NCBI GenBank assembly: GCA_965219605.1
Contig: CBDCOC010000004.1
Coordinates: 28,000 to 91,999, forward strand
Length of the DNA stretch: 64,000 nt
Source of the DNA: Bryobacterales bacterium
Lineage (GTDB): Bacteria; Acidobacteriota; Terriglobia; Bryobacterales; UBA6623
Direction: 5' to 3'
Position 1 is the first letter of the stretch. The number at the start of each line of letters is the position of its first letter. The position numbers were made by a program, and so were the translations under genes. Shown here piece by piece: positions 1-64,000 of this stretch. The notes beneath the pieces were generated by a model. It did no database searches. It was not told the DNA's origin and worked only from the letters and a program-made list of their open reading frames with translations.

Positions 1-1998
1 CAGGCCAGGGAGATCGCCGACGAGCCGCGCGGAAGGATCACGGATTACCAGTGGTCGCCTTGCGGAGGCTATCTGGCGTTCGCCGTCAGCGTCGCTCCCC
101 GCGTCAATTCGATCTTCATTTGGGATGCCGCCGATGACCGGCTGCACCAAGTCGGGGATGCCATGTTCGATGAATTCCTTCCCGCTTGGGGGGAGAAGGG
201 CGATTTCCTGTACTTTCTCAGCGACCGCGAGTTTTCGCCGCAGATCTCGACCGCGGAGTGGAATTTCGCGACGAACCGCCAGACCGGCATCTTCGCCCTC
301 GCCTTGCGCGCCGATGGCGAGCATCCGTTCCCGCCGCAGAGCGACGAAGCGGAACTGGAAGAGGAGAAGACCGAAGATCAAGGCGAGGGCGAGGGCGGGG
401 AACTGGAATCGACGGCCCCCGCAACCGGCCCGGAACCGGATGCAGGCCCGATCCGAATCGACTTCGACGGGCTCGCCGGCCGTGTGGCCCGCCTGCCTTT
501 GCCGGCCGACAACTATCGGGCCTTGATGGCGGTCGAAGGGGCCTTGCTCGTGTTGCAGGACGGGCCCTTCTATTACGGGCGGAGTGCGGGCGTTGAGCCG
601 GCGGTCAAGATCTTCGACCTTGAGAAGCGCGAGTTCAAGACCGTCACGCAGGCGGGCAGCTTCGCTCTCTCTGCCGACGGCAAGAAGCTGCTGGCCCGCA
701 AGGGGGAAAGCTTCCGGCTGGTGGACGTCAAGCCCGACGCCGAGGATGCCAAGAAGATCTCCACCAGCGGGATGGAACTCGACCTGATCCCGAGCCGCGA
801 GTGGGCCGCCATCTTCAACGAGGTGTGGCGCCGCTACCGGGATTTCTTCTATGTCGAGAACATGCACGGGTATGACTGGCAGGCCATCGGCGACCGCTAC
901 CGGCCCTGGCTGGCGCATGTCAAGCACCGCTCGGACCTCAATTACGTCATCGGCGAGATGATCGGCGAGCTGAACGTCGGCCATGCCTATATTGCCGGCG
1001 GGGATTACGAGTCTCCCGAGCGTCCGGAAGTGGCACTGGCGGGCATGGAGTTCGAACTGGATGCCGGCAGCGGGCGCTATCGCATCGCGCGCATCCTGCA
1101 AGGGCACAACGAGGAAGACGAATACCGCGCCCCCCTGACCGAGATCGGGGTCCATGCCCGCGTCGGCGATTACGTGCTCGCCATTGACGGCGAGGAGTTG
1201 CTGGCCGGCAGCAATCCGTACCGCCTGCTGCGCCACAAGGCATCCAGGCCGGTGGAACTGCTGCTCAATGACGCGCCAGGCGCGGAGGGCGCTCGCAAGA
1301 TCTCGTACCGGCCCATCGCGGACGAGTCCAACCTGCGCTATCTGGGGTGGGTGACCGCCAACCGCAAGGCGGTCGCGGACGCCACCGATGGAAAGGTCGG
1401 CTACATGCACCTGCCCGACATGAGCTCGAGCGGCATCAGCGAGTTCATCAAGTGGTACTACCCGCAGCTGCGCAAGGAAGGCTTGATCGTCGACGTGCGC
1501 GGCAACGGGGGCGGGAATGTCTCCCAGATGTTGATCGAGCGGCTGCGGCGCAAGCTGCTCGGCACCCGTTTCTCGCGCACGAACGACGACTTCCGCACGT
1601 ATCCCGGCGAAGTATTCTTGGGGCACCTGGTCTGCCTGGTGAGCGAGAACTCGGCCTCCGACGGGGACATCTTTGCGGCACGGTTCAAGCAGGCGGGCCT
1701 CGGCCCGCTGATCGGCAAGCGTTCCTGGGGGGGCGTGATCGGCATTACCTCGCACGGCCCCCTGATTGACGGCGGCGACGTGCGCGTGCCGGAGTTCGCG
1801 ACCAACGACCTCGATGGCTCTTGGATCATCGAGGGCCACGGCGTCGATCCCGACATCGTGGTCTCCAACGATGCCGAGGCTGTCATCGCCGGCCGGGACC
1901 AGCAGTTGGAGCGGGCCATCGAAGAGGTGCAGCGCAGGATTCGCGAGGAACCGCGGCAGCTTCCAAGCCGACCGCAGGACCCCGTGCGGATTCGCTGA
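1..1998 (+). CDS. Tricorn-like S41 family peptidase, C-terminal part; the 5' end lies upstream of the window
   Basis: Frame 1 is open from nt 1 with no stop, so the annotated Met at 163 is internal. The C-terminal region carries an S41 catalytic-serine context (LVCLVSENSASDGDIFAARFKQAGLGPLIGKRSWGGVIG), which is typical of tricorn protease homologs. Confidence 0.75.
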   Translation, partial: QAREIADEPRGRITDYQWSPCGGYLAFAVSVAPRVNSIFIWDAADDRLHQVGDAMFDEFLPAWGEKGDFLYFLSDREFSPQISTAEWNFATNRQTGIFALALRADGEHPFPPQSDEAELEEEKTEDQGEGEGGELESTAPATGPEPDAGPIRIDFDGLAGRVARLPLPADNYRALMAVEGALLVLQDGPFYYGRSAGVEPAVKIFDLEKREFKTVTQAGSFALSADGKKLLARKGESFRLVDVKPDAEDAKKISTSGMELDLIPSREWAAIFNEVWRRYRDFFYVENMHGYDWQAIGDRYRPWLAHVKHRSDLNYVIGEMIGELNVGHAYIAGGDYESPERPEVALAGMEFELDAGSGRYRIARILQGHNEEDEYRAPLTEIGVHARVGDYVLAIDGEELLAGSNPYRLLRHKASRPVELLLNDAPGAEGARKISYRPIADESNLRYLGWVTANRKAVADATDGKVGYMHLPDMSSSGISEFIKWYYPQLRKEGLIVDVRGNGGGNVSQMLIERLRRKLLGTRFSRTNDDFRTYPGEVFLGHLVCLVSENSASDGDIFAARFKQAGLGPLIGKRSWGGVIGITSHGPLIDGGDVRVPEFATNDLDGSWIIEGHGVDPDIVVSNDAEAVIAGRDQQLERAIEEVQRRIREEPRQLPSRPQDPVRIR

Positions 1999-2572
1999 GA
2001 CCGGGATTCGATGCCTGTCCGCTGGCAAGACTGACGGTTCAGCCAAGTCTTGAGGCCTGCGCTCTGCTTCCCGCCGGTTTGAAGCCCAGCCGCGCTCGTC
2101 CCCAGGCCACCCTGCGGCGCGCAGGGCTGGCGCTAGCGCAGCATAGGCCAAACTGGCAGTTGCTGGGGCCACGAGCTGTCAGCTACATCTCTCTAGCGGC
2201 TCTTGAACTGCTTAATGAACTGCGCGTGCAGCAGCGGCTCGATCCCCCCTTTTATGTTGGAATAGTGCCCGAACGAGGAATGGCCGCCACGCCCGTGAAG
2301 CCTCTGCCAGCACGGTCGCAGCTGGCGCTAGCCAGCGCTGCGACAACTCACAGTTTCCTGCCCGCCGCAGTGCAGGTAGGAGTGTGCCAAGGGGGCCTGG
2401 CCAGGCCCCCTTGGCAGCGACGGGTCGGACCGTTCCCCCCTCGGATTCTAGGTCCGTCTCTGAGCTTGGTCGGCCCGTCGCACCCATTCCTGCGCGTCCT
2501 GCACGGAAGCGTGGGTACAGACCCGTATCGCAAAAGGATAGGAATACAGGTAGGACCACACCCACTCCCATC

Positions 2573-3358
2573 GTAGTCGCCGGCATCGATGTCGGCAAGG
2601 CGTACCTGGACGCCCGCCTGCTCGACACCGGCCTCGACCGCCGCTATGCAAACACCAAAAGCGGTCGCCGCGCTCTGTGCAACTGGCTGCGCAAGCAGGG
2701 CGTCACTCGCGCTGTCTTCGAACCCACCGGGCGTTACCACCGCCAACTGCACCAATGCCTGGCTGCAGCTGGCTTGGAGACTGTCCTTGTCAATCCCTTG
2801 CGCTCGCGGCGCTTCGCCGAAGCGCTCGGCCAACTCGCCAAGAACGACCGCGTTGATGCGACCATGCTGGCTCGTTTCGGTCGTCTCGCTGACTTGCAAG
2901 CGACCCCGCCACAAGCCGATAACCTGCAACTTCTCCAGGATTTGCTTGTCGCTCGCCGCAAGCTTATCGAACAACTCGGCACCCTGCGCAAGCTGACCGC
3001 CGCACTCAACCCGCAAGCGGCGCGCCGCTTGACCAAGCCGCTCGCCAGCTTGCAGGCCGCCCGCGCCGCCTGCGACCGTGACCTACAAACTTGCCTAGCC
3101 GCCGATGCCGTGCTTGCTCGCCGCGCTGAGATTATCCAGTCCATCCCCGGCTGCGGCCCGCTCAACGCTGCCTGCCTCTGCGCTGCCATGCCCGAACTCG
3201 GCTCGCTCGGCCGCCGCCCGGCCGCCGCGCTACTCGGGCTGGCTCCCTTCGACCGCGATTCCGGCCAACGGCGCGGCACTCGCTCGATGCGCGGCGGGCG
3301 CGCCCAGCCGCGCCACTTGCTCTACATGGCCGCCCTGTCTGCCAGGTACATTTTTTAG
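2573..3358 (+). pseudogene. IS110-family transposase, N-terminal fragment (DEDD/RuvC-like domain), truncated by ISAs1 insertion at 3344/3345
   Basis: Motif IGIDVGK plus a Transposase_20-like middle region. The ORF terminates inside the ISAs1 left inverted repeat immediately after YMAALSA. Confidence 0.75.
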
Positions 3359-5552
3359 TCGGTGCATGCTGCGTGTGAGGGGAGCGGATCGCGTCTGGTG
3401 AGGCTAGTGGAGCAGCGCGCAGGAGTCCGCACAACTCGTTGCGCAGGCGCTGGCGCAGTATTGGCTGGGCTTGGACCGGGTGGCTGGGCCGAGTAGGCGC
3501 AGCGGGAGTGTTGCCAGCACGGTGCGGCTGCATTGGACGGGGCTGGGGCCGGGCTAGTGGCGGGGTGGTTGTAGCAGGCAGTCGAGGGCCTCCTGCGGGC
3601 GGGCCGCGAAATGGCGGTTAGCCTGCGGCAGGTAGCGGAATTGCGGCAGGCCGCGGATGATCGAGATGGCGGTGTTGGTCAGGCAGGCCAGATTGCGCGG
3701 CAAGTCGCGCACATACACGCGGCAGCGGTCCTCGTCGTAGGTGAAGTCGCGCACGTAGTGCAGGCGGTTTTCGATGTGCCAGTGCTTGCGCAGCAGTTGC
3801 GCGAGTTGCGCGGGCGTGGCTTGCGCAGGACTCAGCGAAGTCAGCGCGTAGGTCACTTCGGTGCTGCACTTGCCGGTCTTGACGTGCGTGCGTCGGCGCT
3901 CGACGCGGATCGCCTGCTGACGACCGTACAGCTTGGCAGAGCCATCCCAAGCCGCAGCGCTGATGTCCTTGACTTGGTAGCTGCGGTGCTCGCTACGGCC
4001 ATGCTTGCGGTCGCTGGTTTCCACCAGCGGGCAGTCGCTGAAGTCCATGCTGCGCAGGTCGGCGAGGATGGTTGGCTGGTTGCCCTTGATGGCGGTGATC
4101 AGGTACTCGGCCTGGCACTCGTCGAGCACGCAGCGCGCCGTCTTGTGCTGGGCGTGCAGCGCGTCGCCGGTCACCACGCGGCCCTGCAGCGGCAGTTGCC
4201 GGGCCAAGTCGCAGAAGGCCGGGATCTCGTTGCTCTTGCTGTCGATCTCGAGCTGCCCCAGCACCACGCCGCTATCCTGTTCCACGGCCGCGAGCAGCAT
4301 GCGGCGCCCCCGCTTGGTCTGCTTCGAAGCCCCGCGCACGTCCTTGCCATCCAAGCTCACTGCGGGCAGCTGCGCCGGCCCGCTGCCGGTCGCCGGCGCC
4401 GCGTCCGCCGCTGGCCGGGCTTGGATGTGCGCGCTCTGCTGGCCGGCCCAAGCGCGCGTGGCTTGTTCCAGCGTCTGCGGCTCCAAGCTCGCCAAGATGT
4501 TGTGGAAGGTGGTGATCGAAGGACTCGTGTAGCAGTCCTTGCTGGGGCTGCGGAAACACTCCACCGCCGCCCGCTGGCCCTGGTCCAGCAAGGCTGCGAA
4601 CTGGGCGCAAGCGGTCACGCCGCGGTAGCCGCACAGGCGCGCCGCCACGGCCAGTGTCAGCACGCAGCGTAGTTCGTAGCGCTTGCCGCGAGCGTGCCGG
4701 TACTCGGGCACCTCGCCCAGAAACTCGAACAGACTGCGCAGCGTCTGCGCGTCCGGTGGTTGGCTGCGCTCGGGCCCCGCCCAGCACGGATCGTCCGCGC
4801 TGTGGGCCAGTTGCTGCGCCGCATGAGCTTGCACTTCGTACACAAACACCTCCTTGGGTTGACCGTGGCGGCGCCACTGCGGCCTGGCCGCCGGCACGCG
4901 CGCGTAACCGCCGCTCTGCCCCAGCCAGCGCCAGTTGGCGGCCCGGTAGCACGTGCCGGCGAAGCGTTGCTTGTCGACGAACGACTCCGCCAGCAGGATC
5001 GGGAAGCCATGCGCCGCCAGCATGTCGTCCGACAGCCGCCGCACACTCAAGCCCAGCACGCGCGAGGCCAGATTGGGCTGGCCCTGCCAGGCGGGCAGAA
5101 TCACAAAGCGCGAGTTCTGCAACACCAGGTGCAGGCGCTGGCGCCGCTGCTGCGCGCTCCAGCCGATCCAGCGGTCGCGGGCCGCCAGCTTGAGCGCGGC
5201 GGCCTGCCAGCCCAGCAAAGCGATCCACTGCTCGCCGAGCGTGGCCACTTGGCGCAGGGCCTTGCCGAACAGGCCCGTGAACGACAGATAGTGGTGGGCC
5301 GCCATCAAGCGATCCCAGCGCCGGTGCTCGCGCGCCCCCTGCGTGGGACGCACGCGCACCGTGCGCAAATCCAGCTCGCCCCCGCCGCTTGGCACAGCCA
5401 TTACAAGCTAGCCTGACAGATGGACAACAAAATGTCCAGCCCCCTGTGGCCCATTCCGCTCGGCAGCCGACCTGCGAGCGGCTAACCGCCAGGCACCGCC
5501 CCTATCCCTCCTGCCGTGCTCTGCCTCAAATCCGGACTAAAAAATGGTCCTG
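3343..5552. mobile_element. ISAs1-family insertion sequence (~2.2 kb) nested inside the IS110 transposase gene
   Basis: Imperfect terminal inverted repeats: CAGGTACATTTTTTAGTC at 3343-3360 and its partner at 5535-5552 (reverse complement CAGGACCATTTTTTAGTC). A flanking direct repeat CCCTGTCTGC(CA) lies at 3332-3344 and 5552-5564, giving a 10-13 bp target-site duplication whose exact length depends on where the repeat ends. One transposase ORF lies inside. Confidence 0.8.
3554..5401 (-). CDS. ISAs1-family DDE transposase with N-terminal DUF4338-like domain
   Basis: 615 aa. The C-terminal signature HWHIENRLHYVRDFTYDEDRCRV is diagnostic of ISAs1/DDE_Tnp_1. The N-terminal HHYLSFTGLFGKALRQ...WIGW block is conserved with this family. 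Confidence 0.8.
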   Translation of the reverse strand: MAVPSGGGELDLRTVRVRPTQGAREHRRWDRLMAAHHYLSFTGLFGKALRQVATLGEQWIALLGWQAAALKLAARDRWIGWSAQQRRQRLHLVLQNSRFVILPAWQGQPNLASRVLGLSVRRLSDDMLAAHGFPILLAESFVDKQRFAGTCYRAANWRWLGQSGGYARVPAARPQWRRHGQPKEVFVYEVQAHAAQQLAHSADDPCWAGPERSQPPDAQTLRSLFEFLGEVPEYRHARGKRYELRCVLTLAVAARLCGYRGVTACAQFAALLDQGQRAAVECFRSPSKDCYTSPSITTFHNILASLEPQTLEQATRAWAGQQSAHIQARPAADAAPATGSGPAQLPAVSLDGKDVRGASKQTKRGRRMLLAAVEQDSGVVLGQLEIDSKSNEIPAFCDLARQLPLQGRVVTGDALHAQHKTARCVLDECQAEYLITAIKGNQPTILADLRSMDFSDCPLVETSDRKHGRSEHRSYQVKDISAAAWDGSAKLYGRQQAIRVERRRTHVKTGKCSTEVTYALTSLSPAQATPAQLAQLLRKHWHIENRLHYVRDFTYDEDRCRVYVRDLPRNLACLTNTAISIIRGLPQFRYLPQANRHFAARPQEALDCLLQPPRH

Positions 5553-5564
5553 CCCTGTCTGCCA

Positions 5565-5844
5565 CCCGCCGCCAGCCCGTCGCCCAAGCCTGCTAGTGGC
5601 TAACGGCAAGTTCCACAAGCTCGCCCTCGTGGCTGTCATGCGCCGCTTGGCCTGCCTGCTCGACACCCTCTTGCGCGAAGCGCGAAGATCGCCTCTGGCA
5701 ACCCGAACCGCCCGCACGCCCTGCCGAGGCCCTCGCATGAATTGCCTGCTCCTCGCTGCCCGGCACTCCACGCCAGGCCCCCTCGCCTGCCACTGGCGCC
5801 CTCTTTTCCCGCTCCTGCCGCTTGACTTTCAACACGGAAGCTCT
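5565..5844 (+). pseudogene. IS110-family transposase C-terminal fragment plus element right end
   Basis: KLALVAVMRRLACLLDTLLRE matches the IS110-family C-terminus (KVALVAxMRKLL..LNAMLR). The nucleotide sequence is ~90% identical to the block at 42961-43189. Confidence 0.7.
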
Positions 5845-6100
5845 CGGATTGGTTGCTTTGCTGTGAAACTGCTAGACGCGGGGATGCAACAACCCCCACC
5901 CCGCTGTTGCGGGCTGACAACGTCTTAGGTCCGTTGCGAAGCGAAGACGAGTCGCGTCGATCTCAGGGGCAGTCCCGATTTATGGACCAAGGCAGCGGAT
6001 CACGGAATCCACTCTACCTCGCACCAACGGACAGCGGCACTCTCTTGAGTGCTCCTCGCAGTACACACAGTTTCATGCCCTCGGGGTGATTGCCCGCCGC

Positions 6101-7366
6101 TCATGGTTGTTTCTTATTTCGGCGAGACAGCCCAGGGAGCAACAGCGTGGAAGGAAGCGCCACACGATCTGTGGGGGCGAGTCGTTGAACTGATCGGGAC
6201 CGCACCTTGTTTTCCGAATTGAGAATTGCAAATTCTCGTTCCTTCATGAGTCTTATGATCACTTGGTCCAAATCGGAGAAGCGCGCCGCTGTTTGGTTCG
6301 CAAGCATGTGCCGCAACACGTCTATTGTGACGGGCTGTTCAGACACCAGCGCAAACAGCTCCTTGGGAAGAGAATCCAGTAGCTCTGTTCGCATGTTCTC
6401 TTCATCGAGTTCACCGAATTTGAACAATGGCAGGGTCTCCGAGACTTTCAAGGCATCCCAGCCCAGCATCCCGAATCCACCTTGTCCGTAATGTTCAAAG
6501 ATATTATGAATGTCCCAATGCTGTTGAATCATCACGTCACGTGCCGTTGGATGTCTTGAAAGATGGAGAAACCACAAGGCTCGCCTCGACTGCTGTGGCC
6601 GAATGAAGAAAGGCGTATCGTACGTTGCGCCGGTTATGTTCCGGGCGTGCTGGCGCAGCGTTCTTTGTACAAGCGCCCTGCCGCCGTCTCCGTCTCTTTG
6701 CTGTATCAGTTTGTAAATCTGAGAATCGGTTAACTGAAGCGGTGCTACCCCCTTGGCCATCGATGGAGTTTCCGCCAGATGGTTAACCAGTGCATCCGCC
6801 GCAAATGTGAGTATCACCTCGGCAGCAGGGAGTTCGCTAAAAATTCGGGACACGAGCGAGAGTTGCACCTGCGAGAACCCGGTCTGATCGAGAAGGAAAA
6901 TTGCACGTCTCGAGCGAGGTTGTCGTTGCCGAACCGATGAAATAATGCTCTCGATTTCCTGTTCGAAGGGTCCGTTTCTGACAACTATCCTGTCGTCATC
7001 GACATGATGGCCACGCTCACCGAGGACTTTTCGAAGATGGTCTGTGTGCGCTTGCTCCTTATCGACAAAGTAGAACCTGCAATCGATATGCAGATGCTTT
7101 GTGCGCCTCTCGTTCAGCCTGCCGCCTGCCGCTTCGGCTTCTTCGAGCATGATCAGGGGCGTACCCGAAACCTCGGTAGTCGCGTCAAGGAACAAGCCTC
7201 CGCCCGCAAACCCGTCAATAAGGTCGAGTTTGAACCCCTCTCGGACTGGATTGACGTTCAATCTGTCGAAGTATGCCCGAAGATAGCTGCGCAAAACCTT
7301 CAGTTTCGCTTTGCTATGCGTTTCAATGGACGGCGGTGGGCCGTCAGGGTGCCATTTGAACGGCAT
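6101..7366 (-). CDS. tcmP: Three-Cys-motif partner protein TcmP (TIGR04474-like)
   Basis: 421 aa. The N-terminus W..DG.PP...HSKAKL..L..YL..Y plus LDLIDGFAGGG is a glycine-rich Rossmann/SAM-like motif. The gene overlaps the DUF5131 gene upstream by 23 bp, which is the canonical pairing for this family. Confidence 0.65.
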   Translation of the reverse strand: MPFKWHPDGPPPSIETHSKAKLKVLRSYLRAYFDRLNVNPVREGFKLDLIDGFAGGGLFLDATTEVSGTPLIMLEEAEAAGGRLNERRTKHLHIDCRFYFVDKEQAHTDHLRKVLGERGHHVDDDRIVVRNGPFEQEIESIISSVRQRQPRSRRAIFLLDQTGFSQVQLSLVSRIFSELPAAEVILTFAADALVNHLAETPSMAKGVAPLQLTDSQIYKLIQQRDGDGGRALVQRTLRQHARNITGATYDTPFFIRPQQSRRALWFLHLSRHPTARDVMIQQHWDIHNIFEHYGQGGFGMLGWDALKVSETLPLFKFGELDEENMRTELLDSLPKELFALVSEQPVTIDVLRHMLANQTAARFSDLDQVIIRLMKEREFAILNSENKVRSRSVQRLAPTDRVALPSTLLLPGLSRRNKKQP

Positions 7367-8105
7367 GGTTGTCCTTCTCGGTCAACAGCGCGGGCATTGC
7401 GCTATGCTCCATCCCCTCCAACTTGCGGCCACCGGCCTTCGGCGTTTGCCCGCCCCACTGCTTGAAGAAGAACGGCACGCCAGAACGGGAGCAGAGGTCG
7501 CGTATGTCCAAGACCCACTCCAACTGCATGGGGCGGGCTTGTGGGCCGCTTTCTCCTCCGACGATTACCCAAGAAATTCCGCTTAGGTCGATCTTTCCGA
7601 TGGGGCCCAAGAGCGGCTCAATCGAGAGGAATCGCACCGCGGCCGGTGCAGTTCGCAAATGTTCGATTCTTGCCGTTGCCGAGCTATCCTCAACGGACAC
7701 TCCGCACCAGATGTGGTCGGGAGCTGAACCGTCGGTGTACCGATGCCGCAGATAGCTTCTCATAAGTGAGCTGCGCTTTGTCAAGATCTGATAGACATGC
7801 CTGTCTACCGTTTCCATCGTTTCGAATACGCTGTCTACCAAACTCCGCTCTACCTTCTTGTGAAACAAGTCGCTCATGGAATTAACGAATATCATTCGTG
7901 GCTTGCGCCATCGTGCGGGCTGGTCGAGCCGCGACGGCCACTGTCGAAGATCGAAACCTTGCTCGTAGGGGTGCCCGGAAACGCCGCGCCAGCGCTCGGC
8001 GAAGCGCGCTGCGTAACAGTGGTCGCAGCCACGGGTGATCTTCGTGCAACCGGTCACCGGATTCCAAGTTGCATCGGTCCATTCAATTGCAGACTTAGCG
8101 CTCAT
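7344..8105 (-). CDS. Phage Gp37/Gp68 family protein (DUF5131) with three-Cys CxxxxxxxxCxxC motif
   Basis: 253 aa. IEWTDATWNPVTGCTKITRGCDHCYA and KPRMIFVNSMSDLFHKKV are hallmark blocks of PF07505. The gene is translationally coupled to tcmP. Confidence 0.85.
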   Translation of the reverse strand: MSAKSAIEWTDATWNPVTGCTKITRGCDHCYAARFAERWRGVSGHPYEQGFDLRQWPSRLDQPARWRKPRMIFVNSMSDLFHKKVERSLVDSVFETMETVDRHVYQILTKRSSLMRSYLRHRYTDGSAPDHIWCGVSVEDSSATARIEHLRTAPAAVRFLSIEPLLGPIGKIDLSGISWVIVGGESGPQARPMQLEWVLDIRDLCSRSGVPFFFKQWGGQTPKAGGRKLEGMEHSAMPALLTEKDNHAVQMAP

Positions 8106-8142
8106 GATACAATTGCCGGGTCAGTTTGAACTTGAGCACGCC

Positions 8143-8419
8143 CTAGTCTCGCAGAGCGGAGGCAGGATCGTTTTGTGTTTTTACGCTACCGCACCAAGGC
8201 TGTTCTTGGCCACCAGCGCCCACCCGCATGGTTCGCTTGGACATCAGATCGGCCTCGGTGAGTCCGAGCGCTGCCTCGCGTGCGGCCACCCAGACCGGCA
8301 TCGACCGAGCTGCGACGAGCGCGATCCACCGCCCCGCATAACGCAGCATCGTTGATTCCCTTGCGATCAGCCAACCGGGCAAACGCCTTGGTCCTGAATG
8401 TCCGCAATCTACGTCCCAC
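8143..8419 (-). pseudogene. Degraded RelE/HigB-like (DUF1044-type) toxin gene, frameshifted
   Basis: Two overlapping minus-strand reading frames carry TKAFARLADRKGINDAALCGAV...VDAGLGG. This resembles DUF1044 toxins (TKWFARWAKKEGLSDAALCEAV...IDADLGGG). There is no intact ORF. Confidence 0.35.
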
Positions 8420-8782
8420 CGATCACCGCTTATTCTATAGCACCGAGTGCGGTCTCTGTCATTCCAGCCTCGCTGGTACCAGCGTCCTTGTGTCGTGTCG
8501 TTGCCGACGTGACCAGAACGCCCGCTGCGATTATGCGCCGTTCCTTCGTATCCGTATCGCCGGCAATGCGACCGCTATCGCCGCCTGCCAGCCTTGTGCC
8601 GCCGAGAGGAGCGGGCCGGTCGGAAGCAGGCGCGGGAGCTTCGGGCGGCCCGTGAAAGAGGCCGCCTCCAATAGACTTCTTTGCGGGGAAGGCCATCTAC
8701 CGCGTCAGAATTCCGTTAGGAATCTGGAGTTCTAGGCAGCGGGGGGTTGCGCCGGGGGCGGACTCTGGGTAGCTTGTGCGGC

Positions 8783-9405
8783 TCAGATCCGATTGCGTCG
8801 CCGCAGGGCGGCATGGGAATTGTCACGCTGCAAGGGAGACGGCCTGCTAGCGGGCTGGGGCTCGAGTCTGGCGAAGGCCAGTGGCAGTTCGGGCAGCGTG
8901 CCGCAGAGGAGGCGGACATAGTCGGGCTGGCGCAGGTTAGCGACAAGCGCCACCTGGGCTGGTTGGTCCTGCATGTCGCGGCTCAAATGGGCACTCCCGA
9001 CACGGCGGCGCAAGCTTTGCTTGGCGCGGGCGAAGAACTGCTCCAAAACGTTGTTGGTGCGGGCCACAACCGCCACTACGCGCCCCTGCTGGTCGTGCAG
9101 CACAGGCTGGCCGCAGAGTTGGGAGCGTAGCGCTCCAAGTAGTCCAGCAAGATGGCGGCGGGTGGTTGCTCAGCAGCACGGGCGGGGTAGCTTACGGACT
9201 CGTTGGCGCAGGCTGTGGTGGTAGCGTTGGCAGGCGGCGGCAATGGCTCGCAGGCGCGTGGCTTGGGCGGCGGGGGAGAGCGGTTCGGGGCGCGGGCCTT
9301 GGCCGTGCGGCAGGTCGCGGGGGAGAGGCGCAGGATGTCGCGCAACTCGCAGAACAGCGCCTGGCGGTGCGTGAGTCGACGCACAGCCGCGGCGGCCTGT
9401 TGCAA
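8783..9405 (-). pseudogene. Transposase remnant, possibly IS5/IS1182-like, frameshifted
   Basis: Minus-strand fragments include TNNVLEQFFARAKQSLRRRVG. This resembles the IS5-family C-terminal block E.FF.KLK.FRR[VI]A.RY.K. Several frames are broken. Confidence 0.3.
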
Positions 9406-9819
9406 GGCTTGGAAATCGTGCCAAGCGCTGGCGACGCCCCGCAGCAGTACTTAGGAGCAGCGCATACCGTGTGCCCATACGTTACCCCGAGCGCCTGCAA
9501 AGGAGCGCACAGGCGGGCCAACTCGCCAAGTACGGGATCTGCCCCGGCACAGCGTTGGTGCCGGGGCGCACTGGCTTGGCCGCAGTGTGCGGCATGCACA
9601 ACGGTTATGGCGGACCAGCACTCCCCTCGTTAGTTCGCCAGCCGGCCCGTGCCCAAGCAGCGCCCAAGCGCGGAGCGTCGTGGCACGACCGTTGCCGCGG
9701 CTAGCAGGGTCCGGTCAGCCAGCGCAGGCCGACCCGGTTAGCGCGGCCGCAGAAATTTTCGGCTGGGGACGCGGGCAGCGTTGTTGCTATGGGGCGCGTG
9801 CCGCCAAGGGCAGCCGGCA

Positions 9820-11541
9820 CTACAGCCCCCACACAGTGATCGGCAGTTCGCCCGCTTGCGGCTCGTGGCGGAACAAGCGCTCGTCCCACGAGCGGTCCGG
9901 CCGTGAGTCGAAAATCAGCAAGTGCCCCGTTTCCGCCCCGCAGCGGTCCATGTACTTGGCCGTCTGCTGGCGCCCTTCACGCAGCAAGCTCTCCCAGCCG
10001 ACTTTGTCCCGGCGCACCTTGCACTCGATGACATACTTGCGCGAACTCACTTGGCTCCCTCCGCTGCGGCCCCACTCGATCAACAAGTCCGTGCGCCCGC
10101 GGCCCACCGCGTACTCGCGCCCGATGCGCCCGCCGCTGTTGACCACCCGCTGCAGATAGGCATGCAGCACCAATTGCGGCCCGGCCTCGGCGTGCCGGTA
10201 GCGCTCCACCCACGACTCGGCGTGCTCGCGGAAATACCCCTGGAACGCGCTCAGCAGCCCCGCCACATCCAAGCCGCCGTCGGCCTGCACGTACCACTCC
10301 GGCTTGACTTGCAGCTCAAGCCCCGATTGCAGTGCTGCGGTCAGCTCGCGCGGTACCACTTCGGCATAGATCGGGTTCGCCATGCGCACTTCGTCCTTGG
10401 CGGCCACCAAGCCCAGATCGCGCACATACTCCAAGTCGCGCAGCGAGTAGTCCCAATCCGCAGACCCGGCCAGCATGGGCAGGATCACGCGCCGCACGCG
10501 CTCTTCGCGCAGCTTGTCCGCGAGTTGGTCGAGGTGCGTCACGCGGCGCACAATCAGCGCTTCCTTGGCCGCCTCGATCGCTGGCACGCCGACGGGCCGC
10601 GCCGGGGCCGTACCAAGCTTGGCCCGGAAGCAAGCCTCATATGCCAAGGCGTTGACCAGCCACGGCTGGCCACAGGTCAGCGCCCACAGGCGCTCGACCG
10701 CCGCCGGCGCGAAGGCTTGCCCGCGCTCGGCCGTGTACTGCACTAGCAAGGACTGCACCTCGTCTGCTGAGAAATCCCCGAGGCGCAGCGACTCGGCCTT
10801 GATGTTGAAGGCACTGCCGCCCCTGACGTTGGCCCCCTCCCGGCTGGAATAGATCTGGTAGTCGCGCACGTCCCGCACGCCGCACAGGATCACGCTTTGC
10901 GGGAAATGCTGCGGCCGCATGTCGTAGCGCGCGCGCAACTGGCGCAGCACCGAGATCAGAGTGTCGCCGACCAGGGCATCGATCTCGTCCAGTAGCAGGA
11001 CCAAGGGCCGCGCCTCGCGCTCCGCCCAGCGCGTGAGGCATTCGGCCAGGCAGGCGTCCGGCCCGCACTCGGCCGCCAGGGCCGCCTTGGACTGCTCCAC
11101 GAAGCCGTCCTGCAACACACGCCGTGCGCGCGTGCCCATCTCCGTTAGGATGGTCTGCATGGCGCGCGCCGTATTCTCCTTGGCCGCTTGGCCGCCTTCG
11201 ACATTCACGTACAGGCAGCGATATTCGCCCGTCGCATTGAGTCGGTCTTGCAGTGCCAGCAAGGTCGAGGTCTTGCCCGTCTGGCGCGGCGCGTGCAGCA
11301 CGAAGTAGCGCCGGTCGGCGATCAGTTCGAGAATTTCGTCCAGTTGAATGCGGTCCAGCGGCGGGATGCAGTAGTGGCGCTGCGCCTCGACTGGGCCTTC
11401 CAGGTTGAACTTGCGCACGCCAGCTTGAGTATGGCACGCAGCGCCGACGAGCAGCAAGCGCGGCGGCCCGGCCAGAGTTCCGGCCACCCCGGCTGGGCGA
11501 GCACCAGACGCCGGTGCCGGCCCCACTCCCCACGACAACAA
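9820..11541 (-). CDS. AAA+ ATPase with C-terminal PD-(D/E)XK nuclease-like domain. The true start is probably near 11418 (VRKFNLEG...).
   Basis: Walker A HAPRQTGKTSTL and a Walker B-like LLLDEIDAL. The C-terminus has GRTDLLIE...YVIECKVRRDK, a D...E.K nuclease motif. The architecture resembles the AAA-ATPase_like/PDDEXK_9 family. Confidence 0.7.
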   Translation of the reverse strand: MLSWGVGPAPASGARPAGVAGTLAGPPRLLLVGAACHTQAGVRKFNLEGPVEAQRHYCIPPLDRIQLDEILELIADRRYFVLHAPRQTGKTSTLLALQDRLNATGEYRCLYVNVEGGQAAKENTARAMQTILTEMGTRARRVLQDGFVEQSKAALAAECGPDACLAECLTRWAEREARPLVLLLDEIDALVGDTLISVLRQLRARYDMRPQHFPQSVILCGVRDVRDYQIYSSREGANVRGGSAFNIKAESLRLGDFSADEVQSLLVQYTAERGQAFAPAAVERLWALTCGQPWLVNALAYEACFRAKLGTAPARPVGVPAIEAAKEALIVRRVTHLDQLADKLREERVRRVILPMLAGSADWDYSLRDLEYVRDLGLVAAKDEVRMANPIYAEVVPRELTAALQSGLELQVKPEWYVQADGGLDVAGLLSAFQGYFREHAESWVERYRHAEAGPQLVLHAYLQRVVNSGGRIGREYAVGRGRTDLLIEWGRSGGSQVSSRKYVIECKVRRDKVGWESLLREGRQQTAKYMDRCGAETGHLLIFDSRPDRSWDERLFRHEPQAGELPITVWGL

Positions 11542-11849
11542 GGCCCCGCCTGATGCTCAGCCCGAAACTCAAATCCTCCAGCCCGGGCGTGAGCAGTGAC
11601 TGGAAAATTATAATTGTCGCCGACGTAAATTTTGGGGCTTATAAGGATCGGTTGACAGATCTGCCGATCTTCGCCAGCTTTCTGCCCTCGTTGCGATCCC
11701 CGTCCAGCACGGCGGCAATCATGGGTTCCTCCTACTCGGCCAGCAGTTCGATCAAGCGCTCAGCCCTTGCCACCCACCGCAGCGATTCCCTTGCTGCATC
11801 GAGACCCGCCAAGGTTTCCGGCGACGGGAGCCGGCCCGCTGGCAGCTAT

Positions 11850-11879
11850 TGCCGCTTGACTTTCAACACGGAAGCTCTG
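11850..11879 (+). repeat. Solo 30-bp copy of the IS110-family right end (TGCCGCTTGACTTTCAACACGGAAGCTCT)
   Basis: This is identical to the terminal 30 bp of the IS110 element at 5815-5844 and nearly identical to 43160-43189. No adjacent transposase sequence is present. Confidence 0.7.
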
Positions 11880-12080
11880 CAGAGAAGAGCGAGACCGGCA
11901 AGCTTTTCAATCCATCCTTAATAAGCACCAAATAATTCTAAGGTCGCCTTCCGCATGGGATCCCGAGACAGGGTTCCGGTCCGTTTGACAATAGACATGC
12001 TCAAGCCTCTCCGAAATCCGTGTACTTCGCGTTCAGAGACATGCTCAGGATACCTCTTTGCGTGTTGCGATCCAGCAGCG

Positions 12081-12460
12081 TCATGGCCGCCAAGCGCCCG
12101 CTGTGTTGATCGTCACCGCCCGCTCGAATTTGCAAACGCCGCTGCGCGGCCTACTTGCACACCGCCGCGAACAGCCCCGGTTCACCGGTGTACAGCACAC
12201 GGTCGTGCTGTGCCCACAGTAGCTCATCAGCTCATCCACACTCCCCCATCTCTGCTGCCCGGCGAAGATCGCGTACACGCCCCCGAGTCCGCCGGCTGGT
12301 CGATCAGGCGGTAATAGCCGCGCATGGCAGACAAGTCCTGTTGTGCTGCACTGAGAAAGGACTTGCGCGGAGCGGCGGTTTGGATCTGCACGCTCTGTAG
12401 CAGCCTCCGACTCCAGCGTACATCGCCCAGCGGGGCCGCTCTGAATTCCTGCTGCACGCA
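12081..12460 (-). pseudogene. IS4-family (Tn5/IS50-like) transposase N-terminal remnant
   Basis: LGDVRWSRRLLQSVQIQTAAPRKSFLSAAQQDLSAMRGYYRLIDQ aligns with the Tn5 Tnp N-terminus (LGDPRRTARLVNVAAQLAKYSGKSITISSEGSEAMQEGAYRFIRN). Downstream frames are broken. Confidence 0.5.
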
Positions 12461-12777
12461 CTCGCCGGAGGCCCGCCGCGGGCAAGCCCAACTCGGCGTG
12501 CCAGTTACGCTCCAGTCATGCAGTCAGATCGCCCCCCGGCCGTGCGGACGATGCACTGCCAGTTGGCGGTTGCCAGCGAACCGCCACGCTGCTCTTGGGC
12601 CACAAAAGCCTCCACGAGCAGGGGCGGTAGCCGTAGCGCCGTATACCGTCGGCGGGCAACTACCGCAGCGCCAGTGCCTTGGGGGACATATTGCGCACTG
12701 CACGCCGGGTCCGATCAAAAAGCGATTCAGTCCTTGCGCTCTGTTTTCTGCAGGCAGCGTGCGCGCTCCAAGCGGGC

Positions 12778-13284
12778 CTAGCGCTTGCTCCTTCTCGATC
12801 GTGCGCGGCTGCCGCTGGCAAGTCTCGTCGGCTCCGTCTCGGTCGCGGGGGTGCCGCCTGCAAACGCGGCGAGGACAAATGCGGCGAGTACGCACAGCGC
12901 GCCGATCGGGACCAGATAGATCCCGATTCCCGGATCAGCGCCGTACAAGCCGAAACCTCCGAGGAAAAAGCCGCCGGGCAGCAGCACGGTGCCCGCTAGG
13001 AGCAGGCGCGAAACCTGCAGTAGACTCGCATGGCGTCCTCCTAGCAGCGCCGATGTCACGCCGAAGACGATGTTGATCAGGGCGAGGAGCGCGCCGTGGG
13101 CGTGCCCCAGCGTGAACAGCAGCCGCCGCGTCTCGTAGGCCTCTTCGAGATACCATCCGGCCTTGAACCCGTGAAACCCTTCCAGCGCGAGGCCCCCGGC
13201 GGCGAACGCGGCGAGCGCCAGCCAGCCGAAACGCACGTGTTTTCTGGCCAGGGATGCGACGGGTTGCGACATTGTCGGGGGCAT
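12778..13284 (-). CDS. Small polytopic membrane protein (hypothetical)
   Basis: 168 aa with about 4 predicted hydrophobic helices. It is co-directional with the cytochrome gene and separated from it by 10 bp. Confidence 0.5.
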   Translation of the reverse strand: MPPTMSQPVASLARKHVRFGWLALAAFAAGGLALEGFHGFKAGWYLEEAYETRRLLFTLGHAHGALLALINIVFGVTSALLGGRHASLLQVSRLLLAGTVLLPGGFFLGGFGLYGADPGIGIYLVPIGALCVLAAFVLAAFAGGTPATETEPTRLASGSRARSRRSKR

Positions 13285-13294
13285 GCGATTAGAC

Positions 13295-15256
13295 CTATTC
13301 GACCAAATGAACCGGACGGTCGTCCCGTTCCGCGAGTAACTTGCGGATCAATTCCGCGTTGGTGCTGCCGTCAGCGGCGAAAAAGGGCGCTGGCAACTCT
13401 TGGGAACCCGGCCTCCAGGCCTCGACAGTCCGGGCCGCTGCCGCCTGCCGCCGGGCCGGGGGATGCAGGAAGTCGTAAGCGAAGTCAGCGCCCCCGAGCA
13501 ATTTCTGCATCGACCGCCCGGCAATGAACCGCACGGCATCGTAGGGGTCGTCCAGCAAGGGGGCAAGCAGCGGCACCTGCCAGGCCGAGCCCGAGGCCTC
13601 GAGAGCCGGCTGCCAGCTGAAGTGCCAGGCTGTGAGCGCCCGGGTTCCGGCATCTCCCCGCAGCAGCCAGACGGGCGCGGCAGGCAGGTGCCGTTGCTCG
13701 TCGTCCAAGGCTGGCGCGGCGATGCCGTACCAGTCGCCGAGGTGCTCTGCGGTCCATCCCAAGGGGCGGTCCAGATGGCAAAAGTTGCAGGCGTTCGGGC
13801 GCCCTGCGGAGAGATCGGCCGCGACAGACGGGCTGGACACCCGATGGCTGCGGGAGGCTTTGAGCAGCCCGTAGCTCGTATGCGGAAGATGGCAGTTCTG
13901 GCAGCGGCTGCCCGCGGACGGCGCTGCATGGTGCGTGTGGGCGGTCAGGGACCCGGCAAGTTCGGCATGGCACTGCGTGCAGGCTGCGTCGCCTCGCATG
14001 CCGGCCTTGAGCCGGTCGTCCGGTTCGCTCTCGTGAATCGAGTGGCAAGACAAGCAAGAAAACTCGCCCCCTGCGAAGCAGGGCGACTCGATCAGTCCGT
14101 TGTATTCCCGGCCGACGACCCGGATCTCGCCGTCGCGCCAGAACCATTCGTCGAGCAACCCCGGCCGCTCCCGCACGAACTGCTCCATGAGTGGTGATTC
14201 GGCGAGTGTCTTGGGCTGCACCACATAGGCCGTCTCGCCAAGGTCATCCCCGGGGCGGTACGGCGCGCCGTCCACGAAGGAGGCAGCCCAGTCCTCGCCG
14301 TTGTATTGCGTGTGGAGAGAGTGGCACTGCCCGCACACCTCTCCTGCCCGGGGCGGGCCGAGCGTGCGCGGTTGGGTGACGCTTGCGTCGGGATGGCCGC
14401 CGATGTAGTGACGGTAGCGCTTGACCGGATTGCGGTTCAGGGCGGCGTGCTCCGCCGCCGGGCCGTGGCAAGCCTCGCATGCTATGCCGGCCTCCGCGAG
14501 CCGCGTGTCCGGCGGGCCTTGGCCGCCGGGCTCGTATCGCGGGCGCCCTCCGGTGGCATGGCACGGAAGGCAGTCGCGGTTCCAGACCTTGCGCGGTTCG
14601 AGCAGGTTCGGCGGTGTCAGGAACACCGAAACACGAGGCACCCAGCGCCGCTCCTCTATCAGGTACGCGAATGGCAGCATGTAAAGCTCGCGACCTTTGC
14701 CGGAGGGGTACCAATAGAGCTGGTAGTGGTGTGACCCGGTGGACATCACAATGCGTCGGGTCACCCGCGGGATCGTGCTGGCGAATTGCCGGGCTTGTGC
14801 AAAGTCTCCCTTTTGCGCCAGCGCCAGGGCTTGGTCGACCATGTCCGGGTCGGCTAGTTCAACCCAGAAACTTCCGCCCGAGCGAAACAAGCGATAGGGC
14901 CGGCCGTCGAAGTAGAGCGTCAAATCCTCGAAATCGGCCAAGACGGTCTCTTCGGTGACGACTTGGGTCATGGTGCGGTGGAAGCCTTCGTGCCAGCTCG
15001 CGTGCTGGCGGGGGTGACAAGGGAGGCATGTGTCGGAGGATGCGTAGCCGGTCGCACTGCGGTCTCCTGCATCGCGCAGAGACAAGGGCCTCTGCGGGAG
15101 AGGAGCGTCCGCTGGCGGATCCCAGTAGGCCACGCCAGCCGCCACGGCCGCCCCCAGCGCCAAGGACAGGGCCAACGATCCGGGACCCGGGGCAAGGCGG
15201 TTCACAACGAGGATCGCCAGCGCGCAGGCAGCCAGGAGCAGTGCGATCTCTAGCAT
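13295..15256 (-). CDS. Multihaem c-type cytochrome (8 CxxCH) with N-terminal membrane anchor and C-terminal HEAT-like region
   Basis: CxxCH motifs: CLPCH (twice), CEACH, CGQCH, CLSCH, CTQCH, CQNCH and CNFCH. The protein has an N-terminal hydrophobic segment. Confidence 0.8.
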   Translation of the reverse strand: MLEIALLLAACALAILVVNRLAPGPGSLALSLALGAAVAAGVAYWDPPADAPLPQRPLSLRDAGDRSATGYASSDTCLPCHPRQHASWHEGFHRTMTQVVTEETVLADFEDLTLYFDGRPYRLFRSGGSFWVELADPDMVDQALALAQKGDFAQARQFASTIPRVTRRIVMSTGSHHYQLYWYPSGKGRELYMLPFAYLIEERRWVPRVSVFLTPPNLLEPRKVWNRDCLPCHATGGRPRYEPGGQGPPDTRLAEAGIACEACHGPAAEHAALNRNPVKRYRHYIGGHPDASVTQPRTLGPPRAGEVCGQCHSLHTQYNGEDWAASFVDGAPYRPGDDLGETAYVVQPKTLAESPLMEQFVRERPGLLDEWFWRDGEIRVVGREYNGLIESPCFAGGEFSCLSCHSIHESEPDDRLKAGMRGDAACTQCHAELAGSLTAHTHHAAPSAGSRCQNCHLPHTSYGLLKASRSHRVSSPSVAADLSAGRPNACNFCHLDRPLGWTAEHLGDWYGIAAPALDDEQRHLPAAPVWLLRGDAGTRALTAWHFSWQPALEASGSAWQVPLLAPLLDDPYDAVRFIAGRSMQKLLGGADFAYDFLHPPARRQAAAARTVEAWRPGSQELPAPFFAADGSTNAELIRKLLAERDDRPVHLVE

Positions 15257-15400
15257 CCGAAAACCTCATCGTCTCGCCTGCCCGCGGATGCCCTTATGGC
15301 GGTGAGGTGATGAGCAATTCCATCCTACACAGCAGGCGCCGGGCTGCTCTCGGGCCGCGGTCCTTCGCGCGGGCGCTGCAAGACTCGCCCTGCGGCCGCC

Positions 15401-17974
15401 GTGGCCCGAATATCCCGCCAGTTTTGCGGTCAGACGGGAGACAGGGCCCCCAGCTGGGGCCATGCGCGCGCAGGGGTGGATTCCTGCCGGAACGCTCCGG
15501 CACTTCCGTCGGCCTTCGGTCCGTTCCGGCCTGCTGTTATACTCCGTTCCAAGGCATTCGCCCAACGTTTCTTGATGCTGCGATCACTCCTCACTTGCAT
15601 CCCTGTCCTGCTGGGTGCTTGGACTGGCATTGCCGCAGCGCCGATAGAGACACTGACACGCTGCGAGAACCTTTCGGGGTGGTCCGGGCGCACAGAGCTG
15701 TCTGATAACGCCCAAGAGGGCAGTGCCGCCGTTGCTGTCTCGATACCCGCCGGGGAGCTTGGGGCGATTTCTTACGATTTCTCCGGATCAGGGCTGAACG
15801 TTACGGACAGGCACAGCCTGAGCTTCTGGTGGCAGGCAGAGGGGGATGCCCTGCGTGATTTCCGGATCCGAGTTCGTGACTACCCGCGGGCCGGTGGCAG
15901 GCCGATCGAATACCGCGTATGGTCGGGAGAGACGCCGCCTCGCGGCTGGCAACTTGCAGTCGTAGAACTGGCGCGGCCCTCTGCTGTCGCGGCCGGCCAG
16001 AATCCGACTGAAGCCCGCCGCTCCGTCACGTTTCGAGCCGTGACCAAGCAAGATTCAGGCGCTCGACTGCTCATCGACCATATCGTCTCCATGGAGCGCA
16101 CATTTTCCTGGCGAGTGCGGGCTCCCCGCCGGGTACAGCCGGTAGCGCTGCCGGGCTTGCTCAAATCCGGCCGGGCCCGCTGGTATTTTCCGATCGAATT
16201 CGAAAATCACGCATCCGCGGCCTTGCCGATCTCGGTGAGCCATGACGGGCAGATCCTGTGGAGCCAGATCTTGCCGCTGGGTGCCAGAGAGGCCCTCGTG
16301 CCCATCCCGCCCGCACTGCTCGATGAGCAGGAGGGGCCGGAGCGAATTCTGATCGCGGCCCAAGTGGCCGGCTACGGGCACAGTCGGAGGCGCTGGCTGG
16401 CAGACTTGCGGCAAGGCGGGGTCTCGCGAACTTGGGAGCAGTTTGTCTCTGCCAGCCAAGCCGGAACGGAACCGATCCTGCCCGATTTTTCCTACGCGGG
16501 CTACCACTACTTCCGGAAGAGGGTTCCCGACGCCATCCATCCAGTCTTCGATGTCACCCGTTACGGGGCGGTGCCCGATGACGACCGCTCGGATCAGGCT
16601 GCGATCGCCAGCGCCATTGCCGCGGCCGAGGCCAATGGCAGCGGCATCGTCTTCTTTCCGCCAGGAGAGTTCTTGGTCAACACCGATGCCGACCGGGACG
16701 CCAGCGGCGCATTGACCCCGATCTACATCCGCGGCAGCAGGATTGTCCTGCGCGGCAGCGGAAGCCGACAGGGCGGCACGGTCATCCGCCAGGTCAACCA
16801 CATGCCGCCAACCGGCAACAATCTATGGTCATCTCCCTACATGTTCAACGCCAGGCCGTCCAGCACATCGTCCCGCGCGCTGGCGAGGGTTACGCAGAAC
16901 GCCGGGCGCGAGACATTCTGGCTCGAAGTCAACAGCAGTGCCAGGCTGAGCTTGGGCCAGCGGGTTCAGGTGCGGATGAACAGCATCGCCGCGGTCGACG
17001 AGTTCCTCGTCCCCCGTTCGCCGGACGACCTCAACCCATTGCTCCGGGCCAGAGGCCTCGACATCCGCGAACTGCACAGCATTGCAGAGATCCAAGGCAA
17101 TCGCATCCGCCTGGCTGAACCCCTCCACGCCAATGTGAACTCCGAGCATGGCTGGAGCGTGCATTCTTTTCCGCATTTGGAAGAGATCGGCATAGAAGAC
17201 ATCAGCTTTCATGGCTCGTTCCTAGAGAAATTCGTGCATCACAAGAATGCCATCCATGACGGCGGCTGGAGCCTGCTCAGGTTCAACCGTTGCGTGAATT
17301 GCTGGATTCGGCGCACATCGTTTGCTAACACCAATCGCGCGGTGAACATAACGAGCAGTGCGGCCGTGTCCGTCTACCACGTGACGCTGGCAGGCAACCT
17401 AGGCCATGCTGCCATTAACAGCCAGGAAAGTTACGGCATATGGACGGGCCTCTCCGAAGATCTTGCAGGCCACCTTCACGGCGCCGGCACGAGCCACGGT
17501 GCCACGGGAACCGTCTTCTGGTGTTTTGACATGCACCCGGGGCAGTCGCTCGACATCCACAAGACCAAGCCGTCCTATGCGAACTTGTACGACCAAGTTG
17601 CCGGCGGCAGGCTTTATGGCAGCAGCGGCGGCGGCGTCCCTCCGCACCACCTCAGGCATCTGGTGTTCTGGAATTTCAACCACGGGGGAGATGACCGCTA
17701 CTACGACTTTTGGCAAGGCTACCTCCGCTTTCTGCACCCCATTGTCGTGGGATTCCATGGCAATCCGGCCACCTTCAACACGCGGAGCTTGGAGATCCTT
17801 GAATCGAATGGCACGGCCGTCGAGCCGGCATCATTGTTCGCGGCGCAGCTGCGCTTGCGTCTCTCCTCCGCTCCCGCCTGGCTGGAAGACCTCCGCCGGG
17901 AATGGAAAATGTTGCGGGATACGCCGCTGCCAAGCTTTCCGATACCGGATTTCGCGGTGTCCCGGCCGGAATAG
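15401..17974 (+). CDS. Secreted right-handed beta-helix (pectate-lyase-fold) protein. The likely start is Met ~15578 (MLRSLLTCIPVLLGAWTGIAAAP signal).
   Basis: The signal peptide is followed by YGAVPDDDRSDQAAIASAIAAAEANGSGIVFFPPGEFLV, which is characteristic of the Pectate_lyase_3 / GH55-like beta-helix N-cap. Confidence 0.6.
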   Translation: MARISRQFCGQTGDRAPSWGHARAGVDSCRNAPALPSAFGPFRPAVILRSKAFAQRFLMLRSLLTCIPVLLGAWTGIAAAPIETLTRCENLSGWSGRTELSDNAQEGSAAVAVSIPAGELGAISYDFSGSGLNVTDRHSLSFWWQAEGDALRDFRIRVRDYPRAGGRPIEYRVWSGETPPRGWQLAVVELARPSAVAAGQNPTEARRSVTFRAVTKQDSGARLLIDHIVSMERTFSWRVRAPRRVQPVALPGLLKSGRARWYFPIEFENHASAALPISVSHDGQILWSQILPLGAREALVPIPPALLDEQEGPERILIAAQVAGYGHSRRRWLADLRQGGVSRTWEQFVSASQAGTEPILPDFSYAGYHYFRKRVPDAIHPVFDVTRYGAVPDDDRSDQAAIASAIAAAEANGSGIVFFPPGEFLVNTDADRDASGALTPIYIRGSRIVLRGSGSRQGGTVIRQVNHMPPTGNNLWSSPYMFNARPSSTSSRALARVTQNAGRETFWLEVNSSARLSLGQRVQVRMNSIAAVDEFLVPRSPDDLNPLLRARGLDIRELHSIAEIQGNRIRLAEPLHANVNSEHGWSVHSFPHLEEIGIEDISFHGSFLEKFVHHKNAIHDGGWSLLRFNRCVNCWIRRTSFANTNRAVNITSSAAVSVYHVTLAGNLGHAAINSQESYGIWTGLSEDLAGHLHGAGTSHGATGTVFWCFDMHPGQSLDIHKTKPSYANLYDQVAGGRLYGSSGGGVPPHHLRHLVFWNFNHGGDDRYYDFWQGYLRFLHPIVVGFHGNPATFNTRSLEILESNGTAVEPASLFAAQLRLRLSSAPAWLEDLRREWKMLRDTPLPSFPIPDFAVSRPE

Positions 17975-18397
17975 GCCTCTTCATTGTCTGGGTCTTCGCA
18001 TGGCCAGCTTACGGTAAGAGCGCGGGCCGCAGCCGCAATCTCGCCATGGCTGGGAGCGCCGCAGGCGCAACCGCTGCCCAAGCGACCGAACACTGCCAGT
18101 CCCGGACATCGGCCAGCACGCCATCCACCCATGCGACCGCCGAAGCATGGGCCGAGCATGTCGCCCGGGCCGGGATCGGGCGTGCGCGCTTGACAGCCCC
18201 TGCCGCAGTTGGTGCGGGCTACGGTTTGGCCGGCACGCTCTCAGAACGTTTTCGTTGTTGCCTCACACTGGCAGCTACACGCCTAGGGCCGGCCGCTGGG
18301 GGCAGGGTTCGAAGGAGAATCCAATCGTGATCTGGACCTGATTCTTGGATAGGTGTGGATCGGCGTCCGTGGCCCATCCCCTGCAGCAGAAGCTCGC

Positions 18398-18710
18398 ATG
18401 GCCAAGCCGGTCTCGATGGTCGAACTGGCAAGCGAGGAGCTGCAGCTGTTGGAGCGGCGTGTGCAGTCTCCGACCGCTTCCCAGCGGGAACGCCTGCGGG
18501 CATGCATCGTGCTGTGGCGGTCTGACGGCTGTTCGCTGCGCCAAGCGGCCTGGCAATTCGGCGTGAGCGCGCCCTGCGTCCGCAAGTGGTCTCAGCACCT
18601 CGACCAACAGGGGCTGACGGGCCTGCTCGCCCGGCCGGGCCGGGGCGTGAAGCGCTCGATTCTGGGAGCCACTGTGCGGAAGATCATCGAGATGGCTGGC
18701 GTAAGATCCC
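18398..18710 (+). pseudogene. IS630-family transposase N-terminal HTH fragment, truncated at the TIR-element junction
   Basis: GCSLRQAAWQFGVSAPCVRKWSQHLDQQGLTGLLARPGRG matches the HTH_Tnp_IS630-type N-terminal domain. No DDE domain follows. Confidence 0.6.
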
Positions 18711-20003
18711 CAGGGAAATTCAATGTTCGCGGTGCGGAGTTGAGTGGCAAAGCAGGTCGCGGCGTGGGACTGGACAAACAGGCTGCAGGACTCGGATTCT
18801 GCCCCCTCGGGCGGCTCATGGCTGCTGGCCAGCAGCCCCTCAGCGCCTCGCTTCGACTCCCCAACCTTGTGCGGACTGAACATTGAATTTGCCTGGAGTA
18901 AAAAATGCACCCGCTGCAGAAAAATGTGGTATCCTGCTCGCTGCACGGTCCCGGCGCCACGTTTGCTCTGCTGGGATCGTCCAAGGAGTACCCTCATGCC
19001 AAAGCAATCCCCCCCCCCCCCCCCCGGAGATTCTGATACTTCGCGGGCGGCGGCGCTCGTTAAACGGTCGCCGACACTCGCCGTCGCGCTGGCAACCCTG
19101 ATCCTCGCCGCCCCGCTCGCGCTCCATGCCCAAACCCCACCCCCAATGCAATGCACGCTTCAGGATGCTAGGATGACGCAGTTCTGGCCAACGCCTGGCA
19201 GCCCTCTCCAAGAAGGTGGTGATGTCATCCTTAGCGTCCATTTCCCGAATAACTGCCTAGCCCACGCCAAGCCACTGACGGTCTGCTTGGACGTGTGGGA
19301 CACAACCGCCTGCCCTCTTGGAGCGGATCCGAGCCAGTGTGACGGGCGCATACGCGGCAATGCCGGGATTCTGCTGAGCCAAAATCTCGGCTGGGTGAAA
19401 GCCGGTGGCCCGAGGATCTGCAACACGAGGCTCCTTGAGGGATTCGAAATGAACGGGGTAACCCAAGCTATCACCTCGGCACAGCTTCTGATCAACACTT
19501 TTAACGACACCACCAAGGCCAACCGGCAGAACCATATCCTTGCCGTGATGTACGACCCGTTTCTTCAGATCGTGCACATTCCCATCATCGACAATGACTG
19601 AGGACTGCCAGCAAGCACGCAAAGTGTAGCTCCTTGCGCCCGGCTGCGGCTGAACGTGTTTTCCTGCAAGGCGCCGGGTAGAGGAGTTCGTCCCCGCTAT
19701 CGAAGACGAGCGGGTGCCAAACACGTACAGCGCGCGGCCGAGGCCTTCGGGCGCGATCTCGCTGACCGCTGCGCGGAAGCGGTCCAGTGTGCCGAGTGCA
19801 TCGCCAAGAACGGCAGCCGCATGTGCTTTTCCGAATTTCGCCAGCAGGGCCTGTGCGTCGGCTCGGGAGTGGCATGCGCACCGGGCCCTGCTGCCGCGAT
19901 CACATCGCCGGCTCAATGTACCGGTGGCTCGTCGCGCTTGTCACCCCTCAGCGCCTCGCTTCGACTCCCCAACCTTGTGCGGACCGAACATTGAATTTGC
20001 CTG
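18711..20003. mobile_element. 1.29-kb non-autonomous TIR-bounded element flanked by a 27-bp direct repeat. It carries the poly-C secreted-protein gene and an internal duplicate of its right end (18837-18895).
   Basis: Left TIR CAGGGAAATTCAATGTTCG at 18711-18729 and right TIR CGAACATTGAATTTGCCTG at 19985-20003, matching at 18 of 19 positions. The flanks TCATCGAGATGGCTGGCGTAAGATCCC at 18684-18710 and 20004-20030 are identical 27-mers. Confidence 0.6.
18996..19601 (+). CDS. Small secreted cysteine-containing protein of unknown function; poly-C tract at codons 5-10
   Basis: MPKQSPPPPPGDSDTSRAAALVKRSPTLAVALATLILAAPLALHA forms a signal peptide. The region has lower GC than its surroundings. A 17-nt C homopolymer lies at 19009-19025. 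Confidence 0.5.
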   Translation: MPKQSPPPPPGDSDTSRAAALVKRSPTLAVALATLILAAPLALHAQTPPPMQCTLQDARMTQFWPTPGSPLQEGGDVILSVHFPNNCLAHAKPLTVCLDVWDTTACPLGADPSQCDGRIRGNAGILLSQNLGWVKAGGPRICNTRLLEGFEMNGVTQAITSAQLLINTFNDTTKANRQNHILAVMYDPFLQIVHIPIIDND

Positions 20004-20121
20004 TCATCGAGATGGCTGGCGTAAGATCCCGCTTTACGGTGTGCTACACTTCCGCTGTTGCCAGTGGGGGCGACACTCTGGATTGTCGGATCTCAGTCGC
20101 TTCGATATCCAGACATGCTAT

Positions 20122-20365
20122 TTAGTGCCTGCGACAAAAGCATCTATGTCATTGTATTCAAAACGGTTATGTGCAATCGACGCAGGCCAAGATTCGGCAC
20201 GAGGAGGCCCGTTGGACCGAATCCGGCCCGGTAGCTGCGATCTTCGCCTGACGACAACCCACTGCGCATCGGGTAGCCTGCTCCAAGAAGCCTTTATTCC
20301 GTTCACCAATCGGCCCGTTTTGCTAGCGGAGATCGGATTTTAGGGGGTTTTGTCTCAGGCACTAT
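20122..20365. mobile_element. MITE-like element, copy a (~244 bp)
   Basis: TIR AGTGCCTGCGACAAAA ... TTTTGTCTCAGGCACT. The flanking duplication is ATTT if the TIR starts at AGTGC, or TATTTA if it starts at GTGC. The element is ~85% identical to copies at 41917-42156 and 44417-44640. Confidence 0.7.
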
Positions 20366-20392
20366 TTAGACTGTAAAAGGAGAGTATGCAAG

Positions 20393-23300
20393 ATGCGCAG
20401 GATTATACGCAACTTGAGCCTGCTCGCTGTTGCGGCACTGCTGGCAAGCACCCCAGTGATGCGACTTGATGCGCAGGTTCTCAAGGGCCAGATTCTCGGG
20501 ACCATTACCGATCCGTCGGGTGCGGTGATTCCCGGGGCAGCCATCACCCTGATGGAGACGAACACGAACGCCGCGCGCGCAGGCGAGACCAATGAGAGCG
20601 GCCTGTACGTGTTCCCCAATCTTGACCCGGGCATGTACCGGGTCGAAGTCGCTTCCGACGGATTCAGCACCTCGGTGCGAGGGGGCGTTGAGTTGCAGCC
20701 GAACTCGACCGTGCGAGTCGACTTGGAACTGACGCCTGGCGCGGTGACCGAGACCGTCACCGTGACCGGCGCCCCGCCGGTGTTGCAGACCGACCGCTCC
20801 GACACCAGCGTCAAGATCGAGAACAAGCAGCTCAAGGAGCTGCCCCTGCTCTTCAACCGCAATTACCAGGGACTGCTGGCCACCGTGCCCGGCGTGGGTC
20901 GGCTGACACGTCCGCACTCGCAGTTCTACAACTCGCAGGATTCGCTGGCGGTGCGTGTCAACGGCCAAGGGCGCCAGTACAACAACTTCCAGATCGAAGG
21001 GATCGAGAACAAGATCGACAACGGCAACCTGACGGCGTTGGTGCCACCCGCGGAAGCGATCCAGACGGTCGACATTTCCACTTCCAACTTCGACCCTGAA
21101 TTCGGCAATGCCGGCGGATCCGTCGTGAATGTCACGCTCCGCTCGGGAACCAACGAATTCCACGGAAGCGTGTTCGCCTTCCATCGCAACGAGAACGCCC
21201 AAGCTACGCAGGTCTTCGCAACGAGCAAGGCGCACACCGTGTACAACCAGTTCGGCTTCACGGCAGGCGGCCCCATCATTCGCAACAAGATGTTCATCTT
21301 CGGCGATTACCAAGGCAGTCGTGACCACCTCGGCCAGGTCGAGCTGGACCGCATCCCGACCACCCCGTTCCGCACGGGCGATTTCTCGGGCGAAGGGGCC
21401 ACGATCTACGACCCTCTGACCGGTGACAGCGAGGGTAACGGACGCACCGCTTTCATGGGCAACACGCTCCCGGCGAGCCGCATCAGCCCGATCGCGGCGG
21501 CGATGGTCGGCTTCATCCCGCAGCCCAACCGTCCCGGGGAGATCGGTTCCCGCAACCAGGAGATCCCGGTCGTCCGCATCAAGAACATCAATGCATTCGA
21601 CGTGAAGTACGACTATGTCGTGAACCCCAGCGGGAGGCTGACGTTCCGCTATAGCTACCAGAAGGCGACGGTGACGGATTGCGGCCTCTACGGCCCCAAT
21701 TGCGGCATCTACGGCGGCCCGCGCAACAACGGCTTTTCCGGAAGCGGCCCGGCACGGACGCAGAGCCCGATGCTTTCCTATTCGCACGTGTTCTCGCCGA
21801 CGTTCGTCTGGGAGGGCCGCTTCGGCATCGTCCGCAATCGCAACGACGCCATCAATGCCGACACCGGCTTGCGGACATCCGAGGAAATCGGTATCCCCGG
21901 CGTCAACATCAACGAGTGGACAAGCGGCCTCTCCGAGGTTCGGGTCAACGGCTTGGACCGGCCTCTGGTCGGCTTCTCGCCATCCCTGCCGTGGGCGCGG
22001 TCGGTCACGTTCTTCGGCATTGTCAACAACTTCACCAAGACGTTCGGTAACCACGTGACGCGCTTCGGGTTCGAGGTGCGGCGAGAGCGCAACGACCTGC
22101 TGCAGACGCAAACGTTCAACCCGCGCGGCCGGTTCACCTTCGCGCGCGGCCAGACCGCCTGCAACGCCGAGTGCGACGGGCCCAACCAGACGCTGGGCAT
22201 CGCCAACGCCTTCGCCGCCTTCCTGCTTGACCAGCCGGGCGGCCACGGCCGCGACTTGGATGTCCAGTTCCCGACGCGGCGCGAGCTGATTCTGGCGGGG
22301 TACATCCAAGACAAGTGGCAGGCCAGCTCGAAGCTCACGTTCGATTTCGGCTTGCGCCTGGAGCGCGAGAACCCCTCCAAGCCGCGCTTCCCCGGCAGCT
22401 ACTCGAACTACAATCCGCTCACGAATGCGCTGGAGCTGAGCGGCATCGGCGGCCGGCCGGAGGACAACGGCATCCGGCCGGACCTCGGGTGGGGGCCGCG
22501 CCTCGGCATCGCATACCGTCTGAACGACAAGACCGTGCTGCGCACGGGCTACGGCATTAGCTTCATCAACCGCATCATGGGGCAGCAGAACTTCCCGGTC
22601 AAGCAGAACAACGCCTTCGTGGCGCCGAACTCGTTCACCGCGTCGGGCGCCATGGCCGAGGGATTCCCCGCGTTCCAAGCGTTCGCCATCCCCGACAACG
22701 GGCTGATCGACTTGAGCGCGCCGGAGAACGCCCTCTTTGCGCGGCAGAACTTCAACTGGGTCAACCCAGACATGAGGCGGCCCTATGTGCAGAGCTGGAA
22801 TTTCGCGATCCAGCGCACGCTGGTCTACGACTTCACGCTGGATCTGGCGTACGTCGGTAACCACGGCGTCAACAACCAGAGCAATTGGGAGTACAACGCC
22901 GCGACCACGCCGGGCACGGGCAATGCGACCCGTCCGCTCAACGTCCTCTTCGGGCGCACGCAGAACACCAGCACGCGGATCGGCACGCACACCTATTACA
23001 ACTCGCTGCAGATGAAGATCAACCGCCGCTTCAGCCAGGGCTTCTCGATGACGAACGCCTACACTTGGAGCAAGGGCCTGAACTTCAGCGACGACACGGG
23101 CGGGCTGCAGGTCGACGGCATCACCGGCGCGTTCCACACCAACAAGGGGCGCACGAACCAAGACCGCCGGCACACGTGGGTGTCGAGCTACACCTACGAA
23201 CTGCCGTTCGGCAAGGGCAAGCGGTTCCTGAAGAGCGGGCCCGGACGCTGGCTGTTCGGCGACTGGCAGTTGCAGGGCATCGTGAGCGCCATGAGCGGCG

Positions 23301-23719
23301 AGCCCTTTACTGTCACCGCGCCCGGCTCGACGCTGAACGCCGCCGGCAACAGCCAGCGCGCCGACGTGGTTGGCACGCCGACCCGCATTGGGGAAATCGC
23401 GGGGCCGAACGGGACCGCTCTGTGGTTCACGACCGACGCCTTCGCCGTGCCGAAGCAGGACACCCTCGGCGATGCCGGCCGCGAGATCCTGGACGGGCCG
23501 GGCCTGTTCAACTGGGACTTCTCGGTGTTCCGGCGCTTTCCGGTCGCGGCCTTGGGCGAGAGCGCGGCTCTGACGTTCCGTCTGGAGTCGTTCAACTTCA
23601 CCAACACACCGCACTTCAACAATCCCAACGGGGACGTTTCCAATCGCAATTTCGGACGCGTGCAGAGCGCCGCCTCGGATCAGCGGCAGTTCCAGTTCGG
23701 GTTGACGTTGCGATTCTAG
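20393..23719 (+). CDS. TonB-dependent receptor with N-terminal carboxypeptidase-regulatory-like domain (Acidobacteria type)
   Basis: 1108 aa. The signal peptide is followed by QVLKGQILGTITDPSGAVIPGAAITL...ETNESGLYVFPNLDPGMYRVEV (CarbopepD_reg-like). Plug and barrel regions follow, and the C-terminus ends in F (QFGLTLRF). Confidence 0.85.
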   Translation: MRRIIRNLSLLAVAALLASTPVMRLDAQVLKGQILGTITDPSGAVIPGAAITLMETNTNAARAGETNESGLYVFPNLDPGMYRVEVASDGFSTSVRGGVELQPNSTVRVDLELTPGAVTETVTVTGAPPVLQTDRSDTSVKIENKQLKELPLLFNRNYQGLLATVPGVGRLTRPHSQFYNSQDSLAVRVNGQGRQYNNFQIEGIENKIDNGNLTALVPPAEAIQTVDISTSNFDPEFGNAGGSVVNVTLRSGTNEFHGSVFAFHRNENAQATQVFATSKAHTVYNQFGFTAGGPIIRNKMFIFGDYQGSRDHLGQVELDRIPTTPFRTGDFSGEGATIYDPLTGDSEGNGRTAFMGNTLPASRISPIAAAMVGFIPQPNRPGEIGSRNQEIPVVRIKNINAFDVKYDYVVNPSGRLTFRYSYQKATVTDCGLYGPNCGIYGGPRNNGFSGSGPARTQSPMLSYSHVFSPTFVWEGRFGIVRNRNDAINADTGLRTSEEIGIPGVNINEWTSGLSEVRVNGLDRPLVGFSPSLPWARSVTFFGIVNNFTKTFGNHVTRFGFEVRRERNDLLQTQTFNPRGRFTFARGQTACNAECDGPNQTLGIANAFAAFLLDQPGGHGRDLDVQFPTRRELILAGYIQDKWQASSKLTFDFGLRLERENPSKPRFPGSYSNYNPLTNALELSGIGGRPEDNGIRPDLGWGPRLGIAYRLNDKTVLRTGYGISFINRIMGQQNFPVKQNNAFVAPNSFTASGAMAEGFPAFQAFAIPDNGLIDLSAPENALFARQNFNWVNPDMRRPYVQSWNFAIQRTLVYDFTLDLAYVGNHGVNNQSNWEYNAATTPGTGNATRPLNVLFGRTQNTSTRIGTHTYYNSLQMKINRRFSQGFSMTNAYTWSKGLNFSDDTGGLQVDGITGAFHTNKGRTNQDRRHTWVSSYTYELPFGKGKRFLKSGPGRWLFGDWQLQGIVSAMSGEPFTVTAPGSTLNAAGNSQRADVVGTPTRIGEIAGPNGTALWFTTDAFAVPKQDTLGDAGREILDGPGLFNWDFSVFRRFPVAALGESAALTFRLESFNFTNTPHFNNPNGDVSNRNFGRVQSAASDQRQFQFGLTLRF

Positions 23720-23810
23720 GGCGGGTGCCTGCCCGCTCACGTCGCGGGGCGGGATCTTGCCTCGCGGCCTTGTGACTCACAGGCGTGCGGCAAGCTGTTA
23801 AGCTTGTCGC

Positions 23811-26126
23811 ATGCCTACGACTGCTTGCTTGATGCGGCGCCGGCCGGCCCCTGCAACCGTCCTGCTGCCGCTGCTCGCGGCCCTCGTTGTGTCCGTCCTG
23901 CCCGCCCAGTCGCCCGAGGCCCAAGCGGGCGCCCCGGCGCTTGTCACCGAGGCCACGCTCGCTGCGGCGCACACATTGTCCCCGGTCATCATGGCCGATG
24001 CTGCCAGCTGGGAAGTGCGCCGGACGCGAGCTTCGCAGGAAGGTTTCGACTTCTACATCGACGCCTTGGTCGGATCATTCCAGTTCGGCAGTTTCGGAGT
24101 CGAGAGAGCCTTGAATGGATTATTCCTGCCCATAAGCCTGCCTGGGGCGTTTTCTCACGGGGATCCCGCCGGCACCAATCCTTCCGCAGGCTTGCTGTCT
24201 TGGTCCGGCCGCGCTCTCGCGCGCGACGTCAGCGGGAACGAGACCGAGGGGCACGCTGTCATCGGCGAGGTGGAGATTTCGATCGCAAGCTATGCGGACC
24301 CGCACGCCAGCATTTCGCTCCTCGACTTGGTCGATCTCAACACAGGCGCGTCAAGAGCGGCAATCGGATGGGCCGAGGTGCCGGTGCGAGACGGAGTGTT
24401 CAGCGCAGTAGCGGCCGGCGAAGGGGTGCAAGGCCGGTTCTACGGCCAAAGACATGTCGGTGCCGGGGGCATCTTTCGGGCAGACGGGCTTGCCGGTGCG
24501 TTCGGCGCCCAGCGCGAGCATCCTGAGATGCTCGGAGGCGTAGTCGTGCCCCACGGCCCGTTTGCCGGCGCCTCAAACGCGGCGACCCGGCTCATGGGCG
24601 TTGTGTTGGAGGGGCCGCCGGTGCTCCACGAAGCGGTGCTTGGACGGCAGGGCGGTTGGTTTTCCCCCTCGGGCCCTCGACCCGTGCTGGAAGCAGACTC
24701 GATGGAAGGAGCGTTTGCCGTGCTGGAAGCAGACGCGGGGGAAGGAGCGTTTGACATCGGCGCGATGGGCTTGCGGGTGCATGGTGTTGTGGAGAGCGAG
24801 GAAGCGCTGCACGGCGCGATGTCCATGACAGTCCGGCTTGATCTGGGCTTTGACGAATTGCCACCTGCCGCGTTGGTCTCGCGCATTGACGCGCTAGCTG
24901 GCCGAAGCGGGCAGGCGGGATATTCGGTGATCACCAACACGGCCGGGTTCGATGCCCCGCAGGGGGGCGAGCTGTTGCCGGCGGGCCCCGATGCGACTAC
25001 AACGCTAACCGCTGGCGGGTTCGGGCGCTTGGCGAATCCGGCGGGGAGCGTTGGCCGCTGGAGCGGCGTGCTGCAGGCGGAAGACACCAGTGACTCCCGC
25101 GGGCAGGGAAACCAGGTTCGCGGGGCTGTCTCGATCAGCGTGCATCTCGAGTCCGAGCCGAAAGTAGTCGTCGAGTTTTCCAATCTAGCCTACCAAGGCG
25201 TGACGCGTACCCGCGAGGACATCTCCTGGACATCGATCCCGCTCTCTAAGGGCAACTTCGTTGTCGAGGATGGCGCCAACCTGCTGCGGGGAGCCTTTGC
25301 CGGAGCGGACGGCGCGAACGTGGCCGGCATCTTCGAATGGGAAGGGCTGTCGGGAGGATTCGCCGCCTCTGCCACGAGCCGAGACGTTCCGCCGCCACCA
25401 CGCCGACAGGCCGCCTCTAGCCCCGCCGCTGAAGACGTTCAGCTGCTAGTGAGCGCTCCTCTGCTCACTCCTGCCGGGGGTGGCAGTGCTGCCGCTGCCA
25501 ATGCGCAGGTCGCAGCCATCGAGAGACTGCTGGTCGGTGCGCGGCCCGAAGATCCCAGCGGCGTGGCAACCGAAGGCGTACAGGTCGAGCGACTGCACCA
25601 TGCGGAAGGCGCGGCGGGGAATGCCGCATCTTCTGTCCGTAGCTTTATCCGCGGTTTTGGAGGGTGGCTGGAGGAAGGCTACTTCGGCGCGGCTGGCAGC
25701 TATAGCGTCGGCGAAGACCCCGTCGGCCATCGCTTGTCGTCCGCAGCGATGATGGTGGGCGCCGGCTCTGCGTCCAATCCGCCCGCGGTGGATGCCACTT
25801 GGGCAGGCGAGATGGTAGGCATCGACATCAGCCGGTCGGCAACCGACGGAAACTTGGTTCGCGGCCGCGCCAGTGTCCGTCTGCGCAGCGCAGCTCACCT
25901 GCAGGCGACGGTTGCCTTCACGGAAATCGTCGACCTGACGGGCGGCCAAGGTCGGGGCGATATGGAGTGGCGCGGCATTCCGGTATTCGACGGCTATTTC
26001 GAGTCTGCCAGCTCGCACAGCCAGATTGCGGCGAGATTCTTGGGCCGTGACCACCGCGAGGTGGCCGGCACGTTTGAATGGAACATGATCCAAGGCGCGT
26101 TCGGCGCCCGGATTACAGAACCGTAG
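23811..26126 (+). CDS. Secreted protein with repeated TbpB-like beta-barrel/handle domains
   Basis: Recurrent motifs GRFYGQRHVGAGGIF...GAFGAQR, NVAGIFEWEGLSGGFAA and ARFLGRDHREVAGTFEWNMIQGAFGAR resemble the transferrin-binding protein B (TbpB_B_D) C-terminal barrel signature FYG..A.E.AG.F. The signal peptide is type I with no lipobox. Confidence 0.55.
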   Translation: MPTTACLMRRRPAPATVLLPLLAALVVSVLPAQSPEAQAGAPALVTEATLAAAHTLSPVIMADAASWEVRRTRASQEGFDFYIDALVGSFQFGSFGVERALNGLFLPISLPGAFSHGDPAGTNPSAGLLSWSGRALARDVSGNETEGHAVIGEVEISIASYADPHASISLLDLVDLNTGASRAAIGWAEVPVRDGVFSAVAAGEGVQGRFYGQRHVGAGGIFRADGLAGAFGAQREHPEMLGGVVVPHGPFAGASNAATRLMGVVLEGPPVLHEAVLGRQGGWFSPSGPRPVLEADSMEGAFAVLEADAGEGAFDIGAMGLRVHGVVESEEALHGAMSMTVRLDLGFDELPPAALVSRIDALAGRSGQAGYSVITNTAGFDAPQGGELLPAGPDATTTLTAGGFGRLANPAGSVGRWSGVLQAEDTSDSRGQGNQVRGAVSISVHLESEPKVVVEFSNLAYQGVTRTREDISWTSIPLSKGNFVVEDGANLLRGAFAGADGANVAGIFEWEGLSGGFAASATSRDVPPPPRRQAASSPAAEDVQLLVSAPLLTPAGGGSAAAANAQVAAIERLLVGARPEDPSGVATEGVQVERLHHAEGAAGNAASSVRSFIRGFGGWLEEGYFGAAGSYSVGEDPVGHRLSSAAMMVGAGSASNPPAVDATWAGEMVGIDISRSATDGNLVRGRASVRLRSAAHLQATVAFTEIVDLTGGQGRGDMEWRGIPVFDGYFESASSHSQIAARFLGRDHREVAGTFEWNMIQGAFGARITEP

Positions 26127-26194
26127 CGTCACGGGTACGACGGCGCACGGGGCGTTGCCTTGCCAGCCTGTGACACCGGCGGCCGCCCGGCCCT

Positions 26195-26710
26195 TCAATA
26201 GACTGGCGTCCCGTAAGGGACGGGCGTTTCGACTCGCCGAATCTCGCTAACGCCGGCAATCTTCCAAGTACTCCCCGCGGCCTCGAGGTAAACCTGCTGG
26301 ACCTCGTTGCGGTCCGCGTAGACATACTCCACCCGCACCCGGGCCTTGCTGCCGGACTTCTCGGGCGCGTTCATGGCGATCCCCTTGATATCCTCGTTGC
26401 GCTCCCGGAGGAACTCTGAGAAGCGTTCGGCGCCCATTTCCTCCATGCTCTGGCGAAGCGTGCGTTCCAGATGTCCCGCATAGCATGCCAGATAGTCATG
26501 CACCAGGCCATCGCGGGCCGCATCCAGCATGGCGTAGATGACATCGCGCGGCTCGTCGGATGCATTGGAATCGCCATGGCCGAAAAAACTGCTGCCGGCG
26601 CTGCCGCCAAAGCCGAGGGAATCGAAACCGCCCCGATACCAAGCGATGGTGGCTAAGCCGGCAAGGATGAAGATGGCTGTCAGGACTTGCGCCTTGGCGT
26701 CCTTGCTCAT
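26195..26710 (-). CDS. Membrane-anchored hypothetical protein co-operonic with hflK
   Basis: 171 aa with an N-terminal transmembrane segment (VLTAIFILAGLATIAW). The start overlaps the hflK stop by 4 bp. Confidence 0.5.
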   Translation of the reverse strand: MSKDAKAQVLTAIFILAGLATIAWYRGGFDSLGFGGSAGSSFFGHGDSNASDEPRDVIYAMLDAARDGLVHDYLACYAGHLERTLRQSMEEMGAERFSEFLRERNEDIKGIAMNAPEKSGSKARVRVEYVYADRNEVQQVYLEAAGSTWKIAGVSEIRRVETPVPYGTPVY

Positions 26711-27696
26711 GGCGCTGCTTGGCGGCCGCTGCCTCGCCGGACGATATTCAGGTCTAGGTTGCCGTTCTCGTCCACGATGGTCTTGCGCAGGCGCGGCAAG
26801 ATCTCTTCCATCGTCTCGAGGAACAGCCGGCTGCGCGTCACCTCGGGGTTGCGGGCGTATTCGGCTGCCAGTTTCTCGAACCGGGCGGCATCCCCGCGCG
26901 CCTGCTGGATACGGCGCTCGCGGTAGCCCTGGGCTGCCGACAGCATCTGCTGCGCCCGGCCCCTGGCCCGGGGGAGAAGGTCATTGGCGTAGCCCTGGGC
27001 CTCGTTGACGATCCGCGCCGCGTCGGCGCGCGCCGACGCGACGTCCCGGAACGCGTCGGCCGCCTCGGCGGGGGGCGTCACCGAGCGGATATTCACCGTT
27101 GAGACCAGCACGCCCAGCTCGTGACGGTCGATCAGCTCTTGCGCGTGCCGGCGCACCGCCTCTTGGATCGCGATCTTCTCCGTGGTCAGGACCTCGTCCA
27201 CCGCCCGCGCGGAGATCTGCCGCCCGAGAGATGCCTCCACCGCGTTGGCGACGGCCCGGTCCACTGCGGCCGCGCGGAAAAGGTACCTTGCCGGCTCGGC
27301 AATGCTGTACTGCGCGACCGCCCGGACGCCGAGGATGTTCTGGTCTCCGCTGAGAAACTGCGCAAGCGCCGGATCGGCGGGCAGGGCATTGGCCTCGTCG
27401 GCAAGCTCCCCGCCGATGAACGCGCGCTTCAGCTCGCGGACCTTCAGCTTGCGGACCCGGCCTACCGGACGCGGCCAGTGCCAGCCCACGCCCGGCATGA
27501 CGCGATCATCCGCCAGCGCGCCGAAAGTCGTGAGCACGGCCTGCTGCTCCGTGCGCACCACGTAGATGCCCGAGGCCAGCCACAGTGCCGCCAGCGCAGC
27601 TGCCAGGCGGGGCCCGGAGATCTGCCGCAGAGCAGCGGTGAGGCGCCCGGGCGCTGCGCCGGCCGCCGACGGCCGCGGGTGCGCGTGTTCGTGCAT
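26707..27696 (-). CDS. hflK: Protease modulator HflK (SPFH/band-7)
   Basis: 329 aa. An N-terminal transmembrane segment is followed by an SPFH core and a coiled-coil C-terminus (ADAARIVNEAQGYANDLLPRARG). Confidence 0.8.
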   Translation of the reverse strand: MHEHAHPRPSAAGAAPGRLTAALRQISGPRLAAALAALWLASGIYVVRTEQQAVLTTFGALADDRVMPGVGWHWPRPVGRVRKLKVRELKRAFIGGELADEANALPADPALAQFLSGDQNILGVRAVAQYSIAEPARYLFRAAAVDRAVANAVEASLGRQISARAVDEVLTTEKIAIQEAVRRHAQELIDRHELGVLVSTVNIRSVTPPAEAADAFRDVASARADAARIVNEAQGYANDLLPRARGRAQQMLSAAQGYRERRIQQARGDAARFEKLAAEYARNPEVTRSRLFLETMEEILPRLRKTIVDENGNLDLNIVRRGSGRQAAP

Positions 27697-27705
27697 TGGC
27701 CGCTG

Positions 27706-28482
27706 CTATTGCCCCTTGGTCAGCAGCCGCAGCAGTTCTGAATCGGCGCTGAGGATCACGGTCGTATCTTTGTCCAGGGCCTTGCGGTAGGCCTCCAGCG
27801 TGCGGGTCAGCTTGAACAAAGACTGGTTGCGGGAGTAGGCCGCGCCGTAGACGCGAGCGGCCGCCGCGTCGCCCTCGCCCTTCGTCGTCTCGGCCTCCTT
27901 GTAGGCCTTGGCCAGGATCTCCTCCCGCTGCCGGTCGGCCTCGGCCCGGATGCGCAGGGCCTGCTCCTCGCCCTCGGCGCGGTACTGCCGGGCGATCCGC
28001 TCGCGCTCGGCGCGCATGCGCGCGTACACGCTCTGTTTGTTCTGCTCGGGAAGGTTCAGGCGCTTGAGGCGCACGTCCGCGATGCGGATGCCGTACTCCG
28101 CCAAGGCTGCCGCTCCGCTGCGGGCGGCCAGCTGGTCGAGCACTTGTTCCGCCTTGACCGGTACTGGCGCGGCCGACACGATTTCTTCCAGGTCGAGACC
28201 GGCGATCGTCGCTGCCAGGCCTGACCAGACCAGGTCGTGCAGCCGCATCTCGGCCGCCCTCTCGTTGCCCACGGCCTGCACGAAAGACTGCGGGTCGGCG
28301 ATTTGCCACAAGGCGTAGGTGTCGATGCTGAGGTTCTTCTTGTCCTTGGTCAGAAACTCGGAGCGCGGCGGGTTGTAGACGCGCAGGCGCCGGTCGAACC
28401 GCTGCACTTGATGCAGCAGGGGCGCCTTGAAGCGCAGGCCGGCCTCGGTCACGGTGCGGATCGGCTTGCCGAACTGCGTCAC
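27706..28482 (-). CDS. hflC: Protease modulator HflC (SPFH). It begins at GTG and lacks the usual N-terminal TM helix, so the 5' end may be frameshifted.
   Basis: FGKPIRTVTEAGLRFKAPLL..DRRLRVYNP..FLTKDKKNLSIDTYALWQIADPQSF aligns with E. coli HflC residues ~30-120. The in-frame upstream region has no ATG, and a hydrophobic stretch sits in another frame. Confidence 0.7.
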   Translation of the reverse strand: MTQFGKPIRTVTEAGLRFKAPLLHQVQRFDRRLRVYNPPRSEFLTKDKKNLSIDTYALWQIADPQSFVQAVGNERAAEMRLHDLVWSGLAATIAGLDLEEIVSAAPVPVKAEQVLDQLAARSGAAALAEYGIRIADVRLKRLNLPEQNKQSVYARMRAERERIARQYRAEGEEQALRIRAEADRQREEILAKAYKEAETTKGEGDAAAARVYGAAYSRNQSLFKLTRTLEAYRKALDKDTTVILSADSELLRLLTKGQ

Positions 28483-28760
28483 CAGGACGAATTCGGTCTC
28501 TCGTACGGTGAAGAGGGAGGACCAAGCCAGTCGCGCCCCCGGGCGGGGCCCGGATCATTCGGTTGGAAACACGTGGCTTGGCGTAGAATCAGAGCGGAGG
28601 GTTCCGGCAGTCAAGCCCCGTAATTTCATTGGTGCAGTATTTGCCCCAAAGCCAGTCTGGGTCCGGGCGAGCGATCATTCACTAGCGAGGTTTCTTCGGA
28701 AGCACTCCTCAACACCAGCATTGCAGAGCAATTGCCAACCCGGGCCGGGGCCTTCCGTGT

Positions 28761-30182
28761 GTGAGACAGGAGCAGCAGGAGGGAGATATGGCAAGAGAGC
28801 AGCCGGAGCGGGACCTGCCGGTGCAGCGCCCGCAGGTGGCGGGGGTGGACCTCGGCAGCCGCGAGCACTGGGCCTGCGGGCCGCCACGTGCGGACGGCAG
28901 GCCCAACGTGCGCACGTTCGGCACGACCACCGCGCAGTTGGACGCGTTGGCGGACTGGCTGGCGGCCGAAGGCGTGGAATCGGTGGCGCTGGAGAGCACG
29001 TATGTGTACTGGATCCCATTGCACGAGTTGCTGGAGGAGCGCGGTTTCGAGGTGTTGCTGGTCAATGCGCGGCAGTTGAAGAACGTGCCGGGGCGCAAGA
29101 CCGACATGCTGGACTGCCAGTGGCTACAGCGGCTGCACAGTTGCGGCCTGCTGCGGGGCTCGTTCCGGCCGCCCGAGACGGTGACGCAGCTGCGGGCGCT
29201 GCACCGGCAGTGGCAGAGCTTGGTGGCGGAGCGCACGCGCTGCGTGCAATGGATGCAGCGGGCGCTGGATCAGATGAACGTGCAGGTGCATCGGGCGGTG
29301 ACGGATCTGACGGGGCAGACAGGCATGGCGATCGTGCGTGCGATCGTGGCGGGGCAGCGCGATGCGGAGCAGTTGGCGCAGTTGCGCTCGGGGCGCTGCA
29401 AGCACACGGAGGAGCAGTTCGTGGAGTACCTGAGCGGCAACTGGCGGGAGGAGCACCTGTTCAACCTGCGCAGTGCGCTGCGGCTGTACGACGCGGTGCA
29501 GGCCGAGATGGACGGTTACGAGCAGAAGCTGCAAGAGGATCTGCAGCAGCAGGCGGGCGAGGAATGCAGCGCGGAGGAGTGTCCGCGGCACCCGAACGCG
29601 GCCAAGGAGAAAGCCATCCGAAGGCGGGGTGAGCAGCCGCTGCGGACGGCGCTGTACCGCTACGCGAGCGTGGATCTGACGCGCATCGACGGGATTAGCG
29701 CGGGGGCGGCGCGCACGATCCTGACCGAGGTGGGGACGGATCTGGGGTCGTTTCCGAGCGAGCGGCATTTCACGAGCTGGCTGGGCCTGGCGCCGCGGCA
29801 CGCGGTATCGGGCGGGCAGCAGTTGGCGGGCAAGCGGCAGCGCGGGCTGGGAGCGACGCGCACGTCGAACGCGCTGCGCATGGCGGCGACGGCGCTGATC
29901 CGGTCCAAGTCGGCGCTGGGGGCGGCGCTGCGCCGCAAGGCGCGGCACAAGGGGATGAAGACGGCGGTGTTCGCCACCGCCCGCAAGCTGGCGGTGTTGG
30001 TATACCGCATGCTGCGCTTCGGCCAGGACTACGTTGACGAGGGCGAGGCGGCCTACGAGCAGCGCCATCGCCAACGGACCTTGGCCTACCTCAAAACGAC
30101 AGCTAAGGATCTCGGCTACCAGCTGCTTCCCGACACTGCACAAACTGCTTCCCGGGACGCTGTGGGGGCAGGGGCGGGCTAG
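28761..30182 (+). CDS. IS110-family transposase (second, distinct element; IS1111-like subgroup is a guess)
   Basis: 473 aa. The N-terminal VAGVDLGSREHWA (DEDD domain) is followed by a Transposase_20 region (LDLTRIDGISAGAARTILTEVG..FPSERHFTSWLGLAP). The likely start is Met 28788. Confidence 0.8.
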   Translation: MRQEQQEGDMAREQPERDLPVQRPQVAGVDLGSREHWACGPPRADGRPNVRTFGTTTAQLDALADWLAAEGVESVALESTYVYWIPLHELLEERGFEVLLVNARQLKNVPGRKTDMLDCQWLQRLHSCGLLRGSFRPPETVTQLRALHRQWQSLVAERTRCVQWMQRALDQMNVQVHRAVTDLTGQTGMAIVRAIVAGQRDAEQLAQLRSGRCKHTEEQFVEYLSGNWREEHLFNLRSALRLYDAVQAEMDGYEQKLQEDLQQQAGEECSAEECPRHPNAAKEKAIRRRGEQPLRTALYRYASVDLTRIDGISAGAARTILTEVGTDLGSFPSERHFTSWLGLAPRHAVSGGQQLAGKRQRGLGATRTSNALRMAATALIRSKSALGAALRRKARHKGMKTAVFATARKLAVLVYRMLRFGQDYVDEGEAAYEQRHRQRTLAYLKTTAKDLGYQLLPDTAQTASRDAVGAGAG

Positions 30183-30345
30183 GGTGTTTCACACCAGCTG
30201 CTTCCCGACACTGCACAAACTGCTTCCCGGGACGCTGTGGGGGCAGGGGCGGGCTAGGGTGTTTCACACCAGCTGCTTCCCGACACTGCACAAACTGCTT
30301 CCCGGGACGCTGTGGGGGCAGGGGCGGGCTAGGGTGTTTCACACC
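30121..30345. repeat. Perfect 3 x 75-bp tandem direct repeat spanning the 3' end of the IS110 transposase gene
   Basis: The unit AGCTGCTTCCCGACACTGCACAAACTGCTTCCCGGGACGCTGTGGGGGCAGGGGCGGGCTAGGGTGTTTCACACC is repeated exactly at 30121, 30196 and 30271. The transposase stop codon TAG lies inside unit 1. Confidence 0.9.
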
Positions 30346-30479
30346 AGGACCAGGGCTGCCAGCCCAAGCAGGTGCTTGCGATAGCGCGCGGACAGTCCGC
30401 GCCAGGCGAGCGGGGCCCGGTGGCGGCGGTCGAGCGCGTGCGAGCCGTGCTCGCGGGCATGGTGGTGGTCATGCATGGT

Positions 30480-33400
30480 CTATTCCCCCAGTGCGGCCGG
30501 TTCGAACGGCGGCGGAGGCTGCTGCGTCCGGGTCGCGGGCGGCGCGAGCAGCACGCCTTCCTCCATGGCCCACAGCGTGCGGCGCCCCCCGGAAGAGTCG
30601 ATGATGAGCTTCTTGCGCCCGGGCAGGATTTCTTCCATGGCCTCTAGGTACAGGCGCGTGGAGGTCGGGCCGGGAGCCGTGCGATAGGCCGTCTCCAACT
30701 GTTGGAAGCGAGACGCGTCGCCGCCGGCTCGATCTCTGCGGCTGGCCATGTAGCCTTCGGCCTCTCGCACCAGCGCTTCGCCTTGGCCGCGGGCAAGCGC
30801 GACCTGCTCGTTGGCGTAGCCTTCGGCCTCGTTGATCATCCGGACCTTTTCCTCCAAGGCCCCGGCAACCTGGCGGAAGGCATCGACGACCTCTACCGAC
30901 GGATGCATGTCTTGGAAGCGCACCTGGCGCACGCGCACTCCAGTGCCATAGGTCGCGAATCTCTGCTGCAGCTCTTCAGCGGCGCGCTGCTCGGCCGCGC
31001 GCCGCCCGCTGGTCAAGAGCGCGTCGAGCGCGACCGTGTTGACCACGCTGCGCAGCGCTGCTTCCGAGGCGGCGCGGATGACGGCCTCGGCGTCCAGTTG
31101 CCGGAAGATGTAATCGGCGGGCCGCTCGATGTCGTAATGCACCACGGCGGTCATCTCGATCATGTTCTGGTCGCCTGTCAGCATCAGGGTCTCTTCGTCT
31201 TCGAGCTGGATGCGGCCGTCCCGGTGCTGGATGTTCCACTCGTAGGCTGGCGGCTGGCTGAACGCCGTGGACTGCGCGGTGCGAAAGCCGATCTCAACGG
31301 CGCGGATTTCCCGTGCGCGGACGCGCGTCAAGCGGTCAACGGGCCATGGCAGCTTGACATGCAGGCCCGGTTCCTTATCGGGCAGCACCCGGCGCCCGAA
31401 ACGCTCGACCACGCCAACTTCCTCGGTGCGGACCGTGAAGACTGCCGTGGACGCCCACAGTGCGAGCAGGGCGGCCGTGGCGGGCTTGGCCAGCAGGTTG
31501 CGGTTTTCGATCAGCCAGGCGAAGCCGGCGGCCGGATCGACGCTGCGCAGCACGTTCAGGGCCGACTGCCAGAGTGGGGTGCTCCCGAGCTGGGCGCGCA
31601 GCCGGCCCCAGCGCGAGGCCTGGCCTGCCGGCCGCTCGACGCGCAGCAGGCGCACCGAGTTGAGCATGACGAAGATCGAGGAGACTTGGTGGACGCCGGC
31701 AGCGAGAGCCGGCCCCATCCAGCCGATGCCGGCGATGTAGACGGCGACGACATTCACCACTCCGGCGAAGAGGATGATGTTCTGCCACACGGTCGTAACT
31801 GCCCGCTTGGAAACCCCGAACAGCTTGGGCAGCTTGCCGATACCCGGGTTGAGGTCCACGACATCGGCCGCCTCGGCCGCGATGTCGGCCCCGGATCCGC
31901 AAATGGCGACGCCCACATTGGCCGCCGCCAGGGCGGGTGCGTCGTTGACGCCATCTCCGACCATGGCGACCTTGCGGCCTTGGGACTGCAGCTGCTTGAT
32001 GCGGTCAAGCTTTTGCTCTGGCAGCAGTTCGGCTTCCACGTGCGTGATGCCGATCACGCGGGCCATCGCATCCGCCGCCTTGCGGCGGTCTCCGGTGAGC
32101 AGGATGATGTTGCTGATGCCCAGATCTTCGATCTCATGGATCGCGGCATGGGCGCCATGGCGCGGCGTGTCGCGCAACAGAATGGCGCCAGCGCAGCGGT
32201 CGCCGCGGGCGACCAGCACAGGAGTCGCGCCGGCGCGGTCGGAGGCAGACAGGTAGCTCTCGAGACCGCAGATGCCGTGATCGTTCAGGAACGCCTCGTT
32301 CCCGGCGCGGACGATGTGTCCGCCGTGCAGGCATTGGGCTCCGCGCCCCGGCACGATCTGCGCGTCTTGGAATTCCCCGACGGCAAGGCCGCGCTGCTCG
32401 GCGGCGCGCACGACAACCTTGGCCAGAGGGTGGTCCGAGCTTGCTTCCGCGACCGCCCCCAGTGCGAGCACCTGCTCCTCGGTGTGGCCCGGAGCGGCCA
32501 GGATATCGACGATCTCGAACTCCCCGGTGGTCAAGGTGCCGGTCTTGTCGAAGACGATGGTGTCGATCTGGGAGGCCGCCTGCACGACCTGTCCGCCCCG
32601 GGCAAGCAGCCCCCGGCGCGCCAAGCCGCCGATGGCGGCGACCATCGCGGCTGGCGTGGCTAGGATCAGAGCGCAGGGGCAGCCGACGATCAGGACGGCC
32701 ACGGCTCGGCGCGTGCGCTCGGCTGTCTCGACATCGCTCGAGAGCAGGTACACCGCGCCGGCTGCCAGCAGGATGGCAGGCAGGAAGTAACGGGCATAGC
32801 GGTCGGCCGCCCTCACCACCGGTGCCGTGCGATGGTCGCGGGCCTCTTCTACCAAGTGAATCAGGCGCGCCAGCGTGGACTCCTCGGCGGCATGCGTCAC
32901 CCGGATGTGGAGCAAGCCGTGACCGTTGAGGGTGCCCGAAAACACCTCGTCGCCCGCACCCTTGTCGCGGGGCACGGATTCGCCGGTGATCGGGCTCTCG
33001 TCGACCGATGATGCGCCCCGTTCGACCGTGCCGTCAGCAGCGATGCGCTCGCCGGCCCGGACGACAATCACGTCGTCGGGGTCCAAGTTCTCGACATGGA
33101 CTTCGACCTCCTTGCCTGCGCGCAGCACGCGGGCGTGGTGCGGCAGCTGGTCCACGAAGCGGTGGATCGCCCGTTCTGTCCGCCCGGCAGCCCAGGCCTC
33201 CAGACCCTCGCCCAGCAGCATGATGAACATAGCCTCGGCGGCAGCGAGGTACTCGCCGATGGCGAGGGCGGCGCCGGCAGCGATCACGATCGCGAGATCC
33301 GCCGAGATCTTGCGGTCGAGCAGTTCGGCAATCGCCCGGTAGAAGGTCTTGTATCCTGCCAGCACTGCCAGCAGGATCGCGGTGTCGATGCCAAGCAGGG

Positions 33401-33521
33401 AATCGAAGAGGCCCGATAGGTTCAGGAGCAGCAGGACGCCGACGACCGCCGTGAACCCGACGTACTTGACCTGTTCCCGGCGGTCGCGATTAATCGCGTG
33501 GTCCTCGGAGACTACATGCAC
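30480..33521 (-). CDS. P1B-type (heavy-metal) P-type ATPase fused to a C-terminal SPFH/HflK-like domain
   Basis: 1013 aa with no stop between domains. The ATPase hallmarks are CPC (VGCPCALILATP), DKTGTLT and GDGVNDAPAL, and the protein has no N-terminal metal-binding domain. After a TM linker, the C-terminal ~330 aa form an SPFH domain with the HflK-like coiled coil RMINEAEGYANEQVALARGQGEA. Confidence 0.75.
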   Translation of the reverse strand: MHVVSEDHAINRDRREQVKYVGFTAVVGVLLLLNLSGLFDSLLGIDTAILLAVLAGYKTFYRAIAELLDRKISADLAIVIAAGAALAIGEYLAAAEAMFIMLLGEGLEAWAAGRTERAIHRFVDQLPHHARVLRAGKEVEVHVENLDPDDVIVVRAGERIAADGTVERGASSVDESPITGESVPRDKGAGDEVFSGTLNGHGLLHIRVTHAAEESTLARLIHLVEEARDHRTAPVVRAADRYARYFLPAILLAAGAVYLLSSDVETAERTRRAVAVLIVGCPCALILATPAAMVAAIGGLARRGLLARGGQVVQAASQIDTIVFDKTGTLTTGEFEIVDILAAPGHTEEQVLALGAVAEASSDHPLAKVVVRAAEQRGLAVGEFQDAQIVPGRGAQCLHGGHIVRAGNEAFLNDHGICGLESYLSASDRAGATPVLVARGDRCAGAILLRDTPRHGAHAAIHEIEDLGISNIILLTGDRRKAADAMARVIGITHVEAELLPEQKLDRIKQLQSQGRKVAMVGDGVNDAPALAAANVGVAICGSGADIAAEAADVVDLNPGIGKLPKLFGVSKRAVTTVWQNIILFAGVVNVVAVYIAGIGWMGPALAAGVHQVSSIFVMLNSVRLLRVERPAGQASRWGRLRAQLGSTPLWQSALNVLRSVDPAAGFAWLIENRNLLAKPATAALLALWASTAVFTVRTEEVGVVERFGRRVLPDKEPGLHVKLPWPVDRLTRVRAREIRAVEIGFRTAQSTAFSQPPAYEWNIQHRDGRIQLEDEETLMLTGDQNMIEMTAVVHYDIERPADYIFRQLDAEAVIRAASEAALRSVVNTVALDALLTSGRRAAEQRAAEELQQRFATYGTGVRVRQVRFQDMHPSVEVVDAFRQVAGALEEKVRMINEAEGYANEQVALARGQGEALVREAEGYMASRRDRAGGDASRFQQLETAYRTAPGPTSTRLYLEAMEEILPGRKKLIIDSSGGRRTLWAMEEGVLLAPPATRTQQPPPPFEPAALGE

Positions 33522-33699
33522 AGGTAGACAAAGATAGCAGAGGCGGTCGCTTTCCGAGCATGTGTGCCCTGCTGGAAGCTCCTACTGCTGAGGTGCAGCC
33601 AGTGTGCGGTGCTTGCCGCCTCGTAACTGCCCGCTACTAAGCAGCGCAGCACCTTGCCGGCATGCCGAAGCCGAGGCAGGTGGCTCGCAATCCGCCTGA

Positions 33700-36600
33700 T
33701 CAGCCGCCGCGCTGCAACTCGGCCTGCTTGAGCACCCACTCGCGAATTACGCCGTAACCGCGGTCGCTCGCCTCGTAGCGAACGCCGCCCTGGTGCCCGT
33801 CTTCCTCGCCGGATTGAATGTTCAGCGGCTTGCGCAGGAACTTACTGCTCTCCACGTCGTGCAGGTCGACGCGCTCTTGCATGCGCCGGTAATTGCCCAG
33901 CAGCGCCTCGGGCGGGATGTAGCCGGCTGCGTCCGGAGCCTCCAAGTACAGCGTCGGCACGCGCCCCGGCACGCCGTGGCAAGAGATGCAGGCGCGGTTG
34001 TCCCGCGGATCGATGCGCGTCATCTCTGTGAACACGTAGTCGCGGAAGTGAATGATGTCGGCGATCCACTCGTCGGTGTCGGATAGCGGGCGGACAGCGC
34101 TGCCAGGTTGCCCGCGGCTGCCTTCGCTGATGATCTCGCGCAAGCGCTTGCCGTAGATCTTGTCATCGCTGTTGAGGATGTTCTGGATGCGGTTGCGGTA
34201 GACCGGGCTCGGTTCGTGCTCGATCCAGGCCGCCAGGGCCCGCAACACCTCGGGGTGGCGCCGCAGGGCGGTCTTGTTGGCGAGCGCGATTGCCTGCTTG
34301 CGCACGCTCTCGGGGGAGTCCGCGGCGAACCAGGCCGTGAACATACCGATCAATCTGTCCTTGGCCTCCTTGATGGGGTCGATCACGTCCACGCCCAGCT
34401 CGTCCGTAGTGAACAGCGAGCCGGCGATCTCGCCGGGCTCGATCTTCAGGTAGTCCAGCCCGAAAATGTAGTTGGGCTCGGCTTCGTCGCTGGCCCCGAC
34501 CATGCGGAAGGTCAGCCGGTTGCGCCCCTCGCGGAACTCATGCACGCCCAGCGACACGGGGCCAAGCGCGGTGAGCTGCGCGCGGTAGAGGTCGATGGCG
34601 CCTCCGATGCCCTCGCCGTTGAGGAACGGCTGGACGATGCCCATTTCGCGGTCGTGCAGGAACGCTGCGACAAGCTCGTAACGGCCGGCTGCGGGCGCAT
34701 GCACGCCGAATGTGAGCTCATTTCCCGGCAGTCCTTCGCGCCACCACAGGACGGTGTTCAGGCTTGCCAGGCCGTCCGGCACGAGTTGCTTGGTCGTCCG
34801 CCCGCCAGTCAGATCCAAAACCTCCAGATCCTCGCCCTCGGTTGCGCCTTTGACGGCCTCTTCAAGCGTCGGCCCGGTTTCTTGGTAGCGAAGCATCCAT
34901 TCGGTTGACGGCAGCCAGAAGAGCGCGTCCCCGCCGACATGGTCGAAGGCGGAGCGACGGTGGAGCGTGGGGTTGTCGCCTAGGACCTTGCCCAGCAGCG
35001 CCGCCCTCCCGCCTTGCGCCGCGGAGCGGCCCCGCGCGCCGGGAGCCGGCCGGCCGAGCAGGTGCGTCGCGGCGGCGATCGGAGGCTGCCGCCCTGCCGG
35101 GACGAGCAGCCTGAAGAACTCGCGCTCGGTCTCCGCGCTATCCTCTCCCTCGCCGAATTGCCAGCGCACCCGGGACAGGAAACGGACGAGCGCCTCGGCA
35201 TCGGCCTGGCGTCCGGCCGCGAGGAATGCGTCCAGCTTGGCGAGCAGCGGCCGGATCGTGCCGGCATCGCCGCGGAGTCGCAGGGCGCTGGGATTGGACA
35301 GCGCCTTGGCCGCCGCCGCGACCTGTTCCAAATCGTCGCCTTGCAGGAGTTGCAGCAGGTGTCCCTGCAACGGAGCTGAATTCACGTTGGCGGCCCCTTG
35401 TAGCGCGATAGAGCGCCACGGCACCTGCCCGTCGTCGCTGCGCGTCTGGTAGACGTTGAGCAGGATGTCCCCGATCAGCTCGGTCGCGCCCGGTGTCGAA
35501 TAGCCGAGCTGGCCCGGGCCGCCATCGCCCCCGCGCTCCTCGAAATGGGTCGCCGCGACAGCCGCTAGGCGCTGCTCGAGCCGGTCACGGCGGATCCCCT
35601 CGCGCGAGCGGGCCGCCGCCAGCATCTGGTACAGGTCCTCCAACTCGCGATACTGCTGCGCGCGGTTGTCCCGGCCGGTCTGATTCGCGATCTGGCCGTT
35701 GACGATGAGCATGGAGGCGGTCGAGTAGCGCATCGCGTTCTCGACGTGGCCATTCCGCTCCGGGCGGAGCAGAGCACTGACCCAAGCGCGGTTGATGCGC
35801 TGCCGCAAGGGCGGGTTCCAGACCCACTGGCGCCAGGCCGACTTGAACGCATAGGCCCGCACGCCGGGGAAGGGATCCCGCATGGCGGCGGCGAGCAGGG
35901 AGGCCAGTTCGTTACGATCCACTCGCGAGCCCGGCCCGGCGAGATCGGCCCGCATGGTCAGCGCCTGCAGGACCGACTGGCGTGCGCGCTCGTCCCCGCC
36001 GCGGTAGGCGGCCAGCGCGGCCGGCCAGCCTTGGTCATCCAGAAGTAGCTGGCGCAAGGACCAAAAGGCCGCCTCGCGACAGGCCTTGACCGGGTCGGAC
36101 AGGCCTGCGACCAGCGCTGGAATGCCGCTGGCGGCCAGCGCTCCGCCTATGCCGAGATAGCCGTAGTAGCGGACTTGGGGCATTTCGTCCGCGCTGGCGT
36201 CGATCATCAGGTCGGCAAAGTCGGCCCTTCCGGTGGCTTGCAGCGCTCGCGCGCGCGACAGCCGTTGCAGCGGGGATTCGCCGGGTTGCGGTTCGAACTC
36301 GCTGCGCTCGAACGGCCGGGCATCGCCCGGGAACAGGCGGCTGAGGGCGCGGATGACATAGGCGTTGGTGACGAAGCCGGTCTGCGCCGAGCGGTTCCAG
36401 AGGCCGTACTCGAATTGCTTGCCGAGCAGCCACTGCACGGCGCGCCGGACGGGCGGGCTGTCCGGGCCGTGGCCCGCGGCTCGCAGCGCGATCAGGGATA
36501 CCGCCGTGGGCGCCGGATCCCCGTCCTCGTCGATCCGCTGCCAGGAGTCCGCGGCTTGGTCATGCACGCCCAGGTCGAATCCCCACGACCCGTCCTCCTG

Positions 36601-38628
36601 CTGCAATGCCAGCAGCCGCCGCAGGTCGCGCTCGGCTTGCTTCCGGAACGCCGGCAGCAGTTCTCGCCCGCGCCTGCCCAGCTCCGAGTCCGCGTCCAGC
36701 CCGGCCAGTTCCTCGCGCGGCAGCAGGTCGTGGAAAAACTCGATGCGGTGCCCAAGGTCGTCAACCACCTTGAGCCGTGCGTCGCCGGTCGCGACGATCT
36801 TCTCGGCCTTTTCCAGCAGTCCGGCGAGATACTTCTCCTCGCCGCTGTCGCGCCATGCCCGCTCAAGGATCTCGGCCGCAAACTTGAAAACCACGTTCGG
36901 GCCGAAGTTCGAACCCTTGCCGGCGGCGTTGATGCCCTGCGGGTCGTTGGTTTGCAGCACGTAGTTAGCGGTGCGCCTCTGCTGGTAGGAGTGCAGCCTC
37001 TTGGGCTTGAAGGTGCGCTCGTGCAGCACCACATTGCGGCCGGCCACCCGGCTGCCCGCAGGCGCGTCGCCCAAATCGTTGGGGGCCAGGGACGTGTTGA
37101 CAGCGGCGTCCACGAGCTCGTTCGTCGGGCGCAGGCTCTCGTACATCGTGTTGACGAGCCTGCGGTGGTTCTGGACCGTTCCGTCCGGGCGGTAGCCATG
37201 CCGCAGGGCATCGGCGACGCCCCAGACCCCGCTCTGGGTGTGGCAGCTCATGCAGTTCTCCCCGAACAGGCTCGAGCCGTCCCGCACGCGGCGGTGGACA
37301 GCGATGTTGCGCGGGCGGTGGATCAGCCACGCATCGATCTCGGCCAGGTGGTAGTAGATGGATTGGCGCAGCGCCTGCTGCGGGTTGTCGAACGGGGCCG
37401 GCTCGGTCAGGCGCACTTCCAGCTCGTAGCCCGGCTGGTTGGCTTCCACCCGGAGGTAATACGTGCCGCCGGGATGCACGCGCCGGGTGACGAATGAGCG
37501 GAAGTTGTCGTCTTGCTGGTGGATGCGCTCGTTCACGTCGCGGCCGTCGTAATAGGTGTAAACCTGCTCCGGGCCCGGGATGACCTCGGTGTCGGGATGG
37601 ATGTAGGGCACGGCCTCGCTGTTGCCGAAGTCCTCGCGCTTGGCCGCCTCGCGGTGTTCCAGATCCCGGGCGCTGGGCGCGCCCGGCTTGTAGACCCGGA
37701 TGCGCGCGCTGACGACCGGTTCGGCCATCTGCAGGTTGGCTGTCAGTAGCTTGACCTTGTCGCCCCTGTAGACGAACCGGTACCAATCGTCGGGCGAGTT
37801 CCCGGAAGCGGCGTTGTCGAAGTACTCGAGTTCGTCGGAGCCGCCGATGACGCGCAGGACTTGGTCGGCGTTGCCCGCCGCGAAAGGCAGCGCGACAGAC
37901 TCTTCGGGAGTGTTGTTGGGCTCGGTCTCGAGCACGATGTCGCCCGCGGCCGTGAGGGGTACCGGTGTGACAGCGATACGGATTCCTAGCGCCGCTATGG
38001 CTGGTGTCGGTGCTGGCGGGGTGGCCGCAAGCCGGGCAAGGCCGCTGTCGCGATGGTATGGCGCGGAGGGCCAAGGGGCTTCGGTGATGGTCGCCAGCGC
38101 CAGTTCGTAAGGGCCGCTGCGCGGAGCCTTGTAGACCATGTACAGATCCGGGTCCAAGGCATGCAGGACCTTGGTCCAGCCGTTGGCCTCGCCCCGGACG
38201 AGGTCGCCCCGGTGCATTGGCGCATCGCTTGCGGCGGCATCTTGCGGGCCTCGCCACCGCACGGAGATGCGGCCGTTCTCGGGAAGCTTTCCCGGGCTGT
38301 TGATGCCCACCTGGATCTGCACCGCCTGCCCCTTGGCTAGCTCCCACGAGCGCGTCCATAGCCCGTCGAACGGGACGGTCTCGCCGAATGCTGTTCCGGA
38401 CAGGAGGGCGCAGAGGCATGCGGCGAGCAATTGCCGCTGGCCGCCGCGCCGGGCGCTGCGCTGCGTCCGGAAGACTTGGTTCATGGCGAGAGATTGTCCG
38501 GCAAGCGAGGAGGTGCGACAACTCCGCGCGGCGCGGCTTGCGGGTTTGCCGCCTGCCGGCCGCCCGGAGTGAATTCCTGCAAAGCGCATTTTCCTGCCAA
38601 TCGCCGCGCAGCGGAGCGGTTGGCACAT
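33700..38628 (-). CDS. Very large secreted multidomain protein with two c-haem motifs, HEAT-like and prenyltransferase/terpene-cyclase-like repeats. The likely start is Met ~38487.
   Basis: 1642 aa. The signal peptide is QRQLLAACLCALLSGTAFG. Haem motifs are CMSCH and CISCH. QQEDGSWGFDLG is a squalene-cyclase-like repeat. The C-terminal block RACISCHGVPG..LHDVESSKFLRKPL resembles Planctomycete cytochrome C-type domains. Confidence 0.55.
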   Translation of the reverse strand: MCQPLRCAAIGRKMRFAGIHSGRPAGGKPASRAARSCRTSSLAGQSLAMNQVFRTQRSARRGGQRQLLAACLCALLSGTAFGETVPFDGLWTRSWELAKGQAVQIQVGINSPGKLPENGRISVRWRGPQDAAASDAPMHRGDLVRGEANGWTKVLHALDPDLYMVYKAPRSGPYELALATITEAPWPSAPYHRDSGLARLAATPPAPTPAIAALGIRIAVTPVPLTAAGDIVLETEPNNTPEESVALPFAAGNADQVLRVIGGSDELEYFDNAASGNSPDDWYRFVYRGDKVKLLTANLQMAEPVVSARIRVYKPGAPSARDLEHREAAKREDFGNSEAVPYIHPDTEVIPGPEQVYTYYDGRDVNERIHQQDDNFRSFVTRRVHPGGTYYLRVEANQPGYELEVRLTEPAPFDNPQQALRQSIYYHLAEIDAWLIHRPRNIAVHRRVRDGSSLFGENCMSCHTQSGVWGVADALRHGYRPDGTVQNHRRLVNTMYESLRPTNELVDAAVNTSLAPNDLGDAPAGSRVAGRNVVLHERTFKPKRLHSYQQRRTANYVLQTNDPQGINAAGKGSNFGPNVVFKFAAEILERAWRDSGEEKYLAGLLEKAEKIVATGDARLKVVDDLGHRIEFFHDLLPREELAGLDADSELGRRGRELLPAFRKQAERDLRRLLALQQEDGSWGFDLGVHDQAADSWQRIDEDGDPAPTAVSLIALRAAGHGPDSPPVRRAVQWLLGKQFEYGLWNRSAQTGFVTNAYVIRALSRLFPGDARPFERSEFEPQPGESPLQRLSRARALQATGRADFADLMIDASADEMPQVRYYGYLGIGGALAASGIPALVAGLSDPVKACREAAFWSLRQLLLDDQGWPAALAAYRGGDERARQSVLQALTMRADLAGPGSRVDRNELASLLAAAMRDPFPGVRAYAFKSAWRQWVWNPPLRQRINRAWVSALLRPERNGHVENAMRYSTASMLIVNGQIANQTGRDNRAQQYRELEDLYQMLAAARSREGIRRDRLEQRLAAVAATHFEERGGDGGPGQLGYSTPGATELIGDILLNVYQTRSDDGQVPWRSIALQGAANVNSAPLQGHLLQLLQGDDLEQVAAAAKALSNPSALRLRGDAGTIRPLLAKLDAFLAAGRQADAEALVRFLSRVRWQFGEGEDSAETEREFFRLLVPAGRQPPIAAATHLLGRPAPGARGRSAAQGGRAALLGKVLGDNPTLHRRSAFDHVGGDALFWLPSTEWMLRYQETGPTLEEAVKGATEGEDLEVLDLTGGRTTKQLVPDGLASLNTVLWWREGLPGNELTFGVHAPAAGRYELVAAFLHDREMGIVQPFLNGEGIGGAIDLYRAQLTALGPVSLGVHEFREGRNRLTFRMVGASDEAEPNYIFGLDYLKIEPGEIAGSLFTTDELGVDVIDPIKEAKDRLIGMFTAWFAADSPESVRKQAIALANKTALRRHPEVLRALAAWIEHEPSPVYRNRIQNILNSDDKIYGKRLREIISEGSRGQPGSAVRPLSDTDEWIADIIHFRDYVFTEMTRIDPRDNRACISCHGVPGRVPTLYLEAPDAAGYIPPEALLGNYRRMQERVDLHDVESSKFLRKPLNIQSGEEDGHQGGVRYEASDRGYGVIREWVLKQAELQRGG

Positions 38629-38752
38629 TATAAGTGCGCAGACCCGGACAAGGAGCCGAGCCCTCCGGGCGAGCGCGCGGACAGGCGCGAGTGGCGGGGA
38701 AGGGGCGGCCGAGCCGGGCCGATGCGCCAGCCCGGCCGCTCGCCAAGAGGGG

Positions 38753-39763
38753 CTAGCGGCTCCCGCCTAGCTTGGCGGAGATGTCGGCAGCAATCTGGGC
38801 GCCGTGGAAGCGGCCGTTCTCGATGAATATCTCGTTGGTGTGCATGCCCGCCACGATCACGCCGGCAAGGTAGACGCCGCTCCGGTCGCTTTCGAGAGTC
38901 TTCGGATCGGTGCGCGGTTTCCGTGCCCGCTCGTCAAAGACGATGCCGAGACTGGCTAGGAACTCCGTGTCCGGCTGATAGCCGGTCATCGCCAAGACGA
39001 AGTCGTTCTTGATCGACACAGGGCCCTCCGGGGTGTCGAGGTGCAGCTTGTCCGGCTCGATGCGCGCCACCGAGCTGCCGAGGTAGGCGCGAATTTCGCC
39101 GTGCTTGATGCGATTGGAGATGTCGGGCAGGATCCAGTACTTGATCTTGGGGCTGAGTTCCGTATGGCGGTGGACCAGAGTGACGCGGGCGCCCGCTCTG
39201 TAGCACTCCAGCGCGCAAATCGCGGCCGAGTTCTGGCCGCCGATCACCGCTACGTCGCAGCCGAAGAACGGGTGCGGCTCGTGATAGTAGTGATGCACCT
39301 TGTCCAAGTCTTCGCCGGGCACCCCCATGAGGACCGGAATGTCGTAGAACCCGGTGGCGAGGATCACCTTGCGAGCCGAGTACGCGCGGTCTTCGCCGAG
39401 GCGGTTCGTGCTGGCGACCGAGAATGCGCCGTCAGCGCCGGTCACCGCATGGACCTGCTCGTATTGCTGGATATCCAGCCGGTAGTGGCTGGCAACCCGC
39501 CGGTAGTATTTCAGCGCCTCGCCGCGCGTCGGCTTCTCGCGCACCGCGGTCATCGGGATGTCGCCGATCTCGAGCAGTTCCGGCGTGGTGAAGAAGGTCA
39601 GGTTGGTCGGGTACTTGTACAGCGAATTGACGACGCAGCCCTTCTCGATCGTCTTGACCGTGAAACCGGCCCGCTGGGCCTCGATGGCGCACGCCAGCCC
39701 GGTGGGGCCTGCGCCGACGACGATGACATCCGCGGATGCGCCTGCCGAACAGTCTGCCAACAC
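38753..39763 (-). CDS. YpdA-like FAD/NAD(P)-dependent pyridine nucleotide-disulfide oxidoreductase
   Basis: 336 aa. The FAD motif is DVIVVGAGPTGLACA and a second Rossmann motif is DVAVIGGQNSAAICA. Length and spacing fit TIGR04018. Confidence 0.7.
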   Translation of the reverse strand: MLADCSAGASADVIVVGAGPTGLACAIEAQRAGFTVKTIEKGCVVNSLYKYPTNLTFFTTPELLEIGDIPMTAVREKPTRGEALKYYRRVASHYRLDIQQYEQVHAVTGADGAFSVASTNRLGEDRAYSARKVILATGFYDIPVLMGVPGEDLDKVHHYYHEPHPFFGCDVAVIGGQNSAAICALECYRAGARVTLVHRHTELSPKIKYWILPDISNRIKHGEIRAYLGSSVARIEPDKLHLDTPEGPVSIKNDFVLAMTGYQPDTEFLASLGIVFDERARKPRTDPKTLESDRSGVYLAGVIVAGMHTNEIFIENGRFHGAQIAADISAKLGGSR

Positions 39764-39818
39764 TCAGTATAGGAATGGCTGCGGAGGCATCCGTCCCCCG
39801 CCGCTCGCCCGTGATTGC

Positions 39819-41414
39819 TCACGGCCCGAATGCGCGCTTGATGTAGCGCGCGTACTCCGGCCGGTCGCGCCACTCGTCGACATAGCGCGCGTAGCCGTCT
39901 TGCGTCATCCACCAGCGCGGCTCCGTCTCTTTGCGGTCAAAGTCGCCAGCGGGGTAATCGGCGCCGTCGGCGCTGGCTTGGACCGATGCGTTCCAAGCTT
40001 CCACCGCTGCCCGCAACCGGGCCGCCTCGCCGGGCCGGTCGGACGAGATATCGGCGGTCTCTCCCGGGTCGGCGGACAAGTCGAACACTTGGTAGGGCGC
40101 CTCGTCGGCGCTGTTGCGGACGATCTTGAGATGATTGTCGATCAACGCGATCCGCCCGCCGTGGCGGAATCCGATCGCTTGCTCGCGCCGGCCGGGTTCG
40201 CCCTCGAACAGGGGCCGCAAGTCGATGCCGTCCTGCGGCTGCAACGCTGCCTCTGGCGGCAGGCCGGCGATGGCCGCGACCGTGGGGAAGATATCCATCG
40301 TGACGCTCGGGAACTTCGTGACACGGGGTTGCCGGATGCCTTCCGGCCACTCGATAATCGCCGGAACCCGAATGCCGCCCTCGTGCAGGCTGCCCTTGAA
40401 GCCGCGCAGCCCCGCGACCGTTCCCGGCTCGATTTTGGGCAGCCCGCCGTTATCGCTGGTGAACCAAAGCACGGTGCGGCGCTCGATCTGCAACTCGCGC
40501 AAGCCGGAGCGCAGGGTGCCGATGCTGCGATCCATCGCGGCCAGTTCGCCGTAGTGGTGCCGGGAGTTTTTATCCAAGCCGGCGAAAGGGGCGCGGTCTT
40601 CCGCGGAGGCGATCCACGGGGAATGCGGGGAGCCGTACCAGATCACCGCGAAGAATGGGTTGGAGCGCTCGACCTGCCGCCGGATGAATCCCAGCGCCTC
40701 GGCAACGATCACCTCGGAAGAATCTCCTCGGTGCTGCACGAAGAGACCTTCGCGGCTCATCAGCGGATCCCGTTCGAAGAAGTTCGTCACCGACAGCCAT
40801 GTGTCGAACCCGAACACTCCCGGGTGGTGCGTGTCGTCCGCCAGGACCGGCACGCCGGGGCCCCGCAATCCGTTGAGGTGCCACTTGCCGAAGTGAGCGG
40901 TGGCGTAGCCGGCTTCGTTCAGCGCCCGCGCGATTGTCCGCTCCTGGCGCCGCAGCGCGAAGCCGTGGTCTTGCACGCCTGTGCGGTCATTGGTCCGGCC
41001 CGTCATGACGGTGGCGCGCGTGGGCGAGCAATTCGGCGCACCCGCGTAGAAGCGGTCGAACCGCAAGCCGGCCGCAGCCATGGCGTCAAGCTGCGGTGTT
41101 TGCAGGACAGGGTGGCGGTAGTAGCCGGTTTGGCCCCAGCCCATGTCGTCGGCCATCACTAGCACGAAGTTGGGCCGCGGATCGGCCGCTTGCTCGGGCG
41201 CGGCGCACCCCGAGATGCTGAGCATGGACAGGGCCAAGCTGGCCGCTCGGCAGGTTTGATAGGGTTGTGGCCGGAATCGCATGGGGGCTTCGATTCTAGC
41301 AACGGGCGGATCCGCTGCATCTGCTGCCGGGCATGGCGTCCGGGATCTCTGCTTCGATGCGCGGAGCATTCGCTTGAGGTCTGCAAAACCTTTATTCGTG
41401 GGTTCGATTCCCAC
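39819..41414 (-). CDS. Arylsulfatase family protein; the probable true start is Met ~41285 (lipoprotein-like signal LSISGC)
   Basis: Formylglycine motif CSPTRATVMTGR. Sulfatase metal-ligand blocks DDMGWG and GKWHLNG are present. Confidence 0.8.
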   Translation of the reverse strand: MGIEPTNKGFADLKRMLRASKQRSRTPCPAADAADPPVARIEAPMRFRPQPYQTCRAASLALSMLSISGCAAPEQAADPRPNFVLVMADDMGWGQTGYYRHPVLQTPQLDAMAAAGLRFDRFYAGAPNCSPTRATVMTGRTNDRTGVQDHGFALRRQERTIARALNEAGYATAHFGKWHLNGLRGPGVPVLADDTHHPGVFGFDTWLSVTNFFERDPLMSREGLFVQHRGDSSEVIVAEALGFIRRQVERSNPFFAVIWYGSPHSPWIASAEDRAPFAGLDKNSRHHYGELAAMDRSIGTLRSGLRELQIERRTVLWFTSDNGGLPKIEPGTVAGLRGFKGSLHEGGIRVPAIIEWPEGIRQPRVTKFPSVTMDIFPTVAAIAGLPPEAALQPQDGIDLRPLFEGEPGRREQAIGFRHGGRIALIDNHLKIVRNSADEAPYQVFDLSADPGETADISSDRPGEAARLRAAVEAWNASVQASADGADYPAGDFDRKETEPRWWMTQDGYARYVDEWRDRPEYARYIKRAFGP

Positions 41415-41422
41415 CCGCGCCT
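41397..41422 (+). other. tRNA 3'-end fragment: T-arm GTGGGTTCGATTCCCAC plus 3' acceptor strand CCGCGCC, with no complete tRNA
   Basis: A canonical GGTTCGATTCC T-loop with a 5-bp stem. Only a partial 5' acceptor (tGCGCGG at 41358) sits 65 nt upstream, too close for a full cloverleaf. This is interpreted as an att-site-like remnant. Confidence 0.5.
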
Positions 41423-41916
41423 CTAGGCTCTAACCCCGTGATTTGGCTATAACTACTTTTTCAATTACTTGAAGGTTCATCTCCTTGGCAAATGCGCGGA
41501 TCAGTTCGGAGCAAACTGGATTACTCCGGGGCAGTTCGGAGCGTAGGGTGGGTCCCAAAGTGGATCCCGGCGATGGCTTCTCCTTCGTCTAGTGCCTGCC
41601 AGCAGACTGTAGTCCCGTAATTCCGCGTTGGGCGGACTTCACGGGTGTACCTTATTGTCTGCAAGTCCGGCGATCAGTGCTCGCCTGTCGTTCATGTCAG
41701 CCATTCTGAAGCCGCATGGACGGAGTCGCCCGCGACAGCGTCGGCTGCACGGAGTTTGTCGTACTGCTGTCGGTGCGTACAAGGATAGGATTTGACCCAT
41801 CCCGACGACGCGCTGAGCTACATTTCTAGGCCAGCTAGCTCATCGAGCGTGCATCACGGGGTGTCTTCCAGTGCCCGGGCATGGTACCGTCAGGGGATTT
41901 ATCGTATGTCTTAGCT

Positions 41917-42156
41917 AGTGCTTGCGACAAAAGCATCCATGTCGTTGTATTCAAAACGGTTGCGTGCAATCGACGCAGGCGAAGATTAGGCGGGCAGCGG
42001 TCCGTTGGCTCGGATCCGGCCCATTAGCTGCGATCTTCGCCTGGCGGCAACCCACTACATACCGTGCAGCCTGCTCCAACAAGTCTTTACTTTGTTGACC
42101 AATCGGCCCGTCTTGCTAGTGGAGAACGGATTTTAGGGGGTTTTGTCGCAGGCACT
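41917..42156. mobile_element. MITE-like element, copy b (240 bp), ending ~30 bp upstream of the higB start
   Basis: TIR AGTGCTTGCGACAAAA ... TTTTGTCGCAGGCACT. The flanking duplication is AGCT or TAGCTA. Confidence 0.7.
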
Positions 42157-42186
42157 AGCTAGCCTCCCCTGTACATCTAGGAAATG

Positions 42187-42478
42187 GTGTGATCTGCTCG
42201 ATCCGACATGCCGGGCTAACGCGCCTGTTGGAGCGATAAGACGGCAGCAAACTGCCCCAGCAGCATCTCGGCCGGATCCGCAGGGCCTTGCAGCTTCTCG
42301 ACGCCGCCAGCCAGCCCGCCGATCTTTGCGGGGCGATGCGCGCCAAGCCACTCAGCGTTGGCCCCTGAGCCGGATACTGGTCGCTTCGAGTCACTGGAAA
42401 CCGGCGGATCGTTTTCCGTTTCGAGGAGGGTGCCGTCCACGATGTTGATTTCGTGGACTACCATGGGAAGCGCAAGCG
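42187..42478 (+). pseudogene. higB: higB-like RelE/ParE-family toxin gene with two in-frame stops (TAA near 42235 and TGA at 42361)
   Basis: The single-frame translation V/M-ICSIRHAGLTRLLER*DGSKLPQQHLGRIRRALQLLDAASQPADLCGAMRAKPLSVGP*AGYWSLRVTGNRRIVFRFEEGAVHDVDFVDYH is collinear with HigB (IKSFRHKGLKLLFEKGDSSGIRADHVKRLRLILARLDAASEVRDLNAPGNRLHKLKGDLAGHWSIRVSGNWRITFRFEDGDVEVVDYLDYH). Confidence 0.7.
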
Positions 42479-42494
42479 GCGATAGGAGGCCGGC

Positions 42495-42764
42495 ATGGGA
42501 CCGATGCAGAACTTAGAGCACCCCGGCGCGGTGATGCGCGAGTGGTGGCTGGAGGGGGCCGACCCCGCCGAAGCCGCCGACAGACTCGGTGTCGATCCCG
42601 GCACGCTGCAGCGTGTTCTCGACGGACGATGTGGCATCTCGCCGGAACTCGCCGCACTGTTGGAGGCCGGGGGATGGTCTACCGCCTCCTACTGGTTGCG
42701 GCTGCAAGCCGCGTACGACCGCGAGCAACTGTGGGAGCACAAAGCCGCGACTGCGGCCGCCTGA
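42495..42764 (+). CDS. higA: HigA-family HTH antitoxin
   Basis: LEHPGAVMREWWLEG..AADRLGVDPGTLQRVLDGRCGISPELAALLEAGGWSTASYWLRLQAAYD matches HigA/VapI (HPGEILREEFLEP...LAERLGVSRQTISELVNGKRAITPDMALRLSRFFGTTPEFWLNLQ). The true start may be Met 42534. Confidence 0.75.
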   Translation: MGPMQNLEHPGAVMREWWLEGADPAEAADRLGVDPGTLQRVLDGRCGISPELAALLEAGGWSTASYWLRLQAAYDREQLWEHKAATAAA

Positions 42765-42960
42765 TTCTGGTCTAGTCTGGGACGCGGCACGAGAGAAAGA
42801 GCCTCGGAGCTATCTGAAGTCTGCCCAACGCGGAATTGCGAGACGTAAGCATTCAGTGTGGTAGTGGTTGCGGACAGGTAGAGCAACCGAATGCGTTAAT
42901 TGCGCACGTTCGGATCTGTGGGGAGAGAGGCTCGGCAACGACCTCTCCTACCCGGCGTAT

Positions 42961-43189
42961 CTAACGGCAAGCACCACAAGGTCGCCCTCGTGGCTGTCAT
43001 GCGCCGCTTGGCCGGCCTGCTCGACACTCTCTTGCGAGAAGATCGCCTGTGGCAGCCCGAACCGCACTGCCGAGGTTGTCGTATGAACTGCCTGCTCCTC
43101 ACTGCCCGGCGCTCTACGCCAAGCCCCCTCGCCTGCCACTGGTGGCCTCTTTTCCCGCCCCTGCCGCTTGACTTGCAACACGGAAGCTC
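42961..43189 (+). mobile_element. IS110-family 3' remnant: last ~229 bp including the transposase C-terminus and right end
   Basis: ~90% nucleotide identity to 5600-5844. It encodes KVALVAVMRRLAGLLDTLLREDRLW and ends in ...TTGACTTGCAACACGGAAGCTC. Confidence 0.75.
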
Positions 43190-43325
43190 AGAATGACTCA
43201 TTTTTATCCGTTTACGACAACTGTTCGAAAGACCGAGCGTTAGCCCTGCTGAATCATGTAAACTTGCTTGCAGTGCAAGCATCCAACCGCTTGGACAGAT
43301 CCTGCACCATCGGGAGATATCGCCA

Positions 43326-43571
43326 ATGGCGAGTATTACGATCCGCAATGTCGACGATGACTTGAAAACGCGCCTGAGGGTACGCGCAGCCGAGCACCGC
43401 CGTTCCACGGAAGAGGAGGTTAGAGTCATCCTGCGCGACACTGTGGGTGGAGGACGGGCGGCCCCTAGGGATCTAGTGAAGTTCACCTGCGAATGCTTCG
43501 CGTCTCTCGGCGGCGTCGAACTCGAACTTCCCCCGCGCGGCCCGATGCGCGAGCCTCCGGAATTTTCCTGA
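43326..43571 (+). CDS. vapB: VapB/FitA-like ribbon-helix-helix antitoxin
   Basis: MASITIRNVDDDLKTRLRVRAAEHRRSTEEEVRVILRD is the classic antitoxin N-terminus. A PIN-toxin gene follows after a 10-nt gap. Confidence 0.8.
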   Translation: MASITIRNVDDDLKTRLRVRAAEHRRSTEEEVRVILRDTVGGGRAAPRDLVKFTCECFASLGGVELELPPRGPMREPPEFS

Positions 43572-43581
43572 GCATCCCCCC

Positions 43582-44034
43582 ATGCTCGTCTCGGACACGA
43601 ACGTCGCGTCCGAACTCATGCGACCCGAACCGACGCCCTCGGTTGCGGCGTGGATCGCTGACCGCGACGAGGAGGATCTGTATCTGACAGCGGTCAGCGA
43701 AGCAGAACTGCTCTATGGCGTTGCGATCATGCCGACGGGCAGACGACGATATGCGCTGGAGGCCGCCATGAGTCGATGGCTCGACCTAGGCTTCGCCGAT
43801 CGGATTCTGCCGTTCGACAGCTCCTCCGCCCGAGCTTACGCAGAAATTGCATCCCGCCGCCGCCATGCGGGTCGGCCGATAGGAGAAGCCGACTGCCAAA
43901 TCGCTGCCATTTCCCGCTCGCACGGTGCTGTGCCGGTGACACGCAACGTCCGCGATTTTGAGGACACAGGCGTCGATGTTGTCGACCCTTGGACGCTACC
44001 GCGTCAGGATTCCCTTGGGAATCTGGGTGTCTAG
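43582..44034 (+). CDS. vapC: VapC PIN-domain ribonuclease toxin (FitB-like)
   Basis: LVSDTNVASEL...TAVSEAELLYG...DSSSARAYAEI...DCQIAAISRSHGAVPVTRNVRDF shows the conserved acidic PIN residues D5, E41, D97 and D115 with equivalent spacing. Confidence 0.85.
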   Translation: MLVSDTNVASELMRPEPTPSVAAWIADRDEEDLYLTAVSEAELLYGVAIMPTGRRRYALEAAMSRWLDLGFADRILPFDSSSARAYAEIASRRRHAGRPIGEADCQIAAISRSHGAVPVTRNVRDFEDTGVDVVDPWTLPRQDSLGNLGV

Positions 44035-44416
44035 TCAGTCAGCAGGAAAGGCTGCTCAGGGTCCTGCGGCGGAGTGCGCAGTTCTCTGTTGGTCCAGCTG
44101 CCAGGGGATGCGCCGAGCAAGCGCCGGGCTGTAGCGCACAGGGGAGGTGTCACGCGAGCAGCGTACCGTGCCCAGAGCGAGCAGTCCGAAGCACTCGAAC
44201 TCGCTGGCGGTATAGAAGCGACCGTTGTGGTTCTAGCTGCGCAGGTAGGGGGCTGGAGTCGCGGAACGGAGGGGGATGGCCCGGGAAGCCTGGCCAAGGG
44301 CTGTTGCGCTGGGAGTCGCCTGACCGCGGAGAGGCCAGCCAGCACGGGCAAGAGCAATTCCGGCGCACGCCGGGGGCACGATGATAGGGTGCGCGCTTCA
44401 GCTGCAGAAGGTACAT

Positions 44417-44640
44417 AGTGCGTGCGACAAAAGCATCCATGTCATTGTATTCAAAACGGTTGCGGGCAATCGACGCAGGCGGAAATTAGGCGGGCGGCGG
44501 TCCGTTCGCACGGATCTGGCCCATTGCTGCGATCTTCGCCTGGCAGCAACCCACTGCATGTCGCGCAGCCTGCTCCAACAAGTCTTCACTTTGTTCACCA
44601 ATCGGCCCGTTTTGCTGGTGGAGAACGGATATTTCTGGGG
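44417..44640. mobile_element. MITE-like element, copy c, 3'-truncated (right TIR missing)
   Basis: The left TIR is AGTGCGTGCGACAAAAGCATCC. The internal sequence is collinear with copies a and b up to ~44630. Confidence 0.6.
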
Positions 44641-44749
44641 GAGAGATCCTCCGCGCACAGGCAAGAACTGGCCGAAGAAAGCCGGAAAGTATGGGTTCAA
44701 CCCTCAAAAAATGAGACTGTATGCGAACTCTGTAGTGATTGAAGTCGTT

Positions 44750-45652
44750 TTATATCTTAGGTTCATGAGTTTCTAACGGAATTCTGACGCGGAAGGGCAG
44801 CAGTGCCGGCGTCCGAGACTTGTAGCGCGCATAGGCGGGATACTTTTTCTCGGATAGCCGCTCCGTCATGCGGATAACTCCGAGGAGCTGCATCGACAGC
44901 AGCGCTATGCCGAGACCGGTCCAGTGCAGCCACTGCCCGGATGCGGATACCGCAAATAGATTGAATGCAGACCACATCCCGATCTCGCACAGGTATGACG
45001 GATGGCGGCTGTAGCGAAACAGGCCCGTAGTGATGAAGGGCTGGACAACCTTCTCCCCGGCGGCAACCCTGCGCTTCTTGTCCTGCTGAAAAGCCCACAT
45101 CTGCTGGTCGCTAATGGATTCGCCGCAGAAACCGGCTAGGAAGAGCAGCAGGGCAAGGCCGTCCAGCCACCCTAGCGGCTGGCTCTTCCAGACCCACGCT
45201 TGATGCACCGGCGAGGTGAAGAGCCAAGGGAGCAGCAGCTGGCTCGGCGTGAACAAGACTATGCTGAGCAGGCGATACCGGAGCGGGCCGATCCTCTCTT
45301 TCAGGGACTCCCAGCGGTAGTCCCTGTAACTCTTCCGGTAACCGCCCTTGCGGACGAAATTAAAGGTCATCCTTGCCGCCCAAAGGAACGCGAGTGCTGT
45401 CATCACGTTGACGCGAACAGCGTCGAAGCCGCCCGTCAGCACGAGTGCCAGGCAGCACGCCGGCGGGGTCAGCGCCCATAGGCGGTCCAGCCATTCGCTG
45501 CAATCGCCGGTGACCAGCGACAACGCCCACACCAGCACCACGAGGCACAGGCACAAATCCAGCGAGCTGCCGAAGGGCTGCCCGCTGAGAGGATGGCTGA
45601 TCAGATCTAGCGCGGACACTTCGGAAACCTGCCGGCGGGACTGTCCCGGCAC
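44750..45652 (-). CDS. DUF1295 family membrane protein (steroid 5-alpha-reductase / ICMT-like fold)
   Basis: The C-terminal block GLFRYSRHPSYLCEIGMW...EKKYPAYARYKSRTPALLPF is the DUF1295 signature. Multiple TM helices are present. Confidence 0.7.
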   Translation of the reverse strand: MPGQSRRQVSEVSALDLISHPLSGQPFGSSLDLCLCLVVLVWALSLVTGDCSEWLDRLWALTPPACCLALVLTGGFDAVRVNVMTALAFLWAARMTFNFVRKGGYRKSYRDYRWESLKERIGPLRYRLLSIVLFTPSQLLLPWLFTSPVHQAWVWKSQPLGWLDGLALLLFLAGFCGESISDQQMWAFQQDKKRRVAAGEKVVQPFITTGLFRYSRHPSYLCEIGMWSAFNLFAVSASGQWLHWTGLGIALLSMQLLGVIRMTERLSEKKYPAYARYKSRTPALLPFRVRIPLETHEPKI

Positions 45653-45713
45653 CGCTTCGCGCCTCGCCCGGATCGCCTGCGGCGCGGCTCCTGCCCTGAT
45701 GGCGGGCGCAGCG

Positions 45714-47402
45714 TCACGCGAGCTCCCCGCGCTTCAGCGCCTCGACCAGATATTCGGAAGCCCGCCGGGCGAGCGCCATCATGGTCAGCGTCGGGTTGAC
45801 GCACCCGATCGTGACAAAGGCCGCGCCGTCTGTGACGAACAGGTTCTTGACGTCATGGGCCTGGTTCCACCTGTTGAGCACGGACTTGCGCGGGTCATGG
45901 CCCATGCGCGCAGAGCCAACCTCGTGTGTCGCGCCGCCGGGCCAGCGCGGGGTTGTGATCTTACGAATGTCTTCGGCCCCGGCGGCGAGCAGCATTTCCT
46001 CGCCCTCGTCGGCGGAGTGCCGGAACAGGCGCATCTCGTTGTCGCCCCAAGTGACATGCATGTTCAGTGCCGGAATGCCCCAAGCGTCCTTGACGTGCGG
46101 GTCGAGCTTGACGTGATTCTCGTAGCGGGCCAGGCACTCGCTGGAGGTGCCCAGGCTGAAGCGCCAGTACGCATCGGACTCGCGCACCGCGCGCTTGAAG
46201 CCTGCCCCGAATCCGGGCACGCGGCTGATTGCGGCCGGCGAGCCATAGCTGGAGCCGTTGCGCATCTGCGCTCCGAAGCCGCGGATCATGCCGTTGGTAT
46301 GCGGGCGGTCGACGTTTAGGTAGCGCGGCAGGTAGAGTCCGTTGGGGCGCTGCGGCGGGCCGGCCCAGCGCCTGTCCTCCTTGACGGGCAGCACGCCGGA
46401 GACCCCGCCGAACATGTGGTCCATGACGTAGTGGCCCAAGGTGCCGGAAGAGTTGCAGAAGCCCTCGCCCGAATTGAGGAGGATACGCGTCGATTCGAGG
46501 GTTGAGGCCGACAAGACGACCACTCTGGCGCGAACCTTCCGCGGCGCGCGGGTCAGGCGGTCGTAGTAGGCCACGCCGTCGGCCAGGCCCGTGCCCCTGT
46601 CGGTGCTGACGTGGGACACCACGGCATCTGTCAGAACCTTGCAGTTGCCGGATTTCTCGGCATCCGCGACGGTGGTCCAAACGCTGGAGAAGTAGGAGTG
46701 GGTCACGCAGCCGTGCTCGCACGGGCCGCAGTAGTGGCAGGGCTGGCGGCCGTTGAGCGGCTGTGTCAGGATCGCAGTCCTGCCGATGGTGACATCGCGG
46801 CCGAAACGGGCGTTGACTCTCTGCTTGAAGTGCCGCTCGCCGCATGTCATCGCCATCGGCGGCTGCATGATGCTGTCCGGGAACTGCATCAGGCCGAGCG
46901 GTTCGCCGCTGAGGCCGACGTAGCGCTCGACTGTTTCGTAGTAGGGGGCCATTTCCTCGTCGGTCACGGGCCAATTCTCGCCGTAGCCGTCATGGCTGGC
47001 CGCGGAAAAGTCAAGCGGGGACAGGCGGTAGCTTTGGCGCCCCCAGGTCAGCGACCTTCCGCCGAGCTGGCGCCCGCGCGTCCACTGGAAAGGCTTGTCG
47101 GCAGGATAGGTGTAGGGATTGCGAATATCGTCTACGAACCATGAGAAATTCGACTCCCGGCAAGCGTACTTCATGCTTTGGATCGGACGGTTGCGCGCGA
47201 TCTCGGGGGATTGGCCGCGGTACTTGAGGTCGTAGGGGCGCAAGTGCTCCGTGAACTCGGCCGCGGTGGTGCGGTGGCCGGCTTCCAGCAGGGCCACCTG
47301 CAGGCCCGCCTCGGCAAGCGTCTTGGCCACCCAGCCGCCCGTCGCGCCGGAACCGACGATGACGGCGTCGAAAATGTCGTGATCCTTGGCGATGATCTGC
47401 AT
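45714..47402 (-). CDS. GMC-family FAD-dependent oxidoreductase
   Basis: The N-terminal FAD motif is FDAVIVGSGATGGWVAKTLAEAG. The C-terminal GMC_oxred_C block is HEVGSARMGHDPRKSVLNRWNQAHDVKNLFVTDGAAFVT. Confidence 0.85.
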   Translation of the reverse strand: MQIIAKDHDIFDAVIVGSGATGGWVAKTLAEAGLQVALLEAGHRTTAAEFTEHLRPYDLKYRGQSPEIARNRPIQSMKYACRESNFSWFVDDIRNPYTYPADKPFQWTRGRQLGGRSLTWGRQSYRLSPLDFSAASHDGYGENWPVTDEEMAPYYETVERYVGLSGEPLGLMQFPDSIMQPPMAMTCGERHFKQRVNARFGRDVTIGRTAILTQPLNGRQPCHYCGPCEHGCVTHSYFSSVWTTVADAEKSGNCKVLTDAVVSHVSTDRGTGLADGVAYYDRLTRAPRKVRARVVVLSASTLESTRILLNSGEGFCNSSGTLGHYVMDHMFGGVSGVLPVKEDRRWAGPPQRPNGLYLPRYLNVDRPHTNGMIRGFGAQMRNGSSYGSPAAISRVPGFGAGFKRAVRESDAYWRFSLGTSSECLARYENHVKLDPHVKDAWGIPALNMHVTWGDNEMRLFRHSADEGEEMLLAAGAEDIRKITTPRWPGGATHEVGSARMGHDPRKSVLNRWNQAHDVKNLFVTDGAAFVTIGCVNPTLTMMALARRASEYLVEALKRGELA

Positions 47403-47729
47403 GCGCCGGGCCCTCGCGCGGCCTGCCTGCTAGCCCGGCCCCGCGCTGTCTCACTCTCGCCCTTCCTGTTGAGGCTAGCAGAGTCCCAAGCACTTGCTGG
47501 CCCTCTTTTGCTCGCGCCCGCGCTCCGGATGCTCGCGAGGCGGCCTGATCGATCCGCGTGGGAGACTTGCCCCACCCGCTGACGTCTCGCCGGGCGGGGC
47601 GGGCAAGGGTTGGCGCTGGGCCGCAGGGCGTGCGCGCGGGGATCGACGGACGTAACCGGGACATGGCCGACGGGGAGAAAACCGCAGGGCGTGCGTGCGG
47701 GGATCGACGCCTGTGCCCCCGTCGGGCGG

Positions 47730-48848
47730 TTACGGCAGAAGCTCCGTCAGGCGGTCCACTTCCTGCGCGCTGTTGTAGACGTGTGGCGCGACGCGGATCC
47801 AGCCCATGCGCTCGGCCACCGATACACGCTGCTCCAACAGCGCTCGCACGGTCGCGGCGGAATCGGCGCCGCGCTTGCGGAGGGACACGATCCCCGAGCC
47901 GCTCGCGGCGGTGCGCTCTGCAGCCGCCGTGTACCCCTTGCCCAGCGCGCCGGAGAGCAGCCGGCCGGCCAAGGCGTCAATGCGGCGCGCTGCGACGTCC
48001 GGCCCGATGCGGTTCAGCAGCGCCAGCGATGCGCGCAGGCCGGCGCAGCCTGCCGAGTTCAGAGTGCCGCATTCGTAGCGGCGGGCACTTGGCTGCAGGC
48101 CGCCATCGTTGCGGTACTCCTCGAATCCCTGCAAGCTGGCCCAGCCCAGCTCGGCCGGCTCCACCAGCGGCATGACCTCGCGATCGATGTACAGGATGCC
48201 GCAGCCCTCCGGGCCGGCCAGCCACTTGTGGCCGGATGCGGCCAGCGCGTGGACGCCGCAAGCCTTGACGTCGAGCGGGAATGCGCCCATGCCCTGGACG
48301 GCATCCAGCACGAGCAGGCAGCCGCGCCGCCGGCAGATCTCGCCGACCGCGGCCAGGTCCCAGCGGAACCCGGTCAAGAAATGCACATAGCTGAGCGCGG
48401 CCAGCCGGGCGCCCTTGCAGGCTTGGTCCAGATCGTCCAGATCCAGCCGCCCCCGGCGCAGATCCAAGCTGCGGAAGCGCGCGCCGCGGCGCTGCTGCAG
48501 TTCCCGCCACGGCACGTAGTTGGCGGGGAAATCGCCGGCCAGCCCGACCACGATGTCGCTGTTGCGCCAATCGATACCGTTGGCAATGACGCACAACCCT
48601 TCCGAAGTGTTCTTGGTGATCGCGACCTCGTCCGGGCAGCAGCCGAGCATGGCTGCGGTCTCGCCGCGCAGGCCCGCGTAATCCTCGACCCACCGCTCGT
48701 AGCCATGCACGCCGTGCCGTAGCGCGACCTCGATCTGCGCCCGCATCGCTTCCGCCGCGGGCAGCGAGAGCGGGCCGATGGCGGCGTTGTTGAAATAGGC
48801 GTAGCTGGCGGTTACCGGGAAGTTCGCTCGTATCGTTGCGGTGTCCAT
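47730..48848 (-). CDS. Aminotransferase class V (PLP-dependent; cysteine desulfurase / isopenicillin-N epimerase-like)
   Basis: YFNNAAIGP is near the N-terminus. The PLP-lysine context is SGHKWLAGPEGCGILY. The protein is 372 aa. Confidence 0.8.
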   Translation of the reverse strand: MDTATIRANFPVTASYAYFNNAAIGPLSLPAAEAMRAQIEVALRHGVHGYERWVEDYAGLRGETAAMLGCCPDEVAITKNTSEGLCVIANGIDWRNSDIVVGLAGDFPANYVPWRELQQRRGARFRSLDLRRGRLDLDDLDQACKGARLAALSYVHFLTGFRWDLAAVGEICRRRGCLLVLDAVQGMGAFPLDVKACGVHALAASGHKWLAGPEGCGILYIDREVMPLVEPAELGWASLQGFEEYRNDGGLQPSARRYECGTLNSAGCAGLRASLALLNRIGPDVAARRIDALAGRLLSGALGKGYTAAAERTAASGSGIVSLRKRGADSAATVRALLEQRVSVAERMGWIRVAPHVYNSAQEVDRLTELLP

Positions 48849-48992
48849 GCGTGGCGCGGGAGAGGCAAGCCGCCGGACGGGCTTGATCCTGCCTAGTTTA
48901 GACCCCAGCCACGCGCCGAGTCGCGAGACGGTCTATACTAAACATGCCCAGCCAGCCGAATCTTCTGCCTGGCCACTGGAGGTGCGCTCGCC

Positions 48993-50009
48993 ATGACTTG
49001 GAGGGGGAAATGCCTGCCGCTCGCGCTCGCGCTGCTGGTTGCCGGCGTTCTGCCCGCCAACGACGAGGACTCGAAAGGCGGCAAGCCGAAGAACGCCAGG
49101 CAGGATGTCGAAGCGATCGGCGAGCGTGACGTCGGCAAGGGGGTCAACTTCTACTCGATCGAGAAGGAAATCGCGCTCGGCAAGCGCATGGCCCAGGACG
49201 TCGAACGCAACTCCAAGATTGTCGACGATCCCGTGATCGCCGAGTACGTGAACCGGGTGGGCCAGAACTTGGTCCGCAATTCCGATGCCAAGGTGCCGTT
49301 CACGATCAAGCTCATCGACAGCCCCGACATCAACGCTTTCGCCCTGCCGGGCGGCTTCTTCTTCGTCAATTCCGGCCTGATGCTGCGGGCTGAGAGCGAG
49401 TCCGAGCTTGCCGGCGTCATGGCGCACGAGATCGCCCACGTGGCGGCCCGCCACGGCACCCGCCAAGCCACCAAGGGCCAGCTGGTGCAGATCGCCTCGA
49501 TCCCGCTGCTGTTCATCGGCGGCTGGACGGGCTACGGCATCTACCAAGCCAGCAACTTCCTGATCCCCATGACCTTCCTGAAGTTCTCGAGACGCATGGA
49601 GTCGGAAGCCGATTTCCTGGGCGTGCAATACCTTTACAAGGCGGGATACGACCCGACCTCGTTCGTCGACTTCTTCGAAAAGATGCTGGCCGACGAGAAA
49701 CGCCGCCCGGGCACGATTTCGAAACTGTTCCGCAGCCACCCGCCGCACGGTTCGCGCATTCGCAAGACGCAGAAAAACATTGACACCCTGCTGCCGGGCA
49801 AGGCCGAGTATGTCGTCAACACCTCGGAGTTCCTGCAGGTCAAGGCCCGGCTCGAGCAGCTCGTGCTGCGCCGCAAGGAAGCCTCCGACGACCCCAGCAA
49901 GCCGCGCCTGCGGCGGACAAGTTCCGGGGGCACGATACCGACCGACGATATCGACGTGGAATCGACGGAAGAGGAAGAGGACGAGCGTCCGACGCTCAAG
50001 CGCCGCTGA
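48993..50009 (+). CDS. M48-family zinc metalloprotease (BepA/LoiP-like), secreted
   Basis: Signal peptide followed by the HEIAH zinc motif (MAHEIAHVAARH), with ESEADFLGV supplying the downstream glutamate. Confidence 0.85.
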   Translation: MTWRGKCLPLALALLVAGVLPANDEDSKGGKPKNARQDVEAIGERDVGKGVNFYSIEKEIALGKRMAQDVERNSKIVDDPVIAEYVNRVGQNLVRNSDAKVPFTIKLIDSPDINAFALPGGFFFVNSGLMLRAESESELAGVMAHEIAHVAARHGTRQATKGQLVQIASIPLLFIGGWTGYGIYQASNFLIPMTFLKFSRRMESEADFLGVQYLYKAGYDPTSFVDFFEKMLADEKRRPGTISKLFRSHPPHGSRIRKTQKNIDTLLPGKAEYVVNTSEFLQVKARLEQLVLRRKEASDDPSKPRLRRTSSGGTIPTDDIDVESTEEEEDERPTLKRR

Positions 50010-50019
50010 GCGCGCACCT

Positions 50020-51867
50020 TCAGTCGGCGTTAATGCTGCGGCCGAGATCGCGCGGTCGGTCTACGTCGCAGCCCCGCAGCACGGCCGTATGGTAGGCCAG
50101 CAGTTGCAGCGGGATGTGGGCGACCGCCGCTTGGAGCGGCTCGCGCACGGCCGGCACGCGGATCACTTCGTGAGCGTATTGGGCGATGCACGCGTCCTCC
50201 TCGTTCGCGACGCAAATGACCCGGCCTTGGCGCACCGTCACCTCCCGCACCTGGGATAGCGTTTTTTCGTAGCGCAGCCGGCTGCGAGCGTCGCCTTGGT
50301 CGACTGTGGCGATCACCACCGCGACCAGGTCCGAGCCGACGACCGCAGTGGGGCCGTGGCGCATCTCGCCGGCCGCGCAAGCCTCCGCCTGGATGCCGGA
50401 CAACTCCTTGAGCATGCGCGCCGCCTCCAGCGCGATCGGATAGTGGATGCCGCGCCCTAGGTAGAGGACTTTGCCCTCGTGGGCGAGCTGGCGCGCCACG
50501 CGCTCGCAGTCGGAGGCCAGTTCCAAGGCCGACTCGACCCGGCTGGGAAGCTCCAGCAAGTCGTGCGCGTGCCGTCGCGACATGTCGCGGGAGAGTGCGC
50601 CGCGGGCCTGGCCCAAGTACATCGCGAAGAGGTACAGCGCCGTCAGCTGCGCAGAGAAGACCTTGGTGGAGACAGCCGCCAGTTCGGGGCCGGCGTGGGT
50701 GTGGATCGCACCGCGGGCGTTGTGGGCCATCGTCGAGTCGACGGAATTGCAGATGGCGATGGTCTTCGACCCTAGTTCGTGCGCCAGCTGCTGCGCCGCC
50801 AGGGTATCGGCGGTCTCCCCGGACTTGCTGATGACCAGCGAGAGCACACCCTCGTCGATGACGGGGTCGCTGTAGCGGAACTCGCTGCCGAATTCCACCT
50901 CCACATGCACGCGGGCCAAGCCCTCGATCATGCTCTTGGCGATCAGCGCGGCATGCCACGAGCTTCCCGAGCCGATTACATTCAGGTGCTGCACTGCCCG
51001 TAGCTCGCGGAGCGTCACGCCCAACTCGTCGAACACCACGTTGCCGCTCTCCTCATCCAAGCGGCCAAGGGACGTATCCCGTATGGCGCGCGGCTGCTCG
51101 AAGATCTCCTTGAGGACGAAGTGCTTGTAGCCGCTCTTTTCCGCCAGCAGCGGATCCCACAAGACGTGATGCACCGAGCGCGTCACGCGCCGAGCGTCGG
51201 AATCCATCATCTGCACCCCGCGCGCGGTCAGGACTGCGATATCGCCGTCCTCGAGCTGGATCATGTCGCGCGTCCGGTGCAGGATGGCGGGCTTGTCCGA
51301 GGCGATGAAATTCTCGTGCTTGCCCAAGCCGACCAGCACGGGCCTGCCTAGGCGCGCCGCCACTACCTTGCCTGCCTCGTCGCTGGCAATCGCGGCGAGC
51401 GCGCAGATGCCCTCGATGTGGGCCGCCAAGCGCCGCACGGCTTCCTCGAGCGGCGCACCCTCTGCGCGCCAACGGTGGAGCAGCAGTTCCAAGGCCGCGG
51501 TGGCACCGATGGACTGCCGGCGCGCGGGGCCGGCCGGGAGCAGCTCCCGGATACCGTCGAGATTGCCTGCCTCGCCGGAAAGGACGACCGCGACGTCCCG
51601 CTTGGGCAGCTTGCCGGGCGCAGGCCGCGCAAGGTGGTGCGCTATCCAACTGGTGTGGCCCACGCCAAAGGTGCCGCGTACCGGATCGAGACGGGCCGCG
51701 GTTTCCAAATTGCGCAGGGTGCCGGTCGTGTGGCGCGAATGCAGGCGCTTGGACGAGCCGACGGAGAGCCCCGCCGAGTCGTGTCCGCCGTATTCGAGGC
51801 GGCGGAGACCGTCCAGTATGACCGCGGCCGCTTGCTTGCGCCCCGCGTATCCGACGATTCCAGCCAT
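50020..51867 (-). CDS. glmS: Glutamine--fructose-6-phosphate aminotransferase homolog with a degenerate glutaminase domain (Cys1 replaced by Ala)
   Basis: The 615-aa protein is collinear with GlmS (RLEYGGHDSAG; SIS domains; C-terminal PLQLLAYHTAVLRGCDVDRPRDLGRSI). It begins MAGIVGY rather than MCGIVGA, and the N98-G99 equivalent reads SG. The 822-aa ORF in the supplied track is an out-of-frame extension. Confidence 0.75.
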   Translation of the reverse strand: MAGIVGYAGRKQAAAVILDGLRRLEYGGHDSAGLSVGSSKRLHSRHTTGTLRNLETAARLDPVRGTFGVGHTSWIAHHLARPAPGKLPKRDVAVVLSGEAGNLDGIRELLPAGPARRQSIGATAALELLLHRWRAEGAPLEEAVRRLAAHIEGICALAAIASDEAGKVVAARLGRPVLVGLGKHENFIASDKPAILHRTRDMIQLEDGDIAVLTARGVQMMDSDARRVTRSVHHVLWDPLLAEKSGYKHFVLKEIFEQPRAIRDTSLGRLDEESGNVVFDELGVTLRELRAVQHLNVIGSGSSWHAALIAKSMIEGLARVHVEVEFGSEFRYSDPVIDEGVLSLVISKSGETADTLAAQQLAHELGSKTIAICNSVDSTMAHNARGAIHTHAGPELAAVSTKVFSAQLTALYLFAMYLGQARGALSRDMSRRHAHDLLELPSRVESALELASDCERVARQLAHEGKVLYLGRGIHYPIALEAARMLKELSGIQAEACAAGEMRHGPTAVVGSDLVAVVIATVDQGDARSRLRYEKTLSQVREVTVRQGRVICVANEEDACIAQYAHEVIRVPAVREPLQAAVAHIPLQLLAYHTAVLRGCDVDRPRDLGRSINAD

Positions 51868-51881
51868 GGCGCTCGCCCGGG

Positions 51882-52133
51882 CTAGGGACCGTCTAGCACG
51901 CTTACTTCGTAATCTTCGATCACCGGATTGGAGAGCACCTCGGCAGCTATCCGCTCCACGCGCTCGCGGGCGGCTTGGGGACTGCTGCCGGGAGCGAGCT
52001 CGATCTCGAAGAACTTGCCTTGGCGCACGTCGACGACTTCGGCGTGGCCATGCCCCTGCAGCGCCTTGGTGATGGCGCGTCCCTGCGGATCTAGCACGGT
52101 TCGTTTCGGGGCGACTCGGACGATGGCCTTCAA
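51882..52133 (-). CDS. purS: Phosphoribosylformylglycinamidine synthase subunit PurS
   Basis: 83 aa. The MKAIVRV..KRTVLDPQG..I...L...G......V..GK.FEIE pattern is typical of PurS. Confidence 0.8.
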   Translation of the reverse strand: MKAIVRVAPKRTVLDPQGRAITKALQGHGHAEVVDVRQGKFFEIELAPGSSPQAARERVERIAAEVLSNPVIEDYEVSVLDGP

Positions 52134-52258
52134 GCCCCATTATATCGGGCTGCCGCGGCGCCGGATGCTCCGATCCGTTGCGCCGGTTGCCGCGCGCGCC
52201 CGGCCCGGCGGCCCTGCACGCCTGTCTTGGCCGCGCCTTGCGCCCTGCGGCGCGAGCG

Positions 52259-53629
52259 CTACTTGCCGATGCAGAAGGTCGAGAAGATTTGCTCCAAGAT
52301 GTCGTCCACCGAGGTTGCGCCCGTGATGGCGTCCAGCGGCTGGAGAGCTTCGTACAGGTCGAGCAGCAGCATTTCGTGCGGGACGCTCGCGCGAACGCCC
52401 GCCATGGCCCGTTGCAGGCACTGCAACGCTTCGCGCAGCAAGCGCTCCTGGCGGATGTTGGTGACCAGCGCTCCCTCGTGCGACGCATCCAGGCCGGGCA
52501 GCGCGCGCTCGCGGATCCGCTCGCGCAGGCTTGCGATGCCGTCGCCCGTCTTGGCCGACACGGCGATCATTTCGTCCGCGCCGGGGCGCTGGCGCGGCAG
52601 GTCGAGTTTGTTGCCCACCAGCAGTGCCGGGCAGAGCGAGCTCGCCCGCTGCCATAATTCGTCGTCTTGGCACGCGCCGGGCTGCGACAAGTCCACGACG
52701 ACCAAGGCGCAGTCGGCCTCCTGCAAGCTCTGCCACGAGCGCTGGACGCCCTCCGCTTCGATCTCGCCAGCGGCCGCCCGGATGCCGGCGGTGTCCAGCA
52801 GTTCCACCGGCACCCCGTCGAATGACACTGTCTCGTTGATCGAGTCGCGCGTTGTGCCCGCGGCGGCGTTGACGATGGCCCTCTCGCGCCCCAAGAGACG
52901 GTTGAACAGGCTGGACTTGCCCACGTTCGGGCGGCCAATGATGGCAAGGCGCAGCCCGCCGCGCACCACCTTGCCGATACAGAAGCCGGCCGCCAAGGCG
53001 TTGACCTGCCGCTCGATCTCCGCCAGTGCCCCCGCGACCGCCGCGCTGTCCTCGACCTCTACGTCGTCCTCGGCGAAGTCAATGCCGGCCTCCAAGCGTG
53101 CAATCAGCGCTAGCAGACCCTGCTTGATGCCACGCAGCCGCTTGGACAGCGCCCCGGTTGTCTGCTGGGCGGCAAGCCTGGCTTGGTAGAGGGTGACAGA
53201 GTCGATCAGGTCGCGCACCGCCTCGGCTTGGACCAGATCCATGCGCCCGTTGCGCCAGGCGCGCCGCGTGAACTCGCCCGGCTCTGCCAGCCGGGCCCCC
53301 AGCTCGGCGGCGCGCTCGAGTGCGTGGCGCAGCACCGGCGGCGCGCCGTGGCACGAAATCTCGACCAAGTCCTCGCCGGTATAGCTGGCCGGCGCCCGGA
53401 ACAGCGTCACCAGCACTTGATCCACCACGGCGCCGGCGGCATCGACCAAGGCATCGACGGCTGTCTCGCGCGGCCGCCAGCGCTTGCGCCGCAAGAGGCC
53501 GCCGGCGATTTCAACCGCCTTGGGCCCGGAGAGACGGACCAGCCCGACCGCCGAGCGGCCGGGCGGCGTGGCGGGCGCGACGATGGTGTCCGCGGCCGCT
53601 GCCGACAGGTGCGGGTTGAGAGGTGGCAC
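52259..53629 (-). CDS. mnmE: tRNA uridine-5-carboxymethylaminomethyl modification GTPase MnmE
   Basis: G-domain motifs GRPNVGKSSL, DTAG and NKLD. The C-terminus ends in the CIGK tetrapeptide diagnostic of MnmE. Confidence 0.9.
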   Translation of the reverse strand: MPPLNPHLSAAAADTIVAPATPPGRSAVGLVRLSGPKAVEIAGGLLRRKRWRPRETAVDALVDAAGAVVDQVLVTLFRAPASYTGEDLVEISCHGAPPVLRHALERAAELGARLAEPGEFTRRAWRNGRMDLVQAEAVRDLIDSVTLYQARLAAQQTTGALSKRLRGIKQGLLALIARLEAGIDFAEDDVEVEDSAAVAGALAEIERQVNALAAGFCIGKVVRGGLRLAIIGRPNVGKSSLFNRLLGRERAIVNAAAGTTRDSINETVSFDGVPVELLDTAGIRAAAGEIEAEGVQRSWQSLQEADCALVVVDLSQPGACQDDELWQRASSLCPALLVGNKLDLPRQRPGADEMIAVSAKTGDGIASLRERIRERALPGLDASHEGALVTNIRQERLLREALQCLQRAMAGVRASVPHEMLLLDLYEALQPLDAITGATSVDDILEQIFSTFCIGK

Positions 53630-53679
53630 GGCCGATTCCGGGGGATTCCAGCCCGCCTGCTGCCGCGGGGCGGCCTGCG

Positions 53680-54186
53680 CTAGCTGTCGGTGCCGGCGCG
53701 CGTCTCGATCACCGTGTAGCGGTTCGGAGGAGTGCCCTCGGACGTTGTCGTGATCGCGTCGTCAGCGTTGAGCGTCACATGCACGATGCGCCGCTCGCGG
53801 GAAGTCATCGGACGGAACTTGTACGGCTTCCCGGTCTGCTTGACTTGCGCGGCAGCCTCGCGGGCCTTCTCGCACAGATCCGTGATCCGCTGCGTGCGGT
53901 AGTCGTTGACGTCGAAGATCAGGCGGTAGCGGTCCTCGTGCGGGACCCGCAGGGCCTCCAGCGTCAACTGCTCCAAAGCCAGCAGCAGTTCGGACCGGCG
54001 CTGGAGCAGCAGGGGCACGTCCTTGCCCTCGAAATCAACCATCAGTTCGGGCCCGATCACGGCCACCTTGCCCTGCACCTCGAATATGTCGTAGTCGAGG
54101 TCCAGATCTGCCGCTTCGAGCACTGGATTGAGGAAGTCATCGATCATCGGGCCGAGGGATTCAACCGTCCATTCGATGTCCGCCAT
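53680..54186 (-). CDS. jag: Jag/KhpB-like RNA-binding protein (KH + R3H)
   Basis: 168 aa. An R3H-like C-terminus (ERRIVHVTL) is present. The gene sits in the conserved position between yidC and mnmE. Confidence 0.75.
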   Translation of the reverse strand: MADIEWTVESLGPMIDDFLNPVLEAADLDLDYDIFEVQGKVAVIGPELMVDFEGKDVPLLLQRRSELLLALEQLTLEALRVPHEDRYRLIFDVNDYRTQRITDLCEKAREAAAQVKQTGKPYKFRPMTSRERRIVHVTLNADDAITTTSEGTPPNRYTVIETRAGTDS

Positions 54187-54195
54187 GGTTGTCTT

Positions 54196-55943
54196 TCAGC
54201 GCCCGCTGGGAGCGGCGCCAGCTTGCTTGCCGCGCTTCTTTCGCTTGCCGCGCCGCGGCTTGCGATCCAATTCTAACTGCTCTTGGGGCAGTCTGTTCAG
54301 CACGAGCTGCTGGACGATGCCGACGCAGTTGCTCGTCAGCCAGTATAGCACCAGCCCGGCTTGGAACTGGTAGAAGATGAAGCCGAACACCAGCGGCATG
54401 AACTTCATCATGCGCGCTTGCATGGCGTCGGTGGTTGGTGTTGGCGTGAGCGATTGAGACCAGAACTGTGTGGCTACCATGGCCAGCGGCAGGACCCGTA
54501 TCGGGAGTGTCTCGGGATTGGACAGGTCGGACACCCAGAGCCACTCCGCCTGGCGCATTTCGATGGCCACCGTGAGCAGCTGGTAGAAGGCGAAGAAGAA
54601 CGGCATCTGCAGCAGGATCGGCAGGCAGCCGCCCATGGGGTTTGCGTTGTGCTTCTTGTAGAGGGCCTGCAGCTCTTCGTTCTGCTTGGCCTTGCGCGGG
54701 TCGCGCATCGTCACGCCCTTGTAGCGGTTGTTGATCTCCTTGACCAGCGGCTGCAGCTGCTGCATCCTGCGCATCGACTTGGTGCTCTTGTACTTGAGCG
54801 GGAACAGGATCGTGTTGATGATGATCGTGACGATGACGATGCTCCAGCCCCAGTTGGCGGCGATGTTGGCATACACCCAGCGCAGCATCAATACCAGAGG
54901 CTCGGCGATGAAGGCGAAGAATCCGTAGTCGACGATGCCGCGGAAAGCGCCGCCGAGATCGCCGACCTCTGCCAGCGCCGCGCGGCTTTTGGGGCCGACG
55001 TACAGGCGGAAGCGGTTATCCGTCGCGCCGCCGAAAGCAGCGGCCGCGTAGGTCTGCCGCTCGCCAGGGTCGGCGCCCAGCGGCAAGATCTCGATGGCGG
55101 TGGTCTCCACGCGGAGGTCCGTCTCCGGCTCCGGGATGACGGCGGCGGTGAAGAACAGGTCGGCAATGCCCGCGAAAGCGTACGGCCCGGAATGCGTGAC
55201 GCGCTCGTCTTCGGCGTCGGCGGCGGGCACGTACTCGATATCGCCGTCGCTGTAGAAATAGGTCTGGCTATGCGTGGAATTGCCGGCTTGGGAAGTGTCG
55301 CCGAAGCCGCCCCCCCAAGCCAGCAGGTGCCGCTGCGGGCGGCCGGCCTCCGACACTTGGGTCTCGATGCGGACGACGTGCCCGCCGGCCTCGAACGAGA
55401 AGCTTTTGAGGATGCGCAGCCCCTGCTTGGAATATTCGAAGGTCAGCGTCGCGGGGGCGTTGCGCACGCGGGGGCCCGGGTTGACCGCGAACAGCGCCTC
55501 GTCCGCGCCTTCGATCAACTCCCCGCCAGGGCGCAGCAGCCGCAAGGGCATGCCGTAGCGCTTGGCCCCGCTCGCGTGGACCAAGTCAAGCGGATCGCCG
55601 CGCGCGTCGTTGTACTGCTTGAGCTGCCAGCTTGTCACGACCGCGCCGCGGTTGCTGAATTCGACGCGGTAGTTGTCACTCTCGACCACGACCAGTTGCT
55701 CGGATGCGGCCTCGACGGCGGCCTCGTCGGCTGCTATCGGGGCAGCGCTTGCCGGCCCCTGTCCCGGCACTGCTTCGGATCCGCTCCCGGGCGGTGCCTC
55801 GTCGCTGTCCGCGGGCAGTGCCGAGGCTGGCGGTTGCGTGGGTTCGGGGCGCGGGGCCAGGTAGATGTACAGGCCCATCACGGCGGCGGACAGGACAACC
55901 GCCATGAGCATGCGGCGCTGGATGAATTGTTCGTCGTTCACGG
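54196..55943 (-). CDS. yidC: Membrane protein insertase YidC; the probable start is GTG at 55943 (VNDEQFIQRRMLMAVVL...)
   Basis: An N-terminal TM segment and a large periplasmic domain are followed by the conserved 60KD_IMP core (NWGWSIVIVTIIINTILFPL...GCLPILLQMPFFFAFY...YWLTSN). Confidence 0.85.
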
Positions 55944-55945
55944 GC

Positions 55946-56248
55946 TCAGTGGTCCACCTGCCGGAAAGTCTCCGGGACTCGATCGATGCCGCCGCTCGAG
56001 AACGGGTGGCAGCGCGACAGCCGCTGGGCTGCCAGCAGCGCGCCGCGCGCCAAGCCGTGGCGCTCGATGGCCTCGCCGGCATAGTCGGAGCAGGTCGGGT
56101 GAAACCTGCAGGCCGGCGGCAGGAGCGGCGAGACCAGCGCCTTGTAGGCCCGCAGCGCCGCCAGTGCGATGGACTGCGGCACGCTGCGCCGGCAAGGGGC
56201 CGAAGGCTCAGGGGAGCCGTTGCACGGCCTTGGGCAGCATTCGGGCAA
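55946..56248 (-). CDS. yidD: Membrane protein insertion efficiency factor YidD; the true start is probably internal (~56190)
   Basis: [35 protein letters not shown]...[18 protein letters not shown] matches YidD ([26 protein letters not shown]...KRVLKCHPLHPGGDDPVP). Confidence 0.75.
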
Positions 56249-56645
56249 TCTCGTTCTCCACTTCTCGGGCCTGCGCTGCGGGGAGACCGTGGCGGGCGTG
56301 CAGCACTATGTCAAGGCCGGCCGGCAGCACATGCCAGTGCTTGCGGACGGCTTCGCGCAACAGGCGCTTGCAGCGGTTCCTGACGACGGAGTTGCCGATC
56401 TTTCGCGTGACCGTGAGGCCGACCCGGGCCGGGCGCTCCGGAGCGGCTGGCAGCGCGAAGATCGCGACTAGCCGGGAGCCGACCCGAACACCTCCATCAT
56501 AGACCGCTCGGAAGTCGGCGCGCTTGAGGATGCGCCGCTGCCTCGGAAATCCAGCGTCGACATGCGGATCTGCCGCCCGGACAGCGCTACTCGTCGCTGA
56601 CAGTGAGGCGCTTACGCCCCTTGGCGCGGCGGGCTGCGAGCACAC
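56208..56645 (-). CDS. rnpA: RNase P protein component RnpA; the true start is probably at or below 56586
   Basis: LKRADF...[28 protein letters not shown] matches the RnpA core (R.G..VSKKVG.AV.RNR.KR..RE). Confidence 0.75.
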
Positions 56646-56733
56646 GTCGTCCCCCCGGTGTTCTCATGCGGACGCGGAAGCCGTGCGTTTTGGCCCGCTT
56701 GCGCCGGTTCGGCTGGTAAGTTCTCTTCGGCAT
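56587..56733 (-). CDS. rpmH: 50S ribosomal protein L34
   Basis: [45 protein letters not shown] is near-canonical L34. Confidence 0.9.
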
Positions 56734-56847
56734 GGTCTGCCCTGTTCGTTCGGCTTCGCCCGGGCGCGCAGCGCCCCGGTTCCCTAAAGTCACAGCTTAG
56801 CACAGCGGTGCCGGCAGGAGGGAAGCGCGATTTGCCCGGATCCTGCA

Positions 56848-58211
56848 TGCGGGCTATGCTGGTTGCTCGCATGCAGCGGTTTCTGCTTGCCTTGACGCTG
56901 GCCGCCTGCCCCTTGCCGGCCCAAGTCGCGCGCCTGGCCGAAGGCGGCGCGCTGAAAATGCTCTATGACAGCCGCATGTACCCCCAGGCGGTTGTGGCCG
57001 GAGGGCGCTTGCACGCGGTCTGGCGGGGCGCCGGGGGGCTACCTTGGATTCGCTCCTACAGCCTCGCCGAGCGCAAGTTCTCCGCACCGCGCATGCTGCT
57101 AGCGGGTACCGGCATCGAGATTGACGCCGAGCGCTTCGCACGGGACCAGCACTACGCGCCGATCATCTGGGCCGACGGGGACGGTCGCCTGCATGTGGCC
57201 TTCGGCTTCCATCGCACGGCCGGCTATCACCTGGCGGCGAGCCGGCCCGGCAGCGTCGATGCTTGGGAACGGCTGCCGGAGATATCGGACTCGGTGTCCT
57301 ATCCGCAGGCGCACAGCCTCCCGGATGGCAGGACGTTGGTGTATTTCCGCGAGAGCGGCCACCTGGGGTTCTGGACCTACCGCACGTCGGACGACGGCGG
57401 CCGGACTTGGCAGGGGCTGGCGGAACCCGTGATCGATATGGATGCCCCGCCGCGCGAGTCGCCACTGGCGAGACACGCAGGGTCGTACCAGACCACGCAA
57501 GTCAGCGCAGACGGGAGCACCCTGCACATCGCCTTTATCTGGAAGGTGGAGGAGCCCATCGCCAGCCAGCGATATGGATCCGTGCTGCATGACTACACGC
57601 GCCGCCACAACCTCTACTACGTGCGGGCCGATCTCGCATCCGGCCAGGTTTTCAACGCGCGCGGCCGGCGATTGCCCAGGCCGGTGAACTTCGCCACCGC
57701 CCAGCGGCACTGCTTGGTGCTGGATACCGAGGGCGGCAGCGCATCGGTCGGCCCCTCGATCGCGCTCGGCCCCCGCGGGGAGCCGAACTTCCTGCTGCCC
57801 GTATCGGGCAAGACGCCTTACGCTTCCAAGTTCTATTTCGTCCGCATGCAGGACGGCAAGTGGGACAAGACGCCACTCGCTGCGACCGGGCACCCGTTCA
57901 ACTCGGCCCATTTAGCGGCCCGCGCTGATGGGTCTTTCCAAGCCTTCCTGATCGCCGGGGAGGGCGAGGCCAGAGAGGACACGCTGATGAACAGCTACGG
58001 CTGGGGCGATCGCGTCGAGGAGTGGGTGTCGGACAGGGGCGGCGTCCGCTGGAGGCGTTCCGAAGACCTGACCCCAGAGCCGGGGCTGCGCTACCAAGGC
58101 GTCAAATTCGTGCGGGGCGCAGACGGGCGGAGCGTGGCCGGCCTGCTGCTGTTCTACGCTTGGCAGGGAACCGGCGGCGGCTCAGCCTTCTTGCTGGACC
58201 GGCGCGACTAG
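56848..58211 (+). CDS. Secreted BNR/sialidase-fold repeat protein (BNR_4-like)
   Basis: Signal peptide MRAMLVARMQRFLLALTLAACPLPAQ. The BNR motif SDDGGRTW is present. The long ORF in the supplied track that starts at 56658 is an upstream out-of-frame extension. Confidence 0.6.
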
Positions 58212-58232
58212 CCCGCGGCTCGCCAGGCGGTT

Positions 58233-58685
58233 TCAGTCGGACTCGAGGGCGTGGATTGCCTGCACGAACTGGCGCTCGTTCTGGAAGTCGAGGTAGACCG
58301 AGGCGAAGCGAACGTAGGCCACCCGATCGACCAGCTTCAGCTCCCGCATGAGCAGTTCTCCGATCGCGCTGGTGGGGCACTCGCCGTCTAGCGACCCCGT
58401 CACCAAGGTTTCGGCCGCGCCGACCAAGGCCTCTATTTTCGCCATCGGGACGGGCCGCTTCTCGCAAGCCCGCATGATCCCTTGCAGCACCTTCTTCCGG
58501 TCGAACCGTTCGCGATGGAGATTCTTCTTTACCACCATGAAGGGAAGTTCTGCGACGCGCTCGTAGGTTGTGAAGCGGCGCTTGCAGGCCAGGCAATCAC
58601 GGCGGCGCCGAATCACTTCATCCCCCTGGGTCGTGCGGGAGTCGACCACTTTGTTATTCGGGTGGCTGCAGTAAGGACAGAGCAC
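58233..58685 (-). CDS. nrdR: Transcriptional repressor NrdR
   Basis: MLCPYCSHPNNKVVDSR...CLACKRRFTTYE zinc ribbon plus an ATP-cone domain. Confidence 0.9.
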   Translation of the reverse strand: MLCPYCSHPNNKVVDSRTTQGDEVIRRRRDCLACKRRFTTYERVAELPFMVVKKNLHRERFDRKKVLQGIMRACEKRPVPMAKIEALVGAAETLVTGSLDGECPTSAIGELLMRELKLVDRVAYVRFASVYLDFQNERQFVQAIHALESD

Positions 58686-59337
58686 GGTGAAGCGACCGGC
58701 TAGCGCCGGAACTAAAATTCTAGCCGCTTGCGCCTAGGCCTTCTTGTCACGCGCCGAAGTTGGCAGTGCGGCCAGGCAAGAGACACCGGGCGGCTTCTCG
58801 TCGGGAGTAGCCGGCCGCGCTCGCCGCTCCCCTGCATCCAGCCGTCAGCACTCGCGTACTCCAAGGACTTGGCCGCGTGCCCCGCTGCGTCGTCAGCGGC
58901 GACTCCGCCTCCGTCGCGAAGCCCGGCACTTTGCCGTCCTCCTACGCCCAAGCCCCCCTCCCGCGCGCATGGCCAGCACGTCCGGCTACGGCCGGGCCCG
59001 ATTGCCGCCACATTGCAATTCGCTGGCTGCCAGCACATCCACGCGACCCCGGAAATGTCACTCCAATCCAGATGTGGCGCACCGGGCAACGGCCTGCTTT
59101 CAAAGGCCATCGTCGGGGCCGAGGAGCGGGCCGCTCACGCGAAGTTGCGGGTCACTTTGAACGCTTGGGTCTTGGGATGCACGCTCTCGCGCTGCTGTAG
59201 ACAGCCTATGATCCCGAACTCGCAGACCGCCAGCAGTCTCTGGCAGCGCCCCGAGCGCACTGTTCCAAGACGCTGCACAAGAACTCGCTGCGGTCGCGGC
59301 CGCCCTCTGCAACAGACCGCCTGATATACTTTCGGGC

Positions 59338-61179
59338 ATGTTCGCTAGAATTGCGCTCTTGGCCGCGTTTGCCTGTGCGTCGGCCAACGCCGCCCAGCCC
59401 AACATCTTGTGGCTCAGCTCAGAGGACAACGGGCCGCAACTAGGAATCTACGGGGACGAATACGCGGACACGCCGAACCTTGACGACCTAGGCTCCAAGG
59501 GCATGATCTATCGTCATGCCTGGTCAACGGCCCCGGTGTGCGCCCCGGCGCGCACGACCATTATCAGCGGGATGTACCCCCCGTCGCTCGGAGCGCAGCA
59601 CATGCGCTCTATGACACGGCTGCCGGCCTCCATGCGCATGTTTCCCCAATACTTGCGAGACGCCGGCTATTACGCCTCCAACAACGCCAAGGAAGACTAC
59701 AACCTAGAGAAGCCCGGCAAGGTCTGGGACGAGTCCGGCGGCAAGGCGCACTGGCGCAAGCGAGCGCCGGGCCAGCCGTTCTTTTCCGTGTTCAATTTCA
59801 CGGTCACGCACGAATCCCGGATCCGCCGCCGGCCGCACGTGCCCGTTCATGACCCCGCCCGGGCGCCCGTGCCGGCCTACCATCCCGACACTGAAGAGAG
59901 CCGCGCCGACTGGGCCCAGTATTACGACAAGGTCAGCGAAATGGACGCGCTGGCAGGCCGTGTGCTGGCTGAGTTGCGCGAAGACGGGCTTGAGGAGGAA
60001 ACGATCGTCTTGTACTGGGCCGACCACGGCCCCGGCATGCCGCGCGGCAAGCGCTGGACCTACAATTCAGGCCTTCATGTCCCGCTCATCCTCTACATTC
60101 CGGAACGCTTCAAGCAGCTACGCCCGCCCGAATACGCCGCTGGCGGCGAGAGCGAGCGCTTGGTCGGTTTTGTTGACTTCGCGCCGACCGTCCTGAGCCT
60201 GGCTGGCATTGAGCCGCCCGCGCACTTGCAAGGCCACGCCTTTGCCGGGGAGTTCGTCGCGCCCCCCCAGCCCTATGCCTACGGTTTTCGCGGCAGGATG
60301 GACGAGCGCTACGACATGGTCCGCAGCGTCTCCGACGGCCGTTTCGTCTACATCCGCAACTTCATGCCCCACCGCATCTACGGACAGTACATCCAGTACA
60401 TGTTCCAGACCCCGACCACGGCGGTTTGGCACCGGCTTTACCAGGCCGGCCTGCTGCGCCCGCCGCGGACCCATTTCTGGGAAGTAAAGCCGGCCGAAGA
60501 GCTCTACGACTTGGACCGCGACCCGGACGAGACGCGCAACTTGGCATCCAGCCCCCAGTACAGCCAAGATCTCGAGCGCTTGCGGGAGGCCCGCCGCGAG
60601 TGGTCGCTTGCGATCCGCGATCTCGGCTTCCTTCCCGAGAGCGCGATTCACGCCCGGGCGGGGAATGACGCTCCGTATTCGATGGGCGCTAATCCGGGAC
60701 GCTTCCCGATGGCTCGCATCATGCGCATGGCTGAGTTGGCGTCATCCATGGAAGGCGGGGCGGAAGCTGACTTGCGCCGAGGGTTTGACGATAGCGACAG
60801 CGCGGTCCGCTATTGGGCGGCCATGGGCGCCCTCGTGCGCGGCCGCGACGGCGTGGAGGCACTCGCCGGCCCGCTGCGGGCGGCACTGGACGACGCCGAT
60901 CCCGCAGTCCGTATCGCAGCGGGCGAAGCACTCGGGCGCTATGGCCGCGAGGCCGACGCCGAACGCGCGCTGGAAGTGCTGGTGCGGCATGCCGACACCC
61001 GCCAGCACGGCCTGTTCGCTGCGATGGCCGCGCTCAACGCGCTGGACTACATGGAGGAGCGAGCCAGCCCGGCGCTGGAGCGGATCTTGGCCGTGCCGCA
61101 GGAAGATCCGCGCTATGGCTCGCGCTTTCGCCCCTACTTGCCGAACCTGATCAGCAAGATCCGGGCCGATGCGGAATAG
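59338..61179 (+). CDS. Sulfatase family protein with C-terminal HEAT-repeat domain, secreted
   Basis: Signal peptide. The formylglycine motif is CAPARTTIISGMYP. The C-terminal ~170 aa has HEAT-like repeats (DSDSAVRYWAAMGAL, DADPAVRIAAGEALG). Confidence 0.8.
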   Translation: MFARIALLAAFACASANAAQPNILWLSSEDNGPQLGIYGDEYADTPNLDDLGSKGMIYRHAWSTAPVCAPARTTIISGMYPPSLGAQHMRSMTRLPASMRMFPQYLRDAGYYASNNAKEDYNLEKPGKVWDESGGKAHWRKRAPGQPFFSVFNFTVTHESRIRRRPHVPVHDPARAPVPAYHPDTEESRADWAQYYDKVSEMDALAGRVLAELREDGLEEETIVLYWADHGPGMPRGKRWTYNSGLHVPLILYIPERFKQLRPPEYAAGGESERLVGFVDFAPTVLSLAGIEPPAHLQGHAFAGEFVAPPQPYAYGFRGRMDERYDMVRSVSDGRFVYIRNFMPHRIYGQYIQYMFQTPTTAVWHRLYQAGLLRPPRTHFWEVKPAEELYDLDRDPDETRNLASSPQYSQDLERLREARREWSLAIRDLGFLPESAIHARAGNDAPYSMGANPGRFPMARIMRMAELASSMEGGAEADLRRGFDDSDSAVRYWAAMGALVRGRDGVEALAGPLRAALDDADPAVRIAAGEALGRYGREADAERALEVLVRHADTRQHGLFAAMAALNALDYMEERASPALERILAVPQEDPRYGSRFRPYLPNLISKIRADAE

Positions 61180-61254
61180 ACGGCACGGCTGGCCTGCCAG
61201 AAGAGCAGCCGTGTTCCCGGCCCCTTTGCGGGCTTCGAGCTAGCGTAGACGCAG

Positions 61255-61974
61255 ATGCCTCTTTCTCGGAACCCGGTCCCCTTGCGCGAGCGGCTCATCT
61301 TCGCCATGGATGTGCCCGATGCGGCTTCCGCGCTTGCCTTGGCGGAGCGGCTGGGCGACTCGGTCTGGTTTTACAAGCTGGGCCTTGAGCTGTTCATGGC
61401 GGGCGGATACTTCGAACTTGTCGAGCAGCTCACGCGCCTGGGCAAGAAGGTGTTCGTGGATCTGAAGTTCTTCGACGTGCCCGAAACGGTCGGCCGGGCA
61501 GTCCGGCGGCTCAGCGGCCGGGGCGTGGCCTGTTGCACGGTGCATGGCAACGATGCGATGCTGGCCGCCGCCTGCGCCAGCCGGGGCGATGTCAAGATCT
61601 TGGCAGTCACGGCGCTGACAAGCCTGGACCGGGGCGATTTGGACGATCTTGGCTTTGCCTGCGATCCCCGCGAGCTCGTTCTCTCGCGGGCTCGGCGCGC
61701 GTTCGAGATCGGTTGCGATGGCGTGATTTCCTCGGGGCTGGAAGCTGCGGCGCTGCGCCAGCACGTAGACGATCGCCTGCTGGTCATCACGCCAGGAATT
61801 CGGCCCGTGGAAAACCGGTCGGCCGACGATCAAAAACGCACTGTCAATGTGCGCCAAGCGTTCTTGAACGGAGCTGATCACATCGTTGTGGGCCGACCGA
61901 TCCGGAATGCAGCCGACCCGCAGGCCGCGGCGGAGTCGATCCAGCGCACGATCAGCGAGGTCTTCGCCGGCTGA
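61255..61974 (+). CDS. pyrF: Orotidine 5'-phosphate decarboxylase
   Basis: FAMDVPD...KLGLELF...VFVDLKFFDVPETV...ITPGIRP is the conserved OMPdecase set (catalytic DxKxxD). Confidence 0.9.
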   Translation: MPLSRNPVPLRERLIFAMDVPDAASALALAERLGDSVWFYKLGLELFMAGGYFELVEQLTRLGKKVFVDLKFFDVPETVGRAVRRLSGRGVACCTVHGNDAMLAAACASRGDVKILAVTALTSLDRGDLDDLGFACDPRELVLSRARRAFEIGCDGVISSGLEAAALRQHVDDRLLVITPGIRPVENRSADDQKRTVNVRQAFLNGADHIVVGRPIRNAADPQAAAESIQRTISEVFAG

Positions 61975-62493
61975 AAAGTGAAGAAAAGCCATGCTGCGCT
62001 CACTGTCATCACCGCTAATCCGAAGTTCCAAGAGACTCTTCCAATGCGAAATGAGACTGAAGAGCGGGGTTGTTCCAACGGGAAGTAGACTAAAGGGCCT
62101 CGCGAGGGGATTTGGGAAGCATGGTTGCGTCAGGACAAGTCTTGGAGGGAAGGAAAGCCAATGAGCTGAAACTTCTCGCAGCGAGCCAGCGGGTTCGACT
62201 CCTGTCCGGCAAAGGTGCAGCCCAGCAGCCGCGAGTGAGTGTTGCATGGCCTCTGGTAACGCAGGTCGTGAAGCTTACGCAACGGGCGGCGAAGCGCCGG
62301 TATCGAGACTCGCAATCCTCCTTGTCGGTGCCTTCAGCGTCCATTGCCTTGGGGAGCAGCACCGCCAGAGCCGCTAAGGGCAAGGCGCTGGGGGATCGGC
62401 CGGGGACCGAGAGGAAGTGAGGCACCTGCTGTTCGCGGCTATCCGCACGAAGTAGGGCGGGACACTGCGGCAAAACGGATGCTATAGGAGACG

Positions 62494-62527
62494 GGGAGAG
62501 GAGGTCGTTACCGAGACTCCTCTCCCT
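62494..62527 (+). other. Perfect 10-bp-stem hairpin (GGGAGAGGAG ... CTCCTCTCCC, 14-nt loop) in the leader upstream of the cas-like operon
   Basis: Read directly from the sequence. No T-tract follows, so it is not a classical intrinsic terminator. Confidence 0.5.
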
Positions 62528-62655
62528 GGCCAGCCGTCTCGAGCATGCCTACAGAGGGTAGCGCGGCTGCGCCCCTTTCCCGAGTACCACCTCCCCAACT
62601 GGGTGTATCATGAATTCACTCTCACTTCTTCTGCCCGACCACCTTCAGTCGCATT

Positions 62656-63912
62656 TTGGGATCGGAAAGGAATCTGATACGCTATAGTAGTTTAATGAAA
62701 GGTGGAGATTTTCCGGTGAACGACACGCTTGATCTCAACATGATTCTGTTGGCCTGCGCCGACGACGGGCTCGACGATGGCATTCGCATTGACACCAACC
62801 TCGAACCAATAGCAGGGGAGGGTTCTCCAGTAAAGCCTGCCGTTTACGAGGGCGGCGTCTACCAAGAAGATCGCCGCTGGGCCAATCCCACTGATACTGA
62901 GCCCACCAGAGTCATCGTCATCGATAACGTCCCGTCGCAGGCCAACCGCTTGGAGGACGCTCTTCGACGGCATCGGAAGGCCACCGGTGTACCCGAATTC
63001 GTACTCGACCTCTCCGGGGTCAATGGGTTGCCTGCACATTTGCCTCGACGCCTGTCAAGCCTGTGGTTTCCGCACCGAAACGCCGATGCGTACCTTCGCG
63101 ACGCGATGCTCGGCGACATTGATTTTATGAAATCAGAAATCGGAACAGCCATCTTCGGTGCCACCGCGCAGACCTGCGGTCCGCTGATTGCTTGGTTTCC
63201 GCAGGCTCTGCTGTACGGGTTCTGGCAGTCCCATCTAGGCAAGAAACGAGCCAACACGAAGCACGCACGGGCTTGGGTGTCTGAGATTGTCGGTTGGAAT
63301 CCCGCCTCCCCCGATGTCGTCAAGGTGCTCGGCTTGAAGGGCGACCCACTTAACCTTAACACTGATGAGACGATCAACTCGAATCCTGACGACCGCACGG
63401 CGTGGACCGTCGGGGTGAAGGCAATCGAAGGCGGCAAGAAAGACAAGCTCTCGAAGATCGGCCACGGGCAGGTACCTTTCATGGAGGGCGATGCCTCGGC
63501 GGGCAGCGTTTCTTTCGTGCGGGTCACACAGCGAGCCACGGTCTCGTTCGCGCAGCTTCGCAGGATCAGTCTCGGACAGGATTCCCGCGATGGCGACACA
63601 GCGACGCGCGCTTTGCTAGTAGCGCTCGGGCTGCACGCCCACCAGTTGGCGTTTGGCAGTGGATTCACGCTTCGTTCAGGGGCAGATTTCCGCCCCCGGA
63701 ACGTCACGGGGACGTGGCTCGGTGCCAGTGCGGATGCGCAGATCTCTTTGGGTGCGGCTACTGACTCCGGGAGGCTTCTCATGCACGCTCTCGAGCACGC
63801 GAGGGCAGTTGGTGTTCCCCTAGATGGCTGGACACGCGACGAAGTAGTCCTCTCACCCAAAGACAATCTTCTAAGGGCGATCAACGCCACTTGGCCGGGG
63901 TTCGCAGACTGA
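62656..63912 (+). CDS. csb1: Putative type I-G (I-U) Cas7, Csb1/GSU0053-family
   Basis: The blocks ...PVKPAVYEGGVY...RVIVIDNVPSQANRLEDAL and ALLYGFWQSHLG...ARAWVSEIVG fit my recollection of conserved cas7_GSU0053 motifs (V.LDSVQSQANRME; ALLFG.WDS; ARALVSEIVG). This is recalled rather than aligned. The true start may be Met 62695. Confidence 0.5.
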   Translation: MGSERNLIRYSSLMKGGDFPVNDTLDLNMILLACADDGLDDGIRIDTNLEPIAGEGSPVKPAVYEGGVYQEDRRWANPTDTEPTRVIVIDNVPSQANRLEDALRRHRKATGVPEFVLDLSGVNGLPAHLPRRLSSLWFPHRNADAYLRDAMLGDIDFMKSEIGTAIFGATAQTCGPLIAWFPQALLYGFWQSHLGKKRANTKHARAWVSEIVGWNPASPDVVKVLGLKGDPLNLNTDETINSNPDDRTAWTVGVKAIEGGKKDKLSKIGHGQVPFMEGDASAGSVSFVRVTQRATVSFAQLRRISLGQDSRDGDTATRALLVALGLHAHQLAFGSGFTLRSGADFRPRNVTGTWLGASADAQISLGAATDSGRLLMHALEHARAVGVPLDGWTRDEVVLSPKDNLLRAINATWPGFAD

Positions 63913-64000
63913 TGCTTGCCATTTCGGTAGAATTCCTGCACGGCACTTTCCGTGGCGATCCCGACGGGACGGCCAAAACAGCTGTTCTGTCGCGGGGGGA
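63912..64000 (+). CDS. csb2: Start of a Csb2-like (Cas5/6 fusion) gene, truncated by the window end
   Basis: The ATG overlaps the upstream stop (TGATG). The N-terminus MLAISVEFLHGTFRGDPDG resembles the Csb2 N-terminus (hydrophobic beta-strand then GRYHATPWG). Confidence 0.4.
   Translation, partial: MLAISVEFLHGTFRGDPDGTAKTAVLSRG

What the first reader, a model, noticed from the sequence alone, without database searches (positions are those of the whole stretch)
50020..51867. GlmS homolog lacking the N-terminal nucleophile Cys (MAGIVGY) and the oxyanion-hole Asn
The protein is full-length and otherwise well conserved through both SIS domains. The essential Cys1 is Ala (GCT), which needs two base changes from TGY. 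The N98-G99 equivalent is S-G. Such a protein cannot hydrolyse glutamine. It may be an ammonia-dependent isomerase/aminotransferase, a pseudo-enzyme or regulator, or a paralog, in which case a canonical glmS exists elsewhere. Its position next to purS-mnmE is housekeeping-like.
Basis: partly seen in the sequence, partly recalled or inferred. Interest (0 to 1): 0.55.

Follow-up and report, generated by a model that had tools for sequence, protein, structure and literature searches.

The report
GlmS ortholog with dead glutaminase domain
In one uncultured lineage of soil Acidobacteria, the gene sitting where the essential amino-sugar enzyme GlmS normally sits has lost everything needed to use glutamine, yet it is still kept intact by selection, so it must now work without glutamine or do a different job.

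Summary
No Pfam GATase model matches. In the isomerase half, K485M, K503R and K603R are changed and the C-tail is rewritten.

It is not an error or a stray paralog. About 48 full-length protein clusters (52-99% identity, Bryobacterales/Acidobacteriota assemblies) form one clade in an NJ tree, and all lack Cys1 (Ala, Ser or Pro). They occupy the slot that holds canonical Cys1 glmS in relatives (mnmE-purS-glmS, with M48 convergent in the closest relative).

Both domains are under purifying selection (dN/dS 0.26 for the N domain, 0.11 for the C domain). The eight former glutamine-site positions now drift. All 13 fixed differences from canonical GlmS lie in the isomerase domain. The phosphate cradle and E488 are invariant, and H504 is kept in 44 of 46.

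Best reading: a glutamine-independent SIS phosphosugar enzyme, most likely interconverting Fru6P + NH3 and GlcN6P, with a vestigial N domain kept as scaffold. I could not determine whether these genomes carry another glmS. It is a new variant of a known kind, of moderate interest.

The parts
50020..51867 (-). Cys-less GlmS-derived gene, 615 aa plus stop
   Evidence: ORF and translation. 36% identical to E. coli GlmS over the full length. TIGR01135 scores 536 bits against a cut-off of 418.
51154..51867 (-). N-terminal Ntn (class II glutaminase) fold, residues 1-238, catalytically dead
   Evidence: No Pfam GATase hit. C1A, R26G, R73S, T76A, H86 deleted, H97L, N98S, D123A. The AF2 model has a confident core and Foldseek matches full-length GlmS. 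dN/dS is 0.11-0.33.
51862..51864 (-). Codon 2, GCT (Ala), in place of the nucleophile Cys1 (TGC in canonical relatives)
   Evidence: Clade relatives carry TCC/TCG (Ser) or GCN (Ala), which suggests the path TGC > TCC > GCC.
51574..51579 (-). S97-G98, the equivalent of the oxyanion-hole N98-G99
51646..51651 (-). S73-W74. The glutamine-carboxylate Arg73 is lost. The ammonia-channel gate Trp74 is kept and invariant in the clade.
50020..51123 (-). Twin-SIS isomerase domain with C-tail, residues 249-615 plus stop
   Evidence: Pfam SIS x2, E = 1.4e-44. Foldseek against E. coli and human isomerase domains gives TM 0.93, rmsd about 2 A. dN/dS is 0.05-0.2.
50404..50406 (-). Glu488, general base of the aldose/ketose isomerisation, retained
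   Evidence: Invariant in 46 of 46 clade members. Lies 16 residues before His504, as in GlmS, FrlB and NagB-II (PMC10285752, PMC10201695).
50356..50358 (-). His504, ring-opening residue, retained
   Evidence: 44 of 46 in the clade. Codon verified.
50413..50418 (-). R484-M485. A new clade-invariant Arg sits next to the lost Lys485.
   Evidence: L484R is a fixed difference (Arg484 invariant in A1). K485 is M 28, K 15, Q 3 in the clade.
50038..50040 (-). Arg610, in place of the Schiff-base Lys603
   Evidence: In the clade this position is R 27, K 18, E 1, against K in 72 of 72 canonical sequences.
51882..52133 (-). purS, immediately upstream and probably co-transcribed. A conserved partner of both the Cys-less and the canonical glmS.
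52259..53629 (-). mnmE, part of the conserved yidC-jag-mnmE-purS-glmS arrangement
48993..50009 (+). M48 peptidase, convergent. Its stop lies 10 nt from the stop of the glmS-like gene. It is a synteny marker shared with the nearest canonical relative, P0048.

Best explanation
This is the in-place descendant of the housekeeping glmS gene in one Bryobacterales lineage, and it has become glutamine-independent.

Shown:
- The Ntn glutaminase active site is erased, and its former catalytic positions now drift freely.
- The N domain as a whole is still under purifying selection, and no member sampled has lost it.
- The twin-SIS domain keeps the phosphate cradle (S303, S347, S349, T352, S401) and the Glu488/His504 pair. 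It carries 13 fixed, clade-specific substitutions clustered in the active-site segments.
- The Schiff-base Lys603, Lys485 and the C-tail that seals the ammonia channel are no longer constrained.

Inferred:
- The protein is a working SIS-type phosphosugar enzyme that uses the Glu/His chemistry shared by GlmS, the NagB-II/GlmD deaminases and the FrlB deglycases.
- My favoured reaction is Fru6P + NH3 <-> GlcN6P, either as a deaminase or as an ammonia-dependent synthase (about 0.35-0.4 on its own). A related hexose-6-phosphate is the alternative.
- The dead N domain is kept as a structural lid or partner of the isomerase dimer, not as a new ligand site.
For: - Residue table: C1A, R26G, R73S, T76A, N98S and D123A, with E488, H504, S303, S347, S349 and T352 kept.
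- No GATase Pfam hit, but the two SIS repeats score E = 1.4e-44.
- The clade is monophyletic in an NJ tree, Cys-less throughout and full length: 609-619 aa in every clean assembly. The one apparent 432-aa form comes from an assembly in which the neighbouring genes are also fragmented.
- Same slot as canonical glmS.
- dN/dS is 0.26 for the N domain and 0.11 for the C domain in the least saturated pair.
- Mean entropy of the 8 glutaminase-site positions is 1.84 bits, against 0 in canonical sequences. All 13 fixed differences are in the C domain and none in the N domain.
- NagB-II catalysis rests on S52, S97, E227 and H243, which equal GlmS 303, 347, 488 and 504 (PMC10201695). The Glu/His pair 16 residues apart is shared with FrlB (PMC10285752).
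- In the AF2 model both domains are folded. Low confidence is limited to the Q-loop, the linker, the His-loop and the C-tail. Foldseek's top hits are E. coli GlmS, including the engineered C1A mutant 3OOJ.
Against: - No activity data exist.
- K485 and K603, both in the sugar site of canonical GlmS, are replaced in most members. A simple 'same reaction with NH3' may therefore be wrong, and the substrate may have changed.
- From my own knowledge, E. coli GlmS does not use free ammonia efficiently.
- The protein scores far below the curated cut-offs for NagB-II (99 against 430 bits) and GlmD (76 against 580).
- Retention of Glu/His could serve ligand binding only.
- I could not establish whether the genomes hold another glmS or a nagB, which bears directly on the physiological role.
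Confidence: 0.55

Rival explanations
1. It is a non-catalytic pseudoenzyme: a sensor or regulator that only binds a hexose or hexosamine 6-phosphate. It might, for example, form heterodimers with, or titrate, a canonical GlmS encoded elsewhere.
For: Lys603 and Lys485 are unconstrained and the C-tail is rewritten. The whole glutaminase site is dead. GlmS dimerises through its isomerase domains (PMC10087520).
Against: E488 is invariant and H504 nearly so, with strong purifying selection on the C domain (dN/dS 0.05-0.11). That pattern is more typical of a catalyst. No canonical partner GlmS was found on any Mb-scale contig carrying the Cys-less gene, among the roughly 190 closest canonical clusters. 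This is only a weak negative.
Confidence: 0.2
2. It is the only GlmS of these organisms and makes GlcN6P from free ammonia. The emptied glutamine pocket and the retained Trp74 channel would serve as the NH3 entry path. Amino-sugar synthesis in this lineage would then be ammonia-dependent. This is a specific sub-case of the best explanation.
For: It is the positional ortholog of canonical glmS in a housekeeping cluster. No second Bryobacterales-type glmS was seen on the same contigs. W74 is invariant and the catalytic Glu488/His504 pair is kept. The pocket residues were replaced mostly by small ones: A/S/P at position 1, S/G at 73, A/S/G at 76, S/A at 98.
Against: The Schiff-base Lys603 is Arg in 27 of 46 and Glu in one, K485 is mostly Met, and the C-tail that walls the channel has diverged. 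The search for a second glmS was very incomplete, because the genome scan failed.
Confidence: 0.2
3. It is still a glutamine-dependent GlmS that uses another nucleophile.
For: Ten clade members have Ser at position 1, and Ser or Thr act as Ntn nucleophiles in other Ntn hydrolases (my own knowledge). NCBI pipelines name the protein glmS.
Against: The window protein and most of the clade have Ala or Pro at position 1. Arg73, Thr76, Asn98 and, in about half of the members, Asp123 are lost as well, and these positions vary freely.
Confidence: 0.03
4. It is a sequencing or assembly artefact, or a decaying pseudogene.
For: Some long-read assemblies in the clade carry frameshifts (L095). One NCBI entry, P0015, has a wrong N-terminus.
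Against: The reading frame is intact at full length in about 48 independent clusters. dN/dS is well below 1 in both domains. Codon 2 is Ser or Ala in all seven Cys-less genes whose DNA I read.
Confidence: 0.01

Closest known systems
Canonical bacterial GlmS (glutamine--fructose-6-phosphate aminotransferase, EC 2.6.1.16; E. coli structures 2J6H, 4AMV)
   Same: The two-domain architecture, length and fold are the same. It sits in the same genomic slot as in related Acidobacteria. The phosphate-binding Ser/Thr residues, Glu488, His504 and Trp74 are kept. It passes the TIGR01135 cut-off.
   Different: There is no Cys1 and no oxyanion Asn98. Arg73, Thr76 and Asp123 are missing. Lys603 is Arg and Lys485 is Met. 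The C-tail NLAKSVTVE has become DLGRSINAD. Thirteen fixed substitutions lie in the isomerase domain.
Engineered E. coli GlmS C1A mutant (PDB 3OOJ)
   Same: It has the same Cys1-to-Ala replacement in a full-length protein, and it is among the top structural matches.
   Different: 3OOJ is a laboratory point mutant with every other residue canonical. Here the whole glutamine site and parts of the sugar site have diverged naturally and been maintained over a long evolutionary time.
SIS-fold GlcN6P deaminases NagB-II (Shewanella, 8EOL/3HBA) and archaeal GlmD (2CB0)
   Same: They are glutamine-independent and share the same four residues named as catalytic or phosphate-binding: GlmS 303, 347, 488 and 504 (PMC10201695). 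This is the chemistry I propose for the window protein.
   Different: These enzymes are about 330 aa, SIS-only, with no Ntn domain. The window protein scores far below their curated cut-offs (99 against 430, and 76 against 580 bits). It arose independently, from within GlmS.
FrlB/FraB fructosamine-6-phosphate deglycases
   Same: They have a twin-SIS fold and a Glu and His exactly 16 residues apart (PMC10285752).
   Different: The sequence relationship is very distant (NF008481 scores 22 bits). They have no N-terminal domain and act on a different substrate.
Beta-lactam synthetase and carbapenam synthetase, derived from AsnB (from my own knowledge, not tested here)
   Same: This is the classic precedent for a class II amidotransferase descendant that keeps a vestigial Ntn domain lacking Cys1, while the other domain carries the (new) catalysis.
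   Different: The C-terminal domain is unrelated (an adenylating synthetase, not SIS). These are secondary-metabolism paralogs, not the positional ortholog of a housekeeping gene.

Membership tests
GlmS (TIGR01135, EC 2.6.1.16) | N-terminal nucleophile Cys directly after the initiator Met | tested here: not met
   The gene starts ATG GCT (Ala). The clade has A 34, S 10, P 2 and no Cys.
GlmS (TIGR01135, EC 2.6.1.16) | Glutamine-binding and oxyanion residues Arg73, Thr76, Asn98-Gly99 and Asp123 | tested here: not met
   The window protein has S, A, S-G and A at these positions. All are invariant in the 72 canonical relatives and variable in the clade.
GlmS (TIGR01135, EC 2.6.1.16) | Recognisable class II GATase domain (Pfam GATase_6/7) | tested here: not met
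   No GATase family matches at E <= 0.01. The fold is nevertheless predicted and matches GlmS.
GlmS (TIGR01135, EC 2.6.1.16) | Twin-SIS isomerase domain with phosphate cradle S303/S347/S349/T352 and catalytic Glu488/His504 | tested here: met
GlmS (TIGR01135, EC 2.6.1.16) | Schiff-base Lys603 in a conserved C-tail (NLAKSVTVE) | tested here: not met
   Arg610 in the tail DLGRSINAD. The clade has R 27, K 18, E 1.
GlmS (TIGR01135, EC 2.6.1.16) | Profile score above the curated cut-off | tested here: met
   TIGR01135 scores 536.3 against 418, and NF001484 scores 552.6 against 381. This is why public pipelines name it glmS.
GlmS (TIGR01135, EC 2.6.1.16) | Orthologous genomic position | tested here: met
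   The gene lies directly downstream of purS, as canonical glmS does in P0078, P0110 and P0048, and as in all nine other Cys-less-clade loci examined.
GlmS (TIGR01135, EC 2.6.1.16) | Glutamine-dependent GlcN6P synthesis | not testable with these tools
   This needs an enzyme assay or complementation.
SIS-type GlcN6P deaminase (NagB-II NF046059; GlmD NF041128) | Residues equivalent to SdNagBII S52, S97, E227 and H243 | tested here: met
   S303, S347, E488 and H504 are present. The mapping comes from PMC10201695.
SIS-type GlcN6P deaminase (NagB-II NF046059; GlmD NF041128) | SIS-only architecture of about 330 aa, with a profile score above the cut-off | tested here: not met
   The protein is 615 aa with an N domain. 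It scores 98.9 against 430 bits and 76.1 against 580 bits.
SIS-type GlcN6P deaminase (NagB-II NF046059; GlmD NF041128) | GlcNAc6P allosteric site of NagB-II (R49, Y61, S77, R211, Y215, K219) | not tested
   I made no residue-level alignment to 8EOL.
Vestigial-Ntn-domain enzymes (beta-lactam synthetase type) | Class II GATase fold retained without Cys1 while the partner domain stays functional | tested here: inconclusive
   Fold retention and loss of Cys1 are shown. Function of the partner domain is inferred from conservation only. This is an analogy, not homology of the C domain.

The most novel reading that the evidence does not exclude
In this Bryobacterales lineage the only GlmS ortholog has given up glutamine. 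De novo amino-sugar (UDP-GlcNAc, peptidoglycan, LPS) synthesis would then run on free ammonia through a naturally Cys-less GlmS. The hollowed glutamine pocket and the Trp74 channel would act as the ammonia inlet. This would be the first natural ammonia-dependent GlmS, and an exception to the rule that GlmS cannot use exogenous NH3.
Probability: 0.2. Interest if true: 0.75.

Novelty: new variant of a known kind. Interest (0 to 1): 0.5.

Why it matters
GlmS is treated as a near-universal, essential, strictly glutamine-dependent enzyme and as an antibiotic target.

- **A natural experiment.** A whole lineage in which the orthologous gene has lost glutamine use, yet stays under strong selection, shows which parts of the enzyme are needed for what. 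The Ntn domain appears to serve as scaffold. Lys603 and the C-tail appear to matter only when coupled to glutaminase.
- **Metabolism of the lineage.** The result points either to an ammonia-dependent route to amino sugars or to displacement of a core gene by an unseen replacement.
- **Annotation.** NCBI and JGI name these proteins 'glutamine--fructose-6-phosphate transaminase', because the TIGR01135 equivalog model still passes. Metabolic reconstructions of these Acidobacteria probably credit them with an activity the protein cannot have.

Tried and rejected
- **Second glmS in the window.** tblastn with E. coli GlmS and a canonical Bryobacterales GlmS found only the one locus. Pfam annotation of 20 other ORFs found no amino-sugar genes.
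- **Second glmS in the same genomes, by contig length.** I matched 'longest_contig' lengths of canonical hits against the Mb-scale contigs that carry the Cys-less gene (6185587, 5785583, 6082869, 5890997, 4771363, 4444042, 3656389, 3300112, 2505908, 2194931). No match appeared among roughly 190 canonical clusters. This is only a weak negative, because each list is cut at 120 hits and a xenolog would rank lower.
- **NCBI accession blocks.** Blocks for Cys-less and canonical Bryobacterales MAG proteins do not overlap, which is uninformative.
- **GTDB genome scan with the clade alignment.** This was wasted.
- **nagB or nagA in fetched flanks.** tblastn found none relevant.
- **SIS-only derivatives of the clade.** A search with the C domain alone found none. 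The single 432-aa candidate, P0403, lies in an assembly whose neighbouring genes are also split.
- **Literature.** Three full-text searches found nothing on natural full-length GlmS lacking Cys1.
- **RNA elements.** No glmS ribozyme or other Rfam element lies near the gene.
- **Ideas rejected.** A sequencing error, an alternative upstream start and a decaying pseudogene, for the reasons given under the rival explanations.
Full report
**1. The observation**

The ORF at window 50020..51867 (minus strand) encodes 615 residues. It begins ATG GCT GGA ATC GTC GGA TAC, which reads MAGIVGY. It starts 14 nt after the stop codon of purS (51882..52133). The intergenic stretch contains no alternative in-frame start. 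The N-terminus aligns position for position with canonical MCGIVGY.

BLASTP against E. coli GlmS gives 36% identity over the full length, E = 6e-120. In E. coli mature numbering the window protein has these replacements in the glutaminase half:
- C1A, R26G, R73S, T76A, H97L, N98S (G99 kept) and D123A.
- The His86 region is deleted.

Pfam finds the two SIS repeats (E = 1.4e-44) but no GATase family at E <= 0.01. The NCBIfam glmS equivalog TIGR01135 still scores 536 bits against a cut-off of 418, so annotation pipelines call the protein GlmS.

The isomerase half is also less 'well conserved' than claimed. K485 is Met, K503 is Arg, and the Schiff-base Lys603 is Arg (residue 610 of the window protein). 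The C-tail NLAKSVTVE reads DLGRSINAD.

**2. Not an error, and not unique to this genome**

A search of 5.8 billion proteins returned a block of clusters (P0001-P0047 and P0049, later P0404) at 52-99% identity. Every one lacks Cys1. Among the 46 sequences tabulated, position 1 is Ala 34, Ser 10, Pro 2. The next hits, at about 50% identity, are canonical MCGIVGY proteins with every catalytic residue intact (72 of 72).

Where sources give names, they read 'MAG: glutamine--fructose-6-phosphate transaminase (isomerizing) [Bryobacterales bacterium]' or [Acidobacteriia bacterium]. No cultured organism appears among them. A neighbour-joining tree shows the Cys-less sequences as one clade on a long stem, with P0049 (MSGIFGY) at the base. 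P0049 still has K485, K503 and K603 and weak GATase Pfam hits, so loss of the glutaminase site probably preceded remodelling of the isomerase site.

Codon 2 is TGC in canonical relatives. In clade members it is TCC/TCG or GCC/GCT/GCA.

In a library of 1.84 billion representatives clustered at 50% identity, the whole clade collapses into one representative, and the next is only 43% identical.

**3. Positional ortholog, not a stray paralog**

In all nine other clade loci examined, the gene follows purS and is convergent with an M48 peptidase. In most of them it is preceded by (rnpA/yidD)-yidC-jag-mnmE. Canonical Cys1 glmS occupies the same slot in relatives:
- P0078: yidD-yidC-jag-mnmE-purS-glmS.
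- P0110: purS-glmS.
- P0048, the closest canonical protein: mnmE-purS-glmS, followed by the convergent M48 peptidase.

The Cys-less gene is therefore the original glmS locus, changed in place.

**4. Selection**

I computed Nei-Gojobori dN/dS on the genes for which I hold DNA.
- For the least saturated pair (window against L092, dS about 0.5-0.66), dN/dS is 0.26 for the N domain and 0.11 for the C domain.
- For L092 against L093 the values are 0.11 and 0.05.
- Canonical pairs show equal dN in the two domains.

Both halves are thus under purifying selection, with the N domain relaxed about two-fold. A search with the C domain alone found no SIS-only derivative. All clean members are 609-619 aa. 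The one 432-aa candidate lies in an assembly where the neighbouring genes are also broken by frameshifts.

**5. Where constraint was lost and where it was gained**

The eight glutaminase-site positions (1, 26, 73, 76, 86, 97, 98, 123) have zero entropy in canonical sequences. In the clade they average 1.84 bits, above the N-domain mean of 1.26. No N-domain position shows a fixed clade-specific replacement. The old glutamine pocket is therefore drifting and has not been rebuilt for a new ligand. The residues that stay invariant in the N domain are mostly Gly and hydrophobic core residues, plus Trp74.

All 13 fixed differences between the two groups lie in the isomerase domain: V263I, A299G, T302S, P321H, D325E, E361L, G398A, V399A, L484R, I489L, Y497C, K503R and N532Q. 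Most of them flank residues that are retained (S303, S347, S349, T352, S401 and E488 all 46 of 46; H504 44 of 46). They fall in three known active-site segments:

| Segment (E. coli numbering) | Canonical | Cys-less clade |
|---|---|---|
| 299-303 | ACGTS | GSGSS |
| 397-401 | IGVAS | LAA(a)S |
| 484-504 | LKLKE...YpAGEmKH | RmLqE...CAaGEmRH |

K485 (M 28, K 15, Q 3) and K603 (R 27, K 18, E 1) have lost constraint.

**6. Structure**

AlphaFold2, run with the clade alignment, gives mean pLDDT 81.7. Both domains are folded. Low confidence is confined to residues 76-88 (the Q-loop), the interdomain linker, 501-508 (the His-loop) and the C-tail. From my own knowledge, these are the elements that are mobile in E. 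coli GlmS without ligands. PMC10087520 states this only for the C-tail, which orders on Fru6P binding.

Foldseek's best PDB matches are full-length E. coli GlmS (2J6H) and the engineered C1A mutant 3OOJ. The isomerase domain superposes on E. coli and human domains with TM 0.93 and rmsd about 2 A.

**7. Mechanism**

Established knowledge sets the frame:
- The N-terminal Cys is the glutamine-attacking nucleophile and is indispensable in vivo (PMC10087520; PMC11822699).
- The C-tail closes the sugar site when Fru6P binds, and an ammonia channel links the two sites (PMC10087520).
- SIS-fold GlcN6P deaminases (NagB-II) catalyse GlcN6P <-> Fru6P + NH3 using residues equivalent to GlmS S303, S347, E488 and H504. 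No Lys is named among them (PMC10201695).
- FrlB deglycases share the Glu and His 16 residues apart (PMC10285752).

The window protein keeps exactly that minimal set and has lost everything specific to glutamine coupling. I therefore commit to a glutamine-independent SIS phosphosugar enzyme (confidence 0.55). Fru6P + NH3 <-> GlcN6P is the favoured reaction (about 0.35-0.4). A shifted sugar-phosphate substrate is the main alternative, given K485M, K603R and the new invariant Arg484. The N domain is most simply a retained structural lid or scaffold.

Rival explanations:
- Non-catalytic sensor or regulator: 0.2.
- Sole, ammonia-dependent GlmS of the organism, a sub-case of the best explanation: 0.2.
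- Still glutamine-dependent: 0.03.
- Artefact or pseudogene: 0.01.

**8. What I could not settle**

I could not determine whether these genomes contain a second, canonical glmS or a nagB.
- Nothing of the kind lies in the 64-kb window.
- None of about 190 canonical acidobacterial clusters lies on a contig whose length matches the contigs carrying the Cys-less gene.
- NCBI accession blocks do not overlap.

These negatives are weak. The decisive computation is a whole-genome search of the 5.79-Mb contig ctg6951c (ERZ24894574), apparently circular judging by its 'c' suffix, and its peers.

**9. Comparison with what is known, and novelty**

The protein works like a SIS deaminase or isomerase but is not a member of NagB-II or GlmD. 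It is far below their cut-offs, has a different architecture and has an independent origin. By descent and position it is a GlmS, but it fails the defining catalytic features of GlmS: Cys1, the oxyanion and glutamine-binding residues, and Lys603.

The nearest conceptual precedent, from my own knowledge, is the vestigial Cys-less Ntn domain of beta-lactam synthetase and carbapenam synthetase, both derived from AsnB. Three full-text searches found no description of natural full-length Cys-less GlmS.

Other isolated non-Cys GlmS-like representatives exist, for example Heyndrickxia oleronia, a Limnochordia MAG, and P0287 and P0289. Loss of Cys1 in GlmS homologs therefore recurs, and it is silently annotated as GlmS.

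**Verdict:** a new variant of a known kind. Interest is 0.5. It would rise to about 0.75 if this protein proves to be the sole, ammonia-dependent GlcN6P synthase of the lineage.

Noticed in passing
L094:8001-9836 (Heyndrickxia oleronia, GCA_035809575.1 contig JARSIU010000017.1); protein cluster P0314/P0373: This cultured Bacillaceae species carries a full-length GlmS homolog that starts MSGIVGY (codon AGT). Every other catalytic residue is canonical. It is annotated as plain GlmS in many RefSeq genomes. The gene stands alone after a chemoreceptor gene, and no glmS ribozyme lies upstream, so it is probably a second copy.
   Followed up: partly
Proteins P0246 (Limnochordia MAG), P0287, P0289, P0345: These are further full-length GlmS-like representatives without Cys1. 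Some have additional glutaminase-site losses: P0287 has T76A, H86Y and N98S; P0289 has R73S, N98T and K603Q. Loss of the nucleophile has happened independently in several lineages.
   Followed up: no
window 3554-5401 (-): A 615-aa ORF combines a DruA (Druantia defence) N-terminal region with DDE_Tnp_1_assoc and DDE_Tnp_1 transposase domains. This is an odd fusion.
   Followed up: no
window 26707-33521 (-): A P-type ATPase (E1-E2 plus HAD) of 1013 aa carries a C-terminal SPFH/Band_7 domain. Two separate SPFH/Band_7 genes lie next to it. An IS110 transposase (28761-30182, +) is inserted between them.
   Followed up: no
window 33700-38628 (-): A 1642-aa ORF has only a marginal Pfam match (SQHop_cyclase_C, 26 bits). 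It is otherwise unannotated.
   Followed up: no
window 62196-62415 (+): Rfam finds a group II intron D1-D4 domain (RF02005, 93.5 bits) just downstream of pyrF, near the end of the window.
   Followed up: no
L003:11208-14107 and L004 (genome of P0034): In one branch of the clade, an NTP_transferase gene and a 742-aa PGM/PMM-domain gene follow the M48 peptidase next to the Cys-less glmS. This is a possible sugar-nucleotide link, seen only in that branch.
   Followed up: no
P0015 (NCBI MXY69077.1) and L095 (ENA ERZ19489113 s2337.ptg002716l): P0015 is deposited with an aberrant 556-aa N-terminus (MRGLWGG...). L095 has the gene and its neighbours split by frameshifts. Both look like annotation or assembly artefacts, not real truncations.
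   Followed up: partly
window 39819-41414 (-), 59338-61179 (+), 56658-58211 (+): Two sulfatase genes (one fused to HEAT repeats) and a BNR_4 gene surround the housekeeping cluster. NCBI members of the same sub-clade come from MAG series that may be host- or marine-associated. The habitat was not checked.
   Followed up: no
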